DNA of 64,000 bases, taken from NCBI GenBank assembly GCA_965198225.1, contig CBDAOY010000004.1, forward strand, positions 32,001 to 96,000. Direction: 5' to 3'. The notes below the pieces were generated by a model. That model was given only the letters and a program-made list of their open reading frames with translations. It was not told where the DNA came from and ran no database searches. Source of the DNA: Terriglobia bacterium (GTDB taxonomy: Bacteria; Acidobacteriota; Terriglobia; 20CM-2-55-15). Made by a program: the position numbers and the translations under genes. Of this stretch, positions 1-64,000 are shown one piece after another; position 1 is the first letter of the stretch, and every line of letters starts with the position of its first letter.

Positions 1-96
1 AATAAGCAGGTCTGACGACTATGGCAGGGCTGAATTGTCGTCGTATGGGTGTTATGTACACCCGCGCGCGGCCGCAGGCCGTCGCGCGGATTCAGG
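1..96. repeat. Copy 1 of ~70-bp oriIS-like/dif-like repeat (cut by window edge) plus GC hairpin extension
   Basis: AATAAGCAGG-TCTGACGACTATGGCAGGGCTGAATTGTCGTCGTATGGGTGTTATGT matches 1447-1504 and 2585-2642; extension ACACCCGCGCGCGGCCGCAGGCCGTCGCGCGG shared with copy 3 only. Confidence 0.95.
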
Positions 97-257
97 AGCC
101 GGGCCTTGTTCGGACTGCGTTCGATCCCCAATGGATCGGCTACACCTCGGCTCTCGCGGCGCTACCTCGGTGAGCCGGCTCGCCGTCACGTCGTCGTTTG
201 AACCGGCCCGCTCCCGCCTTGTTGCGAACCGAGCACTCGAAGGTGCACAATGCTGGC

Positions 258-1223
258 ATGGAGTCTGTGTTGCGCGAAGTGCTGCGGGATTCGAGAGCGC
301 CCAGGCGTCTACCATTGCTCTTGCTTCCAGTGGTCTTGTTTTACGGCGTTCCGCTAATCCCCTACCCCTACGGGAACGCCATGCTGACGTCCCTGGGCGT
401 GCGGCTCGCTTACCTCATCTTCGTCGCGCTCGTAGCCAGCCTTACCGGGTCCGTTTTGGGTTCGGTGCGGCGGGTGTACACGCGAAGGTTTGGAAACCAG
501 GGGCGAGCGGGGATCCAATGGGGCATGCCGGCCGCGCAGATGGGGACGTTCGCCTTCGCGGCCTTGCTGATCGTCTCTGGTCTCCTCGATCGCAATCCCT
601 ATTTACTCCTCATGCCGGGCCTTACCATCGTTGGCATCCTAGCCGTAGTGGCCGTATTCCTGTTCCGCGAAGAGGTCCGCTCCCTGTTCATCGGCGAAGA
701 GAGCCAGGGTGCAGTGCCATCGGGCGACGGGCGGCTCAGAGAGACTCCCGGCGGCCCGCAGCAGCCGCGCATCGTGGTGAGCTACCGCAGGGAAGACACA
801 GGGCACGTCGCCGGGAGGCTCCACGACCGACTCTCGAGCGAGTTCGGCTCCGAATTCGTATTCATGGACATCGACAACATCGAGCCCGGATCGGATTTCA
901 AGGAGGCGATCGAGTCCGCGGTCGAGGCTGCCGACGTGCTGGTTGCCGTGATCGGCACTCGGTGGCTCAGCCTCACCGATCGAGAAGGGATGCGGCGGCT
1001 CGACGATCCGTCGGACTACGTGCGACTGGAGATCGGCACGGCCTTCGGCCGTGACATCCGGGTCATCCCCGTGCTCACCAATGACGCGGAGATGCCTGCC
1101 GAATCCGAGCTGCCCGACGACCTCCGACCCCTTTCTCGTCGACAAGCCATCGAGGTCGGGCACAAGAGCTTCCATTCCAACGTCGATGACCTGGTGCGTT
1201 CGGTCAGGAACGTCCGCTCCTGA
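258..1223 (+). CDS. Membrane protein (~4 TM) with C-terminal TIR (TIR_2-type) domain
   Basis: Hydrophobic N-half; IVVSYRREDT..AGRLHDRL..VFMDIDNIEPG..DYVRLEI TIR motifs with putative catalytic Glu; ATG258 lies 6 nt after CACAAT (ORF track starts at 198). Confidence 0.85.
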   Translation: MESVLREVLRDSRAPRRLPLLLLPVVLFYGVPLIPYPYGNAMLTSLGVRLAYLIFVALVASLTGSVLGSVRRVYTRRFGNQGRAGIQWGMPAAQMGTFAFAALLIVSGLLDRNPYLLLMPGLTIVGILAVVAVFLFREEVRSLFIGEESQGAVPSGDGRLRETPGGPQQPRIVVSYRREDTGHVAGRLHDRLSSEFGSEFVFMDIDNIEPGSDFKEAIESAVEAADVLVAVIGTRWLSLTDREGMRRLDDPSDYVRLEIGTAFGRDIRVIPVLTNDAEMPAESELPDDLRPLSRRQAIEVGHKSFHSNVDDLVRSVRNVRS

Positions 1224-1434
1224 GACGTTGCGGGTCGCGGGGCGGGCCGCGGCTCCGGCGCGAGCAGAACGGATCGACTGCCACACGATTGGCGACTCGA
1301 CCCCCGTCATCCTCGACGCGATACTCCGTCGAGAGACCCCTGTCCGAGTTTTCCTATCGACTCTTGCGCGCCGACGAGGCGGAAGACCCGGTAGAGTTCA
1401 TCCACTCGATCTACGGGTCCGACTATCCCTCCGA

Positions 1435-1511
1435 GCGGATAAGCGGAATAAGCAGGGTCTGACGACTATGGCAGGGCTGAATTGTCGTCGTATGGGTGTT
1501 ATGTCAACCCG
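1435..1511. repeat. Copy 2 of oriIS-like/dif-like repeat
   Basis: GCGGATAAGCGGAATAAGCAGGGTCTGACGACTATGG...GGGTGTTATGT (1435-1504) has one mismatch to 2573-2642, then diverges after TTATGT. Confidence 0.95.
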
Positions 1512-1618
1512 GCGATCTGGAGTAACCGCAATCCTGCGTGGCTCGGCGCGCGCACCTCGCGCCGTGGTTCCAGACGAAGAAAGCCTCGTGATGGTTCGAG
1601 GTTACTATTGTGGCCGCG

Positions 1619-2530
1619 TCAGGGGTTTGTTGTTGCCGGCGGAGACGGCTGACTGCTACTGGTGTTCATCACGAACCCGGTGGCATTGGCGAGTTGTTCG
1701 AGGGTGAGCACATCGGTGATCCACTGGCCGTCAATGATCCACGTCGGGTAGGTTCTTATGCCAACCGCTGTACATGCGGCAGCCGCGCGAGCGTTTCGGC
1801 CATTGGGACTGCATTCGATGTATGGAAGCCGGCTCGCTGAAGGTCCGAAAAACCTCTTCTGATCCTGGCAGTGTGGGCACCACGACGCTCCATAGAACTT
1901 TACGCCCTTCTCAGTGAGGTGTTCCGCGAGGGCCCGGGCCATCGGGTCCTCCGGTCCGAGAGGCTCCGGCAATGGGGCAGTGTAGTTGAGATGAAGCGCC
2001 ACGATGAAAAGAGCCGCGAGCACCCCCCGGCCACGAACGAGACGCCCCCATGGGCGGTTCACCACCTCCGTCGGCCGCTGGTAAATGACCAGGGCCAGCG
2101 TGGCCGCCATCAGCGTGAGCGACGTCAGGCAATACGGACAGGTCGCCTTGAGGATAAGTAGGGAAACGGCGGTCAAATAAACGCTGTAGCAGAAACCGAA
2201 GAATGCCGCTGAAAACGCGTAGGACCAGTGCTGGTCGACCCGGCGGACAAAGGCGATTCCTCCGATTCCGGTGTATGCCAGCAATCCCCAGAACGCTGTC
2301 GGCAGGCCGAACAGGATTGCCCACCGACTTGTCAATACGACGTCGCATCCGCCGCCTGCGGCACATCCTCTAACCGCCGCACCCGTGAACGAGGTCCATG
2401 CCAGGTAGCTGGTCAATACCATCCCAATTCCGCTCAGCACCAGCAATGGCCAGTTGGGCGTCGTACGCAAGGCAGGCCCGGTCACTGGGCGCGCGTTTGC
2501 CTGCCGCCATCTTTTCGATTTTTTCCCCAT
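1619..2530 (-). CDS. Vitamin K epoxide reductase (VKOR) family protein fused to thioredoxin-like domain
   Basis: C..GGGCDVVLTSRWA, CPYC, then YGASWCPHC and YIEC..C..YPTW; start MGKKSKR at 2530 lies 7 nt after TATCAT. Confidence 0.9.
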   Translation of the reverse strand: MGKKSKRWRQANARPVTGPALRTTPNWPLLVLSGIGMVLTSYLAWTSFTGAAVRGCAAGGGCDVVLTSRWAILFGLPTAFWGLLAYTGIGGIAFVRRVDQHWSYAFSAAFFGFCYSVYLTAVSLLILKATCPYCLTSLTLMAATLALVIYQRPTEVVNRPWGRLVRGRGVLAALFIVALHLNYTAPLPEPLGPEDPMARALAEHLTEKGVKFYGASWCPHCQDQKRFFGPSASRLPYIECSPNGRNARAAAACTAVGIRTYPTWIIDGQWITDVLTLEQLANATGFVMNTSSSQPSPPATTNP

Positions 2531-2572
2531 AAACGGAATGATAACTGAAAAAGCAGTTTCAGTGACGTTGAT

Positions 2573-2684
2573 GCGGATAAGCGGAATAAGCAGGGTCTGA
2601 CGCCTATGGCAGGGCTGAATTGTCGTCGTATGGGTGTTATGTACACCCGCGCGCGGCCGCAGGCCGTCGCGCGGGGGATTCAAG
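2573..2684. repeat. Copy 3 of repeat; probable oriIS end of the adjacent ISCR/IS91-type element
   Basis: Lies ~90-200 bp downstream of the transposase stop (2772, minus strand); minus strand ends ...GCTTATTCCGCTTATCCGC. Confidence 0.85.
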
Positions 2685-2771
2685 GCAGGATGTTCCGGGC
2701 AGGCGGCTGATTCAGGGCAGTTTTTCGTCTTGCGGAGACACACCCATCCCGCGGCGTCGTGACGTCGACGT

Positions 2772-3277
2772 TCAGAAGTCGTCCATCTGGCAGTTGTAGT
2801 CGGAAGAGGCCGGCGCCACAGGCGGGGCGCGGGAAGGCAGGCCCAGGCACTCCAGGATTCTTACTGTGATCGTGGGCGGACGAATTGCTGCAAGGATTTT
2901 CATCCTTCCGCCGCAATGTTCACACTGAAGAACGTCCACCAGGAAGGCACGTTTCATCAACTCCGCCCAGGTGTAAGATTGCGCGCAGATGATTCCGTGC
3001 AGGGCTCAGCCGCAACAGTCAGCTCGGCTGATTGTTGGGCATTAGGCTGCGGTTTCACCTCGGTCTCCCTGCGATTGTCATGGCTGGCTGGAACGATCAG
3101 GGACCTCCACGCCGCAGCAGGGCCAGGTACTCCGTGATACCTCGTCAGGTGAGCGCGCGGCGCCGGGACCAGGGCCGCCAGTTTCGCGATGAAGTCCTGG
3201 CGCTCGAAAACCACAGCGGTGGTTCCGTCACGCCATGGACGTTTCAAACGGTAGTGGAGCCGGCGGGCGACCGGACG
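2772..3277 (-). pseudogene. 3' remnant of IS91-family (ISCR-like, Y2 HUH) transposase, frameshifted
   Basis: YRLKRPWRDGTT..AKLAALVPAPRAHLTRYHGV and WAELMKRAFLVDVLQCEHCGGRMKILAAI..ILECLGLPSRAPP; frameshift near 2975; 5' part missing. Confidence 0.85.
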
Positions 3278-3335
3278 GTCGCGCTCCTGTTGTCTGGCGA
3301 AAAAGTGGTCCTCAGGGTTTGACGGAGGCGGATCG

Positions 3336-4130
3336 CTACGGTTCGCAGGTCGGGGCGAGGGATTCCATCAACGTCAGGCTGATGCGATCCTGATCGGAGT
3401 CGCGCAGCAGCACTCCCTTCGCCATCATCTTGTGACCCCTGTACTCGGAGGGCTCGAAGGCGCCGAGCATCAGGAGGTTCCGCAGCTGGAACGCGCGCGT
3501 TCCCAGCGGCTTCTTCGCGGCGGCCTGCAGTTCTTCGGGAATCGTTGTGTCCAGTGTGCGGGTCCTGGCAGCCTCGGGAGCCATCGTCAGCATCCAGTCG
3601 TCTTCGGACTCCTCGGTCAGGCAACCGATCACCTGCACTGTTGCGCGGTGCGGCAGAGGTTTGGGCCCGTCCTCCCCTTCGATCCGGATGCTTCCAAGAC
3701 TGCCGGCGCCCAATTCGGTTGAGGCGGTCGGGAACCCGTTCGACTGTAACAGGTAGGCAAGTATGTCGACGTACTGTTCGTCGGTGAGAATTCCGGGGTC
3801 GTTTCTCGGCATCAACGTACTCATCAGGGTATAGAGGCTCTGGAGACTGTCCTCCCGCCAGCGTTCCATGAACTGCTCGCCCCGAAGCGGTGGATCAGGC
3901 CGCCCCGCCCGGCCGCCCTCCAGAGAGACCCCGTGGCAGCCTGCGCACCGCGCTCCTTCGTAGAAGGCGCGGCCCCTTGCGGCCTGGCCATCCGTGTACA
4001 CTCCGTTCCAGACGGTCACCTGTTCCGTACCGGGGGGTGTGGTCGCTTGAGCCCCGGCTTTCTCGGTGAGGAGCCCGAGGCCTCCGAGGACGAGGACAGG
4101 AATCAAGCAGGTCGGCAGTCTCTGAAACAT
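3336..4130 (-). CDS. Exported monoheme cytochrome c with C-terminal accessory domain
   Basis: Signal peptide; TVWNGVYTDGQAARG..CAGCHG..MP motif. Confidence 0.85.
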   Translation of the reverse strand: MFQRLPTCLIPVLVLGGLGLLTEKAGAQATTPPGTEQVTVWNGVYTDGQAARGRAFYEGARCAGCHGVSLEGGRAGRPDPPLRGEQFMERWREDSLQSLYTLMSTLMPRNDPGILTDEQYVDILAYLLQSNGFPTASTELGAGSLGSIRIEGEDGPKPLPHRATVQVIGCLTEESEDDWMLTMAPEAARTRTLDTTIPEELQAAAKKPLGTRAFQLRNLLMLGAFEPSEYRGHKMMAKGVLLRDSDQDRISLTLMESLAPTCEP

Positions 4131-4513
4131 GGTGTCCCCCATCGGCTACGCACCGGCGCAGGATCTCGGCGACGTACCGGCCCGTTGAATATGACCGAAA
4201 TCCAGTGCTGGCGCGGCAATGACTGAAGAGAGATTAGGATGTCCCGACCCCCGTTGGCAAGCTCTGAAGAGGTTGGCCGAAACCACCTCACGACGGCCTC
4301 CGTCACGGAGCGGCCGCTGGTCCGAACCCGTTGTCGGGGACTCTGGCGTCACTGGGGGTGGCGAAAACAATTGACGCCCGGCCAACAGGCTTTTAATCTC
4401 GGCTAAGCAACTCGGCTAAACAATCTGAAACCAAAGGATCAGATGCAGACTTCCCCGTTTGCGTTAAAGCCAGCCCGGATGGCCATGTGTCGGTCAGATC
4501 AAAGGAGACCCGG

Positions 4514-6928
4514 ATGAAAGTGATCCTGCCGGTGATCGGTGGCTTGATGGGGCTGTCGGCGATGGTCCTGGGCCAGACCGGCCCGATGTCCGCCGAATCG
4601 CAGCGCGCACTCGTGGACCAGTACTGCGCCCACTGCCACAACGATCTGGAGCAATCGGGCGGGTTTTCCTGGACGGCAGTCGACCTGAACCACGTCGAGT
4701 TGAGCGCGGAACAGATGGAAAAGGTCATCCGCAAGGTGCGATCCGGCATGATGCCCCCGGCTGGCGCGGCTCGCCCGGGCGCGGACACCCTGAAGGCGTT
4801 CGCCTCGGCTCTGGAGGAGCGCCTCGACCAGGCTGACGCCGCGGAGCCTTATTTCGACAAGCCGGAATTACATCGGGTCAACCGGACGGAGTACCGCAAT
4901 GCGGTCCGCGATCTACTTGGTGTCGACGTGGATGTTTCCGCGCTTCTACCGCCCGATCCCAGGAGCGCCGGCTTCGACAACATGTCGGACGCACTGACGA
5001 TCACTCCGGCGCTCATGGACGGTTACCTGAACGCCGCCCACAAGATCAGCCGCCTGGCGGTTGGCGACCCGGCGATGTCGCCCTTCGTCGTGTACTACAA
5101 CGTCCCACGCGTCGTGAACCAGATGCGCCACGTCGAAGGGGCGCCCTTTGGAACGCGCGGCGGCATTTCGGTTATCCACAATTTCCCGGCAGACGGCCGG
5201 TACAAATTCACGGTGGAACCTCATTTCAACTACGGCGATCGCACTCGCGGCCTCTTCGGCACTTCGCTTCCGGAGAGGATCAGGGAGCAGCAGATGGAGA
5301 TCTCCGTGGACGGCGAGAGGGTCGCGATATTCGGGGTTGACGAGGACCTGTACGAGGGGCAAGACCCGTCATCGGGTTCTTATGGCAATGTGATCACGGA
5401 TCCGATCGAGGTCAAAGCAGGTCAGCGGAGAGTCTCTGCCGCGTTCATCTCCACTTATGACGGACCGGAGCAGGACCTCTACCGGCTTGCCGAGCAGACA
5501 CTGGCAGATCCCCTCGCGGGCGACAAGCCGGGAATGACCTTCCTGCCTCACCTGCAGACTTTCGCCGTCGCGGGTCCGTTCGATCCAACCGGGGTGTCGG
5601 AGATGGACAGCCGAAACAGGCTCTTCATCTGCCGGCCCGCGAATCCCGACGAGGAGGAAGCCTGCGCCACGGAGATCGTTTCGAGGCTGGCGAGACTGGC
5701 GTTCCGCCGACCCGTGAATGCGGAGGACCTCGAGTGGGCGATGACTTACTACCAGCGGGGGCGGGACTCCGGGGATTTCGACGCCGGGATCCTGACCGCG
5801 CTCCAGGCCATCATGTCGAACCCGGAGTTCGTGTTCCGCTTCGAGAGCGTTCCGACCGGCGCCCGCCCGGATGAGCCCTACCGGATCAGCGACCTGGAGC
5901 TGGCGGCGCGCATGTCGTTCTTCCTCTGGAGCAGCGGCCCAGACGACGAGTTGATCGAGGTTGCGAGCCAGGGGAAGCTCAAGGATCCGGCGGTGCTGGA
6001 ACAGCAGGTCAGGCGGATGCTGGCCGATCCTCGTTCGGAAACGCTCGCGACGAACTTCGCCGCGCAGTGGCTGGGTCTGGGAAACCTGAACGACTTTATT
6101 CCCGAGCCCAAACTGTTCCGCGATTTCACCCGCAACCTGGCGCACTCGATGCGTCGCGAAGTCGAGCTGCTGTTCCAGAGCATCTTAAGGGAAGACCGAA
6201 ACGTCATCGACCTTCTCACCGCGGACTACACGTTTGTCGATGAGATCCTCGCCCGGCACTACGGAATCCCGCGCGTGCTGGGCAGCCGCTTCCAGCGTGT
6301 GGCGCTGACGGACCCTGCAAGGTATGGCCTGCTGGGTAAGGCCGGTATCCTCACGATGACGTCACTGGCGAACAGAACATCTCCCGTCGCCCGCGGCAAG
6401 TACGTCCTGGAGGTTCTTATCGGCTCACCGCCGCCGCCGCCGCTCCCTGCTGTTCCTCCCCTGAAGGAAGCCGCGATCAACGAGAAGGTCCTATCGGTGC
6501 GCGAGCGTATGGAGCAGCACAGAGACAATCCCGCATGCCGTGCCTGTCACCAGATCATGGACCCCATTGGTCTGGCGCTCGAGAATTTTAATGCCGTCGG
6601 GCTGTGGCGCACGAGGGACTTCGGCGCCGAAATCGATCCGTCCGGTACGATGTACGACGGCGCGAAGCTCGACGGTCCCATCAGCGTGCGGCAGGCGGTC
6701 CTCGGCCGATCCGAGGCCTTCATCGGAAACTTCACGGAGAAGCTGCTGGCGTATGGTGTGGGCCGCGTGCTGGACTACCGCGATATGCCCGTGGTGCGAT
6801 CGGTCGTGCGGGAAGCATCGGAGAACAACGATCGATTCTCCTCGTTCGTTCTGGCTATCGTCGGGAGCCGGGCTTTCCAGATGAACAAGACGCCGGAGGG
6901 CACGGATGTGGCTGCCGGCAGGCGGTAA
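4514..6928 (+). CDS. DUF1592/DUF1588 (PSD1-5, PSCyt) diheme cytochrome c-like protein, copy 1
   Basis: CAHCH and CRACH; HRVNRTEYRN, ELAARMSFFLWSS, RTSPVARG; RBS AAGGAG before ATG4514. Confidence 0.88.
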   Translation: MKVILPVIGGLMGLSAMVLGQTGPMSAESQRALVDQYCAHCHNDLEQSGGFSWTAVDLNHVELSAEQMEKVIRKVRSGMMPPAGAARPGADTLKAFASALEERLDQADAAEPYFDKPELHRVNRTEYRNAVRDLLGVDVDVSALLPPDPRSAGFDNMSDALTITPALMDGYLNAAHKISRLAVGDPAMSPFVVYYNVPRVVNQMRHVEGAPFGTRGGISVIHNFPADGRYKFTVEPHFNYGDRTRGLFGTSLPERIREQQMEISVDGERVAIFGVDEDLYEGQDPSSGSYGNVITDPIEVKAGQRRVSAAFISTYDGPEQDLYRLAEQTLADPLAGDKPGMTFLPHLQTFAVAGPFDPTGVSEMDSRNRLFICRPANPDEEEACATEIVSRLARLAFRRPVNAEDLEWAMTYYQRGRDSGDFDAGILTALQAIMSNPEFVFRFESVPTGARPDEPYRISDLELAARMSFFLWSSGPDDELIEVASQGKLKDPAVLEQQVRRMLADPRSETLATNFAAQWLGLGNLNDFIPEPKLFRDFTRNLAHSMRREVELLFQSILREDRNVIDLLTADYTFVDEILARHYGIPRVLGSRFQRVALTDPARYGLLGKAGILTMTSLANRTSPVARGKYVLEVLIGSPPPPPLPAVPPLKEAAINEKVLSVRERMEQHRDNPACRACHQIMDPIGLALENFNAVGLWRTRDFGAEIDPSGTMYDGAKLDGPISVRQAVLGRSEAFIGNFTEKLLAYGVGRVLDYRDMPVVRSVVREASENNDRFSSFVLAIVGSRAFQMNKTPEGTDVAAGRR

Positions 6929-7002
6929 ACGAGTTCTCAAACGGGCTATCAGGGGCGAGTGATTTCGATCCAGCGTTCCCATCATTTCAGGAGGCAATAG
7001 CG

Positions 7003-8373
7003 ATGTTCCTCACGAAAAAGCATATTTCACGGCGCACGGTTCTGCGTGGCATGGGTGCCGCGGTGTCGCTGCCGTTTCTGGAGTCCATGGTTCCGGCGCA
7101 GACACCCCTCCGCAAGACCGCGGCCGCGCCACGAAGCCGCCTGGCCTGCCTGGAAATGGTGCACGGTTCGGCCGGCTCCACCCCTCACGGAACAGACGCC
7201 AACCTCTGGATGCCGGCCGAGGTGGGTCCCGATTTCACATTCTCGCCGATCCTGAAACCGGTGGAGCGGTTTCGGGACTACATCACGGTCGTCACGATGT
7301 GCGACAGCGAACCGGCGGAAGCCAGCACGCCTGAAGAGGTGGGTGCGGACCATTTTCGGTCCAGTGCCGTGTTCCTGACGGCCGCCAAGCCGAAGCGGAC
7401 CGAAGGGTCTGACGTCTATTGCGGTACGTCGATCGACCAGCTCTATGCACAGAGGTTCGGCCAGGACACGCCGCTGCCGTCGACTCAGCTTGGCATCGAG
7501 AACCTGGATGCGTCGGGAACGTGCGCTTTCCGCTACAGTTGCGTCTATTCGGACACGATCGTCTGGTCGTCGCCCTCGACGCCGGTCCCGATGGTGATCG
7601 AGCCGCGCATGGTTTTCGAGCAGCTCTTCGGGCTTGGAGCGAACGAGGCGGAGCGCAAGGCCAACCGGGAGCTTAAAAAGAGCATCCTCGACGGGGTCAC
7701 GCACGTCGTGGCTCGGCTGAAGAAGGATCTGGATGCAGGCGATCGCGGCAGGCTCGACGCGTACTTGGACAACGTTCGCGAGATCGAGCGGCGGATCGAA
7801 GCTATCGAGGCATATAACGCCGGCGGCGGTCGCCGGAAGCTCCCCGAAGCGCCGGTAGGTGTGCCGGACTCCTGGGAAGATCATGTGAAGCTGATGTTCG
7901 ATCTCCAGGTGTTGGCGTTCGCCTCGGAGGTCACACGCGTTTCCGCTTTCAAGATGAGCAAGGACGCGAGCGGCCGTACCTTCCCGGAGAGCGGTAACAC
8001 CATGCCGTTCCACTCGGCGTCCCATCACGCCGAGGCTATACCTGCGATCGAGGCTTTCTCCAAGATCAACCGGTACCACGTGAGCGTGCTGGGGTACTTC
8101 CTGAACAGGTTGAAGAACACGCCCGATGGTGACGGCAATCTTCTGGACCACTCGCTCGTCCTCTATGGCAGCCCGATGGGCAACTCCAACACGCACAACC
8201 ACAAGAGGCAGCCGATGCTGCTGGCGGGCCATGCCGGCGGTCAGGTTAAGGGCAATCTGCATCTTCGCTGCGCGGAGGGAACGCCGGTGGCGAACGTGCT
8301 GCTGACCATGATGCAGAAGCTCGGGGTCGAGATCGAGCAGTTCGGAGACAGCACGGAATCCCTGGCGATCTGA
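7003..8373 (+). CDS. DUF1552 family protein (twin-arginine-like leader), copy 1
   Basis: MFLTKKHISRRTVLRGMGAAVSLPFLESM; H..SHH; DGNLLDHSLVLYGSPMG..H; RBS GGAGG. Confidence 0.88.
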   Translation: MFLTKKHISRRTVLRGMGAAVSLPFLESMVPAQTPLRKTAAAPRSRLACLEMVHGSAGSTPHGTDANLWMPAEVGPDFTFSPILKPVERFRDYITVVTMCDSEPAEASTPEEVGADHFRSSAVFLTAAKPKRTEGSDVYCGTSIDQLYAQRFGQDTPLPSTQLGIENLDASGTCAFRYSCVYSDTIVWSSPSTPVPMVIEPRMVFEQLFGLGANEAERKANRELKKSILDGVTHVVARLKKDLDAGDRGRLDAYLDNVREIERRIEAIEAYNAGGGRRKLPEAPVGVPDSWEDHVKLMFDLQVLAFASEVTRVSAFKMSKDASGRTFPESGNTMPFHSASHHAEAIPAIEAFSKINRYHVSVLGYFLNRLKNTPDGDGNLLDHSLVLYGSPMGNSNTHNHKRQPMLLAGHAGGQVKGNLHLRCAEGTPVANVLLTMMQKLGVEIEQFGDSTESLAI

Positions 8374-8434
8374 CGCCGGGCGGACGCTGTCACTATCTCT
8401 GTTACAGGCTACTAGTTTTGAAGGAGACGGGAAA

Positions 8435-9997
8435 ATGCTGGCGCTAAAACTGGCAACTCTCTTGTTCGTCGCGCCCCTGGCCCCTGCAGCGGGAGATCCG
8501 CCCCTGGCGGATGCGGCCATGCAGGGGGACCGGACCACGGTGCAATCGCTGCTGGCGGGCAACGCGGACGTGAATGCCGCCCAGGGGGACGGGACGACTG
8601 CGCTGCACTGGGCCGCGCACAGGGAAGACCTGGAGATGGCTCGGATGCTCGTTGAGGCCGGTGCAGATCTGAAGGCGAGGACACGGGTGGGCAAATTGAC
8701 GGCTCTTTTCCTGGCGGCCAGGAACGGACACGCCGCGATGCTCGACCTCCTGCTCGAAGCCGGCGACGATGCCAACGCTGCCGGTACGACGGGAACGACG
8801 CCACTCATGCTGGCCGCGGCCTCAGGCCAGGCGGACGCCGTCAAGGTGCTGCTGGACAGGGGGGCGGCGGTCAACGCTACCGACATCGCGAACGGACAGA
8901 CGGCATTGATGTTTGCCTCTGCGAGGAATCGGACCGAAGTGATCGACGTTCTCGCAGCGCACGGGGCGGACCTGAATGCGACCTCGCGGGTCAACCGAAT
9001 TCCCTCGTCGGAGAATCCGAATCGAAACCGTGAGGATGTGGGCACAAATCCCACGATCATGGGCGGCCTGACGGCGTTGCACTTTGCGGCCCGGGAAGGC
9101 CATAAGGAGGCCGTCGAAGCGCTGGTCGAGGCGGGGGCGGATGTCAACCAGGTCAGCGGTTCGGACCGGGTCAGCGCGATGACGCAGGCCATCATCAACG
9201 CCGGCTTCGACATCGGGAAGTTCCTGCTCGATCATGGCGCCGATCCCAACCTGGTCAGCACGCGCGGGCTGAACTCTCTGTACGCGACCATCGACGCGCA
9301 GTGGGCAACGGTTACGTCGTATCCGCCGCCGACTGTGGCGGGCCAGAAGACGAGCCATATGGATCTGCTACGGGCTCTCCTGGACAAAGGCGCCGAACCG
9401 GACGTCCAAATGGGACCCATGCTGTGGTTCAGGCGGTTCACTGCCGGCGACTGGGTGGATGCGGGTGGTGCAACGCCTTTCTGGCGGGCGGCTCAGGCGA
9501 ATGACCTTCCCGCAATGCGGATTCTGGTGGCCGCCGGGGCAGACCCGAACATTCCGACAGAGGGTGGCGTTTCGCCGCTGCAGGTGACCGCGGGCTACGG
9601 CTTCGAACACGACGCCAGCACGGTCGTACCCGACGCGCGGTTCGAATCCGTCCGATACCTCGTGGAAGAGCTTGGCGTCGCCGTGAGGTCGACAGATAGC
9701 GAAGGTTACACGCCGCTTCATGGCGCGGCGGTCGTCGGGGAAAACGAGATCATTCGGTTTCTGGTGGCCAGCGGCGCCGACCCGACGGTCCGAGCTCACT
9801 TGATTCGTGTCGGCGACGACGGACAACGCGAGATTGTCGACGGCGCGGGGGACAGCGTCGCCGATATGGCCAACGGCCCGTTCCAGCGCGCCATAATCTA
9901 TCCCGACACGATCGAGCTCCTCGAAGGCCTGGGTTCGGAGAACTCGCACAATTGCCGATCTGCCGCATGCCTCAACCCGAACCGGCCGGGAGGATAG
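8435..9997 (+). CDS. Exported ankyrin-repeat protein, copy 1
   Basis: Signal peptide; repeated GxTALH/TPL..AA motifs; C-terminal NCRSAAC. Confidence 0.9.
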   Translation: MLALKLATLLFVAPLAPAAGDPPLADAAMQGDRTTVQSLLAGNADVNAAQGDGTTALHWAAHREDLEMARMLVEAGADLKARTRVGKLTALFLAARNGHAAMLDLLLEAGDDANAAGTTGTTPLMLAAASGQADAVKVLLDRGAAVNATDIANGQTALMFASARNRTEVIDVLAAHGADLNATSRVNRIPSSENPNRNREDVGTNPTIMGGLTALHFAAREGHKEAVEALVEAGADVNQVSGSDRVSAMTQAIINAGFDIGKFLLDHGADPNLVSTRGLNSLYATIDAQWATVTSYPPPTVAGQKTSHMDLLRALLDKGAEPDVQMGPMLWFRRFTAGDWVDAGGATPFWRAAQANDLPAMRILVAAGADPNIPTEGGVSPLQVTAGYGFEHDASTVVPDARFESVRYLVEELGVAVRSTDSEGYTPLHGAAVVGENEIIRFLVASGADPTVRAHLIRVGDDGQREIVDGAGDSVADMANGPFQRAIIYPDTIELLEGLGSENSHNCRSAACLNPNRPGG

Positions 9998-10451
9998 AGT
10001 CTCAATCAACCAGTCGGCCGGCCCGACCGGGGTGGCGTAGTACCAGGCTTCGGAAGTACGTGGTTCATGCCGACAACGTTGGTTCCGCTACTTCTAGTTA
10101 CGCACTTCATGATGTTCGTGCGACTACTGAAAAGAGGTCGCTCCTAAAAGCACGGAGCATTTGCGCCGTTGCTCCAGCACGACGAATCTACGAACCCGGA
10201 TTGACAGATTTCTTGACTGTGCTCGGTGCCGAACGTGTTCTCAGCGGATTCGGCGATCGACCCATGGGGCCTCGATGAGTTTCAATGCGGCGACGGGCGT
10301 TTCCGGCCATGTGGCAAAACTCCCTACGTTTGCCACGCGAAGTGTTCGTTGTCTTCTCGGGCCTCTGTTGGTTGGGTTCGCTCATGAGCATGGCGAGAAC
10401 CACGGCGATCACGATCGAGGCCAAACGTAGAAGGCCGAACGGAGAACCACT

Positions 10452-11522
10452 ATGAGTAAGGAAAAGATTTTGATCACGGCAGCGAACGGCCATACGGGAT
10501 TCTCGGCGGCAAAAGAGTTGCTGGAGCTCGGTTTTCCGGTCCGGGCCTTTGCCCGCAACCCGAACAATGAGAAGGCGAAAGAGCTTAAAAGCCTGGGGGC
10601 AGAAGTCCTTACTGGAAACATGAACGACGTCCGTGACGTTCGGAAGTCGATGGAAGGGATCCAGAGAGCCTACTACTCCCAGCCCTTTGCCCCGTACAGT
10701 CTTTTTACAGGAATGACTTTCGCCGTGGCCGCTGAGGAGATGAAGCTGGAGCATGTGGTGTCCATGACCCAATGGTTTTCGTCCAATACCCACCCCTCTT
10801 TAGCGACGCGAGAACATTGGCTTACGGACCGGATCGTCATGAGGTCCCCTGGAGTGAAATACACCATCATCAACCCGAGCTACCCATTTCCGTTTATTTA
10901 CTTTCAGTCCCTGGAGCTGATTGCACAAATGGGAATCATGCCTGACATGGGAAAGAACGCCCTCCCGTCCGATGAGGACATGGGCGCGTTGGCGGCCCAT
11001 ATCCTCAAGGACCCGGCAGAACACGCAGGAAAAACCTATCGCCCGACCGGGCCCAAGATCCTCTCGACGCAGGAAATGGCCGACATCATCGGGAAGATCC
11101 TCGGAAGAAAGGTTGTGGCTCAGAAGATGTCAAACCGAATGTTTCTGAAAGCGCTCAAGGCGAACGGACTCCCGATCTACGCGTATTCTCAGATCCCGGA
11201 CTACAACGAGGAAGCTTTCAACGGAACCATGGAAGTAAGCGCGCCGACCAGCGTGGTGAAGGAAATCGTTGGGCGAGATCCCGAGGATTTTGAAACGATT
11301 GCCAAACGCTATATTGCGGACAGTTCCGTTGTACGGCCATCTGTGGTGAATAAACTGAGGGCCCTCAAGAATTTAATAAAGGTCATGCTGACCCGCGTCC
11401 CCGATTTAGAGACCTACCATGGTGCACAGGGGCATCCCGCACTGCAAAACCCCGAGTTTTGTTACCAAAACAAGGAATGGCGGACCGAGCATGAAACCGC
11501 AATGCCGGACGCGGTGCTCTGA
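10452..11522 (+). CDS. NmrA-family NAD(P)-binding protein
   Basis: ILITAANGHTG Rossmann start; HAGKTYRPTGP. Confidence 0.8.
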   Translation: MSKEKILITAANGHTGFSAAKELLELGFPVRAFARNPNNEKAKELKSLGAEVLTGNMNDVRDVRKSMEGIQRAYYSQPFAPYSLFTGMTFAVAAEEMKLEHVVSMTQWFSSNTHPSLATREHWLTDRIVMRSPGVKYTIINPSYPFPFIYFQSLELIAQMGIMPDMGKNALPSDEDMGALAAHILKDPAEHAGKTYRPTGPKILSTQEMADIIGKILGRKVVAQKMSNRMFLKALKANGLPIYAYSQIPDYNEEAFNGTMEVSAPTSVVKEIVGRDPEDFETIAKRYIADSSVVRPSVVNKLRALKNLIKVMLTRVPDLETYHGAQGHPALQNPEFCYQNKEWRTEHETAMPDAVL

Positions 11523-11875
11523 TCTGGAAGTTCGCGCTTGAGGGTTGCCGGGAACTTCTGGTTCATCTTTCCCGTGCCGGCAACACCGGCGACGAGCAAC
11601 GACGCTGGAAGCGCCACGTCGTCAGCTCATCGTAAGCACTGCTCGGAAGTGCACCCTGCTTTCCATCACCAACGCCAACTCGATCGCCCGAACGCCTCTC
11701 AGGATGAGGCGTACCATCGTTGCACTGCCGGCGCGACGTACTTCGGCACCTTCCATAACTACGCATGGCCAACGACACAGGTATGTTGGGAGTTGAGAAA
11801 CGGAGACTTGGATGGGAGACTCTTCACAGCACTGTTACAGGCCACTAGAAGAGCCAGGGCAGCCGATCATAGCCA

Positions 11876-14521
11876 ATGAAGACTTTATGTTCCGCCATCT
11901 TACTTTCATTTCTTGCTCAGGGACCTTCCTCAGTCGGTGGCGTGGTCCAGGATCCGGCGGGCGCGGCATTGGATGCCGCAAGCGTCTCGATCTTGAGCGC
12001 GCGTGGGTCCGTTATCGAGACGGTTCGAACCGGACCGGACGGGCAATTCCTGTTCTCGCCTATTCGCCCCGGCAACTACGAACTGAGCGTTGAAGCGCCT
12101 GGCTTTGCTACAAAAAGCCAGGCCATCCGGCTCCTGCCGGATCGGGCCCTCCAGTTGCAAGTCCGGTTGAATCTTCAAGCGTTATCGCAGGAAGTGACGG
12201 TGACCGCAGAGTTGGGAAGCGTCGCGGAACTCGCCCGTACGCCACAGCAGGTCACTGTGATCGACGAGTCGGAGATTGACCGACGGACCAAGTCGGTGTT
12301 GGCACAGGTCGCCAACGATTCGGTCGGCGTGGCCCTCCAGCGCACCTCTCCCAGCATTGGCGGGATTTACATCCGGGGGCTCACGGGTAAGAACGTCGTG
12401 GTCTATGTCGATGGAGTTCGCTACACGACCTCCGCCCAGCGCGGCGGGATCAACACGTTCCTGAACCTCAATGAGCCGACCGAATTGCAGCGGGTCGAGC
12501 TGTTGCGCGGGCCGTCCAGCGCTCAGTACGGCAGCGACGGCCTGGGCGGTACCGTGCAGCTCCTGTCGAAAACACCGTCGATGTCTTCACAGGGAATCGA
12601 ATGGCACGGCGAGACCGGCATTTTCGGCAACACAGCCACGGCAGGCTTCGGGGCGAACGCCAGCCAGAGCCTCTCCACACCGCGTTTCGGTATGGTCACG
12701 AGCCTGTCGAGCCGGCGGAACAACACGTTTCGCCCGGGTGGGGGCTTCGACACCAACTCCAGTCTCAACCGCTTCCTCGGACTGTCTTCGACTCTTTACG
12801 GCACGCGTCTGCCCGATACGGCGTTCACGCAATTTGGAGGCAGCCTGCGTCTGAACTTCATGATCGACGCGCGGACCCAACTCACGGCCAGCTACAAGCG
12901 GAACCAGCAGGATGGGGGCAAACGGTACGACCAGCTGATCGGCGGGGACGGGAACAACGTCGCGGAACTTCGGAACCTGATGCTGGACTTCTTCTATACC
13001 AAGCTCGATCGGGAGTTCGGTAACAGATTCATCGACACCACGTCCCTGTCTTTCTCCTACAACCGGCAGCGGGAAGAACGGGTCAATCAGGGAGGGAACG
13101 GCGACCCCACCCGGGGGATCGTGTCGAACTTCGAACGCCTGAACGCATTCGGCGTCCAATGGCGTTCGAACAAGCGAGTGAGTCCTCGATACGAGTTTTT
13201 CACGGGAATGGAGATCTACCACGAGTCGATGGCCGCGCCCACATCCACCTTCTTTCCGGTTTCGGGAACCTCATCGCCGTCACGGGGAAGGGTGCCCGAC
13301 GGGGCCCGCTACATTCGAGCTGGAATCTTCTCCAGGCACGCCCTGGAGATCGTCCCGGAACGGCTCCGCTTTGTCGGGACGATCCGATACGGAGCGGCGC
13401 ACTACCGGGTCGAACAGTCCGACCTGTGGCCGGCGGATTCTATGCGTACCGGAGATGTTTCCGGCAACGTGGGCCTGGTGGCGACCGCTCACCCTTCACT
13501 GACATTTCATTTCAACTACAGTCGTGGCTTCCGCGCTCCGAGCATGACCGATCTGGGCACTCTCGGGCTTACCGGCGACGGATTTGAGCTGGCGCACACC
13601 GACGTGGCCGAACGCGCCGGCATGATTGGGGACACCGCCGCCGAGGATGCGTTATCGATCGGCGAACCCGTCGCACCGCTTCGATCCGAGATCAGCAACA
13701 GCTTTGATCTGGGTTTCCGCTATGGCGGTCCCAGGCTGCGATTCGAAACCACCGGCTTCCTCCTCGATCTGGAAGACACGATCGTAAAACAGGCGTTGAT
13801 CCTTCCACCCGGAGCCACGGAGAGGGTTTCCTTCGCCGGTCAACCGGTCGTCCGACAGACACCGGGAGGGGCGGTCTTCGTCCCGATTTCATCCGACCCG
13901 GTTCTGGTACGCACGAACCTGGATGACACACGTCACTATGGGATGGAGTTCCAGGCAGAGATTCGGGCGACGACCGCCTGGAGCCTGAAGGGAAACTTCA
14001 CCTGGGTCCGCGCCTTCAATCGCGCCAACGGAGCGGCACCCAATGTCGAAGGTGGAACGCCGGCGCCTCGCGGAACATTGACGCTCGGATATCGTCCCGA
14101 CCGGCGGCCCTTTTCGCTCGAATTATCGGCCGTCGGGGTTGCCCCTCAGGCGCGCTTCTCGAGCCTCGACTTGAGGGATCGCCGGACGGGGGCAACTCGC
14201 TCGCGCCGAACGATCGCGAATTTCTTCAATGGTGGAGCGAGCGTCCGTGGCCTGGTCACCAACGGCATCCTGCTCCCAACGGGCGAGACTCTCCAACAGG
14301 TACAGGATCGCGTCCTGGGTGTGGGCATTAACAGCAAGGCGCTGCAGACAAGGCTTGCCGGGCACGTCCTGATCAACGTCCGGGGCGTCTACTATTTTTC
14401 GGATAATCAGGAAGTGGCGGTCGGGATCGAAAACCTTACGGATCGGAATTACAGGGGGGTCAACTGGGGGGTTCCGGGGCCGGGGCTTGATCTGAGCGTG
14501 AGATATAGTTTTCGGTTTTGA
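11876..14521 (+). CDS. TonB-dependent receptor with N-terminal carboxypeptidase-regulatory-like domain
   Basis: Plug motifs IYIRG, RVELLRGPSSAQYGSDGLGG; ENLTDRNY; terminal Phe. Confidence 0.9.
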   Translation: MKTLCSAILLSFLAQGPSSVGGVVQDPAGAALDAASVSILSARGSVIETVRTGPDGQFLFSPIRPGNYELSVEAPGFATKSQAIRLLPDRALQLQVRLNLQALSQEVTVTAELGSVAELARTPQQVTVIDESEIDRRTKSVLAQVANDSVGVALQRTSPSIGGIYIRGLTGKNVVVYVDGVRYTTSAQRGGINTFLNLNEPTELQRVELLRGPSSAQYGSDGLGGTVQLLSKTPSMSSQGIEWHGETGIFGNTATAGFGANASQSLSTPRFGMVTSLSSRRNNTFRPGGGFDTNSSLNRFLGLSSTLYGTRLPDTAFTQFGGSLRLNFMIDARTQLTASYKRNQQDGGKRYDQLIGGDGNNVAELRNLMLDFFYTKLDREFGNRFIDTTSLSFSYNRQREERVNQGGNGDPTRGIVSNFERLNAFGVQWRSNKRVSPRYEFFTGMEIYHESMAAPTSTFFPVSGTSSPSRGRVPDGARYIRAGIFSRHALEIVPERLRFVGTIRYGAAHYRVEQSDLWPADSMRTGDVSGNVGLVATAHPSLTFHFNYSRGFRAPSMTDLGTLGLTGDGFELAHTDVAERAGMIGDTAAEDALSIGEPVAPLRSEISNSFDLGFRYGGPRLRFETTGFLLDLEDTIVKQALILPPGATERVSFAGQPVVRQTPGGAVFVPISSDPVLVRTNLDDTRHYGMEFQAEIRATTAWSLKGNFTWVRAFNRANGAAPNVEGGTPAPRGTLTLGYRPDRRPFSLELSAVGVAPQARFSSLDLRDRRTGATRSRRTIANFFNGGASVRGLVTNGILLPTGETLQQVQDRVLGVGINSKALQTRLAGHVLINVRGVYYFSDNQEVAVGIENLTDRNYRGVNWGVPGPGLDLSVRYSFRF

Positions 14522-14603
14522 GAAGCGGTAGACAAACAGGAGAGAAGAGCGAATATTAGGAACCTCGAATTCCATGCGTTGAAAACAATTGGAGGCAACT
14601 CTG

Positions 14604-17600
14604 ATGGAACGAACTGCCCGACACCACCGACGGCGACTGCTGTGCACCACTGTCGTTATTGGATTCAGTTTCCTTCTTTCGGCCCAGGCGGCTCTTGCCC
14701 AAACGGGCGCGGTGATCGACGCCGACATCCTGGACCAACTCGAGTACCGAACGATCGGCCCGGTCGGCAACCGAGTGAGTGCCGTGGCCGGCGTGCCCGG
14801 CGATCCGGGCACCTACTACGCCGGCGCTGCGTCCGGAGGGGTTTTCAAGACCACCGATGGAGGGGTGTCCTGGCAACCGATCTTCGATGATCAACCCGTG
14901 GCCTCGATCGGTTCTCTGGCAGTCGCACCCTCTGATCCCAACGTCGTGTGGGCGGGGACAGGCGAAACGTTTATTCGCAGTAACGTCTCGGTCGGAAACG
15001 GGATCTACAAGTCTACAGATGGCGGGAAGACGTGGGAACACATGGGACTCGTGGAAACCGGACGGATCGGACGCATTGTCATCCACCCGAACGACCCCGA
15101 CACGGTGCTGGTGGCCGCCATGGGGCACTGTTATGGACCCCAGCAGGAGAGAGGTGTGTTCAAGACAACCGACGGTGGCACGACCTGGGACCACGTTCTC
15201 TTTGTCGACGAGAACACCGGGGCGTCCGACATCGTCATGGATCCTAACAACCCGAGGATTCTGTTTGCCGGAACCTGGCAGATGGTGATCTGGACCTGGG
15301 GTCGTCAGAGTGGGGGGCCGGGAGGCGGCCTGTACATGTCGCGGGACGGGGGAGCCAACTGGGAGCGACTGGAAGGTAACGGCCTTCCCGAATCTCCCTG
15401 GGGCAAAGTCGGGCTGGCCATGACGCCGGCGGACTCGGATCGGATCTATGCGCTCATCGAAACGAACTCCAACAGGGACTTCGCGCCGTTGACCGAGCAT
15501 CAGGGGGTTATGTGGCTTTCCCGGAACGGAGGCGATAGCTGGGAGCTGGGCACGGCGGACCATCGCATCGTCCAGAGACCTCACTACTACAGCAGGGCGG
15601 CGGTGGCGCCCGACGATCCGGACGAAATCCGGTTCATGTCGGTTCGACACTCGCTATCGCTCGATGCAGGAAAGACGATCAGTTCGGTGCCTTCCGGTTT
15701 CGACCATCACGACATCTGGATCGATCCCGAAATGCCGGACCGGATAATCCTGGGTCACGACGGCGGGGTCACGATTTCGACCAATCGCGGAAAGACCTGG
15801 TTCCGCCCCCAGCTGCCGATCGCTCAGATGTATCACGTCTATACCGACAATCAGATTCCATATTTTGTGTACGGCAACCGGCAGGACGGGCCTTCAACCC
15901 GTGGACCCAGCAACTCACTGACCGGGGGACCGATCCCGATTGGCGAATGGAGGCCGGTGGGAGGTTGTGAATCGGGCTTCGCGGTACCCGATCTGGTGGA
16001 CATCAACATCGTGTGGTCGGGATGCTTCGATGGAATCCTGGAACGACACGATCGTCGAACGGGTCACTCGCGAAACGTGAGTGTCTGGCCACGGGCGATC
16101 GAGTCCTGGCCTGCCTCGGACGTGCAGTACCGGTTCCAGTGGACCTTCCCGGTCACCATCTCGCCCCATGACCACAACCGGGTTTACGTGGGGAGCCAGT
16201 TCGTCCATATGACCGAGAACGCGGGCCAGAGCTATCGAGTCATCAGCGGCGACCTGACCACGAATGACGTGAGCCGCCAGCAGAAAACCGGCGGCCTGAC
16301 TCCTGATGATGCCGGTCCAACGATTGCCCCCGTTGTGTTTGCGATTGCCGAATCGTTTGTCGAAGAGGGTCTGGTTTGGGCCGGCACGAACGACGGCCTG
16401 GTCCACGTGACCCGCGATGGAGGCCTCAACTGGTCCAACGTGACCGCGAATCTGCCTGGGATCCCCACCTGGGGCACGATCAGCAACATCGAGCCGTCCC
16501 GATACGAAGCCGGCACCACGTACCTCAGCGTTGATGCCCACCAGGTCAATGACACCCAGCCGTACATCTACCGCACAAAGGATTTCGGCTCGACCTGGGA
16601 TCGCATGACGACGGGTATTCCGTCCTCGACTCACAGCTACGTGCATGTGGTGCGGGAAGACCCCAGAATGCCGGGTCTCCTCTATGCCGGAACCGAGAAC
16701 GGGCTCTACTTTTCGCTGAACGACGGGATCGAATGGCAGCCCCTGCAGACCAATCTTCCGCACGCCCCGGTTCACTGGCTCGAGATTCAGGACCATTTCA
16801 GTGACCTGGTCGTGGCCACGTATGGAAGAGGATTCTGGATCCTGGACGACATCACCCCGCTGCGGCAGCTGACCAACGAGGTGCTCAACGCCGATGTTCA
16901 CTTGTTCAAGCCCAGGCCTGCTTATCGCTTTCGACCGGTTCAGGCGCCCCACAGTCAGCCGGGCGATCCTGCTGTCGGGCAGAATCCTACTTACGGAGCT
17001 TCTCTGCACTACTTCCTCAAGGAAGAACCGGAAGACTCGGTAAACGTGACGATTCTGGATTCACAGGGGGAGACGGTTCGCGAGCTGTCTGATGTCCCGG
17101 CGGGTCCAGGGATCAATCGCGTCTATTGGGACCTGAGATATGAAGCGGCCGCCCAACCCGAGCTGAGGACAAAACCGAACGAACACTCGCATATCGAGAT
17201 TCCCCCAGACGGCTGGAGGCCTCTCGAAGAGGCCCGGCGGGTGGCGCCGCTGGGTCCCCCGGGAACCTATACGGTAAAGCTGCAGGTTGGTGATCAGGAA
17301 TGGACCGAGGAAATCGAGGTTCTCAAGGATCCCAATTCGACCGGCACAGAAGCGGACATCGCCAGGCAATTGGAGCTTGTCATGGACTTGCGGGAAATGG
17401 TCGATTCGGCCGTCGAAATCATCAACGACATCGAGTGGGCTCGGAAGCAGATCCAGGACCTGTTGGCCCGGCTGGACGGGCGGGAGGACATCGACGACAT
17501 CGAGGAATCGGGTCGCGCACTCGATGAGAAGCTGCAGGAGCTGGAAGGCAATTTCTTTGACCTGAGGCTGACTGGATCGGGTCAGGACACGCTGCGTTGG

Positions 17601-17834
17601 CGCAGGCGACTCTACGCCGACCTGACATCTCTCATGCGTCAGATCAATCAATCCGATTTCCGACCGACAGACCAGCAGGGCGACGTCTATCTGTTGCTCA
17701 AGGAAGAGTTGGCCGAACATTCCGAGGCGATGGACGAACTCCGAGGAGGAGAGATCTCAGAGTTCAATGCGCTGCTGCGGACGATGGAGATCCCAAACGT
17801 GATCGTGACTCATCGAGAGACGCCAGAGCCATGA
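14604..17834 (+). CDS. VPS10/sortilin-like BNR (Asp-box) repeat glycosyl hydrolase-like protein
   Basis: YRTIGPVGNRV, multiple S/TxDGGxT/SW Asp-boxes, DHHDIWIDP; RBS GGAGG. Confidence 0.88.
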   Translation: MERTARHHRRRLLCTTVVIGFSFLLSAQAALAQTGAVIDADILDQLEYRTIGPVGNRVSAVAGVPGDPGTYYAGAASGGVFKTTDGGVSWQPIFDDQPVASIGSLAVAPSDPNVVWAGTGETFIRSNVSVGNGIYKSTDGGKTWEHMGLVETGRIGRIVIHPNDPDTVLVAAMGHCYGPQQERGVFKTTDGGTTWDHVLFVDENTGASDIVMDPNNPRILFAGTWQMVIWTWGRQSGGPGGGLYMSRDGGANWERLEGNGLPESPWGKVGLAMTPADSDRIYALIETNSNRDFAPLTEHQGVMWLSRNGGDSWELGTADHRIVQRPHYYSRAAVAPDDPDEIRFMSVRHSLSLDAGKTISSVPSGFDHHDIWIDPEMPDRIILGHDGGVTISTNRGKTWFRPQLPIAQMYHVYTDNQIPYFVYGNRQDGPSTRGPSNSLTGGPIPIGEWRPVGGCESGFAVPDLVDINIVWSGCFDGILERHDRRTGHSRNVSVWPRAIESWPASDVQYRFQWTFPVTISPHDHNRVYVGSQFVHMTENAGQSYRVISGDLTTNDVSRQQKTGGLTPDDAGPTIAPVVFAIAESFVEEGLVWAGTNDGLVHVTRDGGLNWSNVTANLPGIPTWGTISNIEPSRYEAGTTYLSVDAHQVNDTQPYIYRTKDFGSTWDRMTTGIPSSTHSYVHVVREDPRMPGLLYAGTENGLYFSLNDGIEWQPLQTNLPHAPVHWLEIQDHFSDLVVATYGRGFWILDDITPLRQLTNEVLNADVHLFKPRPAYRFRPVQAPHSQPGDPAVGQNPTYGASLHYFLKEEPEDSVNVTILDSQGETVRELSDVPAGPGINRVYWDLRYEAAAQPELRTKPNEHSHIEIPPDGWRPLEEARRVAPLGPPGTYTVKLQVGDQEWTEEIEVLKDPNSTGTEADIARQLELVMDLREMVDSAVEIINDIEWARKQIQDLLARLDGREDIDDIEESGRALDEKLQELEGNFFDLRLTGSGQDTLRWRRRLYADLTSLMRQINQSDFRPTDQQGDVYLLLKEELAEHSEAMDELRGGEISEFNALLRTMEIPNVIVTHRETPEP

Positions 17835-17851
17835 ATGTCCCGCAAAGCCGG

Positions 17852-17895
17852 CATCGTTGCCGCCTCGGGCAACCCAGCCGGTTCTTCCGCCTCCT
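17852..17895. repeat. 44-bp direct copy of coding sequence at 19505-19548
   Basis: CATCGTTGCCGCcTCGGGCAACCCaGCCGGTTCTTCCGCCTCCT, 2 mismatches. Confidence 0.85.
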
Positions 17896-17936
17896 TGTGG
17901 GGGCTTGTGACCTGACGATGGCCGAGGTGACCGCCG

Positions 17937-18320
17937 TCAAAGTCTATACGGCACGACGACGAAACGATGCCGTTCGGGCGGAAAATCATCGACGTCCCGT
18001 GTGGCCAACTTCAGCCGGTGCTGTTTTGCAGCCGCGGCTTGCATCGCGTCAGGCATCCTCCACCCGTGCTTTTGGCGCAGCGTCGCCGCCAAGTCGGCAA
18101 CCTCTCGGTCGATCACAATCAAAGGAAACTGATCCAGGAATCGACGTGGAAGACGACGCCTACGGGGTTCAAAGCCAGTCAGGACTTCCGCGCGCGTAAT
18201 AACGGAGATCGCGATGTGACCGCGCATGCGCGACAAGTAATCGGTCGCCGCCGCGATTCCGTTGAAGTGATCGATCAGGATGACAGAATCGGCGAGAATC
18301 GCTACAGTCTGTTTCGCCAT
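17937..18320 (-). CDS. vapC: PIN-domain toxin (VapC family)
   Basis: ILADSVILID, ISVITRAEVL, MPDAMQAAAA, LATRDVDDF. Confidence 0.9.
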   Translation of the reverse strand: MAKQTVAILADSVILIDHFNGIAAATDYLSRMRGHIAISVITRAEVLTGFEPRRRRLPRRFLDQFPLIVIDREVADLAATLRQKHGWRMPDAMQAAAAKQHRLKLATRDVDDFPPERHRFVVVPYRL

Positions 18321-18544
18321 TCTCGTCGAAGCTCGCGCTGGTGCTTCAAAGCGTCCTCGCCCTTCCAGATCCCACTTGTCTGTCTAAGCAGTTCGTCAAA
18401 CGAGGCATCTTCTGGCGGCGTCCGCTCACGATACTGCCGAACTGCAATCCGAATCAACTCCGCCATGGACAGATTCTCATGCTCAGCCCGCCGATCCAGC
18501 CACTCTTTGTTCTCACGATCGAGACTGATAACCGTGCGTATCAT
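18302..18544 (-). CDS. Ribbon-helix-helix (CopG-like) antitoxin
   Basis: MIRTVISLD..WLDRRA..SMAELIRIAV; overlaps toxin start. Confidence 0.85.
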   Translation of the reverse strand: MIRTVISLDRENKEWLDRRAEHENLSMAELIRIAVRQYRERTPPEDASFDELLRQTSGIWKGEDALKHQRELRREWRNRL

Positions 18545-18558
18545 GATCCCGCTCCATG

Positions 18559-18593
18559 GTGATATTACTTTTGGCCTATGTGATATCGTATCA
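18559..18593 (-). promoter_or_regulatory. Putative TA autoregulatory operator
   Basis: Repeated GTGATAT boxes (18559, 18580) in AT-rich DNA just upstream of the antitoxin. Confidence 0.4.
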
Positions 18594-18925
18594 TTAAGCA
18601 CGAGCATAGGAAAACCAAGAGGCCTTTTTTGTAATCAGGCCCGACTTTGCGGGATGGGTGGATCAGAATTCTGACTGTTCGGGGAGAGCAGGCGACGACC
18701 GCTCAGTGTAAGGTCGTAGGCGAAGACGACGCCGAGATGGAGAGCATACCGCGATGCGGCTGAAATCAGAGCCCGGCGAGGAAGTAAGAAAGCGTAGTGG
18801 ACGAGGTTCAGGCACACGTCTCCTCGGAATATCAACGACTTGAAAACGGCACGGGACAGTCATTTCCCGCCATACGTTCTTCAATTTTCCAGGTCCGCGC
18901 GGGATATCTGCTTTCTACGCGACCT

Positions 18926-21900
18926 TCACTGCTGCAAGCTCATCCCAAGGAGCCGCTCCAGGCCCTGAATGTGGGCCTGCAGCGCGGTGTTGAGCTCCTC
19001 GTACCGCTCACGCGCGTCCCTGCCCGGCCGTTGGTCGGCCCTGTCCAGGTTGCCGTACAGGTACTGGAGTTGGTCGACCAGCATCGGCCGCGAGTAGCGA
19101 ATAGGCGCGGTCACCAGTTGATCGAGGAGCTCGGTAAGTCTCGCGTCCACGTTTTCAGCCTGCTCCTCGAGCGCATTCTCGAGGTGCGCCGCCGCCAGGC
19201 GCGCGGTGCTGAGGGCATCCCGGACCCGGAGGCTGAGGTCCACCTGTGCAGTGACGTCAGCCGGCGTGATCCCTTCTTCGATAACGCGCGGATCCATCCT
19301 CGCGTCGAACGAGCGCGTGTCGCTCCAGTCCCCTATTGTGAGTCGGGCCTGGTAGGTTCCCTGCGGGGCCATCGGTCCGCCACGCCCGGCGCGGTTCGCG
19401 TTCTCATCCCACGGCCCCGGGTACCGGAGATCCCACACGAACCGATGCATGCCCGCGCTCTTCGGGAGCCGGGCCGTGCCGGCCTGTTCCAGCCGAAAAG
19501 CCACCATCGTTGCCGCTTCGGGCAACCCCGCCGGTTCTTCCGCCTCCTCGCTGGAGAACTCGCGGATCAGATCGCCCCGGGCATCGAGAATCTCGAGCCG
19601 GATCTCAGCGCCGGCCTCGTTGGCCAGGTAGTAGTCGAAGTTCGCCCCGACCCGCGGGTACTGCGGCTCGTCCGGCCTTCGTCCACCGAATCTCCCGCCC
19701 CCAAGCAGGCGGTACGCTTCGCGCACGCCGAAGAGATGCGCGTCGGCCGATGCCACCTGGTCGGAAAGCTCCAGGATGGGCGTGATGTCGTACAAAATCC
19801 AGAAGCCCCGGCCCATGGTCGATAGTACGAGGTCCTTGTTCACGATTTTGATGTCGGTCACCGGAGTGGCCGGCAGATTGAGCTGGAAGGATTGCCAGTG
19901 CTCCCCGTCATCGAAGGAGATGAACATCCCGAACTCGGTTCCCGCATAGAGCAGACCTTCCCGATCCGGATCTTCCCGGACTACGTGCACGGGGTGGTCG
20001 TTCGGGATCCCGTTGTCGCCCGTGGTGATCCGGGTCCATGTCTCACCGTAATTTTCAGTCCTGTAGACGTGGGGCTCGAAATCGCCGAGGAGGTAACGCA
20101 GTACGGAGGCGTACGCCTTGGCCGGGTCGTGGGGCGACACATCGATCGTCTGAACACGGCCGTAGGGGCCGAGGTCCGGAGGGGTCACGTCCGTCCAGTT
20201 CTCTCCGCCATCCCGCGTGATGTGGATCGGGCCATCGTTGGCCCCCACCCAGATCACGCCGGGCTCATGCGGTGACTCCTGGATGTCGTAAATCACGCTG
20301 AAATGTTCCTCACCGGTGGCGTCGATCGTGATGGGCGTCCCCGACACAACCTGCGTTTCCGGAGTAAAGGCCGTCAAGTCGGGAGAGATCGTGTCCCAGG
20401 TCTGGCCTCCGTCCACCGTCACGTGCACGAACTGCGAGGTGTGATAGACCCGGTTCGGGTCGTGGGGCGAGACGTGGACCGGCGCGACCCGCTGGAAACG
20501 ATACGCGAGATCTTTTGGGTTGTGGCCGTAGATGTTCCAGAACCCGACGTAGTACTGCTGCTCCTGCCCGGTCCGTCGGTTGTAGAGCCCAAAGCGCCCC
20601 TTGCAGTTGGCATAGACGATGTCCGGGTCCCCGGGCTTGGGAACGACGGGGCCGGTCTCGCAGCCGCCGTGGCTTTCCCACAGCGCGGTGTGACCGCCCG
20701 GCACGCCGGCCGGGGGGAGGCTCGGAACGGAGATCGTGGAGTTGTCTTGTTGCCCGGCGTAGAGTCTGTAGGCGAACCCGTCGCTCACGTCCACCTGGTA
20801 CAGCTCGGCGGTCGGTTGGTTGTGCTGCGTGGACCAGGTCTCACCGCCGTTCAAGGTGACGTTGGCACCTCCGTCGTTCGACTGGATGAAGATCTCCGGG
20901 TTGTCCGGATTGATCCACATGTCGTGGTTGTCCCCGTGTGGCGTAGGTCGCGACGCCCAGGTCTTGCCGCCATCCTCAGACTTCCAGAAGCCTTCGGCCT
21001 GCCCCCACAGGATGTCCGGGTTCGTCGGATGGGCGTCCAGGTTCAGGTAATAGAACGGACGGTTGAGAATCGGCTGAAAGTCCGTGACCTGAGACCAGCT
21101 GGCGCCACGGTCGTAGGACCGGTACACGCCGCCGTCCGGCTTCGGTGCTTCGATGAGGACGTAGACACGATCGGGGTCGCCGCCCGACACCGCCAGGTCC
21201 GCCTTCCCTCGAAGCCCGTTTGGGAGACCATTCGTCAGATGGGTCCACGTGTCGCCGCCGTCTGCGGACTTATAGACGCCGCCCTCGTAGCCACCGCTGA
21301 TGATCGTCCAGGGCGTCCGCTGGGCAAGCCAGGTCGTCGCGTAAATCTCCCGCGGGTTGTCCGGGGCGAACTCCAGGTCCACCGCGCCCGACCTTTCCGA
21401 TACGAAGAAGACCTTCTCCCAGGACTCGCCCCCATCCTTCGTCCGGTAGACACCACGCTCGGGATTCGGCGCGAAGGTTTCGCCGGCATCGACGGACGTC
21501 GGCGCGAACGGGTTGTAGCCCACGTGCTCCCAGGTTTCGCCGGCATCGACGGACTTGTAGACCCCTTTTCCGATGATGACGTTGCTTCGAAGCCCGTCCG
21601 AACCCGTCGCAACGTAGACGACGTTCGGGTCCGACTCGGCTACACGGATGGCCCCGATGGAGCCCGTGGCGAAGTATCCATCGGACACGGGGTGCCACGA
21701 CTGGCCATAGTCCGTGGTCTTCCAGACACCACCCCCGGTAGCCCCCATGTAAAACGTCGACGGCTGAGCGCGATGGCCGGCGACCGCCGTGACGCGGCCA
21801 CCCCGAGAGGGCCCGATCATCCGGTAGGACAGACCCGAGAACAGGTTCGGGGAGTAGACCTCGTTGCCAGACGAGGATGTAGATTGAGCAACCAGCCCTT

Positions 21901-21958
21901 TTGACAGGCCGATCGTCAGTATCGCTACGGACACCACCACACCGATCTTCGTACGCAT
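18926..21958 (-). CDS. Second VPS10/BNR-repeat glycosyl hydrolase-like protein (in-frame internal rearrangement near 21500)
   Basis: YRMIGPSRGGRVTAV, Asp-boxes, HGDNHDMWINP; RBS GAGGAGG before MRTKIG. Confidence 0.85.
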   Translation of the reverse strand: MRTKIGVVVSVAILTIGLSKGLVAQSTSSSGNEVYSPNLFSGLSYRMIGPSRGGRVTAVAGHRAQPSTFYMGATGGGVWKTTDYGQSWHPVSDGYFATGSIGAIRVAESDPNVVYVATGSDGLRSNVIIGKGVYKSVDAGETWEHVGYNPFAPTSVDAGETFAPNPERGVYRTKDGGESWEKVFFVSERSGAVDLEFAPDNPREIYATTWLAQRTPWTIISGGYEGGVYKSADGGDTWTHLTNGLPNGLRGKADLAVSGGDPDRVYVLIEAPKPDGGVYRSYDRGASWSQVTDFQPILNRPFYYLNLDAHPTNPDILWGQAEGFWKSEDGGKTWASRPTPHGDNHDMWINPDNPEIFIQSNDGGANVTLNGGETWSTQHNQPTAELYQVDVSDGFAYRLYAGQQDNSTISVPSLPPAGVPGGHTALWESHGGCETGPVVPKPGDPDIVYANCKGRFGLYNRRTGQEQQYYVGFWNIYGHNPKDLAYRFQRVAPVHVSPHDPNRVYHTSQFVHVTVDGGQTWDTISPDLTAFTPETQVVSGTPITIDATGEEHFSVIYDIQESPHEPGVIWVGANDGPIHITRDGGENWTDVTPPDLGPYGRVQTIDVSPHDPAKAYASVLRYLLGDFEPHVYRTENYGETWTRITTGDNGIPNDHPVHVVREDPDREGLLYAGTEFGMFISFDDGEHWQSFQLNLPATPVTDIKIVNKDLVLSTMGRGFWILYDITPILELSDQVASADAHLFGVREAYRLLGGGRFGGRRPDEPQYPRVGANFDYYLANEAGAEIRLEILDARGDLIREFSSEEAEEPAGLPEAATMVAFRLEQAGTARLPKSAGMHRFVWDLRYPGPWDENANRAGRGGPMAPQGTYQARLTIGDWSDTRSFDARMDPRVIEEGITPADVTAQVDLSLRVRDALSTARLAAAHLENALEEQAENVDARLTELLDQLVTAPIRYSRPMLVDQLQYLYGNLDRADQRPGRDARERYEELNTALQAHIQGLERLLGMSLQQ

Positions 21959-22103
21959 GGTTCCATGCCTCCTCGGGAAATCTGTCGCTGTCAAATGGTA
22001 GAGGGGTGGATTATACGCCAGTCGTTTGTCACCACGAAAGTTCCGGGTTGTCACTTGCCGCCTGCAGAATCTACAGACACCAGTATTTCCGGCGTTCATG
22101 GAT

Positions 22104-22472
22104 CTACCGAGTCATCAGCCACAGTATGCGGTCGTAGGAAAGTGCGTAATGTACAGCGGTAGCAATGCCCAAGGTCCATGCTAATGCACGGGAGTCAAGG
22201 TCATACAGAAACCAGCAAGCAAGAGAGAAGATCGCCAACTCTATTCCGAGCCGAAGAACTCCGGGCACAGGAACCGGTGCGGTACCCGATCGACTCGGAT
22301 CGTCGACGACCGCGAAAACGCCCCACATCGCCGCTGCGATTAGCGGAACTCCAGCAGCGAGGATGAGCCTCGTCCAGCCCTCGCCCTGTCGCCAGCCCCA
22401 CCAACCCATGGCAAGTAATGCGGCAAGTTCTAGAAAAAAACGAATGAGAAGGTTAAGCGGATGAGAACCCAT
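22104..22472 (-). CDS. YrdB/DUF2568 family small membrane protein
   Basis: NLLIRFFLELAAL..GWWG..P..AA.WG.F pattern. Confidence 0.75.
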   Translation of the reverse strand: MGSHPLNLLIRFFLELAALLAMGWWGWRQGEGWTRLILAAGVPLIAAAMWGVFAVVDDPSRSGTAPVPVPGVLRLGIELAIFSLACWFLYDLDSRALAWTLGIATAVHYALSYDRILWLMTR

Positions 22473-22581
22473 GTTGAACCGTGTCTTCCCTGATCCACTC
22501 TACCGAGAAGCCGAAGGGGCGCAGACTGGCCCTCTGCATCCTGGTCCCAGGCCATTCAGATGCGGGTCTGGGAGACGCCGC

Positions 22582-23262
22582 TCAGTTAAGGAACTCGACT
22601 GAGACTATGTCCGAGATCCGACGGGACACGATGTTGCCGGCTCGATCGAGTCCGACGAACTTCATGGTCAGTGGAAATGTTCCCGCCGACCCAGTCGCCA
22701 GCCTTTCGACTCTCCCAATAAGGCCAGCCCCGCGCTTCAGCAAGACCCTGCCGGCGTCGCCTTCAAAAAATAAACGGGAGATGTCTCGCAGGTCTAGAAC
22801 GTGCTGAACGCCGGAGGGATCCTGGACAAAGAGTCTTGTGTCATCGAAAGGAATTCCCAGCGTGGACATGGCCGGATCAGCCCCATAGTTCATCTTCAGG
22901 CAATAGATCTCCGTCGCGACATTGTTCACGTCCGTTACCAGCGCATGAATTCCCTTTTCTTGTATCGACGCGACGAGAGATCGCCGCTCTGCTGAGTCGC
23001 TCAGGGCCACACGGATGGTCTTCATATCGTATCGGGCGAACTGAATGACTGCTTGTCCAAGCAGGTCAGCATGAGAGTTCCAATAGTAGTATTCGATCCA
23101 CGTCGGCTCGCCTCCCCTTCCTTCAACCCTGTAAATGACGACGTCCCGTGCGAGTGTTTTCTCACCGCTATCAGTCACTTGGAAGAGGTCATCGGCACGC
23201 AAATAACTTGCCGTGCCAAGAACGATTGGCAGCACATACGCCAGCGTTCTAGCGGTCTTCAT
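22582..23262 (-). CDS. Exported hypothetical protein
   Basis: RBS GAGGAG, signal peptide, 226-aa ORF with no recognised motif. Confidence 0.65.
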   Translation of the reverse strand: MKTARTLAYVLPIVLGTASYLRADDLFQVTDSGEKTLARDVVIYRVEGRGGEPTWIEYYYWNSHADLLGQAVIQFARYDMKTIRVALSDSAERRSLVASIQEKGIHALVTDVNNVATEIYCLKMNYGADPAMSTLGIPFDDTRLFVQDPSGVQHVLDLRDISRLFFEGDAGRVLLKRGAGLIGRVERLATGSAGTFPLTMKFVGLDRAGNIVSRRISDIVSVEFLN

Positions 23263-23398
23263 TGTCGCTCCTCAATTTCTTGCCTGGCTCCCAATTCTCC
23301 GGTAAGGCACAACAATACGGCCAGGTGGATTGTCGCGGCCTGCTGATGTGCTGTAGTCGAAAATCAGTGCCGGGAACCAGGTCCGCCGGGACGTGCTT

Positions 23399-24745
23399 TC
23401 AGCTTAGGAGACGGATGTGAACCGTCGTGCCAACTCCGACCGTACTGTCGATCCAGATGCGGCCACCGATCTCGTCGATGGTTCTCTTGCAGGTGGGAAG
23501 ACCGATTCTCAGGCCGATCCGTTCCCCGGTCGCCTTCTTCGTAAAACCGAACTCGAATATCCCCGACAGCACTTCTTCGGGTATGCCGGGCCCGTGGTCG
23601 GCGATCTGGGCTTCTACCTCGCCCTCGCGCGTGGTGAGCTGTATCGACACCTCGCCGGTTTCCGACGCATCCAGGGCATTCTGAATCAGTGTCAGAAAGG
23701 CTCGATTCAGCTTCGATGGATAACACTCGACCATTGCGGCTGGTGCGATGTTCTTCCTGATCCGCTCACGCTCCTCCTCGGATCCAAGGATTCCCAGCGC
23801 GCTATCGATACTCTCACGCACGTCGATCACCTGGCGGTCCGCTTCGTCGAAGGCGACGAACTGCTTCAGGTTGTCGACGGTGGCGGCGATACGAGTGCTA
23901 CTTTCCTCGACGGTCTTCACGACGTCTGACCCAACGCCTATCGCCCTGCGCACGCTCTGGGCTCCCGCGTCCTCCTCCGATCGGGATTCAACGTACAGGC
24001 GACATCGCTCCATGATCGTTCGAAAGGTGTCTGCCGCCGACTGAAGCACGCCCAGCGGAGTGTTGGTCTCATGTAAAATGCCCGCGACGAGACGACCGAC
24101 GGCCGCCTGCTTTTCAGCCTCGACGAGTTGGCTGCGAGCCAGTGCGAAGGCCTCCGCCTGCTCTTTCTCCCGTATCAGCGCCGCTTCCTTGTCTGACCTT
24201 TCCTCCTGTAGGCGGTCCTCCGCCTGCTCGAGGCCTCGAATGAAGTAGTAGATTATCGCGCCAACAGAGAGAAGTGCGACAACGAAGTTGACAGCGCCGA
24301 TTCTGGCCACAATCTCGACGGTCTCGGGCGAAAGCGGACCACTCGTCGGTGCCACGCTCCAGGTCGTCAAAGCAGCGACGAGGCCGACGCCCAGCAACAG
24401 CCATGTATGTCTGCGGTAAGTCCGTTCAAACAGCAAGAACGGCGCGATCACGATTGCGGGCAGAAAGTTGAGGTAGCCGCCAAGAGCGCCGAAGTAGGTC
24501 CCGAAGGCGACCACGTGAACCGTGGCCTCCAGCATCATCAGCCATACGGACACTTTCGGTCGACCGAGCCAGAGAAGGACTACGCACCCGCACCAGAGTG
24601 CCACGGACGCCACGTTGATGACGGCAATCTCTCCGAGTCCAAACCACGCGTAGTACCCTGCCAGCCCCGCGTGCGTCAAACCGCCCGAGGTCGCGGCGTA
24701 CAATCGCGGCAGGCTGTGCGGAGCGTCATCGCGGCTAGGAAACAT
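23399..24745 (-). CDS. Orphan membrane sensor histidine kinase
   Basis: Multi-TM N-terminus; AGILHETNTPLG H-box; NALDA, DHGPGI, FTKK, GxGTT boxes. Confidence 0.88.
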   Translation of the reverse strand: MFPSRDDAPHSLPRLYAATSGGLTHAGLAGYYAWFGLGEIAVINVASVALWCGCVVLLWLGRPKVSVWLMMLEATVHVVAFGTYFGALGGYLNFLPAIVIAPFLLFERTYRRHTWLLLGVGLVAALTTWSVAPTSGPLSPETVEIVARIGAVNFVVALLSVGAIIYYFIRGLEQAEDRLQEERSDKEAALIREKEQAEAFALARSQLVEAEKQAAVGRLVAGILHETNTPLGVLQSAADTFRTIMERCRLYVESRSEEDAGAQSVRRAIGVGSDVVKTVEESSTRIAATVDNLKQFVAFDEADRQVIDVRESIDSALGILGSEEERERIRKNIAPAAMVECYPSKLNRAFLTLIQNALDASETGEVSIQLTTREGEVEAQIADHGPGIPEEVLSGIFEFGFTKKATGERIGLRIGLPTCKRTIDEIGGRIWIDSTVGVGTTVHIRLLS

Positions 24746-24849
24746 GGCTCTTCACTCGGACCAGTTTGACTGGGTTAGCGATCCCGCTTCGAATCAGCCC
24801 AGAGTAGTGACCTGGGGATTTCTCGATGAGAACGGACGGTCTCAATCCG

Positions 24850-25050
24850 TCACGCCCTGGCACACGCGCTGATGACCGGATTCGATATCAGCACCCTACT
24901 GGCATCAGACTCCACTTGACGAAAGTCATCGAGCAAGGAGTTAAACTCCGCTGAGTCCATATGACCGGCACTCACGAGCGCCTGACCAATTGCCTCAAAC
25001 GTCCAGGTATGCATTCGCCTGACCGCTCTTCTCAAGGTCGAGACTTGCAA
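24850..25050 (-). pseudogene. Probable C-terminal fragment of a SAM-dependent methyltransferase-like gene
   Basis: TFEAIGQALVSAG..EFNSLLDDF..PVISACAR resembles methyltransferase C-termini; no 5' part. Confidence 0.35.
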
Positions 25051-25476
25051 GATGGGAAGCCGTATAGGGATTCAGGAGGTTAGCCAGAAGCTGCTGCCGT
25101 GCGAGATTCTTTTCGCTGATCGTATATGCCATATCACTCTTATACTCCGACCCCCTGACAGCAGAGCAGATGTTTCATCAAACGTTCTTCCAGCGATCCC
25201 GCCCGTCACCTTGCAGCCATCCCGTGAGCCGCGGCGAAGCTCCGGGCGTCCGAAGAAGCGTAGCCATTTGTCGTTGATGGCCAGCGATTCGCCGCGCCCA
25301 CAACGGTCAAATGTAAAATGTTCAATGTCCAATCGGGACGCTCGACACAAGCACCACGTCGTTTACCCGTGCAATGGGCTGCGACGAGCGAGAGGCTCTC
25401 ATCGATCATCCACAACGCGATTCCCGACACTGAGGAGGCTAGACTTGCCTCTTCGCACTCCTGCATACTGCCTTCC

Positions 25477-26571
25477 ATGCTGGACCCACTCCGTTTGAAC
25501 CGCTTGTTCTCAGCACTGATGAGCAGTTTTCTGCTCTCCATAGCCATCGGTCTCGCCATGTCGGCGACTCCGGTCATCGCTCGCGCTCAGGAAGATCTGC
25601 CGCGGATCGTGGTCCTGGCGACGGGCGGTACGATCGCCAGCACGTACGACGACACGATCGGTGCGCTGCGCGTCGCCTTAACAGGCGACGAGATCGTCAA
25701 CGCGGTCCCGGGCCTGGACGAGATCGCTCGGATCACTGTCGAACAGGTTGCGAACGTGAACAGTCGGAACATGACCCCCGCCATCTGGCTCCGACTCTCC
25801 AGGAGGGCGAACGAGCTCCTCGCTATGCCTGATGTCGCCGGCGTCGTGGTAACGCACGGCACGGACACGCTCGAGGAGACGGCATATTTTTTGGATCTCA
25901 CGGTGACGAGCGACAAGCCGGTCGTCGTGGTCGGCGCGCAGCGAGCTCCCGCCAACTACGACTCCGACGGACCGCGAAACATGCTGAACGCGGTCCGCGT
26001 CGCTGCGTCTCCAGAAGCGGTCGGTATGGGCACGATGGTCGTGATGAACGGACAAATTAACGCAGCACGGGAGGTCACCAAGACCAACACACTCGACGTT
26101 GAGACCTTCCAAACGCTCGACTTTGGTCTTCTCGGCGTCGCGGATGTCGAGAAAGTCCGCTTCTACAGGGCGCCGTTCCGTCGCCAAACCATCGCGCTCG
26201 ATACAGAAGTCGAGCTGCCGAACGTCGTGATCTTCAGTGAATATGCAGGATCCGATGGCCGGTCCATTGAGCTGCTTCTCGAAGACGGGAACCTTGACGG
26301 AGTTGTCATCGCGGGCCTTGGCCTCGCGCACGTGAGCGATCGGACACTGGAAGCCCTGCGCGCGGTGCGCGAACGCGGAATTCCGGTCGTGGTCAGTTCG
26401 CGGGTACTGACCGGACGGATCGTCCCGCTATACGCCAACAACGTCGAACTGTTGAACATCGGCGCCGTACAAGCGGACAACCTGAGTCCCCAGAAAGCCC
26501 GGGTACTGCTCATGGTTGCGATGACGAAGTCCACCGATACAGAGGAGCTCCGACGTTACTTCAGCCGCTGA
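25477..26571 (+). CDS. Type II (exported) L-asparaginase/glutaminase
   Basis: LATGGTIAS, THGTDTLEET, DGPRN, LSPQKAR; signal peptide. Confidence 0.92.
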   Translation: MLDPLRLNRLFSALMSSFLLSIAIGLAMSATPVIARAQEDLPRIVVLATGGTIASTYDDTIGALRVALTGDEIVNAVPGLDEIARITVEQVANVNSRNMTPAIWLRLSRRANELLAMPDVAGVVVTHGTDTLEETAYFLDLTVTSDKPVVVVGAQRAPANYDSDGPRNMLNAVRVAASPEAVGMGTMVVMNGQINAAREVTKTNTLDVETFQTLDFGLLGVADVEKVRFYRAPFRRQTIALDTEVELPNVVIFSEYAGSDGRSIELLLEDGNLDGVVIAGLGLAHVSDRTLEALRAVRERGIPVVVSSRVLTGRIVPLYANNVELLNIGAVQADNLSPQKARVLLMVAMTKSTDTEELRRYFSR

Positions 26572-26639
26572 AGTCAGCAGCCTGTGGCAAAACCCTGAAG
26601 GGTCGCTGACCGCTTTTCGTCTCTGGGAGTCTTCCGCGA

Positions 26640-27710
26640 TCACTCGCGGGGATTGCGGCGCGCGAAGTCGTCGGCAATCTCATCAAAGGTCACGAAGCGC
26701 ACCCCCACCTTGGCCTTCATGTACGCAATGAGCCGTTCGAGCATCAGCAGAACCTGAGGTCGTCCGGAGACATCTGGATGTATCGTCATGGTGAAGACCG
26801 CGTACTGGTTCTCGCGGTACACCCAGTCGAACTGGTCCTTCCACATCTGCTCGAGGTCGCGAGGGTTCACGAAGCCGTGGCTGTTGGGCGCAGCCTTGAT
26901 GAACATCATCGGGGGAAGATCGTCGAGGTACCAGTTGGCTGGAATCTCAATGAGATCGGTCTCGACACCGCGTACCAGGGGTTTCATCCACTCCGAAGCA
27001 GGCTTGCTGTAGTCGATCTTCGTCCATGTGTCTTCCCGACGGACGTAGTAGGGGTGGAAATCGTCGTGCATCAGACTGTGGTCGTATTTGATGCCTCGCT
27101 CAAGTAGCAACTCGGGTGTAAACGAGCTGAACTCCCACCATGGCGCGACGTACCCCGTTGGTTTCCTGCCCGTCAGCTCCGTGATCAGTTCGATGCTCTT
27201 GTCCAGAACCGCCGCTTCCTGTTCGCGCGTCATCGAGATCGGGTTCTCGTGGCTATAGCCATGGATGCCGACCTCGTGCCCCGCCTCGGCAACCGCCTTC
27301 ATCTGATTCGGAAATGTCTCAATCGAGTGCCCTGGAATAAACCAGGTCGTCTTGATGTCCGTGTCTTTGAACAATTTGAGCAGGCGGGGGGATCCGACTT
27401 CCCCCGCGAACATGCCTCGCGAAATGTCATCCGGTGAGTCCTGTCCCCCGTAGGAGCCAATCCATCCGGCTACGGCGTCGACATCCACGCCGAATGCGAC
27501 GAGGATTTCCTTGTCCGTGTCCTGTGCGCCGAGGTTCCTGGTGAATCCCGCGATCGCCAGAATCGTGATTGCCAGTGTCGTTGCAGCCAACTTTGCGACC
27601 CCGAACAGGCTCGGTAGCCGGCTCGGGGCAGTCCGAATCGCCAGGTCGTTGGCGCGTGTGGGGCCACTCGTCATGTCGTTCTCCATGTTTGTGGGTTTGT
27701 CCTGCGTCAC
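26640..27710 (-). CDS. CE4 polysaccharide deacetylase (PgdA/PuuE-like)
   Basis: [42 protein letters not shown]. Confidence 0.88.
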
Positions 27711-27942
27711 ATGATCGCAGACGCAGCAGCGGGTTCGCTACAGAGACATAGTGGCGGCTCCCGTAGGGCGTCCATCTGGACTGCCGCGAACGACCGGGTG
27801 ACGATGCAAGAGCAGCGACTTGTGTCGACCGGTCTGAACCAGCCAGTCACGCTCATCGGATCCTGGATGCCGGCCTCAAGTTCAAGCCCCTGCCAAGCGT
27901 TCGGATCGTTCATGATCTCCTGGCCAAACGACCCGCTTGCCG

Positions 27943-28164
27943 AATGGTGGCTATATTCGGGTGGTTCAACGGGGCGAGTAGTTTGGCTTCACGTTCAAAC
28001 CGGGCGAGACGTTCTCGATCCTTGGCGAACTCTTCGGGCAAGGTCTTGATCGCCATTTCGCGTCCGAGCCTGGAGTCCCACGTGAGCCACACCTTGCCCA
28101 TCTCGCCCTTTCCGAGGGCTGAAACGACTTCGTGGTGCGCGAGTTTCGAACCGGGCTGGATCAC
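27943..28164 (-). pseudogene. 5' remnant of Ser/Thr kinase paralog
   Basis: MIQPGSKLAHHEVVSALGKGEMG..AIKTLPEEF..LNHPNIATI then breaks off. Confidence 0.9.
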
Positions 28165-28297
28165 GCCTGAATAAGACTACAGGAAGGAGTTGGGGTCAAT
28201 CAGAAGGTCACATCCCTGATAAACCGCCTAGCCTGACATCTGAATTGAACCTGAATTCATAGGGTTTCGTGAAAATCCAACTTACCGCGATGGCGAC
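28165..28297 (-). promoter_or_regulatory. Conserved kinase-upstream element, copy A
   Basis: Similar to 30185-30316, 38249-38371, 41188-41252; TAGTCT -10-like box 9 nt before GTG start. Confidence 0.75.
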
Positions 28298-28398
28298 CAT
28301 CCGGACAAGTGGAATTGCTGCACTACTGTTCAGACGATATTCAAGACGGTTACTGAGGATAGGAATGCGGAGTCAGCGATGAGAAGAGAACGAAGACG

Positions 28399-28600
28399 CT
28401 ACGGGACCGGCACCCCCGTTCCTTCAGTTCTTCAAATCATTTCCGGACGGTGTCGACTCCCGGGGCAGTGGGATTGCGGCAAATCATTTCCGGACGGTGT
28501 CGACTCCCGGGGCAGTGGGATTGCGGCATCAATTCAACGTTGCTCTCAGTTCTTCGACCCAATTCTCGATAACGATCAACGATTGAGTTGATCGAAGCTG
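28399..28600 (-). pseudogene. Two 3'-terminal remnants of kinase paralogs
   Basis: LIVIENWVEELRATLN* (stop 28529-28531) and FEELKER/VPVP* (stop 28399-28401), matching VVLNWFEELKQLVPVP* at 30384. Confidence 0.7.
28434..28527. repeat. Perfect 47-bp tandem duplication
   Basis: AAATCATTTCCGGACGGTGTCGACTCCCGGGGCAGTGGGATTGCGGC x2. Confidence 0.95.
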
Positions 28601-28737
28601 GCCCGCAAAAGCCGACGATACATGGACGGTCGGCAGCTCGAGCGTACGTGCTCGTCGAGCTCATCCTCGCGCACTGGACGGCGACCGAACATAGACGGCC
28701 CCCACATCCAGAGTGGAGGGGAGACCGAGGATCGTTT

Positions 28738-29877
28738 TCAGTTCTTCGGTGTCAGTTTGAGCATGCGCCCGCTTCTGTCGTCTGCGTCGTCCTCCAGAAC
28801 CCAGATGGCGCCTTCCGGCCCCTCGACAACGCTCCGAATTCGCGCACCCATGTCGTAGCGCTCGACCTCGCGGGCATGGTCGCCGTCGAGCTCGATGCGC
28901 ATGATCGCCTGGGACGAGAGGCCTGCGACGAACGCATCATCGCGCCAGTCGGAGAACAGATCGCCGCGATAAATCATCAAGTCACCGGGCGAGATGACGG
29001 GTGACCACCACACTCCCGGTTCTTCGAATTCCGGATGCGTGTCGTGGTCGGGTATCTCACGCCCGTCGTAATGGTTGCCGTTGGAGACGGTCGGATAGCC
29101 GTAATTCGCTGCACGCAGGATCCGGTTCAGCTCGTCACCGCCCCGCGGCCCCATTTCGATATCCCAGAGCTGACCGTCGAGACCGAATGCCAGCCCAAGC
29201 ACATTGCGGTGGCCCAGCGACCACACCTGCCCATAGACCCCTTCATCGTCGACCAGCGGATCCTCGTCGAAGTAGTTGACGAAAGGATTGTTGTCCGGAA
29301 CCGAACCGTCGTCGTGCAAGCGCAGGATCTTGCCCAAGTTCGCTTGCATGTCCTGGGCCGGCGTGAATTTCTGGCGGTCGCCAGACGAGATCCACAGATA
29401 ACCATCGTCGTCAAACAACAGCCTGTGCCCGTAGTGGCCGTAACCGACGACCTTGGGATACTGGCGCCAGATGACTTCGAAGTCGGATAGTCTTCCGCCG
29501 CGTCTGGTCTCGTTCAGCACCGCGCGGGCGACTGCTGCGCCCCGTGCATCGCCCACACCGGACTCGGCGTAGCTCAGGTAAATCATGTGGTTCTCGGCAA
29601 AATTCGGGTGCACAGCGACATCACCCAGACCGCCCTGACCGCCGTAAGCGACGTCCGGCATGCCGCGGATGCCCCGAGACTTCTCACCGTCCTGGGTGAC
29701 GATGAACAAGTTGCCCTTCTTTTCCGTCACCAACATGCGCCCGTCCGGCAGGAAGGCCAGGGCCCAGGGGTCGTCGAATGAGGTAATGGACTCGACCTCG
29801 AATGGCAGTTCCATTTGTGCTCGTGCCCCAGCCGCCATGAACATGCTCAACCCAATTACTAAGATTCGTCTAGCCAT
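28738..29877 (-). CDS. PQQ-dependent aldose sugar dehydrogenase (GSDH/YliI-like)
   Basis: PWALAFLPDG, GQGGLGD, GHRN, GPRGGDELN, NYG. Confidence 0.9.
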   Translation of the reverse strand: MARRILVIGLSMFMAAGARAQMELPFEVESITSFDDPWALAFLPDGRMLVTEKKGNLFIVTQDGEKSRGIRGMPDVAYGGQGGLGDVAVHPNFAENHMIYLSYAESGVGDARGAAVARAVLNETRRGGRLSDFEVIWRQYPKVVGYGHYGHRLLFDDDGYLWISSGDRQKFTPAQDMQANLGKILRLHDDGSVPDNNPFVNYFDEDPLVDDEGVYGQVWSLGHRNVLGLAFGLDGQLWDIEMGPRGGDELNRILRAANYGYPTVSNGNHYDGREIPDHDTHPEFEEPGVWWSPVISPGDLMIYRGDLFSDWRDDAFVAGLSSQAIMRIELDGDHAREVERYDMGARIRSVVEGPEGAIWVLEDDADDRSGRMLKLTPKN

Positions 29878-30151
29878 TTATTAGCCTCGTTTGTTACGCG
29901 TTTTGTCGATCGATATGTCGTTTAGATAGAGTTCATCACAGCTACGCAACGCCGGTGCTGTATTCGTTCAGTGTGTGCAAGTGGTGATGATGGCCGTTTA
30001 CTGACCGCTCAGGCCCTCGTTCCACGCCTTCTCTATCACTGGCCGAACGACTTTCGCAGATTCGAGCGACCCGTTTATGCTCAGGCCGGATGGAAGTGCA
30101 GCAAGTCGTTTCGGTAAAGCTCGACCCGAGGATTGCCTGCGGAATCGAACT

Positions 30152-30184
30152 GTAGTGTGCAAGCTTGGAACCGGGCTGAATCAC
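30152..30184 (-). pseudogene. 11-codon 5' stub of kinase paralog
   Basis: MIQPGSKLAHY then unrelated sequence; preceded by the conserved upstream element. Confidence 0.8.
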
Positions 30185-30316
30185 CCGTAAATAAAACTAC
30201 AGACTGGAGTTGAACGCAATCAATCAGTCACATGGCTGTAGTACGCCTAGCCTGACATCTGAATTGACCCGCATTCATGGGGTTTTGGTGAAAATCCAAC
30301 TTACCGCGATGGCGAC
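30185..30316 (-). promoter_or_regulatory. Conserved kinase-upstream element, copy B
   Basis: Shares CGCCTAGCCTGACATCTGAATTGA and GTGAAAATCCAACTTACCGCGATGGCGAC with copy A. Confidence 0.75.
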
Positions 30317-30383
30317 TTTACAGTCAAGTGGATCGAAACAGAGTGGCGTATCGACAGGCTGTTGGAACCTCGAACAGCCGGAT

Positions 30384-32339
30384 TCATGGTACCGGCACCA
30401 ATTGCTTCAGTTCTTCAAACCAGTTCAGGACGACGTTGACTTGGGGCGGTGCAGATTCCGTGGTTTCGGTTTGGTCCGCAGGTATGACGACCACGAATCG
30501 TTCCCCGTCGGGCATGATGTCATAGCCTCGGAAGGTGCCGAATACCCCCTCAGCAGGAAGCGCCTGTTCATTTGTGAATGTGAAGCCACGGTCGGTTGCG
30601 ATGTCCACGCTAAAGAGTGTCGCACCTGTGTTGCCCCCAAACGTAAAGGCGCGGCGGTAGAACATTTCCGTTCCGTCACGGGACCACATAGGGAACGCTG
30701 ATGCCACTCGCGTGACCTGAATCCTCGGAAGGCCCGCTTGTGACAACGACTTAACGTAAATCTGATTGGCACCTGATTCCTGAGAAGAGTAGGCCAGCCA
30801 TTCCCCGTCCGGTGAAAACACAGGATCAGATTGGATAGACCCCGGTACGTCATAGAATAGCTCCGGCGTAGACCCCGTCTCCGAGGACACCGTCCATATG
30901 CTCCTACCTCGAACTTGCCCACTACTCGTAAAGGCAAGAGTTTGCCCATTCGGTGACCAGGAACTGGGCCAGACTCCGCTTACGTCCTCCACCGTTAGAA
31001 GTTTCTCGGCGGCTCCGCTCAAGTCTGCGGGTTGTGAGTAAATACCCAGCGTTCCTCCGATGTCTGAAGAGAAAGTGACACGTTCACTATCGGGCGTCCA
31101 GACAGGTCGCTGGTTGCTACCGTCCTGCGTCAACCGCTGGATCTGCGTGTCGCCCGCCAGGTCGTAGACCCATATTTGGTTTGTTCCGTCGTCTTCCTGC
31201 GTCTGGACCGCAAGCCGCGAGCCATCCGGCGAGATACGCGGACTGAAATACTGGGCGGGCGGTACGCTGAGGGGTTCCACGTCGCCGTTACGGTGTGCCA
31301 ATCCGAGAATGCGGCTGACGGCAGGGGTGTCATCAGCCGTGAACACCAGGATGCCGTCTTCTGAAATATCAAAGTTCGCGGCTCCCGTCCTCTTCGCCGC
31401 CACGCTCTGCTGAGCGGGCATTGGATCTGAAGTGACCTCGAGACTCTCTGCATCGAAACCGACTGCCCACAGATCATTGCCGATCACGTAGACGACGTGC
31501 CCGCTGTTGGCATAGCGTGGATTACTGCCGACGGGTGCGACCTCAGACTCAACTCCCGACGCGAAGTCGAGCACGCGTATCTCGGAGGTCTCACCGGAGC
31601 CTTGCCTCGCAGTGAAAAGAACTCCCCGACCATTCGGCAGAAACTCGGGCCACCAGTGGGTCATGCTCCCCTCTGGTTCCGTGAGTGGTCTTGGTTCACC
31701 CCCGGCCTCAGACACTTGCATTAGCCCACCGCCGCCCGTGGCGTATACGATCGTTCCATCCGGACCCCAGCTCGCACCGCGCAGAACTCCACCAAGATCA
31801 ACGATCGTTGACGAAGGCCCGCCCTGGATGGACACCCAGCGAAGCGTATTGTCGCTGTTGACGCCGAACCCCACGCGTGATCCGTCGGGTGAAAAGAACG
31901 GATTCGTTGTCTCTCTCAGATCGAGAAGTTGAGAACTATTGAGCAGGTCCAGACGCCGCATGTACAAGAGGCGACTCCCGTCGTCGTCGTTCAACGTGTA
32001 CACGATTCGATTACCGTCTGGAGAAATCGCCACGTCAGAGCGATTCGGTGTAGTTTCCAATGGAAACTCGGCAGGCGATGTGAAGCTGAACCGGACGACG
32101 CTCCCAGGAATGGTCGGCTTGAGAATCCATGCAGCGCCCCCGGCGATAAACAGCCCCAGAACGAAGGTCGCTACCCAAGGCAGTCTGGTTTGCCTTGTGT
32201 CCTGCACCACCTCGGCAACCTCATCAACGGGCTGTACAATCAAACCATCGGGTTCAGCCAATGCCTGTTCGATCTCGACACGAACGTCGCCGATATCTCT
32301 GAATCGCCGCATCGGGTCTTTTTCAAGGCATCGCCGCAC
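30384..32339 (-). pseudogene. Ser/Thr kinase paralog lacking kinase domain (TM + TolB-like beta-propeller remain)
   Basis: Starts at RRCLEKDP..RDIGDVR (end of kinase fold); SPDG repeats; abuts truncated integrase. Confidence 0.85.
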
Positions 32340-33013
32340 TCCGGTTCTTCTACGTGAAGGTGCTTCGCCGTCCCTATCACCAGGTCGATCTGGTCTATCC
32401 GAAACAGCCGTCCCGGTTGCCCACGATTCTGAGCGAAGAGGAAGTGGCGCAACTGCTGGCCTCCGCCAACAGTGCCTATCACTTCGTCATCCTGATGACC
32501 TTGTATTCGACGGGACTGCGGCGGGCCGAGCTGTGTCGTCTGAAGGTCGAGGACGTCGATAGCGAACGCATGGTGATCCATGTGAGGCAGGGTAAAGGCA
32601 ATCGCGACCGCGACGTGCCGCTGTCACCGAAACTGCTGGAAGTCCTGCGCGACTACTGGCGTTGGCGGAAACCCGGCGAGTACCTCTTCCCCAGTTTGCT
32701 CCGGACCCGGCCCGGACAGCCCATCGATGTGAAGACGGTTTGGTACGCCGTCCAACAAGCCGCCCAACGTGCCGGCATCAAAAAGAAAGTATCCCCACAT
32801 ACGCTGCGCCACAGCTGGGCCACCCACCTGCTGGAGAGGGGAACCGACCTGCGAACCATCCAGCTCCTGTTGGGTCATGTCGATCTGGAAGCGACGACCC
32901 TCTATCTCCATTTGTCTCAGGCGCACATGCAGCGCGTGGTGAACCCGATCGATTCTCTTCCGGTTCCCGATCTGGGACCGTCTCCCCGTCTGAGAAAGAA
33001 GAAAGGCGAATGA
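32336..33013 (+). pseudogene. Tyrosine recombinase, N-terminally truncated
   Basis: ALRFFYVK.. begins mid-domain; TGLRRAE, GKGNRDR, HTLRHSWATH, LLGH, TTLY. Confidence 0.88.
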
Positions 33014-33043
33014 GCCGGCCCGCCGTCGAGGTGGCCGAGGCGA

Positions 33044-34207
33044 ATGAGCCGGCCCGCCGTCGAGGTCATCGTCCGCGCCCGGGTTCGAGGTTTCCTCCAG
33101 CGTCACCGCCTCGGCATCCAGAAGCTCAAGGTCCTGCGCGCCATCCTGAACTGTCGTACTGCGGCTCTGGGTGGCCACATCGACCGGTGTGCCGATTGTG
33201 GCCGGGAGTCCGGAATCTCGTTCAACTCCTGCCGCAACCGCCACTGCCCGAAGTGTCAGACCCAGGCCCGACGACGGTGGCTCGAAGCACGAGAAGCCGA
33301 ACTGCTGCCCACCCCCTACTTCCACGTCGTGTTCACCGTCCCGCACCAGTTCCATCCGTTCTTCTTCCACAACCCTGCCCTACTCTACAGCCTGCTGTTT
33401 CGCAGCGTGGCCGACACGATGATCGAGGTGGCGGCCAATCCGAAACGACTCGGCGCCCGGATCGGCTTCTTCGGCATCCTGCATACCTGGAGTCAGAACC
33501 TGGAGTTCCATCCCCACATCCACTGCGTGGTACCGGCCGGCGGACTGGCTCCGGATCAGTCCCGTTGGATTCCGGGTTCTGGGCGCTTCTTCCTCCCCAA
33601 GCAGGTGCTCGCCCGAGTCTTCCGTGGCAAGTTCATCGACGGGCTCGGGCGAGCGATCGCCGACGGTTCGCTCGAACTGTCCGGCTCGATTCGACCCTTC
33701 GGCGAACCGCAACACTTTCGGCGGTTCCGCCGCCAGATCCATTCCCGCAACTGGGTCGTCTATATCAAACGACCCTTTGGTGGCCCCGAACAGGTGCTCC
33801 GCTACCTGGGCCGCTACACCCATCGGGTCGCCATCTCCAACCATCGATTGATCTCGTTTGACGGTAACCGGGTCCGGTTCCGTTGGCGGGATTACCGCAA
33901 TGGCAACAAGAGTCGCATCATGACACTCGCGGCCGACGAGTTCATCCGACGGTTCTTATTGCACGTTCTGCCGAAGGGCTTCGTCCGCATCCGACACTTC
34001 GGATTCATGGCCAACTACCGCCGGTCGGCCGCCTTCGCTCTCTGTCGCCAACTCCTCGATGCCATGCCGAGGGTCGAATCTGACGAAACCACCACCTCGA
34101 ACTCTTCCTGGTCGTGTCCGCACTGTCAGGGACCGATGACTCTCATCCAACGCTTCACCGCTCTGCAACTCGTAGCGAGGCTCGCCTTCCAATGCGATAC
34201 GTCCTAA
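33044..34207 (+). CDS. IS91-family rolling-circle transposase
   Basis: CRTAALGGH, NSCRNRHCPKC Zn motif, HPHIH HUH motif, YLGRYTHR Y2 motif. Confidence 0.93.
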   Translation: MSRPAVEVIVRARVRGFLQRHRLGIQKLKVLRAILNCRTAALGGHIDRCADCGRESGISFNSCRNRHCPKCQTQARRRWLEAREAELLPTPYFHVVFTVPHQFHPFFFHNPALLYSLLFRSVADTMIEVAANPKRLGARIGFFGILHTWSQNLEFHPHIHCVVPAGGLAPDQSRWIPGSGRFFLPKQVLARVFRGKFIDGLGRAIADGSLELSGSIRPFGEPQHFRRFRRQIHSRNWVVYIKRPFGGPEQVLRYLGRYTHRVAISNHRLISFDGNRVRFRWRDYRNGNKSRIMTLAADEFIRRFLLHVLPKGFVRIRHFGFMANYRRSAAFALCRQLLDAMPRVESDETTTSNSSWSCPHCQGPMTLIQRFTALQLVARLAFQCDTS

Positions 34208-34655
34208 TCCTCCTTCACAAACCGACGACCGACGTGCGGTTCAGCCACGTCCTCGCCGGAGTGTGCCTCCGCTGCAAAATCCCCTCAGATCCCGTCCTTT
34301 CAACCCACCGATTCCCCGACCCAACTGCTTTCCGATTCACACCATCGACGCGGTCATCGACCGCCGGTCCCCCTCCTCGCCCCAACGCCACTCCAGATCC
34401 GGCCCGCTTCCGGCTACTTTCTCCATAGCCCACCGCGTCCGCCGCATTCGGCCAGCGCCCTCCTTCAAGTCTTGTTATCGAAACTGCCGCGGTGGGAACT
34501 TCTCGCTCATCCTGTGGCCGCGCTCGCCGCGGCACTTCCGATGAACGCTAACGACTATACGTCCGAGTGGATTTGAAACAAGGCGGCGAATCGGAGAGTC
34601 CGAGTGAAGGTACCGGGCAACTCTACTCGGCCATAAGCGCCTATGATTGTGAGTC

Positions 34656-35231
34656 ATGCTAAGTCTTAGATCAATTTCGCCGGCTCGCTGGCTCGAGCAA
34701 GTTCAAACACATTTCGATGAAGTGCTGATCGATCACGCTCACTGCGAGAAGAAAGCCGCAGGCAATGCGATGAAGCTGATCTTTGCCTACGTCGACAATG
34801 AAGAACTGTGTCGCGAGATGACGGTAATCGTTGCCGAAGAGCTCGAGCATTTTCACATGGTGCTGGAGCATCTCAAGCAACGAGGAATCCCTTTTTGTCG
34901 CAACAAGCCGACTCAGTACGGGCGGAAGCTGCACGATCTTGTTCGCAAGTCTGAACCCGACCGCGCAATCGATCGGTTGCTCGTCGCAGCCCTAATCGAA
35001 GCACGATCGTGTGAACGCTTCGGCCTGTTGCGTGAGAACCTCAAGGATAAAGGGCTGGCCGATTTCTACGACAGCCTCTTTGAATCCGAAGCCCGCCACC
35101 ACACCACTTTTTTGCGGCTCGCCAGGATGTACGGTAGCGAAGACACGGTTCTACAACGACTTGATGTTCTAGCCATTGAAGAGGCTAAGATCATCGAAGC
35201 CGGCGACGATTTGCCTCGGATGCACAGCTAG
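34656..35231 (+). CDS. miaE: tRNA-(ms2io6A37) hydroxylase
   Basis: DHAHCEKKAA, EELEHF, LIEARSCERF, SEARH di-iron motifs. Confidence 0.92.
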   Translation: MLSLRSISPARWLEQVQTHFDEVLIDHAHCEKKAAGNAMKLIFAYVDNEELCREMTVIVAEELEHFHMVLEHLKQRGIPFCRNKPTQYGRKLHDLVRKSEPDRAIDRLLVAALIEARSCERFGLLRENLKDKGLADFYDSLFESEARHHTTFLRLARMYGSEDTVLQRLDVLAIEEAKIIEAGDDLPRMHS

Positions 35232-35568
35232 CGAATTCAATCCAGGCTGCAGGGCAAGAGACACCGGATGGTGGGGTTCGGTGACGTCGAATCCGTGAGA
35301 GCAGGAGTTCCGTTGACGACCCGCTCGGTTGTTGCGGAGGGTGCGATGCAAATCTTAGCCGGAGTCCCCATTTCCGTGTCGTCGGCCGTACCTGCATATG
35401 GTTTCACCCAATCAGGAAGCCACTTGGTTGTATTACCGCATACACGGAAACCTGGGACCCGCCTGAAACGGGGCTTTCCCGACGAGATCCACGTTTCCGT
35501 GTAGGCGACTTTTCGGGATATGATCCATCGCTTCCAGCAGCCTCCCTACGATAGAATGCGACCGAGCG

Positions 35569-38248
35569 TCAGGGTTCAACGACGGTCTCTCGGAGAGGCT
35601 GCGACCAGTTGGTGACGACACGCAGTCTCGATCGGATTTCCGGTTCAGCACGCTTCACCACGTAGAGTTCCTGTCCGTCTGCAGAAACGGCGTATGAGAC
35701 GCCTGGAGTATCTATGAAATCCGTTTCGAAAACGGGAACCGGTGGCCGAAAGGTGAACTCTGGGTCGGTTGTGATCGCGCTCGCAAACCATCGGTTTCCA
35801 TCCCGATAGAACAATTCGCCGCATGCGCACCAGCGAGTCTCGATGCCGCGGTCTGAGATCAGCCACTTGTCTAACCCGTTGGGGTACGAGGCAACCCAGA
35901 TCTCCTCACTCGGCGAGGTATAAGCGAACCAACCTCCGTCGGGCGAAAAGCCGAAGGGAAAGCCCTCGATGTTAGTCAGGACGGGATCCTCACCCGCGGA
36001 CGCGAAGGCGATGAGATTCGGAGAAGTTGCTCGCTCAACGGCAATCACCTCGCCGTTCGGATGCCAGGAACCGTACAACCAGCCTTCACCGAGGAATTCG
36101 TCGAACCGATCATCCTGACCCGCGTTACCAACGAGCATCCGACTGGGCGCCAGCACGGAAACCAACATCCGCAGACCATCTGGGTGCCAGATGGGATAAC
36201 CTTGGCTCTCGTCTGCAGAAAGCCGACGTCCGTTGCCCTCCTCGATGTCATGAATCAAGACATAGTCCGTGATATCTCCGACGTGAACTGCCAACCGGTT
36301 CCCGTCTGGAGACAGGTCCAGCACGCCGTAGGTTCGGGGAGTGGCTCCTTCCAGAAACTCTTCGACGCCGGTTTCACGATCCACTTTGGCTAGCCGGCCG
36401 ATCGTGCGGTCGCCACCAACGGCATGAACCAGCACACCGTTCCCGGATGCAGCCGCATGGACCTGGCCAAACAGCGATTCCATACTCACACCTGACGCCA
36501 CGCGAACTTGATCTCCAAGGACTTCGACGCGATTCGCATCGAAAGGAACGGCCATGAGACTACCGCCACGCGCGAAGAGCAAGGTGTCCGGGTGCGATGT
36601 AGCGCGCACCGTAGGCATTGGGGATCAGAGGTTCCCAGGCCATAGTGTCCGGATCGATGATAACGACTTCGGCGTAGTCGCCACTGACGCTTCGCGTCCA
36701 TCTGGTCGCCAGCACAGCTCGGCCCCCGGGAAGAACCTCGCTGTATCTCGCCATCGCCTGTGTGTCCAATAGCTCGGTTACCCTTTGTCCGATAACGGGG
36801 CTTTGCCGCCCGACACTTTCTGCCGGGACACGTGACAGCAATAAACCCTGGTTGTGCGAGAAGTAGATGATGTCACTTTGGTCCCACCACGCCTGGACCA
36901 ACCCACCGGCGTCCGCCAAAACCTCAACATCGCGGACATCGATGGAGGCCTTCTTGACCTGACGATCGGTCAGGAATCCAACCCACCGGCTGTCGGGAGA
37001 AAAGAACGCGTGGATCGCGTCCTCGCTTCCCTCCACCGGCGCGATATCACCCGTTGCCATCTCGCGAAGATAGACCATCGTGCCCGACGGAAATTGACCA
37101 ACGTAGGCCAGCCAGGCTCCATCGGGAGATACTGCGACCGCGGGGCTATCAAAACCGTGGAGGGGTACAGTCGTTCCGAGCGCAAGAGGAGCTTCGTCTG
37201 GAAGATCGACCACTGTGACCGTTTTGGGCGCGACCGTCATGTTCTCGATCACGGACAGGGAGCTTCGCCCGGCAAGCCAGCCGAAGGAAGCGCCCATACC
37301 GAGCAGAAAGGCAACGATCAGACCAGCGACGGTTCGCGATGGAGCCCATGCAACACGCTCGGCCCCTCTCCCCCCGGATTCATCCAATGCCGGCTCATCG
37401 AGCGCAGCTTCGATCTCCAGTCGCACATCGGCCACATCGTGCAGACGATGACGCCGATCTTTCCTCAGGCAACGGCGAAGGACGCGCCCGAGAGCGCCCG
37501 GAGTTTCGAGCGGCAGTTCGTTGAACTCGGGCTCCTGCGTCAAGATGTAAGCCAGAACGTCGGAAACTTCCGCTCCGTCGAAGGCCTTCCGCCCAGTCAG
37601 CATTTCGAAGAGGACGCATCCAAAGGCCCATACATCGGTCCGTCTATCGACTTCATGCCCACGGGCCTGTTCTGGGGACATGTACGCGGCAGTTCCCAAG
37701 ATGATTCCTGCCCGGGTCGCCTCCATACTCAGAGTAGGCGAACTCGACACGTTCACGTCTGGTTGATCGCCAGCTAAGACCTTCGCCAGCCCGAAATCCA
37801 GGACCTTGACTCGACCTTCAGGTGTGACTTTGATGTTCGCGGGCTTCAGATCCCGGTGAATCACGCCCTTTTCGTGGGCAGCTTCGAGGGCTTCAGCGAT
37901 CTGGAGAGCCATCTCCAGGGATTCGTCCACCTGTATCACGCCCTGCGCGATACGATCGGCGAGCGTATAGCCCTCGACTAGTTCTAGTACGAGGAAACGT
38001 GATCCTTCGTGTTCTTCCAGGCCGTAGATCGCGGCGATGTTGGGATGGTTCAGCGATGCCAGGAGTTTCGCTTCGCGCTCGAACCGGGCCACGCGGTCCG
38101 TGTCTTCGGCGAATGCGCCCGGCAACGTTTTGATGGCTACCTCGCGCCCCAGCGTGGTGTCGCGGGCACGCCAGACCTCGCCCATGCCGCCCTTTCCCAA
38201 GGCGGAAACGATTTCGTAGTGAGCGACCTTTGTGCCGGGCTGAATCAC
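35569..38248 (-). pseudogene. Receptor-like Ser/Thr kinase (kinase-TM-beta-propeller) split by +1 frameshift at ~36581 (possibly a sequencing error)
   Basis: GKGGMG, VAIK, HRDLKPAN, DFG, GTAAYMSPEQ; removing one base restores GHLLFARGG. Confidence 0.85.
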
Positions 38249-38371
38249 CGCTACATAAGACTACAGGAAGGAGTTGTGGTCAATTATAAGGTCACATGCT
38301 TGGATAACCGCATATCCGGTAACTGGAGAGGCCCGTGTTCAGGGGATCGCCGCGAAAAATCCACCTTACCG
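38249..38371 (-). promoter_or_regulatory. Conserved kinase-upstream element, copy C
   Basis: ATAAGACTACAGGAAGGAGTTG..GTCAAT..GGTCACAT..AAAATCCA.CTTACCG. Confidence 0.7.
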
Positions 38372-38568
38372 GCACGCGTAGCCTCCAAAGTGTAGAAGGC
38401 CCGTAGAACGACTCTCTTCGACAGAATCCACTTTTGGGGTAATGGCAACTGCTGGCAGCCACCCAACACATGATCCACTTTCACCAACTGATTGAAGTGA
38501 TCGCGATGATGAATCGCTTCCTTGATCAACAGATCGGGCTCAGAGAGGCGGACCTGCCTGTTGTCCGA

Positions 38569-41187
38569 TCAGTCTTGATCCTGAAATTCTGCAGACCAGT
38601 TCTGCACGACAACGATGTTGGATTCCCCCTCTCCGGCTTGTGGGACTTTCTGCACGAAGACGGAGCGCTGGCCGTCGAGATCAACGTCATAGGTCGGGAA
38701 CTTCAGACTCCAGTTGAGTTTCGGTGTCACGCTGGCCGCCTCGGTCGAAAACAATGGCATCGGATCAGCGAAATCCAGGACGGGCTCCGTCTGGATAGGG
38801 ACCGACATCAGAGTGTTGCCTTCGAGGTAAAAGAGTTCATCACCTCTCCAGACCGGGTGGACACCGGCGTTCGGTGACACGATCCGACGATTAGCACCTG
38901 AAGGAAACTCCGCGATATACACTGCCGTGGTGCCCGGTTCGTTTGATTGGTAGGCGAGGTACCGCCCGTCCGGCGAAAAGGTTGGCAGCATCTCGTCGAA
39001 AGGGGAATTCAGAAACCGTACGGGCTCACTGTCGCCAGAGACATCCGTGTACCAGACGTCATGGTTACCGACGTCAGGGTCCAGCGCGTGGTACGCGATC
39101 AGGCTTCCGTCGCTCGACCAGTCGGGTGCTCTAAAATCGGCGGGACCTACAACCAGTGCCCGGGCCGACGTCAGGCCGCTCAAGCTCCGAATGAAAATGT
39201 CCGATGTTCCATTCCGGTTCGATGCGAACGCGAGCTCGTCTCCGGAAGGGGACCATTCCGGTTCGTATTCCGCCGAGGGCGTGGTTGTGAATCGTTCATT
39301 TCCCGATCGGATCGTCGAATGGACGTAGATATCGTTGATTCTTGAGTTTTGACCCTGCAGAGCGATACGCCCCCCGTCGGGCGATACGGCAGGTTGCCAC
39401 ATGGCTCGATGAGGTTGCCCGATCGCGTCCAGGACATCCCCGCTGCGATCGAGCCAGACTAACTGTTCGCTCGGGGCATATGTGCGGTAGACCAGCGTTC
39501 CGTTTGAAGACACGCTGGGCATATACCCACTCTCAGCCACCAGAAACCGCTCACCCGTAATCTCAAAAGTCGCGGCATCAAACGGTACCGCCCAGATGTT
39601 CCCCTCCCACCAGTCGTTCTGGTAGAGGATATGACCTGATGGCGAATATCGTGCGACAGCAATATCCGTCGTCTCGAATAGCTCAATTCGACCTTTTGTC
39701 GTCTGCACAACCACCTGAGCGGTGCCATCAGCCCGACGCACCGAATGCAAGAGGGAATTCCCATCCGGCAGGAATTGGGGATTGCCGACGAAGAGTTCTT
39801 CGGGCTCCTTGCCGATGAGTAAGGTCGCATCTCCACCTGGAAAAGACACCATACTCAATCCGTTCTTCTCTTCTCCGAACACGATCCTTCCGTCAGGGGC
39901 CCACGTGGCCCCAGCGATGCTCCCCCGGGCATCGACGAGTTCACTAGCCGGTCCTCCATCAGCCGATACATACATCAGCTTTTCGGCTTCAAAGTATCCG
40001 ACGTATTCACTATCCGGTGACCAGAACGGAAACGATGCCACGCGGGTTGCCGTGATTTCGACGGGGTCGAGCGAATCCAGACTCTGGATGAACAGACGCC
40101 CGTTTCGGACATAGGCCACTTTTCGGCCGTCAGGGGAAATGGGCGGGGATTGCCAGTGCCCGATCGGGGCAGATAAAGGAAGCATGGACTTGATCACCGT
40201 GTCAGTCGTCGGACTCGAATCGCGCGAAGCAACGACCGCGAAACCAGACACGACCGCCAGACTCACCGCGAGCGTGATCGCCGCTGGCCTCCAGAAGCCT
40301 ACCGTCGTCGAGACCGGTTCAGGACTACCCCGGCCCGACTGAATCTGCTCGAGGTCGAAACGCGCGTCGGCGATATCCCGAAGCCGCTCGGCCTTATCCT
40401 TCGCCAGGCACCTGCGCAGCAGATGTTTCAGAAGGAACGGTGTAGCTGGCCCCAGTCGATCCCAATCCGGTTCGGTTTGGATGACCGCAGCCAGGACATG
40501 GGTCGCTGTCCGTCCATCGAACAGGGGCTGCCCGGTCAGCATTTCATAGAGACAGCAACCAAACGCCCAAATGTCGGTCCTCTTGTCGACCTCTTCGCCT
40601 GAGGCCTGTTCGGGTGACATGTAGGCCGCTGTTCCCAGAATCACTCCCTGTTGCGTCGCGGCCATGCTCAGCGTTGGGGACTGCGACAAGTTTACATTTG
40701 TCCCATCCCCGCCAAACGCCTTCGCCAGCCCGAAGTCCAGTACCTTCACCTTGCCGTCGGGCGTGACCTTGATATTCAAGGGCTTGAGATCCCGGTGAAT
40801 GACGCCCTTCTCATGTGCGGCTTCGAGAGCCTCGGCTATTTGCAGGGCCAGTCTGAGGGATTCCCCGACCGGCATGGCACCTTTCCTAAGCCGATCCGCC
40901 AGTGTGTCGCCTTCGACGAGTTCAAGTACGAGAAAACGTGTCCCGTTGTCCTCCTCCAGGCCGTGGATCGTAGCGATGTTCGGGTGGTTCAACGAGGCGA
41001 GAAGTTTGGCTTCACGTTCGAACCGGGCGAGACGCTCTTCGTCCTTGGCGAACTCTTCGGGAAGTGTCTTGATGGCGACTTCACGACCCAACTTCGAGTC
41101 ACGCGCCCGCCACACTTCCCCCATGCCACCTTTCCCGAGGGCAGAAACGACTTCGTAGTGTGCAAGTGTTGAACCGGGTTCGATCAC
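38569..41187 (-). CDS. Intact receptor-like Ser/Thr kinase with TolB-like (PD40) beta-propeller
   Basis: All Hanks motifs (HRDLKPLN, DFG); TM near aa 300; SPDG repeats; VVQNW C-terminal motif. Confidence 0.93.
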   Translation of the reverse strand: MIEPGSTLAHYEVVSALGKGGMGEVWRARDSKLGREVAIKTLPEEFAKDEERLARFEREAKLLASLNHPNIATIHGLEEDNGTRFLVLELVEGDTLADRLRKGAMPVGESLRLALQIAEALEAAHEKGVIHRDLKPLNIKVTPDGKVKVLDFGLAKAFGGDGTNVNLSQSPTLSMAATQQGVILGTAAYMSPEQASGEEVDKRTDIWAFGCCLYEMLTGQPLFDGRTATHVLAAVIQTEPDWDRLGPATPFLLKHLLRRCLAKDKAERLRDIADARFDLEQIQSGRGSPEPVSTTVGFWRPAAITLAVSLAVVSGFAVVASRDSSPTTDTVIKSMLPLSAPIGHWQSPPISPDGRKVAYVRNGRLFIQSLDSLDPVEITATRVASFPFWSPDSEYVGYFEAEKLMYVSADGGPASELVDARGSIAGATWAPDGRIVFGEEKNGLSMVSFPGGDATLLIGKEPEELFVGNPQFLPDGNSLLHSVRRADGTAQVVVQTTKGRIELFETTDIAVARYSPSGHILYQNDWWEGNIWAVPFDAATFEITGERFLVAESGYMPSVSSNGTLVYRTYAPSEQLVWLDRSGDVLDAIGQPHRAMWQPAVSPDGGRIALQGQNSRINDIYVHSTIRSGNERFTTTPSAEYEPEWSPSGDELAFASNRNGTSDIFIRSLSGLTSARALVVGPADFRAPDWSSDGSLIAYHALDPDVGNHDVWYTDVSGDSEPVRFLNSPFDEMLPTFSPDGRYLAYQSNEPGTTAVYIAEFPSGANRRIVSPNAGVHPVWRGDELFYLEGNTLMSVPIQTEPVLDFADPMPLFSTEAASVTPKLNWSLKFPTYDVDLDGQRSVFVQKVPQAGEGESNIVVVQNWSAEFQDQD

Positions 41188-41252
41188 CGGTAAATAAGAC
41201 TACAGGAAGGAGTTGGGGTCAATCAGAAGATCAGGTCCTGGTAAACCGCCTA
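41188..41252 (-). promoter_or_regulatory. Conserved kinase-upstream element, copy D (proximal part)
   Basis: AATAAGACTACAGGAAGGAGTTGGGGTCAATCAGAAG identical to copy A. Confidence 0.75.
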
Positions 41253-41399
41253 CTCGGAAACTGGACCCCCCCCTGAAACGGGGCTCTCTGAAAGCAATTC
41301 ACATCTCCGAATAGGCGTGCCAGCTCAACCGGTCGATGCAACACAAGCGTTAAATCGTTCTGCTGGAGTTTCAAACTCCAGGGTCTGGAGCGGACACCG

Positions 41400-41614
41400 C
41401 GAGCGCGGAGCGGGCGACGGAGCGAATCCTCCCGGTCGGTGGGTATCGCGACGGCGTGCGGGTCGACCTCGTCGAAGGGCTGAGCGACGACGTGTCGTTT
41501 CGTTTCTTCGACCGTAATGAAGCCGCCAACTGGTACTATTTGCGGGTGGAGCAGATCGACGGGCATCTGGCGTGGTCGAGCCCCTGGTGGGTCGGCGGCG
41601 AGCGCCCGCGCTGA
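41400..41614 (+). pseudogene. C-terminal fragment of a DUF3604/CehA-McbA-like protein
   Basis: Translates NWYYLRVEQIDGHLAWSSPWWVGG..*; no start. Confidence 0.55.
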
Positions 41615-41680
41615 GTCTGTAGGTTCTTGACCGATGTTGTGTACGATACCGATCGGTCTACTTTTCGGAGGTTCCTGCTT

Positions 41681-43352
41681 ATGAAGGCTGTCTTTGGGCT
41701 GGCGCTGGCGGTCGTCGCGATGACGACGTCACCCGGGGCGTCTCAGGAGCCGAGCGCGGACGCCCTCTTTCCCTTCGAGCTCCAGCAAGTCTCGATTCCA
41801 ATGGCCGACGGTGCTCGGCTGTCCGGCGTTCTGTATGTTCCTGGACCGGGGCGGTTTCCGGTCATCGTCACGATCACCCAGGCCTCGTTCGAAAAATGGC
41901 GCCAGTCTCACTTCCCCCGTAGCTCGTTCTCCCGCTCGGGCGACTATGCGGTGGTCGTCGTCAACACTCGCGGCAGAAGGGCCTCACGAGACAACCCTCC
42001 GAGAGGGGGCGTCAACCCGTTCGGCCAAGACGGGTACGACGTCGTGGAGTGGGTGGCCCGCCAGGATTGGAGCAATGGCAGGGTCGGAATGTGGGGAGGA
42101 TCGAACGAAGGCAAGAACCAGTACGCGACGGCACAGGCCGCTCCCCCCCATCTCGTCTGCATCATGCCGGCGCTGACGACGCCCGACACCAAGGAGGACG
42201 AGCGTCTCCCCCGCAGCTACGAGCAGCTCTATATGGGCGGAGTGTTGCGGCGCGAGCTCATCGATCGCCTGCCCACCTCCAGCCCGGCGGTCAGGCAGGT
42301 CCTGAGCCATCCCCTCTACGACCCATCGTTCTGGGGGCGGGAGGATCCCAACGCCCCGACCGTCGCTGACATCGAGGTCCCGGTCATGGCTGTCGGCGCC
42401 TGGTTCGACAACGACGTCAACCGGGCCGGTATACGAAACTTTCGAGGCACTGCGGAGCGCGGCGAGCGACGAGCTGCGCGAGCACCACAGGCTGCTCATA
42501 GCGCCGTGGATCCACAATTCGATGTACAGCGATGGGCTCCACGGTGAGCTGCTGTTCGAGAACACCGCCGAGCACTATCGGAAGTTGGAGAAGCGGTTCT
42601 TCGATCACTGGCTGCGGCGGATCGACAACGGGGAGTTCGGGGCCCCGGCGATCTCCTACTACCAGATGGGCTCGAACGAGTGGCGCACGACCTCGACCTG
42701 GCCCCCCTCCGGCTCGAGTGAGGTCTCGTTTTACCTCGAGTCCGACAGCTCGCTGTCGGTCGAGCTACCGGCTGCCGGCGCCGACCCGGTCTTCTTCAAG
42801 AGCGATCCCGACAACCCGGTCCCTACGGTGGGTGGGCAGAACAAGACCAACGTCGCCGGCAAGGGACCCCACGACCAGCGCCACAAGGTAGAGAGCCACC
42901 CCGACGTCGTCGTCTTCTCCTCCGCTCCGCTCGAAGAGAACCTCGATATCGCCGGCGATCTCGAGCTGCGCTTTCACCTGTCCTCCGACGCCGAGGACAC
43001 CGACCTCGCCTTCCGCCTGACCGACGTGTATCCCGACGGGCGCTCCATGCTCCTTCGCGACGGCATCCTCCGAGTCAGTTTGCGCAACTCGTTTGGGCGC
43101 TACGAGTTCCTGACCCCCGGCGAGATCTACGCGGGGGTCGTAGACACGATCCCCGTAGCCCACACCTTCCTGCGCGGACACAAAGTGCGACTGATCCTCT
43201 CCGGTAGCAACAACCCTCGATGGGATGTGGGCGGCAACACACGCGACAAGGACGCTCCTCCCAGAGTCGCGCGAAACGCCCTGCACCTCGACCTCGAGCA
43301 CCCCACTGCCCTGGTTCTGCCGGTGCGGACGGTCTCGAGGCTTCCTAGATGA
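41681..43352 (+). pseudogene. CocE/NonD family serine hydrolase split by +1 frameshift at ~42441 (possibly a sequencing error)
   Basis: WSNGRVGMWGGSNEG nucleophile elbow; PepX_C-like C-domain; deleting one T of TTT restores NFEALR..LIAPWIH. Confidence 0.85.
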
Positions 43353-43537
43353 AGAACTCCACGGCCCCGGGAGTGCCAACCGATTCACTCAAGAGAAGCT
43401 GGCGGGGCTTCATCGCGTTAACGGACTGGAGACTTCCTTCGAAAAAATGGACACCCAGAAGTTAGCTGAATGCGCACTCGAACTCCACTGGTGTCTTGTA
43501 ATCCAATGAGGAAGTGAAGGCGCTGTCGATTGAAAAC

Positions 43538-43568
43538 AAAACAGGAGCCGCGTCGGGCTCCTGTTTTT
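43538..43568. terminator. Bidirectional intrinsic terminator
   Basis: AAAACAGGAGCC-gcgtcg-GGCTCCTGTTTTT between convergent genes. Confidence 0.85.
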
Positions 43569-43589
43569 ACTGTGATGGGGGAAGAACGA

Positions 43590-45194
43590 CTACCGCTGGC
43601 CGCCGATGCGGTTCGCGTTGATGCACAGTGAAGCGCGGCAGTTATTGGAGTTTTCCGATCCGAGGTTCTCCAGCAGCTTGATGGTCTCCGGATAGATGAT
43701 GGTCTTCTGGCGGGGACCATTGGCCATGTCGACGACACTCTCGCCTTTACCCTTTTCGACATGTTTGTCCGTCGCACCTTCCGCCAGCACGACGTCCGCG
43801 CGGGCGGTGGAGTCTGCTCCGTAGGCAACGAGATAAAGAATAATGTCGTTGTTGCCGACGACGGCCGTGCCATGCAGCGGTGTGAAGCCCTGGGCGTCGC
43901 GCGAATTCACATCAGCGCCGAGCTCTTCCACAAGATATCGGATGACTTCAAACCGCGCGTCGGGGACGAATTTGCTGCCGCGGTCTTCGATGCCCCAGCC
44001 GGCGGCGACTTGAAGCGCCGTGACGCCTCTTCTCGATGTGATCGATGGATTGGCTCCGGCGGCAACCAGCATCTTCATGGCGACGAGGTCATTCGCCTGG
44101 GCGGCGCGCCAGAATGGCGTCACCTGGTCGGCGTCGGCGTAATCGCCACCGTCCATCGTTCGGAAGAACAACTTCGCTCCCATTCGCACGTTCGGGTCTG
44201 CTCCACGATCGAGCAGCGCTTTCAGAAGATCAAGGTGCTCGGTCTTTTGGCCCGCCGGACTCGGCGGCGGATAGGCGGTTTGCACGGCAAACCGGGCGTC
44301 CAGCACAGCGAACAGCGGGTTCAGCCCGCGTAGGCCGACCAGATTCGGATCCGCACCGTGATCCAGGAGGAATTTTCCGATGTCGAAGTTCGCGTTGATG
44401 ATCGCGATCGTCAGCGCGCTGTCTCCGTCGGATGCCGAAGGCAGATTGACGTTGGCTCCAGCCTCGACAAGGGCGCGCGCCGCATCGAGATGACCCTGGC
44501 GCGCAGCGAAGTGAAGCGCCGTGAAACCGCCCATCTCCGTGGGGTCCGAGCCTAGTCCGCTTCGCAACGCGTTATCACCATCTTTTTTATTTAAAGGGAG
44601 TTTGTTCACCTTCGATGTCGCATCCAGGTCGGCGCCATGCTCGGCCAGCACCCTGATGACGGCAGCCCGATTTTTCGCAGCGGCGAACATCGGCGCGGTC
44701 TGCTCGTTGGCGATATCTTTCGCATTCACGTCCGCGTTGTGATCGAGCAGCGCGTTCACGGCTTCCGGCCGGCCGGAAGCCGCGGCCAGCATCAGAGGCG
44801 TTGTTCCGAGCGAGCTTGCGGTGTTCGGATCCGCACCGGCCTTCAACAGGAGGTCGAGCATCGCCGCGTTGCCGTTCATGGCGGTCATAAACAGCGGCGT
44901 CATTCCATCGATACGGGTTTTCTTTGTCAGGTCGGCACCGGCCTGGAGCAGCATCCGGGCCATCTCCAGATCGTCTCTGTAGACGGCCCAATGCAGCGCC
45001 GTGGTGCCGTCTCCCTGAGCGGCGTTGACTTCGACCTCCTGCTGAAGCAGCAAGCGAACGGTGTCTCTGTCGCCCTTCATCGCCGCCTCCGACACTCGGG
45101 TGTCTTCATTGCCTGCTGCAAACGTCACCTGTCCGCCGGTAGCTGCAAGTAACGTCGCCACCAGAACTGCAAGAACGAATCTCGGGCCCATCAT
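43590..45194 (-). CDS. Exported ankyrin-repeat protein, copy 2
   Basis: Colinear with 8435-9997 (AAQGDGTTALHW, TPFWRAAQANDL, NCRASLC). Confidence 0.9.
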   Translation of the reverse strand: MMGPRFVLAVLVATLLAATGGQVTFAAGNEDTRVSEAAMKGDRDTVRLLLQQEVEVNAAQGDGTTALHWAVYRDDLEMARMLLQAGADLTKKTRIDGMTPLFMTAMNGNAAMLDLLLKAGADPNTASSLGTTPLMLAAASGRPEAVNALLDHNADVNAKDIANEQTAPMFAAAKNRAAVIRVLAEHGADLDATSKVNKLPLNKKDGDNALRSGLGSDPTEMGGFTALHFAARQGHLDAARALVEAGANVNLPSASDGDSALTIAIINANFDIGKFLLDHGADPNLVGLRGLNPLFAVLDARFAVQTAYPPPSPAGQKTEHLDLLKALLDRGADPNVRMGAKLFFRTMDGGDYADADQVTPFWRAAQANDLVAMKMLVAAGANPSITSRRGVTALQVAAGWGIEDRGSKFVPDARFEVIRYLVEELGADVNSRDAQGFTPLHGTAVVGNNDIILYLVAYGADSTARADVVLAEGATDKHVEKGKGESVVDMANGPRQKTIIYPETIKLLENLGSENSNNCRASLCINANRIGGQR

Positions 45195-45213
45195 GACTTG
45201 GCTCCTTTCAAAC

Positions 45214-46584
45214 TCAGAACGCGAGAGGTCCGGTGCTGTCGCCGAATTTCGTGATCTCCACGCCGAGCTTCTGCATCATCGTCAGCAGGATGTTTGCGGC
45301 CGGGGTTCCTTCGCTACAACGAAGATGCAGATTGCCTTTCAACTGGCCGGAAGCATGTCCAGCCAGCAGGAACGGCTCGCGCTTGTGGTTGTGCGTATTC
45401 GAGTTCCCCATCGGACTGCCGTACAACACCATCGTGTGATCCAGCAGATTGCCGTCGCCGTCCGGAGTGTCCTTCAGTTTGTCCAGAAAGTGCCTCAGGA
45501 CGCCGATGTGGTAGGTGTTGATCTTCGCCAGCTCCAGGATGGACTGCACGGTTTCTCCATGATGCGAAGCCGAATGGAACGGAGTGGCGTTGCCGCTCTC
45601 CGGGAATGTGCGATTGCTGGCGTCGCGGCTCATTTTCATGGCCGAGACGCGCGTGACGCCGGCTGAGAACGCGAGCGCCTGCAGGTCGAACATGAGCTTC
45701 ACGTGTTCTTCCCAGGAATCCGGCACGCCAACGGGAGCTGTGGGTATCTCCCTGTCCGGGTTCGACGCGTTGTACGATTCGATCGCCTCGATCCGTCGCT
45801 CGGTCTCGCGGACGTTCTCCAGGTAATCGTCCAACCTGCTCCGGTCCCTGGCATCCAGCTTTACTTTCAGCCCGGCTACAGCGCGGACGATCCCATCGAG
45901 GATGCTGCCCTTGACCCTGCGGCGTGTCGCGCGCTCCTCCTCGGTGCCGCCGACGCCGAATAACTCCTCGAAAACCATACGGGGATCCAGGGTCATCGGC
46001 AGCGGTGTTGTGGGGGAAGACCAGCTGATCGTGTCGGAATACACGCAGCTGTACTTGCGGGCGCAGCTGCCCGTTGCGTCAAAGTTCTCGATCATTAACT
46101 GGATCGAAGGTACGGGCGTGTCCTGGCCGAACGTCTGCGCATATAGCTGATCGATCGATATGCCGCAATAGACGTCGGAGCCTTCGGTCATCTTCGGGTG
46201 AGCGGCGGTCAGGAATACGGCGCTCGATCGGAAGTGGTCGGCGCCGACCTCCTCCGGTATGACGGCATCGGCCGGATCGCTGTCCACCATCGTGACCACT
46301 GTCAAGTAGTCGCGCAGCCCTTCGAGCGGCATCAGAATCGGCGTGAGCTCGAAATCCGATCCCTCTTTGGCCGGCATCCAGAGATGATTCTCGGTCCCGT
46401 AAGGAGTGCTGCCGGCGGAACCGTGAACCATTTCGATGCAGGCAAGCCGGCTGCGCGGAGATGCCGCGGTGTTTTTCAAGGGAGTCTGCGCCGGCGCCAT
46501 CGACTCCAGGAAGGGCAGTGCAACGGCTGCTCCCATACCCCGAAGGACCGTGCGCCGCGACAGATGCTTTTTCGTAATGAACAT
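45214..46584 (-). CDS. DUF1552 family protein, copy 2
   Basis: MFITKKHLSRRTVLRGMG; closely similar to 7003-8373. Confidence 0.9.
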   Translation of the reverse strand: MFITKKHLSRRTVLRGMGAAVALPFLESMAPAQTPLKNTAASPRSRLACIEMVHGSAGSTPYGTENHLWMPAKEGSDFELTPILMPLEGLRDYLTVVTMVDSDPADAVIPEEVGADHFRSSAVFLTAAHPKMTEGSDVYCGISIDQLYAQTFGQDTPVPSIQLMIENFDATGSCARKYSCVYSDTISWSSPTTPLPMTLDPRMVFEELFGVGGTEEERATRRRVKGSILDGIVRAVAGLKVKLDARDRSRLDDYLENVRETERRIEAIESYNASNPDREIPTAPVGVPDSWEEHVKLMFDLQALAFSAGVTRVSAMKMSRDASNRTFPESGNATPFHSASHHGETVQSILELAKINTYHIGVLRHFLDKLKDTPDGDGNLLDHTMVLYGSPMGNSNTHNHKREPFLLAGHASGQLKGNLHLRCSEGTPAANILLTMMQKLGVEITKFGDSTGPLAF

Positions 46585-46616
46585 GATGCTGCCTCCAAAA
46601 TCCTCATACAGGCCAG

Positions 46617-49004
46617 CTATTGAGCGCTGGCGGTATGCACCCTTCTCATCTGAAATGCCGCACTCTCGACGACACCCGAGACGAATGCCGAGAAGCGGTT
46701 CCCGTTTCCTGCCGCTTGTCGCGTGATGGCGCGAACGGCAGGCATATCGCGATAGTCGAGCACCCGGCCTATCCCATAGGCGAGAAGGCTTTCCGCGAAG
46801 CTTCCAAGAAATGCATCGGACCGGTTCAGTACCGCTTCGCGCACACTGTGCGGCCCGTCCAGTTTGCTTCCGTCGTACATCGTGCCTGTCGCGTCGATGG
46901 GCGTACCGTCGTCATCCACACGCCATAGACCGATGCCGTCGAAGTTCTCCAGCGCCAGGCCGATCGGATCCATGATCTGATGACACGCCAGGCAGGCGGC
47001 GTTGTTGCGATGCTGCTCCATACGCTGGCGTACCGACGGATTCGTCTGGTTGAACACCGCCTCTTCTAGTGGAGGAACCACCGGCGGAGGAGGCGGCGGA
47101 GGCGACCCGATCAGAACCTCCAGCACATACTTGCCGCGCACAACCGGCGACGTTCTGTTGGCCAGTGACGTCATCGTCAGGATGCCGGCCTTCCCCAGCA
47201 AACCGAACCGGTTCGGATCCGTCAAGGGCACGCGCTGGAACCGGGTTCCGATCACGGCCGGGATTCCATAGTGCTGGGCGAGAATTTCATCGACGAAGGT
47301 GTAATCCGCCGTCAGCAGATCCAGGACATCGCGGTCCTCGCGCACGATGCTGTCGAAGAATAGTTCGATCTCGTGCCGCATCGACTGCGCCAGATTCCTG
47401 CTGAAGTCACGGAATACTTTGGGTTCTGGAAAGACGTCGTTCAGGCCGCCCAGGCGGAGCCACTGCGTGGCGAAGTTTGTCGCGAGTGCATCCGAGCGAG
47501 AGTCGGCGAGCATCCGCCTCACCTGCTGTTCGAGAACCACCGGATCCCTCAGCTTGCCTTGACTGGCCAGCGCAATCAGTCGCTCGTCGGGCGGACCGCT
47601 CCACAGGAAGTAGCCCAGACGCGTGGCCAACTCGAGATCACTGATGCGATTAGCGCCGCCAGGAGGCACATTCGCCGGCGCCTCCTCGACTCGAAACACG
47701 AATTCCGGATGCGAGAGGATGGCCTGCAGCGCGCGCCGGATGCCGTTATCGAAGTCGCCATCTTTGCGGCCGCTTTCGTAGTAACCCACCGACCACTCGA
47801 GGTCTTCGGCAGATGCGGGTCTGCGAAATGCCTGTCGCGTCAGGTTCGTGATGATTTGTGTGGCGCACGCTGTCTCTTCGCTGCTGTCGGGCGCCCGGCA
47901 GACAAAAATCTTCCGGCGGCTGGCCGTTTCGGAAACTCCGGTAACGTTGAACGGGCCCGCGATCGCGAGACTTTCCAGGTGCGGCAAATGGCTCAAGCCT
48001 GGCTGATTTCCGCCAATGGGATCGGCCAGGGTTTGCTCCGCGGGTTTGAAAAGGTCTTGCAGCGGGCCGTCGTGCTTCGCAAGGAACGCGGCGGCAACCC
48101 TTCGCTGGCCGGCCTTGATTGCGATGGGAGGCGTGAGCAGCGCATCGGCGGGCGATTTCTCGGTTGGCGTTTCATTGAGTTCGGGAAAGAGCGTAAACAG
48201 TGCGACGCGCTCGCCGTCGACGGAAATTTCGATCTGCTGGTCCTTCAATTCCTCCGCCAGCATGGTGCCGAACAGTTGGCCCGTGTATCGGAAATGAGGC
48301 AGCACTCTGAATGTGTATTCGGCGTCGGCCGGGAAGTTGTGCGTCACGCCAATGCCGCCGCGAGTGCCGAACGGCGTGCCCTCAACGTGCCGCGTCTGGT
48401 TCACGACCTTCGGCACCCGGTAATACGAGACCGAAGCGGAAACCTGAGGATCGCCGACAGCCAGGCTGCTGATCTTGCCGGCGGCGCGGAGATAAGCCTC
48501 CATGAGCGCCGGAGTAACGGTCAGCGCGTCGGACATGTTGTCGAAGCCGCCGCTTCTCGGGTCGGGCGGCAACAGCAGCGAAACGTCCACATCGATGCCG
48601 AGAAGCTCTCGCACGGAGTTGCGGTATTCAAGGCGGTTGACGCGGTGCAGCTCAGGCGACTCGATGTGCGGTCGGTTGGCCGCGGCCTGATCGATTCGGC
48701 CTTCAATCGCGGACGCGAACGCTTTAAGCGTTGCGAGCTCGGGACGCGGAGCGCCCGCAGGAGGCATCATGCCGGAGCGTACTTTGCGGATGACACGCTC
48801 GGCCATCTCGGCGTTTTGCTCGATATGGGCGGGGTCGAGCTCTGCCCAGGAAAAACCGCCGGACAGAGTGTCCTCGTTGTGGCATCCGGCACAGTATCGA
48901 TCGATAAGAGCGCGCTGGGATTCCGTCGTCATGCGGTCGCTCTGGCCCAGTGACATCGCGGTCACAAACACCAGACCGGCACCCACCAGCAATATCCTTC
49001 TCAT
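46617..49004 (-). CDS. DUF1592 diheme cytochrome c-like protein, copy 2
   Basis: CAGCH, CLACH; RBS AAGGAG before MRRILL. Confidence 0.88.
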   Translation of the reverse strand: MRRILLVGAGLVFVTAMSLGQSDRMTTESQRALIDRYCAGCHNEDTLSGGFSWAELDPAHIEQNAEMAERVIRKVRSGMMPPAGAPRPELATLKAFASAIEGRIDQAAANRPHIESPELHRVNRLEYRNSVRELLGIDVDVSLLLPPDPRSGGFDNMSDALTVTPALMEAYLRAAGKISSLAVGDPQVSASVSYYRVPKVVNQTRHVEGTPFGTRGGIGVTHNFPADAEYTFRVLPHFRYTGQLFGTMLAEELKDQQIEISVDGERVALFTLFPELNETPTEKSPADALLTPPIAIKAGQRRVAAAFLAKHDGPLQDLFKPAEQTLADPIGGNQPGLSHLPHLESLAIAGPFNVTGVSETASRRKIFVCRAPDSSEETACATQIITNLTRQAFRRPASAEDLEWSVGYYESGRKDGDFDNGIRRALQAILSHPEFVFRVEEAPANVPPGGANRISDLELATRLGYFLWSGPPDERLIALASQGKLRDPVVLEQQVRRMLADSRSDALATNFATQWLRLGGLNDVFPEPKVFRDFSRNLAQSMRHEIELFFDSIVREDRDVLDLLTADYTFVDEILAQHYGIPAVIGTRFQRVPLTDPNRFGLLGKAGILTMTSLANRTSPVVRGKYVLEVLIGSPPPPPPPVVPPLEEAVFNQTNPSVRQRMEQHRNNAACLACHQIMDPIGLALENFDGIGLWRVDDDGTPIDATGTMYDGSKLDGPHSVREAVLNRSDAFLGSFAESLLAYGIGRVLDYRDMPAVRAITRQAAGNGNRFSAFVSGVVESAAFQMRRVHTASAQ

Positions 49005-49426
49005 CGTACTCTCCTTCAGTCCGGTGAGCGATTTGGCTTCTAAAAGGCCCTTTGGAACTAATCGCTTACATTCTATAAGCACTCACCGTATGAGCACTCA
49101 CGCGCAGACGTCAAGTGTTTTTGCATAGGAAGAATAAGGGGCCCTTTGCTAGTGAGGCTCGAGGATCGCGGGAGTAAGTTGATGGCAACCGCGACCCGAC
49201 TGGTCTGAAAACCGCGCGTGGCCGAAACTTCAGAGTCCAAAGTGGGCGTCACGCGCTGTCCGGCATGCAGGCCGGTGGCGATGCGGCCCGCCACCGAAGC
49301 GCTGTAGAGAGACGCCAGCACGCCGGCTCCGAGCGCCTGCGGCTTAGTTCTAACCGCCTTGTCGGAGAACTGAATGCACCTGTATTCGTGGGGTTGTCGT
49401 GGGAATCCACTGTTCCGAGAAGACGA

Positions 49427-49780
49427 CTCCCGAGGAACGGAGTCATGAGTTCCGACGGGAGTGAACGATGCTGTTGTTCGTGTCGTCACGACAGTTTCGT
49501 CGTAGGGTCTCGTAGTGAAAGAGATACGCGCGATCTTGTGCGCAGTCGCGGTGACGGCTTGAAGGTCGACCCAGACGGCGGTTGTCGTCGGATTGAACTC
49601 TCCGACAGATAGTTGGAAGCGTGTGTTCGCAATGATGTCGATGGAGTGCGTCGAGAGGCGGTTGCGGACACCCCGTCTTGGTGAAGAGGACCTTGCCCCC
49701 GGGTGATCTGGCGCTCCGGGCACAAGCCGAGCCTCGATGCAAAGCTGAAGCGTTTCGGATCCGTTTCGAGATACGTCCCT
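49427..49780 (-). pseudogene. IS110-family transposase 3' remnant with right end
   Basis: QAVTATAHKIARI..TRPYDE; ends GTTCCTCGGGAG like the copy at 50923. Confidence 0.75.
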
Positions 49781-50575
49781 CACCTTGCGAAGTGGTGACC
49801 GCACTGATGGCGGCCAGGGACACGGTCAGGTGCGATCCGATGTAAGTGATATCGGCTGCCCACGCTTGATTCAACCGGTGACCGTCGTGTTCTTCAGTGT
49901 CGGGGTAGATGCGGAACCGGTGATTCTCACGGTCGTGTGGCGGAGGTCCGTCAGGTCCGACGCTTCAGGTTTTACCGCTTCATCACGCGCTCGAAGCCAC
50001 CATCGTGTTGACGATCTCGCCCTGGCGTTCCAGCTGTCCCGATACATAGCGGTATCCGCTCAGCCGAAATTCGGCCTGGATCCGTGATGCGATGCTCGGA
50101 GATCGGCGTCCAGTGCGCTTCCAGTTTGGGATCGGGCTACCGTGCCTGTTGATACGTGCTACGTCGCCGGACCGTCATTTCGCACCCTGACCGGGTATCG
50201 CGATCGCCAGCAAGGATCCCAGTCGATACGACGTTTCCGCTCAAGATCCGGTGCACCTGCAGTTTTCATTGATCCAGTGACTCGATCTGCATGTGCAGAT
50301 CCCCAACCTGCGCCTTCAGGCTGCCCCGGTCATTCTCGGCCTCCAACGTATGGCACTTCCCGGGTGGTCGAAGCTGGCTCGCAACAAATCCACCAGTGGA
50401 GGTCGCCTCGTCCACTGCGTCCGACACAACGCTGAATCGGCGGCGACATCTTTACATACTGCCGCGCTGCCAAGCACGCTCAGCGTCCATCGGGCCGGTT
50501 CCAATCTGGTCGACCAGGCGTCGCTTGTCGACTCCACTTCAACGGAACGTATCTTTCATTCCTCGCCAATCGGAC
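49780..50575 (-). pseudogene. Degraded IS3-family element (orfA/orfB remnants)
   Basis: LEAEND..LKAQVGDLHM (orfA-like); NHRFRIYP, NQAWAADITYI (orfB DDE start). Confidence 0.7.
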
Positions 50576-50922
50576 TCAGCCATTGGCCCTCGTGCTGAAA
50601 ACTCGGCGCTGCGTACCGGCGTCGTCCCGAAACCGCAGGAAAAGCTCCCACAACAACTCGCGCTCCCATCGATTCCCACAGCGGCGTCGGGCTGCAACAT
50701 GCTAATATTGGTTTCTTTCTCTGCTTTCCAGCCAGGACCGGCTGGTTAACCTCACCAATTCTCCAGGGCGGGAAGGCTGAACGAGATCGTCGCCAAGTGG
50801 CGGAGACGTCCATGTACACGCCGGCTCCGAGCGCCTGCGGGCTTAGTTCTAAGCCGCTTGTCGGAGGCTGAATGCACCGTATTCGGTGGGGTTGTCGTGT
50901 ACACCGCTATCCACTGTTGCGA

Positions 50923-52555
50923 CTCCCAAGGAACTGAATCATGAGTTCGCCGCCGGTATGAGCTGCAAACCGAGTCGTGCAGCCTGTTTACGGAGTCGAG
51001 CCTCTTGACGTTGCTGGTTGTTATGTTCGTGCTTGCGGAACACGCTTTCGTTGTAGGGTCTCGGGTGCGGAGAACGTGAAAGAGAATTCGAGCGATCTTG
51101 TGTGCGGTCGCAGTGACGGCTTGAGGTCGACCCGGACGGCGGGAGATTCGACGGTGGAACTCACCAAGATAGTTGTTAGCGTGATGCAATGAGCGGGCTC
51201 ACATCCTGAGTGCTTGAGAGAGATTGTTGCGGACTCGCCGGCTCTTGGTATAGAGGACCTTGCCCCCGGTGATGTGGCGCTCCGGGCATAGACCCAGCCA
51301 CGATGCAAAGGCCGAAGCATTGGGAAAGCGCGAAACGTCAGGTCCGATTTCACCTTAAGTCGAACGTCCGGGGTTCATTGTGATGGCGCTGGTACGGGGT
51401 CTTCTTGGTCCGTTCAGGTAGTGGTGCACCTTCCGAAGCCTTCGACTGGAGTTTCGCCATGTATCCTGCCGTCTCGTCGTCAACTTCCTGAATCAGGGTT
51501 TGGTAGTAGCGGAAATCGGCCAGGGACTGACGCAGTGTAAACACGTGCTCGGGTCGATAATCGCCCTCCAGAGATTTAGCGACGGTATCCTGGCTGCTGC
51601 GAACCATATGGTGACAGAGCTTGGCCAACTCGACCGGATCGCGCTGTCCTTCGAGAATCGAGTCCAGTATCCGAAGTCCGCTCCGCCTGTGATGTCACTC
51701 AAGACCCGATGCACTTGGAGGTTCATCTGGTCCAGTGCTTTCTGCATGTGCATGATGTGCTCCGACGCCCTCTGGATCAGGCTGGTCCGGTGTCGCCATA
51801 GGGACCGGATTGCACAGATCTGTCCGGGTGGACGGAAGCTTGCGCGCAGAAGTCCGACCGAGTGCAGATACTGGATCCACTGACAATCGGATACATCGCT
51901 CTTCCGTCCCGGGACGTTCTTGACGTACTGGGCGTTGACCATATACAGCTCGAAACCGCGTTCTTCCAGAATCTGGTAGATCGGAATCCAGTACGCGCTG
52001 GTCGACTCCATGGCTACGGTGCGAATCCCGCAACTTTCCAGCCAGTCGGCCAGCTTGTTTAGGTCTCTTGTAAATGTGGGAAAGCGACGAATAGGCTCAC
52101 TGTCGCGATCTGCCGGTACGGCAACAAAGATCTCGCTGGCTCCAATATCCATCCCTGCCGCATCGGGTTGCGACGCCGCCAATTGGGGGTCTCTCTTCTT
52201 CCGCTTCTTCGCCATGTCATCCTCCCGGTAATACCGGTCGGATGCCCGGAGCACGAGATAGAGGCAAACTCCCAAACGAGATCGCTGCCAGTGGCAAGCG
52301 TCATCAATGATCTGCACGCGACTCCAGACCCAGGCTTTACAACGGGCTTTGAACTCCAGCACCAATGTCGCCGCGGGCTGTAACTGTCATCCGACCGGTA
52401 CGGAACCATGTACACGCTCGACAGTTCCTTGGCAACCTGTCGGGCAGGTGCAAGCTGCTTGTTGGAGGCTTTACTTGCATGTGGATTGTTGCGGTATCCC
52501 GACTCGTCGTTAGATATTCGCGGGTCGAAAGGCTCAGCGTGGCAGGTTGATGCCC
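50923..52555 (-). mobile_element. IS110-family element, multiply frameshifted transposase (start 52215) with ~340-bp upstream non-coding end
   Basis: AAGMDIG, VAMESTSAYW, GRKSDVSDCQW (DEDD), ATAHKIARI; right end GTTCCTTGGGAG; boundaries approximate. Confidence 0.8.
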
Positions 52556-52711
52556 TATGGCACCAGTCCCGTTCCCTCAGTTCTTCAATCCAGTTTTCCT
52601 TGCTCTTAAAGCTAGCTTGATGGTGTAGCCTACGCGTAATGAAGACGATGCCGATCTTAATCGGGCAGTCGGTCTCCAACAAGAATTCGCATCAGCATAG
52701 GTGCCAGATGC

Positions 52712-52752
52712 AAAAAGGCCCACCCGGGATGTGCTCCCGGATGGGCCTTTTT
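52712..52752. terminator. Intrinsic terminator downstream of TonB receptor
   Basis: AAAAAGGCCCA-CCCGGGA..TCCCGG-A-TGGGCCTTTTT. Confidence 0.85.
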
Positions 52753-52800
52753 ATTGAACCTCTGAGAACCCTGTTGCCGACTCGCCATGGCCTCGTGCCC

Positions 52801-55800
52801 TCAGAAGATGTACTTTACCCCAAGCTGTACCTGGCGTGAAGGAAGAGCGTTCGATACTGTACCGAACAGGGGTGAATCAAACCGGGTGTTCGGTGAGGCG
52901 AAATTGGGGTGATTTGAGATGTTGAAGAACTCGAGGCGAAATTCAAGGCTCTGGGACTCTGTTACCTGCGCCACCTTCTGGAGGGACAAATCCAGGTTCT
53001 TATAGGATGGACCGACGAGAACACCGGTTCCCGCGTTTCCGAAGGTATACAATTCAGGCAGCGTGAACGCGGCCTTATTCCACCACCCTGCTCTTGGGTC
53101 GGGATTGGAACTCCGCGTGTCACCGATCACGTTCGGACGGTCGGCGCGCACAGTCGTATTGCTGAAGTCGGTTCGGACTGTGGGCGTGTAGGCTTGCCCG
53201 CTCCGCAGTTGCAGGACTCCCGAGATCTGCCATCCGCCGACGATGTGACGCGCCGGTCCCCCATCCGATCCGAATGGCAACTCGTAGAGGAAGCTCGAAA
53301 CCACGCGGTGACGGTTATCGACTTGCGCGGGCCCGCGACCCAGGCGATTGTTCCTGCTGTCAGGAGTCCCCTGATCGTGGATCGATTTACCCCAGGTGTA
53401 GGAGGTGTTGAACGTCAGCCCGTCCGAAAAACGTTTTTCGGCTCGAATCGACATGGAGTGGTAATTCATGTTGCCTGACGTTTGCAGCTGTCGAAGATTC
53501 CCGGTTTCCGGGAACGGTCGTCGTGCATTGACCTCGGACCGACTGCCCGGTCCCGGAGCGGGCTGATTCGCCTGACGGCGAATATTTTGCTTCGATGCTT
53601 TGTTTCCAAGGTAGCTGAGGTCGATGACGATGTTTTCGCCGAACTCTCGCTGAAGTCCGAAGCTGAACTGTTGAATGTAGGGAGTCCTGAAATTGACATC
53701 CTGCGAGTAATGCGTGATCCTTTCCGTGCCGAGGGAGGCCGGGAACGGATCGCGCATGGTGATATCCGGCGTGGTTGCGCTGGAATTGAACGCCTGTGCT
53801 ATCACCCATGGGGCTGAACGGCCCGCACCGGTCAGAAAAGATGCCCACGCCACCTGGTTGAAATAGACGCCATACCCTCCCCGCATAATCGTGCGGCCGT
53901 CGGATGTGAGGTCGTAAGCGAAGCCCACCCTTGGAGCAACCGTTTTAAAATCCGTGGGAGAGAGTCCACGGGGCACGCCATCGACACCCGCGAACTCAAT
54001 CTGGCCCGTTGCGACGTTGAAGTTCGAACGCTCATCATCTTTATCATACGGCTGCCCGTTGATCTCCCACCGGAGGCCAAGATTGAATGTCAGGCGTTCG
54101 GAGAATTGCCAGTCGTCCTGGACGAACAGATGCAGGACTTTTTGGCGGAGGTAGACCTGTGCATCGCCGCTATTCAGCAGAACTTGATTTGGGATACCGA
54201 GCAGGGCATCGCCCACACTATGCCCCGTATACCTCCCCGCGAAAGAAAAGTCTCCCCGAGGATTGCTGAGAGTATAGATGCGGCTGCGAATTTTTTTATA
54301 ATTCACACCGAATTTCAGGGCGTGATCTCCTTTGAGCCACGAAATCCCGTCGTAGACCTGTAACGTGTGGTCGACGCGGGGATTTGCATTGTGATCGCCG
54401 ATCTGAGAGAAGCCGCTCAGGCGGAACCGGGGATAGCCCAATTCGTCGAGTCTGCGTGATGTTCCCATAATCCCAAACAGCTCTTCGGTGTAGTCTGTTC
54501 CGATGTTCGGACTGGGGTACTGTTCGTTAAAAAAGTTATACCCGAGTCGAACTTCATTGATCAGGCGTGGGCTAAACACGTGGGTTTCGACCAATCCGCC
54601 GTTATTCGTGTGGATGCGGCTGAGGTACTTGTATCCTGGAAGATCACTTCCCCGGAACGTATTATCGGTCCGGAGAATATTGTGATTCCATCGGAAGAAC
54701 ATGCTGTCGCTCTCCGAGAACGAATGATCGATGCGAACCGACGGCTGATGCCATCTCCAATTGTCGATAGGACTCGACAGGAAATTCAGTTTCCCGGCCT
54801 GATTGGGGTCGGGAAACAACCTCGCGATCTCACGACCGGCGCGATCGAACCGGTCGGAAGGGATGATGTTTCCGGAAAATGGAGCATTGCCGTTGAAAGG
54901 GTCCCGGATGACGATCGGCTTCCCCCCGAAGATGTGGCCGGGCTCGAGCAACGCCGAGAAGTCTCCCCGCTTCATCTCCGGTGTCGGCACCTGAGTGGCG
55001 CGCGTGACGGACTCCTTGAGCCGCAAGACCTCGTCGGCGATGAAGAAAAACGTCCTGTCGCGGACGATGGGCCCACCGAATGAAAAGCCAAACTGGTGTC
55101 GAGTCAATGGCGGAATCGGTTCGTCCGGCTGATCAAAGTAATTCTTGGCGTCCATCCCAGCGTTTCGGTAGAACTCAAAGACAGTTCCGTGGAATTCGTT
55201 GGCTCCGGTCTTTGAAACGACATTCACTTGCGCGCCACCGCCACGGCCGTACTCGGCCGAGTAGGTACCGCTCAGGATCTTGTATTCATTGACGCTGTCC
55301 ATCGAGGGCTTGACTGCGGCCATGTTTATGGCGTTGTCATTGTTCTCGATGCCGTCGATCATGTAGTTGTTATACCGAGCCGGGAGGCCGGCCACACTGA
55401 ACATATCCCGCTGATCACGGCCATCGGCTCTCTCAGGCCTATTGGTGGTTGCTGTCGGTATCAAGAGGCCGATCCGACTGAACCGCCGGCCATTCAACGG
55501 AAGCTCGACGAGCTTCTGGCTGTCGATCACGGTGCCGACGGTTGCAGTGTCCGACTGTACGAGCGGTGCCGATTCCGTGACGGTCACTGTGTCGGTGATG
55601 TTTCCCACCTCGAGTGTGAAGGTCAGGTTCATCCGCTGCTCCACCTGGAGTTGCATACCAGTCTTGACCTGAGTTTGAAATCCCGGCAGTTCAGCGGTGA
55701 CTTCGTAGGTGCCCACGGGCAGCAGCGGAATCAGGAAGTTCCCCGTCTCGTTCGTCAGCGACGTGCGAGCCTGGTTGGTGTCCAGGTTTCTCACGGTCAT

Positions 55801-55932
55801 ATCCACCCCGGGTAATACAGCCCCGGTCGGGTCGAGGACCGAGCCCTGGATGGTTCCAGTAATGATCTGCGCCGCGACAAAAGGCGAAACAGCCAAAACC
55901 ATGAAAAAAAGATAAAGGATTCGTCGTTTCAT
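52801..55932 (-). CDS. Oar-like TonB-dependent receptor
   Basis: ELPLNGR, YSAEYGRGGG, NEFHG..EFYRN, FVQDDW, LEFFN..NHPNF, terminal KYIF; RBS AGGAGG. Confidence 0.92.
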   Translation of the reverse strand: MKRRILYLFFMVLAVSPFVAAQIITGTIQGSVLDPTGAVLPGVDMTVRNLDTNQARTSLTNETGNFLIPLLPVGTYEVTAELPGFQTQVKTGMQLQVEQRMNLTFTLEVGNITDTVTVTESAPLVQSDTATVGTVIDSQKLVELPLNGRRFSRIGLLIPTATTNRPERADGRDQRDMFSVAGLPARYNNYMIDGIENNDNAINMAAVKPSMDSVNEYKILSGTYSAEYGRGGGAQVNVVSKTGANEFHGTVFEFYRNAGMDAKNYFDQPDEPIPPLTRHQFGFSFGGPIVRDRTFFFIADEVLRLKESVTRATQVPTPEMKRGDFSALLEPGHIFGGKPIVIRDPFNGNAPFSGNIIPSDRFDRAGREIARLFPDPNQAGKLNFLSSPIDNWRWHQPSVRIDHSFSESDSMFFRWNHNILRTDNTFRGSDLPGYKYLSRIHTNNGGLVETHVFSPRLINEVRLGYNFFNEQYPSPNIGTDYTEELFGIMGTSRRLDELGYPRFRLSGFSQIGDHNANPRVDHTLQVYDGISWLKGDHALKFGVNYKKIRSRIYTLSNPRGDFSFAGRYTGHSVGDALLGIPNQVLLNSGDAQVYLRQKVLHLFVQDDWQFSERLTFNLGLRWEINGQPYDKDDERSNFNVATGQIEFAGVDGVPRGLSPTDFKTVAPRVGFAYDLTSDGRTIMRGGYGVYFNQVAWASFLTGAGRSAPWVIAQAFNSSATTPDITMRDPFPASLGTERITHYSQDVNFRTPYIQQFSFGLQREFGENIVIDLSYLGNKASKQNIRRQANQPAPGPGSRSEVNARRPFPETGNLRQLQTSGNMNYHSMSIRAEKRFSDGLTFNTSYTWGKSIHDQGTPDSRNNRLGRGPAQVDNRHRVVSSFLYELPFGSDGGPARHIVGGWQISGVLQLRSGQAYTPTVRTDFSNTTVRADRPNVIGDTRSSNPDPRAGWWNKAAFTLPELYTFGNAGTGVLVGPSYKNLDLSLQKVAQVTESQSLEFRLEFFNISNHPNFASPNTRFDSPLFGTVSNALPSRQVQLGVKYIF

Positions 55933-56565
55933 TTCCTCCTCCTTAGAGAGTAGAAATTAGATGCACAACGCATTCCCGCGGTTCTGGGGGCCCTATCTCT
56001 GTGCGTGGTTATAGCCGCCGACGTCAATTTGGCCCAGTGACAACCAGCGTTCGGATCGGGCTGCGAGGCGGAACGCCGGAAGAAAAAGTAGTAGTCAGAT
56101 GAATATTTGAAATGGATTATAGTGCGGGCACGGTCCGGGGGCAAGGAGTATCGAAGAAAAGACTCGGTCCACCGCCTCGACTCTAAACTGTTGATTTCAG
56201 GGGATGAATCGACGGACTCGGTTGTTCCGGCCATTTGCCGGTTTTGATGTCACGGCGCGGCTGCCCCTGTCCGGTCCGGTGTGCTCCAAAACTGGCAATG
56301 TGCGGGTTCGCGAGCCGCTTGAAATCTTCGGAGTTTAGGCGGACCGTGTCCGTGTGGGTTCCCGCATTGAATTCGATTTCCTTCGTCGGATTCGATCAAG
56401 CTCGTGTGCCCTTTCCGGATCGTTTCAGCCCAAGAATCAGGAATTCTAGCCCGGTCCCAAGAGCGGCCCTTAACGTGCGATTTTGCTCCGTTACTGTCGG
56501 AACCCCATGTAAGAATCCCCAATTCGATTTCCCAGGCAAGGAGGAACAATGGCACTAGTCGAACA

Positions 56566-56883
56566 ATGGCACTAGTAGGCAAGGCTTCTTTTATCGTTGG
56601 ACTGGTGATCGCTGCGGCCGGAGGCGTCGGCTTTGAACAGGCCTGGTTTGGCTGGGTACTCGCAGTGCTCGGTCTGATCGTTGGATTCTTGAATATCAGC
56701 GGCAAGGAGAGTCAGACCTTCCTCTTGGCGGCGATAGCGCTGATCGTAGCGGCAAACGCTGTCGGAGCGATCCCTTTCATCGGGGAGGTGGTGACCCGGG
56801 TCATCGCGAATCTCGTGCTCTTTCTGGGGGGCGCGGTCTTGGTCGTCGCGGTTAAGAGTCTGTTCGCGGTCGCGAGAGATTGA
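56566..56883 (+). CDS. Small multi-TM conserved hypothetical membrane protein
   Basis: LGLIVGFLNISGKESQTFLLAAIAL; start codon region duplicated. Confidence 0.7.
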   Translation: MALVGKASFIVGLVIAAAGGVGFEQAWFGWVLAVLGLIVGFLNISGKESQTFLLAAIALIVAANAVGAIPFIGEVVTRVIANLVLFLGGAVLVVAVKSLFAVARD

Positions 56884-57329
56884 AGCCGCCCTGGCGCAGG
56901 TGTCAGGGGTGCCGGACAGCCTTCTCGCGAAGGAAGTGTTCTCGCCCAGTCCCTTTGCAGTACCGCCATTTGAGCAGCGGTGTTCGGGTTGGCTTGATCT
57001 GACAGGTGTTCCGTAGCCTTTCAAGCCGGGACCCAACCCGGCGTTCGCAGCAAAATCAGTGCCATAGTGACCCGGGTCAAACTGCAGTCCTGGTGTTACA
57101 ACTGAGGTTGCATGCCGTCACGCCACGATTTTAGGTCCGCAACGGTCGCCGCAGAGGGCCCGTGCGAACAATGAGGATAGTTGAGTCCTCCATCGCCGAC
57201 TTCCGATACGCCTATCGACGGATTGTAAAAGCCCCCATGGCTTCTGCGGCCGCGGTTCTGACCTTAGCCTGTGGGATATCCGACCCAGCAGACTCATGAA
57301 GCGCGACACGCCCAGCCGCGCCGCTCCTC

Positions 57330-57777
57330 AGCCGCTTACATGCTCATGCATGCGCTGCGTCGTCTCGGGCTCAAGGGTACGGCTCTGGCCCACGCTCAGT
57401 GCCAGACCATCCGCCTGAAGCTTCTTAAGATCGGTGCTCGAATCCGCCTGACGGTCCGCAACGTCTGGATCTCGATGTCGGAGGCCTATCCTTATGCCGA
57501 GATCTTCGCTCTCATCCTACGGAATCTGCAGGCGCTTCCCCTTCGCTGCTGACGACACACTTGATGCATCGCTGGAAAAACCACTTCTTCCGGCGGCTTG
57601 GGCCGCGGTCTGCCTGAACACGTCAAGTCATGCCGTTTCGGCCCCAAAATAGTCGTCCGCTTGGCTATCGAAACCCACGACTTCCTCCGCATAACCCATC
57701 CCAGGCCCCAGAACTCGTCGGCAACCGATCCTTTTACTCGAAAACGGTCCTCATCCGAAAATGGTGAAACATGCGGG
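57330..57777 (+). mobile_element. IS1380-family 3' remnant with right end
   Basis: AYMLMHALRRLGL..AQCQTIRLKLLKIGA..YPY; end GGTGAAACATGCGGG followed by CTAG. Confidence 0.8.
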
Positions 57778-57911
57778 CTAGAGGTGTCTCGGGCTGAGGC
57801 AGGTCAGGGGGGCCGAGACTAGTCTGCCGGCCCCGCGCACGAGGCGCGAAGCCGGCTTCGCTGCAAGATCAGGAGCCCGTGAGCGCAAGGCGCGACGGGC
57901 TCCGGGCTACG

Positions 57912-59468
57912 TCAGTTGTCGTTCGTCGAGGCGATGAACTCACGCGCCTCGACGTAGCCCGGATCGTCGGCCGCGCCAATCCAGAAGTCGGCGAGCGTCG
58001 CGTAGCGCTCGCGGGCGGTGGCGCGATCCCCGACGGCTGCGGCAGCGCGGGCCGCGCCGAGCAGCGAACGCATCCGGTTCGTCATGCGGAGCAGCGAGGT
58101 CTCGAACTTCTCGAGCGCGTCGTCTTGGCGCCCGAGCTGCAGCAGGATCTCGCCGTACAGCTCGTACGGCGGCTTGACCGGGCTAGCCGCGCCGTTCGGC
58201 AGACGCAGCGTCTCGACGATGGCGATAGCCTCGTCCATCGAGGCGATCGCCGCCTCGGCGTCGCCTTCGGCCGCCTGAATCGAGGCGGTGACCTCCTTGT
58301 GGGCGATGCGATCTTGTGCGCCCCCGTTCTCGGGCCGCGCCGCCAGCGCCGCCTCGGCCTCGCGCGCCGTGGCCAGATCGCCGCTGCGGACCGCGCTCAG
58401 GCCCGTGGCCAACAGCTCGTGCATCGACGAGTCGTCCGTGATCGGCTCGACGCGCCACTGCTCGGTCTCCACCACGTAGCGGGCGTTGACCAAGGGCAGC
58501 GCGCTAACGGCTCGCGCCTGCCCGTCGCTGTCGGCGATGAGCCGTTCCAGCCTTTCGATCCAGACTCGGGCCTTGTCGTAGTCCCCGCGCTGCAGATCGC
58601 CGTACTGACCCCAGTCGAGCGAATGGACCGCGTCGCTGACGCTGTCGTCGGGCTCCCACAGAGCGATGGCCGCGTCGTGCGCCAACTGGTTGTGCTGCGA
58701 GACGAGGTCCCACATGCCGTGCTGGATGAAAATGTGCGTCGGCATGTGGCGCGCGTGCGAGACCGCCGGCGCTATCTCAGCGTAGCGGTGGGCCGCGTCG
58801 AGTGCCAGCGGGGCATGGATCGGATCGTCGAAGGCGTGAATGGTGTAGTGCACCGCTCCGGGATGGTCGCGGTTCTCGTTGAACACCTTCATCGCGATCG
58901 TGCCGGCCCGCACCTCAAGCCGCAACGACTGATCGCCGAGTGCACGGGATCCGGACAGCATCGAGAGCGCGTAGAACGTCGCCACCTCGTCGTCGTCGGG
59001 GTAGCGCTCGTAGAGCCGCTCCATCGCCTCCATGTAGCCGACCCGCCGCTCGTTGTAGGTTCCCTCGTCGCTCCACAGGACCTCGACCCCTTCGAGGAAG
59101 CCCCTCTCGCGATCGGTCGGTGCCTTGGCGGCCCGCGCCGACGGCGTCGGACCGAGCCGCGCGAGCACCGCGCGGGGATTCTCCTCGTCGAGGCCGGGCC
59201 CGCCGCCGAACAGCGGGTGGTTGTAGCTTAGCGTCTCGCCCCAGTACGCGAGAGCGAAGTCCGGCTCGATGGCCTGCGCGGCCTGGAACTGCTCGATGGC
59301 CTGCTTCCAGCCGAAGCTGTGCAGGATGGCGACGCCCCGCAGGAAATGGCGCTGCGCCTCCTCCGAACGCGCGGACGTCGGAAAGTCGAGCGACCCGACC
59401 TCGGCGAATTGCGCGGCGGCAGGCGCTGCGAGCAGGAGCGTGACGATCAGACAGATGGTAGCCTTCAT
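57912..59468 (-). CDS. Exported TPR-like helical repeat protein
   Basis: Signal peptide; FLRGVAILHSF, HPGAVHYTIHAFD, HARHMPTHIF conserved His motifs. Confidence 0.8.
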   Translation of the reverse strand: MKATICLIVTLLLAAPAAAQFAEVGSLDFPTSARSEEAQRHFLRGVAILHSFGWKQAIEQFQAAQAIEPDFALAYWGETLSYNHPLFGGGPGLDEENPRAVLARLGPTPSARAAKAPTDRERGFLEGVEVLWSDEGTYNERRVGYMEAMERLYERYPDDDEVATFYALSMLSGSRALGDQSLRLEVRAGTIAMKVFNENRDHPGAVHYTIHAFDDPIHAPLALDAAHRYAEIAPAVSHARHMPTHIFIQHGMWDLVSQHNQLAHDAAIALWEPDDSVSDAVHSLDWGQYGDLQRGDYDKARVWIERLERLIADSDGQARAVSALPLVNARYVVETEQWRVEPITDDSSMHELLATGLSAVRSGDLATAREAEAALAARPENGGAQDRIAHKEVTASIQAAEGDAEAAIASMDEAIAIVETLRLPNGAASPVKPPYELYGEILLQLGRQDDALEKFETSLLRMTNRMRSLLGAARAAAAVGDRATARERYATLADFWIGAADDPGYVEAREFIASTNDN

Positions 59469-59701
59469 GGGATCCCCCGTTCCCGAGCAGCCTAGCACAA
59501 TGCGGCGCGGTAAGCGCCTGAACGTACCCCGCGACGACGGCAGGAGGTCTCTGGCGAAGAAGTGCGTGATGGATGGACTCTCTCGTTTCACTACAGGGCA
59601 GTACTCGGAGAATCTACCCGTGGGGTGCATGCTCGGCTACGTCCTCGACGGCGATGTGAAGTACGTGGCTTTGACCAGGCTCCAAGTACTCGAAGAGGGT
59701 C

Positions 59702-59910
59702 GGGGTCCGAGTAGCAATGGAACGAAAACCTTGTCTTTTCGTACCGACCCGTGGGCAAGTAGAGATCCCTAATTCATCTCGCGGGTTTCTGAGGGCGCGG
59801 ATCTCACCGCGTTGCACCGCCTTGGTCCGGCCGAAGTAATCGCGCCCGTTCAGGGTGATGTGCTCGCGCACCAATGGGAAAGACGCGCGATGTCCTTGTC
59901 CCGGATCACG
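59702..59910 (-). mobile_element. Tn3-family transposase 3' remnant and terminal inverted repeat
   Basis: DIARLS.LVREHITLNGR.YF..GEIRALRNP; IR GGGGTCCGAGTAGCAATGGAACGAAA at 59702. Confidence 0.75.
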
Positions 59911-60138
59911 TGGCCCTCGGCGCGTCGCGGGTCGCGTTGGAGCGACGAGAGATAATTCGCTAGTATCTCTTGTGAATACACCTCGACTGCATGTCACGGA
60001 AGGGCGTTAGGGCGCGAAAAGCCGAACGAACCCTGAGGATTATCTCTCGTTGGACCCCCCGATGGCCTCCCCCACACTTCATCCGAAAACACTACAAGGC
60101 CCATCTCGCCGACTCAAGCCAGTTTCCTCTGGACTCCT

Positions 60139-60423
60139 GTGTCAAGTGAACACACGTCTCCTGTCTTGGTTCTTCGACTGTTGTTTTCAGCCGCACTGAT
60201 CTGAGCTTCGCCGTGAGTGGCGGATCGACTGCATCCGTATCTCCGGCCTCTGCGTTGGAACGGTCCTGTTCCGGGCCATGATGAATATTCGCGCGTGGGG
60301 AGCCATCCACTGACACGGCCTCTGGGGGCCACGGAAAGTGACGGCATTGCCCCAGGCCGGCCGACCGGTTCGCCATCACGCGGAAGTCCGTGCAGCCGGC
60401 TGAGATTCTGGGCCGCTATCGGG
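60139..60423 (-). ncRNA. Candidate seekRNA/bridge RNA region of IS1111-group element
   Basis: ~285-bp non-coding segment between transposase stop and right IR; position known for this group, structure not verified. Confidence 0.55.
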
Positions 60424-61458
60424 TCATGCGGCGCGGTAGTCGGCCTGGTAATCCGAGCCGCGTTTCCATACCGCCCATACCCGTCGTGCCAGCTTGTTGG
60501 CCAGAGCCACGGTGGCCTTGTTGTATCCGCGCTGTTGCTGAAGCCGCAGGCCCCACTGCTGGAGAGAGGATGGCGTGATCGTGGGTCGGTGCGCCGACCA
60601 CAGGACGGATCGCGCCCCGTGGATCAGCAGCATCCGCAGATAACAGTCGCCCCGCTTACTGATCCGGCCCAGCCTTCGCCTGTTGCCGCTGGAATGCTCC
60701 CGCGGTGTCAGTCCCAGATAGCTGGCAAAGTGACGGGAAGAGGGGAACCGTTCCACATTCCCCACAAAACCCACCATCGCTGTGGCGGTCAGTAATCCGA
60801 TGCCGGGAATCGAACGCAGACGTGCAACCGCCGGTGTCTGCTTCGCCAAGGCTTCCAGCTGCTTCTCGACCGAGCGGATACGGCCTTCCAGTTCCCGTAT
60901 CTCGGTGCACATCTCACTGAAGACAGCACGCAATGCGTCCGGGATCTCCAGGTCGGCATCTTCGATCAGTCCCATCACTCCCGGCACTAGATGCTGTGCC
61001 CCCACCGGGATGATGAAACCAAACTCTCGGAGCAGTCCCCGAACCGTGTTGATTCGTGCGGTCCGTGTCGCCATCCAGCCCGACCGAATCCGGTGCAGTG
61101 CAGTCAGCTGTTGCTGCGCCACCGTCTTGACCGGAACCGGCCGGATTTCGCTGTTGCGAATCGCCTCGAGCAACCCCTTCACATCCGTGCGGTCGGTCTT
61201 GTTCCGCTGCACGTAGGGCCGAACGTACTGGGGCGAGATCAGAATTACCTCGTGCCCCAGCTTGCCAATCTCCCGTGCCCAATAGTGCGACGAACCGCAG
61301 GCTTCCATCACCACTCTGGACGGCGGCTGATTGACGAAGCACTTCAGAAGCTTCGACCGACTCAATCGATACCTCTTCTCGACATGTCCGGGACGGCCTG
61401 AAATCCCAATCTCGAAAACATTCTTTGCCAGATCCACTGCAATCGTCCTATCCTTCAT
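60424..61458 (-). CDS. IS110/IS1111 transposase (recombinase)
   Basis: IAVDLAK, VVMEACG, NKTDRTD, GLTPREHSSG (Ser), ALANKLAR. Confidence 0.95.
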   Translation of the reverse strand: MKDRTIAVDLAKNVFEIGISGRPGHVEKRYRLSRSKLLKCFVNQPPSRVVMEACGSSHYWAREIGKLGHEVILISPQYVRPYVQRNKTDRTDVKGLLEAIRNSEIRPVPVKTVAQQQLTALHRIRSGWMATRTARINTVRGLLREFGFIIPVGAQHLVPGVMGLIEDADLEIPDALRAVFSEMCTEIRELEGRIRSVEKQLEALAKQTPAVARLRSIPGIGLLTATAMVGFVGNVERFPSSRHFASYLGLTPREHSSGNRRRLGRISKRGDCYLRMLLIHGARSVLWSAHRPTITPSSLQQWGLRLQQQRGYNKATVALANKLARRVWAVWKRGSDYQADYRAA

Positions 61459-61651
61459 CTCGGACTCCTTCCTGTTAACACGGTCACGTGTTTCGCCCGC
61501 ACCATGCGAGGCTCCTTTGACTTTGGCACTTTCATGCCGACTAAGTCACAAGGAGGAGTCCATCTCATCACTGACAGTGCCCACAAAACTGCTTGCTACC
61601 TTGAATACGCACATGGGAGAGTATGCGAAACGGGTTTACTCCTAAGGAACC

Positions 61652-63103
61652 GTGCAACACTCCCCCATCATGGTAGCTGTCGTAATCAGTGTCAGTCTCG
61701 CGGCACTCTGTGTGCCAGTCCACGCGCAGGATGACCAGGCATTAGCCGCCATGCGCACCCGAGCCGAGACGGGCGCCGCAGCCGCGCAGTTCAACCTCGG
61801 GAGTATGTACGCCAACGGGGAAGGCGTTCCACAAGATGCCGCCGAAGCCGTCCGCTGGTACCGCCAAGCCGCCGAACAGGGCCACGCGGAAGCGCAGTCT
61901 GCTCTTGGCGAAATGTACTCCTTCGGGCGGGGCGTCCCACAGGATGCCGCCGAAGCCGTCCGTTGGTACCGCCAAGCCGCCGAACAGGGCCACGCGGAAG
62001 CGCAGTCTAACCTCGGGACCATGTACGCCACCGGGCGGGGCGTCCCACAAGATGCCGCCGAAGCCATCCGCAGGTTCCGCCAAGCCGCCGAGCAAGGCCA
62101 CGTGCCCGCGCAGTTCAACCTCGGGACCATGTACGCCACCGGGCGGGGCGTCCCACAGGATGCCGCCGAAGCCGCCCGTTGGTTCCGCCAAGCCGCCGAA
62201 CAGGGCCACGCGGAAGCGCAGTTCAAGCTCGGGTTCATGTACGATTTCGGGCGGGGCGTCCCGCAGGATGCCGCCGAAGCCGTTCGCTGGTACCGCCAAG
62301 CCGCCGAACAGGGCCACGCGGCAGAAGCGCGTAAATGGACCGTAGAGGAAGCTCAGTTCAACCTCGGGAGTATGTACGCCAGCGGAGAGGGCGTCCCACA
62401 GGATGCCGCCGAAGCCGTTCGCTGGTACCGCCAAGCCGCCGAACGCGGCTACGCCCGCGCACAGCTTAACCTCGGGAACATGTACTCCTACGCGGAGGGC
62501 GTCCCACGGGACAACGTCGTGGCGTACATGTGGCTCACTCTCGCGGCCTCACGGCTGACCGGAGAGGATCGCGCGCAGGCGGTGCAATCCCGCACCCGCG
62601 TGGCCGCTCAGATGACGCCCGCCGCCCTCAGCGAGGCGCAACGGCTGGCACAGGACTGGCAGCCAGATGTCGCAGCACTTGTGGCCGCGGTCCATGTGCA
62701 AGTCGATTGTGCGGACTGGGACACATTTGGTTTCTTTAGGGCCGGCAAGATTTCCGACGTGATGCGGTGTTTGCAGACGGGTGCCGACCCGAATGCGCGG
62801 GACGAAGAGGGCTGGCCGGCCCTGCATCTGGCGGCGAGTGTCAACGCCGATCCCGGCGTGATCGTGGCCTTGCTCAATGCCGGAGCCGACCTGCACGCGC
62901 GGGAGCCGGAGGGCGGGACGCCCCTGCATGGGGCGGCGCGTTACAACGCCAATCCCGGCGTGATCGTGCCCCTGCTCGACGCCGGAGCCGACCCGAAGGC
63001 GCGGGTCGCTACCGGGGAGACGCCTTGGGATTTGGCGCAAGAGAACGACTCCCTGGAGGGAACCGATGCGTTGCAGCAGCTGAACGATGGGCGTTTTCAA
63101 TGA
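61652..63103 (+). CDS. Exported Sel1-like repeat (7x) + ankyrin fusion protein
   Basis: AQFNLG.MY..G.GVPQDAAEA..W.RQAAEQGH repeats; C-terminal CADW..RCLQTGADPNAR and PLH/ALH ankyrin repeats. Confidence 0.92.
   Translation: MQHSPIMVAVVISVSLAALCVPVHAQDDQALAAMRTRAETGAAAAQFNLGSMYANGEGVPQDAAEAVRWYRQAAEQGHAEAQSALGEMYSFGRGVPQDAAEAVRWYRQAAEQGHAEAQSNLGTMYATGRGVPQDAAEAIRRFRQAAEQGHVPAQFNLGTMYATGRGVPQDAAEAARWFRQAAEQGHAEAQFKLGFMYDFGRGVPQDAAEAVRWYRQAAEQGHAAEARKWTVEEAQFNLGSMYASGEGVPQDAAEAVRWYRQAAERGYARAQLNLGNMYSYAEGVPRDNVVAYMWLTLAASRLTGEDRAQAVQSRTRVAAQMTPAALSEAQRLAQDWQPDVAALVAAVHVQVDCADWDTFGFFRAGKISDVMRCLQTGADPNARDEEGWPALHLAASVNADPGVIVALLNAGADLHAREPEGGTPLHGAARYNANPGVIVPLLDAGADPKARVATGETPWDLAQENDSLEGTDALQQLNDGRFQ
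61778..62547 (+). repeat. 108-bp coding tandem repeats (Sel1)
   Basis: Near-identical GGCGTCCCACAGGATGCCGCCGAAGCC...CCGCCAAGCCGCCGAACAGGGCCACG units. Confidence 0.9.
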
Positions 63104-63136
63104 CGCACAAACCGCCAGCCAGCTTGAATGCAGGAA

Positions 63137-63495
63137 ATCCCGGTAGGAGGTGAGGTGTCCCTCACCCCCTCCGGACAGAACGGCTCGTACCGGCCAGGTA
63201 AGCCGCTCCTCGATCAGCGAGCAAACTCCAGTTTGAGATTCCGTTGAGTGTAGTCGTGTTGAAAGACGAGTCCCCGGCGGCGAAACCACTCCTGACTCAG
63301 AACGAAACAGACCTCCTGTCGCATGACAGATTGCCACGCTTTCATCCGTGCCCAGGCGCGCCGGGCGTGATACACCGGAGCACCGGCGCGAATCATCATC
63401 CGTTGAAACTTCGCCGGCTTCTTCCACTTCTTCAATTGCATGGAACGTAGCCGACCACGGACGCACTCATCCAGCTCGCGGAACACCTTGTGGAA
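63137..63495 (-). mobile_element. Group II intron 3' remnant (maturase C-terminus + DV/DVI), class C-like
   Basis: ELDECVRGRLRSMQLKKWKK..GL; DV GAGCGGCTTACC..GGTACGAGCCGTTC; DVI with bulged A ending ACCGGGAT. Confidence 0.8.
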
Positions 63496-63503
63496 TTCCT
63501 GAA

Positions 63504-63701
63504 AAGGTCGTGGCTTTATTGCTCGCCGTCCTGGGGGTGACCAAGACCCACTCCCGGCCGCATGTTTCCGATGACAACCCGTTTTCCGAGGCCCAGTTCA
63601 AAACGCTGAAGTACCGGCCGGGTTTCCCCGAACGTTTCGGCTGTATCCAGGATGCCAAGGCGTTCTGCCGCGACTTCTTCGGCTGGTACAACAACGTTCA
63701 C
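63504..63701 (+). pseudogene. IS3-family transposase internal fragment
   Basis: LGVTKTHSRPHVSDDNPFSEAQFKTLKYRP.FP..F..WYN..H. Confidence 0.85.
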
Positions 63702-63722
63702 GGGGTCGAGTCCGGCAGGGGG

Positions 63723-63831
63723 GTAGAGTCGACGACTGGCGCGGTGGCGGTAGGCAAAGGGGGTAGCTGTTGCCGGTGGCTTTCGCCGATTCCGGTGCCT
63801 CACTCCTCGCCGTGGCTTCGTTTCCAGTCGC
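63723..63831 (-). mobile_element. Domain VI/3' end of a second group II intron
   Basis: GCGACTGGAAACG...CCGCGCCAGTCGTCGACTCTAC. Confidence 0.7.
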
Positions 63832-64000
63832 ACCGGGTGGCCGGAGGCAGTTGCCCGCCTCCGGCTCCCACAGAACGCAGCGTGCGGATTTCCCGCACTG
63901 CGCTCTTCAGAATTGGATTTACAGCACAGCGAGAGACTGGAACTCCCGATAGCGGAGAGCCAACTTGGGACGCTGTAACGGAAAGTGCAGCTGAATCCGG
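63832..64000 (-). mobile_element. 3' end of a third group II intron (IEP stop 63919-63921, DV, DVI), continuing beyond window
   Basis: HFPLQRPKL..*; DV GAGCGCAGTGCGGGAAATCCGCACGCTGCGTTC; DVI ending CACCCGGT. Confidence 0.85.

Follow-up and report, generated by a model that had tools for sequence, protein, structure and literature searches.

Organization of the locus

The left end of the window, a 64,000-nt stretch of a Terriglobia contig (C4 of the source genome, G000), carries three direct copies of a non-coding repeat, two genes enclosed between them, and the remnant of a rolling-circle transposase (Table 1). The first-pass annotation had given the repeat as about 70 bp with at most two differences between copies; the three direct copies are present, but the repeat is longer, and the limit on differences holds for copies 1 and 3 (2 in 102 nt, E = 6e-44) and fails for copies 2 and 3 (3 in 77 nt, E = 8e-30). 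The sharp left edge noted earlier, GCGGATAAG, is common to all three window copies and to 10 of the 11 ori ends of the source genome, the remaining end being GCGCATAAG. Copy 3 runs on into the transposase remnant as far as position 3300, where the element is cut and lacks its ter end. Further units had been thought worth seeking upstream, but no other module copy lies upstream on C4; the DNA adjoining copy 1 is instead an ori end of 46 nt from a second ISCR family, fused to a tRNA-Leu fragment.

Table 1. Features of the array at the left end of the window (window coordinates)
Feature	Position	Strand	Details
ori module 1	1..90	+	102 nt; first 12 nt precede the window (start G000:C4:31989); GC hairpin 61-90, inner end at hairpin foot; dif-like site 35-62
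Cargo 1	258..1223	+	321 aa from ATG at 258; hydrophobic N-terminal half and TIR_2 (E = 4.5e-13)
Tail of unit 1	1224..1434		211 nt, terminated by outer edge of module 2
ori module 2	1435..1511	+	77 nt; stops where hairpin begins; dif-like site 1482-1509, right arm identical to host dif arm, score 9.8
Cargo 2	1619..2530	-	VKOR and thioredoxin-like domain, 303 aa; CPYC and CPHC motifs
ori module 3	2573..2675	+	Attached to parent element; GC hairpin about 2645-2675; dif-like site 2620-2647, score 4.6
ISCR-type transposase, 3' part	2772..3264	-	Frameshifted; 96% identical to broken copy G000:C6:545076-545712
Transposase, 5' piece	3269..3300	-	32 nt of the same transposase; internal deletion 3264/3269

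Pfam searches bear out the proposed identities of the two cargo genes, TM-TIR and VKOR-Trx. The TIR gene has no DNA match in 33 same-family genomes; its best TIR-domain relatives are about 50–60% identical, and there is a weak, ThsB-like PADLOC match (E = 4e-6). The tail of its unit has no convincing homologue in the source genome or the fetched loci. In cargo 2 the VKOR domain is clear (E = 1.1e-19) and a glutaredoxin-like match is weak (E = 0.003); the start codon and the outer edge of module 3 are 42 nt apart. Homologues of this gene in two congeners, G002 and G003, are 87% identical at the DNA level against about 75% for neighbouring core genes, and no module occurs within the 20-kb stretch around them, a sequence pattern that fits capture. 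The promoter-like box attributed to each cargo gene did not stand up, with no sigma-70-type site in positions 1–3400 where 0.7 were expected. An outward promoter in the module found no better backing: the best candidates match 8/12 positions in the window module family and 3–9/12 in other families, and the site scan found none.

Contigs from four public runs (three samples, three studies; one perhaps the source sample) extend into the module on either side of both cargo blocks, and the cargo–module junctions show no differences in runs X1, X2 and X4, X6 covering them in part. No contig among the four runs spans the whole array, so that all three copies are never seen on one contig, as they would not be had the array arisen by misassembly. 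That explanation, or a local duplication, is nevertheless very remote: the junctions recur in independent runs, the copies differ from one another, and the repeat extends beyond the window, with 11 copies in the source genome and 12 of 23 genomes of the same family giving matches. The public-run contigs give no excess depth for the TIR or VKOR unit, and neither a circle nor an empty allele of this locus was found. Depth of the TIR unit is lower in X4 and X6, which was not reproduced in X1 or X2 and so is no evidence; the joints listed for these contigs fall inside repeats and are uninformative.

The parent element and its ori end

The IS91/ISCR remnant reported beside copy 3 is real: a Y2_Tnp (PF04986) tail is present (E = 2.4e-5), and 200 nt separate its stop at 2772 from the copy 3 edge. 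In a relative, an intact copy matches PF04986 (E = 4.5e-27) and PF14319 (E = 6.6e-18), with HFH and RYxxR visible, which by domain content places it among the zinc-binding plus Y2_Tnp HUH transposases of the IS91 family, ISCR group. The same architecture is found in ISCR1 and ISCR2/ISVsa3, to which the relative's protein is 40% and 42% identical, respectively; its NCBIfam score for ISCR clade Ia (NF052416) is 411.7 bits, below the cut-off of 925. Nine loci were examined in relatives; for six long transposase frames among them the module follows the stop at a distance of 173–201 nt, in agreement with the proposed identity as oriIS. Shared element sequence stops about 2.07 kb from ori in five of six full copies; a candidate ter end at AACGCC was dropped, as conservation continues about 15 nt further. 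Since the family copies found in the source genome are broken, as proposed for mobilisation in trans, a transposase supplied in trans would be needed, or else one that acted before its decay.

Among 148 solo copies from 13 genomes, 83 have their inner end at nt 102–103; once shared right flanks are merged, 60 of 113 end at 101–104. The base after the inner end is G or A in 65 of 69 cases. A CG|R rule at non-modal ends is weak (18/53 against a null of about 16%, with noisy ends) and was rejected as a universal cut rule. Longer remnants of 111–1650 nt also occur, and a similar boundary motif is found in Myxococcota and other elements. The module folds as two hairpins with 88% of cells paired; covariation does not exceed that of shuffles, and Rfam gives no match. 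From these sequences, we read the module as made up of the terminus of ori, the dif-like site and a GC hairpin, at whose foot lies a preferred, putative cut.

The dif-like site has the 11-6-11 layout of host dif, of which each genome has one conserved candidate, near the GC-skew peak in the source genome. Its 9-nt right arm equals the family dif arm in 21 of 32 g1 copies and 20 of 30 g3 copies. Taking one locus per genome, 31 of 44 exceed the 95% null and 29 of 44 the 99% null; the site lies on the same strand in 30 of 31, 29–83 nt from the ori end. A profile trained on Terriglobia dif sites finds none in ISCR1, ISCR2 and two other plasmid IS91-family elements, a negative weakened by that training set.

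In 101 independent outer flanks we see no target motif ahead of ori, the best dinucleotide being GG (15 against 7.8 expected, p = 0.011 uncorrected). Searches for empty sites gave no clean case at the protein level (0 among 81 copies, in a limited search space), at the DNA level, or in a five-genome comparison with a G021 array; two near-joins across the protein- and DNA-level searches are secondary deletions. Genes cut beside a fresh copy resume across it in none of six informative cases (limited power), and an outer or near flank resumes at the ter side in 0/1 and 0/3. At three inner junctions for which a module-free partner is visible there are 2–7 nt of microhomology, compatible with illegitimate deletion and with enzymatic joining alike.

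One-sided placement and arrays in relatives

In 55 ISCR loci drawn from several phyla, the element's own end recurs as a direct copy outside ori in 29 cases and on the ter side in none, with 292 kb scanned outside ori and 414 kb on the ter side; one of the 29 is a split copy, and three are truncated where a locus or contig ends. Where at least 2 kb downstream is available, such copies are present in 20 of 35 loci; by genome the figure is 16 of 24, for genomes sampled by transposase alone. Many of the copies are 97–100% identical to the adjacent parent. The earlier proposal of one-ended rolling-circle transposition was right as to the ori end, but read-through of ter alone leaves these outer-side copies unexplained. 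A transposase fragment without its own ori (L174) has two co-oriented modules on its ter side. A metagenome pattern scan returned ten short loci, three of them with at least two co-oriented copies besides a duplicate pair.

The suggested head-to-tail arrays are found in relatives, where the module recurs with differing cargo as anticipated and the arrays vary by whole units. The G006 array has 28 modules, all on the plus strand, over about 110 kb, and the G016 array 22, all on the minus strand, over about 88 kb. The two are mostly collinear, that is, largely inherited. Unit B17 fits exactly between two junctions that in G006 adjoin each other, G016 lacks unit A22, and left and right module flanks reassort between genomes. 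In both arrays, modules farther apart are less identical (rho = -0.2, p = 0.004 and 0.013); the similarity of adjacent copies in G016 is not significant (p = 0.31). Single-gene cassettes are not the rule, as G006 units measure 0.5–15 kb, are often multi-gene, and have junctions that often cut genes. Because the repeat is found at the 3' end of homologous transposases, outside this locus, and beside variable cargo, none of the three outcomes that the first-pass annotation had named as refutations, namely the opposite of each, overturned its interpretation.

No donor state, with a block native beside ori as well as in captured form, was found. B14 was considered as a donor or empty allele and rejected, its 22 extra nt and about 10 nt of microhomology marking a microhomology deletion. 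For the window array there is no simple before/after pair: its two flanks lie ~1 Mb apart in G003, and G022, considered as an array-free orthologous locus, is uninformative, with the flanks on different contigs and no module. Many copies are scattered singly in both orientations, and modules mark the breakpoints of large rearrangements between G002 and G003. Orientation is not set by replichore, both orientations occurring at the same skew sign on C7.

Proposed mechanism and alternative explanations

We propose, with a probability of roughly 0.6, that the TIR and VKOR units are two captured blocks outside a dead parent, built by capture with the ori module. What we observe and build on is the identity of the module, its fixed inner end, its one-sided, co-oriented placement and the change of arrays by whole units. 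An element, or a block ending in ori, would be joined to target DNA by its ori edge; the HUH transposase would nick ori, displace about 102 nt and cut at the hairpin foot; and the cut end would join a site 0.5–15 kb out in the outer flank, leaving the flanking block interior to a new ori copy. The unit of module plus block may then move as a circle recombining into another module, or within a composite from the outermost ori, with the transposase, RecA or XerCD as candidate enzymes. Repeated rounds, together with recombination between modules, would build arrays.

One version of the unit-moving step, counted within that probability, has host XerCD recombine the dif-like sites of two modules, inserting or excising circles of module plus block, so that HUH capture would be combined with shuffling by a host tyrosine recombinase. 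We regard it as possible, though less likely than not. It would explain why copies lie only on the ori side, and it draws on the host-like arm and significance of the 11-6-11 site, the single conserved dif candidate per genome, and a host that encodes XerD and a XerC-like protein. Against it, the site is degenerate in genus g4, which has the largest arrays (1 of 50 copies above threshold), and window modules 1 and 3 score only 4.6; linkage does not drop across the 6-bp spacer; and the site does not predict a nearby copy (17/27 versus 3/8, p = 0.25). Module parts are near-absent beside chromosomal dif (none in 25 loci, barring one module locus and one weak dif self-match), and the right arm, which is a TTGACA hexamer on the opposite strand, could be a promoter box (8/12).

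Alternatively, the 102-nt ends may transpose alone after premature termination, as experimentally shown for IS801 (PMC3189936, in the part available to us), land independently of one another, and later act as sites of recombination or deletion, with passive neighbouring genes in between. This accounts for the fixed inner end and agrees with the module-bounded G002/G003 rearrangements and the many single copies in both orientations, but predicts neither the 29:0 polarity nor the 28 co-oriented copies, and in the limited space searched it lacks clean empty sites (81 copies) and split genes that continue across a fresh copy (six informative cases); we consider it unlikely. Still less probable is decay, in which full-length ISCR insertions in an island are trimmed by random or hairpin-stimulated deletion. 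The longer remnants, the microhomology at some junctions and the broken transposases of the source genome suit it, but random trimming would not place 83 of 148 ends within 2 nt or a purine next in 65 of 69, and 100%-identical copies with the same boundary lie beside intact parents in distant phyla; the boundary peak largely refutes it. A true integron array with attC sites has practically no chance of being correct, despite the array layout and an integron-integrase match in the source genome at C6:488798, the only TIGR02249 match above cut-off. That integrase is not on C4, where the closest tyrosine recombinases are part of a different IS91-type element, and of the 113 ORFs within and next to the G006 array the 96 that were scanned include no such recombinase; cargo lies in both orientations and genes are cut. 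The repeat belongs to an IS end, with boundaries at a GCGG edge and hairpin foot and not at a GTT core, and the position of ori past the transposase stop and the fixed inner end already refute this reading. The integron kinship first proposed thus fails, with neither an attC layout nor a linked integrase.

Relation to known systems and significance

Like other ISCR elements, those described here have an ori end about 200 nt past the stop, two palindromes and foreign genes beside the ori end. Unlike in ISCR1 and ISCR2, the ori module occurs in repeated copies that share a fixed inner end, carries a dif-like site that our profile does not detect in them, and has no class 1 integron. Dif-like sites also bound the mobile gene modules of pdif in Acinetobacter plasmids and of Xer-exploiting elements; here, by contrast, the site forms part of the ori end of a rolling-circle element, the copies are without exception direct repeats, cargo junctions fall at least 26 nt outside the site, and use of Xer is putative. 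With integrons and super-integrons our arrays share length, co-orientation, repeat-bounded accessory DNA and the gain and loss of units, and differ in having no attC/attI or linked IntI, a transposon-derived repeat, and units that are multi-gene or end mid-gene, in both orientations.

Precedents exist. In ISCR28, armA was captured in a two-oriIS 'sandwich' (Yuan et al. 2024, as summarised in PMC12772301), likewise a gene between the element's ori and a second ori remnant of the same direction; judged from that summary, it concerns single loci, whereas here a module of fixed length is repeated up to 28 times. IS801 right-end pieces of 229, 360 and 679 nt are also ori-only with fixed inner ends, arising from premature termination, but they insert alone and end at a target-like tetranucleotide without a palindrome, and the available text mentions no arrays (PMC3189936). 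Our modules share the fixed-length ori-end fragment and end at a hairpin foot, with no target motif before ori; solo insertion with contiguous flanks was not seen, within limited power. Nor do the 101 outer flanks show the strict tetranucleotide target of IS91, CTTG/GTTC next to oriIS (PMC13181058).

Overall, the system looks like a gene-collecting device derived from a known kind of transposon. For gene pick-up by ISCR at the ori end, the side not mobilised by rolling-circle read-through, the accounts available to us offer only multi-step models for single loci; the answer suggested by our data is a specific one, in which a conserved internal cut next to ori goes with strictly one-sided duplication of the module. 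The data also provide intact transposases, natural arrays and fresh substrates that are 100% identical. Should the dif-like site prove functional, rolling-circle transposition would be linked to host Xer recombination. It is conceivable, though doubtful, that a widespread ISCR-like clade in Acidobacteriota, Myxococcota and other environmental lineages is an integron analogue of different chemistry, in which the HUH transposase, cutting at a built-in site next to ori, makes circles of ori module and cargo from flanking DNA, and host XerCD, through the dif-like site, stacks and shuffles these into arrays of more than 100 kb that record one capture after another. Such arrays are large depots of accessory genes that are not expected in the output of integron searches.

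Identity and distribution of the repeat

The repeat is the oriIS end of an ISCR-type IS91-family element, because in the related genomes G002, G003 and G021 (nine loci examined) it lies 173–201 nt past the stop of six transposase frames of at least 500 amino acids, the protein carries IS91 zinc and Y2_Tnp domains, and it is 42% identical to the ISVsa3 and 40% to the ISCR1 transposase. The closest transposases come from records titled Terriglobia, and the protein scores under the cut-off for ISCR clade Ia. The first-pass annotation named the element correctly as a rolling-circle ISCR/IS91 ori end, and its three direct copies, with one gene between each pair, are real; the array is not an integron, and a promoter scan left its claim of a promoter-like box for each cargo gene unsupported.

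In its genome, G000, the window occupies C4:32001-96000. In copy 3, the stop of the broken Y2_Tnp gene is 200 nt from the outer edge of the repeat; this remnant has one frameshift and one internal deletion, and is truncated at 3300 without a ter end. Module–cargo junctions were reproduced in contigs from three samples, none of which spans the whole array, and flank and cargo have similar depth in two public runs (X1, X2). A profile search of the genome found 11 ori ends with a sharp outer edge and a second module–genes–module locus. Of 23 genomes from the same family, 12 carry the repeat; among 16 from the class's other families, none does. Sequence of a second ISCR family directly adjoins family-1 modules in G003 and G015, as well as in the window's genome.

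Features of the array, its genome (G000; contigs C4, C6, C7, C8) and fetched loci (L numbers) of relatives
Feature	Location	Orientation	Remarks
Module 1	window -11..90	direct copy	modal inner-end type
Module 2	window 1435-1511	direct copy	77-nt form
Module 3	window 2573-2675	direct copy	parent still attached; continues into broken Y2_Tnp gene
Membrane-TIR gene	window 258-1223	+	between modules 1 and 2
VKOR-thioredoxin gene	window 2530-1619	-	between modules 2 and 3
tRNA-Leu fragment, then 46-nt ori end of second ISCR family, then module 1	G000:C4:31903-31988	all same direction	just left of window
Second module–genes–module locus	G000:C7:902342-904518		DUF899, TauD
Chromosomal dif candidate	G000:C8:984363-984386		near cumulative GC-skew peak; one per genome, conserved across family
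IS4-like transposase element (label by appearance)	G000:C6:545713-547039		inside dif-like site of one ori end; short duplication
Different IS91-family element with own tyrosine recombinase	window 32429-34024; G000:C4:27259-28826		profile scores identical at nine loci
Paralogous gene clusters	window 4724-9795; 43798-48794	inverted	~72% alike; ankyrin-like gene at end; first gene has dozens of paralogues in congeners
Tandem repeats	window 61763-62983		108 nt and 102 nt
Integron-integrase match	G000:C6:488798-489706		above cut-off; one TGA within match; unlinked to array
Modules cutting a Ser/Thr kinase paralogue	G000:C7:217896; G005 L051:4424		two genera, same nucleotide; inner DNA differs
ISCR element, then three ori modules	L206:11432-20146		modules 100% identical, 239-241 nt, within 9 kb; two cut genes (peptidase M20, phosphotransferase); freshest example found
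Group II intron domain match	L040:5299-5520		beside G003 mini-array

Module boundaries and the dif-like site

The repeat is a defined module. We catalogued 151 copies from 13 genomes; the inner end falls at nt 102–103, where a GC hairpin has its 3' foot, in 83 of the 148 copies where it was measurable. Orthologous pairs and one duplicate are among these copies. Once shared right flanks had been merged, 60 of 113 ended at 101–104, and G or A follows the final GCG at 65 of 69 independent junctions. No target motif was found in 101 outer flanks.

Module nt 49–76 form an in-register dif look-alike. Using a profile built from 18 chromosomal sites and the first locus of each of 44 genomes, the site scored above the 95% null in 31 and above the 99% null in 29, on one strand in 30 of the 31. 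The same profile found no such site in four plasmid IS91-family elements, ISCR1 and ISCR2 among them.

Cargo and arrays in relatives

The VKOR gene appears to have been captured. In support of this reading, the congeners G002 and G003 hold 87% identical homologues in a 20-kb stretch free of modules, the core genes next to them match G000 at ~75%, and similarity ends ~25–30 nt before the gene and 35 nt past it. None of 33 same-family genomes has a DNA match to the TIR gene. The array's two flanks, left and right, lie ~1 Mb apart in G003. Between G002 and G003 (97–98% identical), multi-kilobase rearrangements break at ori modules (L144, L145, L037).

The largest arrays occur in one genus, with 28 modules, all co-oriented, over ~110 kb in G006 and 22 co-oriented modules over ~88 kb in G016. 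These arrays are orthologous, ~95% identical and mostly collinear, yet differ by units (a module with its cargo block): B17 sits exactly between two junctions that adjoin each other in G006, A22 is absent from G016, a difference that goes with a 388-nt duplication, and B11 is an additional unit, accompanied by the loss of 154 nt. Module identity falls with distance along both. Units of 0.5–15 kb with genes in both orientations exceed the single-gene cassettes originally envisaged. Among 96 ORFs scanned (113 called), 46 had Pfam matches, to unrelated hydrolases, regulators, transporters, Fic and RtcB, and none was a tyrosine recombinase.

Polarity across ISCR loci

We fetched 78 loci by transposase alone; the table comprises the 68 in which the C-terminus was matched, and 55 had sufficient DNA downstream. 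Direct copies of an element's own end numbered 29 outside ori versus 0 on the ter side (292 versus 414 kb), and inverted copies 4 versus 2. With at least 2 kb downstream, direct outside copies occur at 20 of 35 loci and in 16 of 24 genomes, with Myxococcota, delta-proteobacterial and further Acidobacteriota records represented. Many of these copies are 97–100% identical to the adjoining parent, and several begin at a similar T/A-rich-then-CGC boundary. At 17 fresh copies (62 junction frames scanned), junctions often cut genes mid-domain. In none of six informative cases did the cut gene continue across the copy, and the missing half was likewise absent from the ter side; therefore, each junction joins DNA from separate places.

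Proposed mechanism

As outlined in one account of IS91 (PMC13181058), transposition starts at oriIS, the cut at ter falls next to a palindrome, action in trans is possible with an 82-bp ori end, and the inserting form is a single-stranded circle. We propose, with a probability of about 0.6, that the hairpin foot provides a built-in second cut; a nick in the outer flank would receive its 3' end, giving a unit of module and block. This would explain why the boundary is fixed and the flanks non-contiguous, and why copies show polarity, a shared orientation and near-identity to the parent.

Miniatures could instead transpose alone, the neighbouring genes being passive; the separate origin of the joined DNA counts against solo insertion being the end state that is visible, and we consider this unlikely. 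That the module copies are decay products seems more improbable still. pdif modules and Xer-exploiting elements are known related systems, and the frequency and strand bias of the dif-like site favor a version of the hairpin-foot mechanism, counted within its probability, in which host Xer recombination handles the units. This version is at best tentative, since the site is degenerate in the genus with the largest arrays (1 of 50 copies passes the threshold), its spacer shows no linkage break, it is not significantly associated with whether a copy is present, and no module lies at chromosomal dif.

Titles and opening lines of abstracts, in a coverage that leaves out most subscription journals, yielded no literature on arrays of ori ends or on a dif/Xer link to them. 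Precedents include IS801 miniatures (PMC3189936) and an ISCR28 sandwich (PMC12772301); further prior art is in PMC6354349, PMC13023784, PMC5737581 and PMC13393415. Under the hairpin-foot mechanism, units would be stacked at another module, or carried as the head of a composite.
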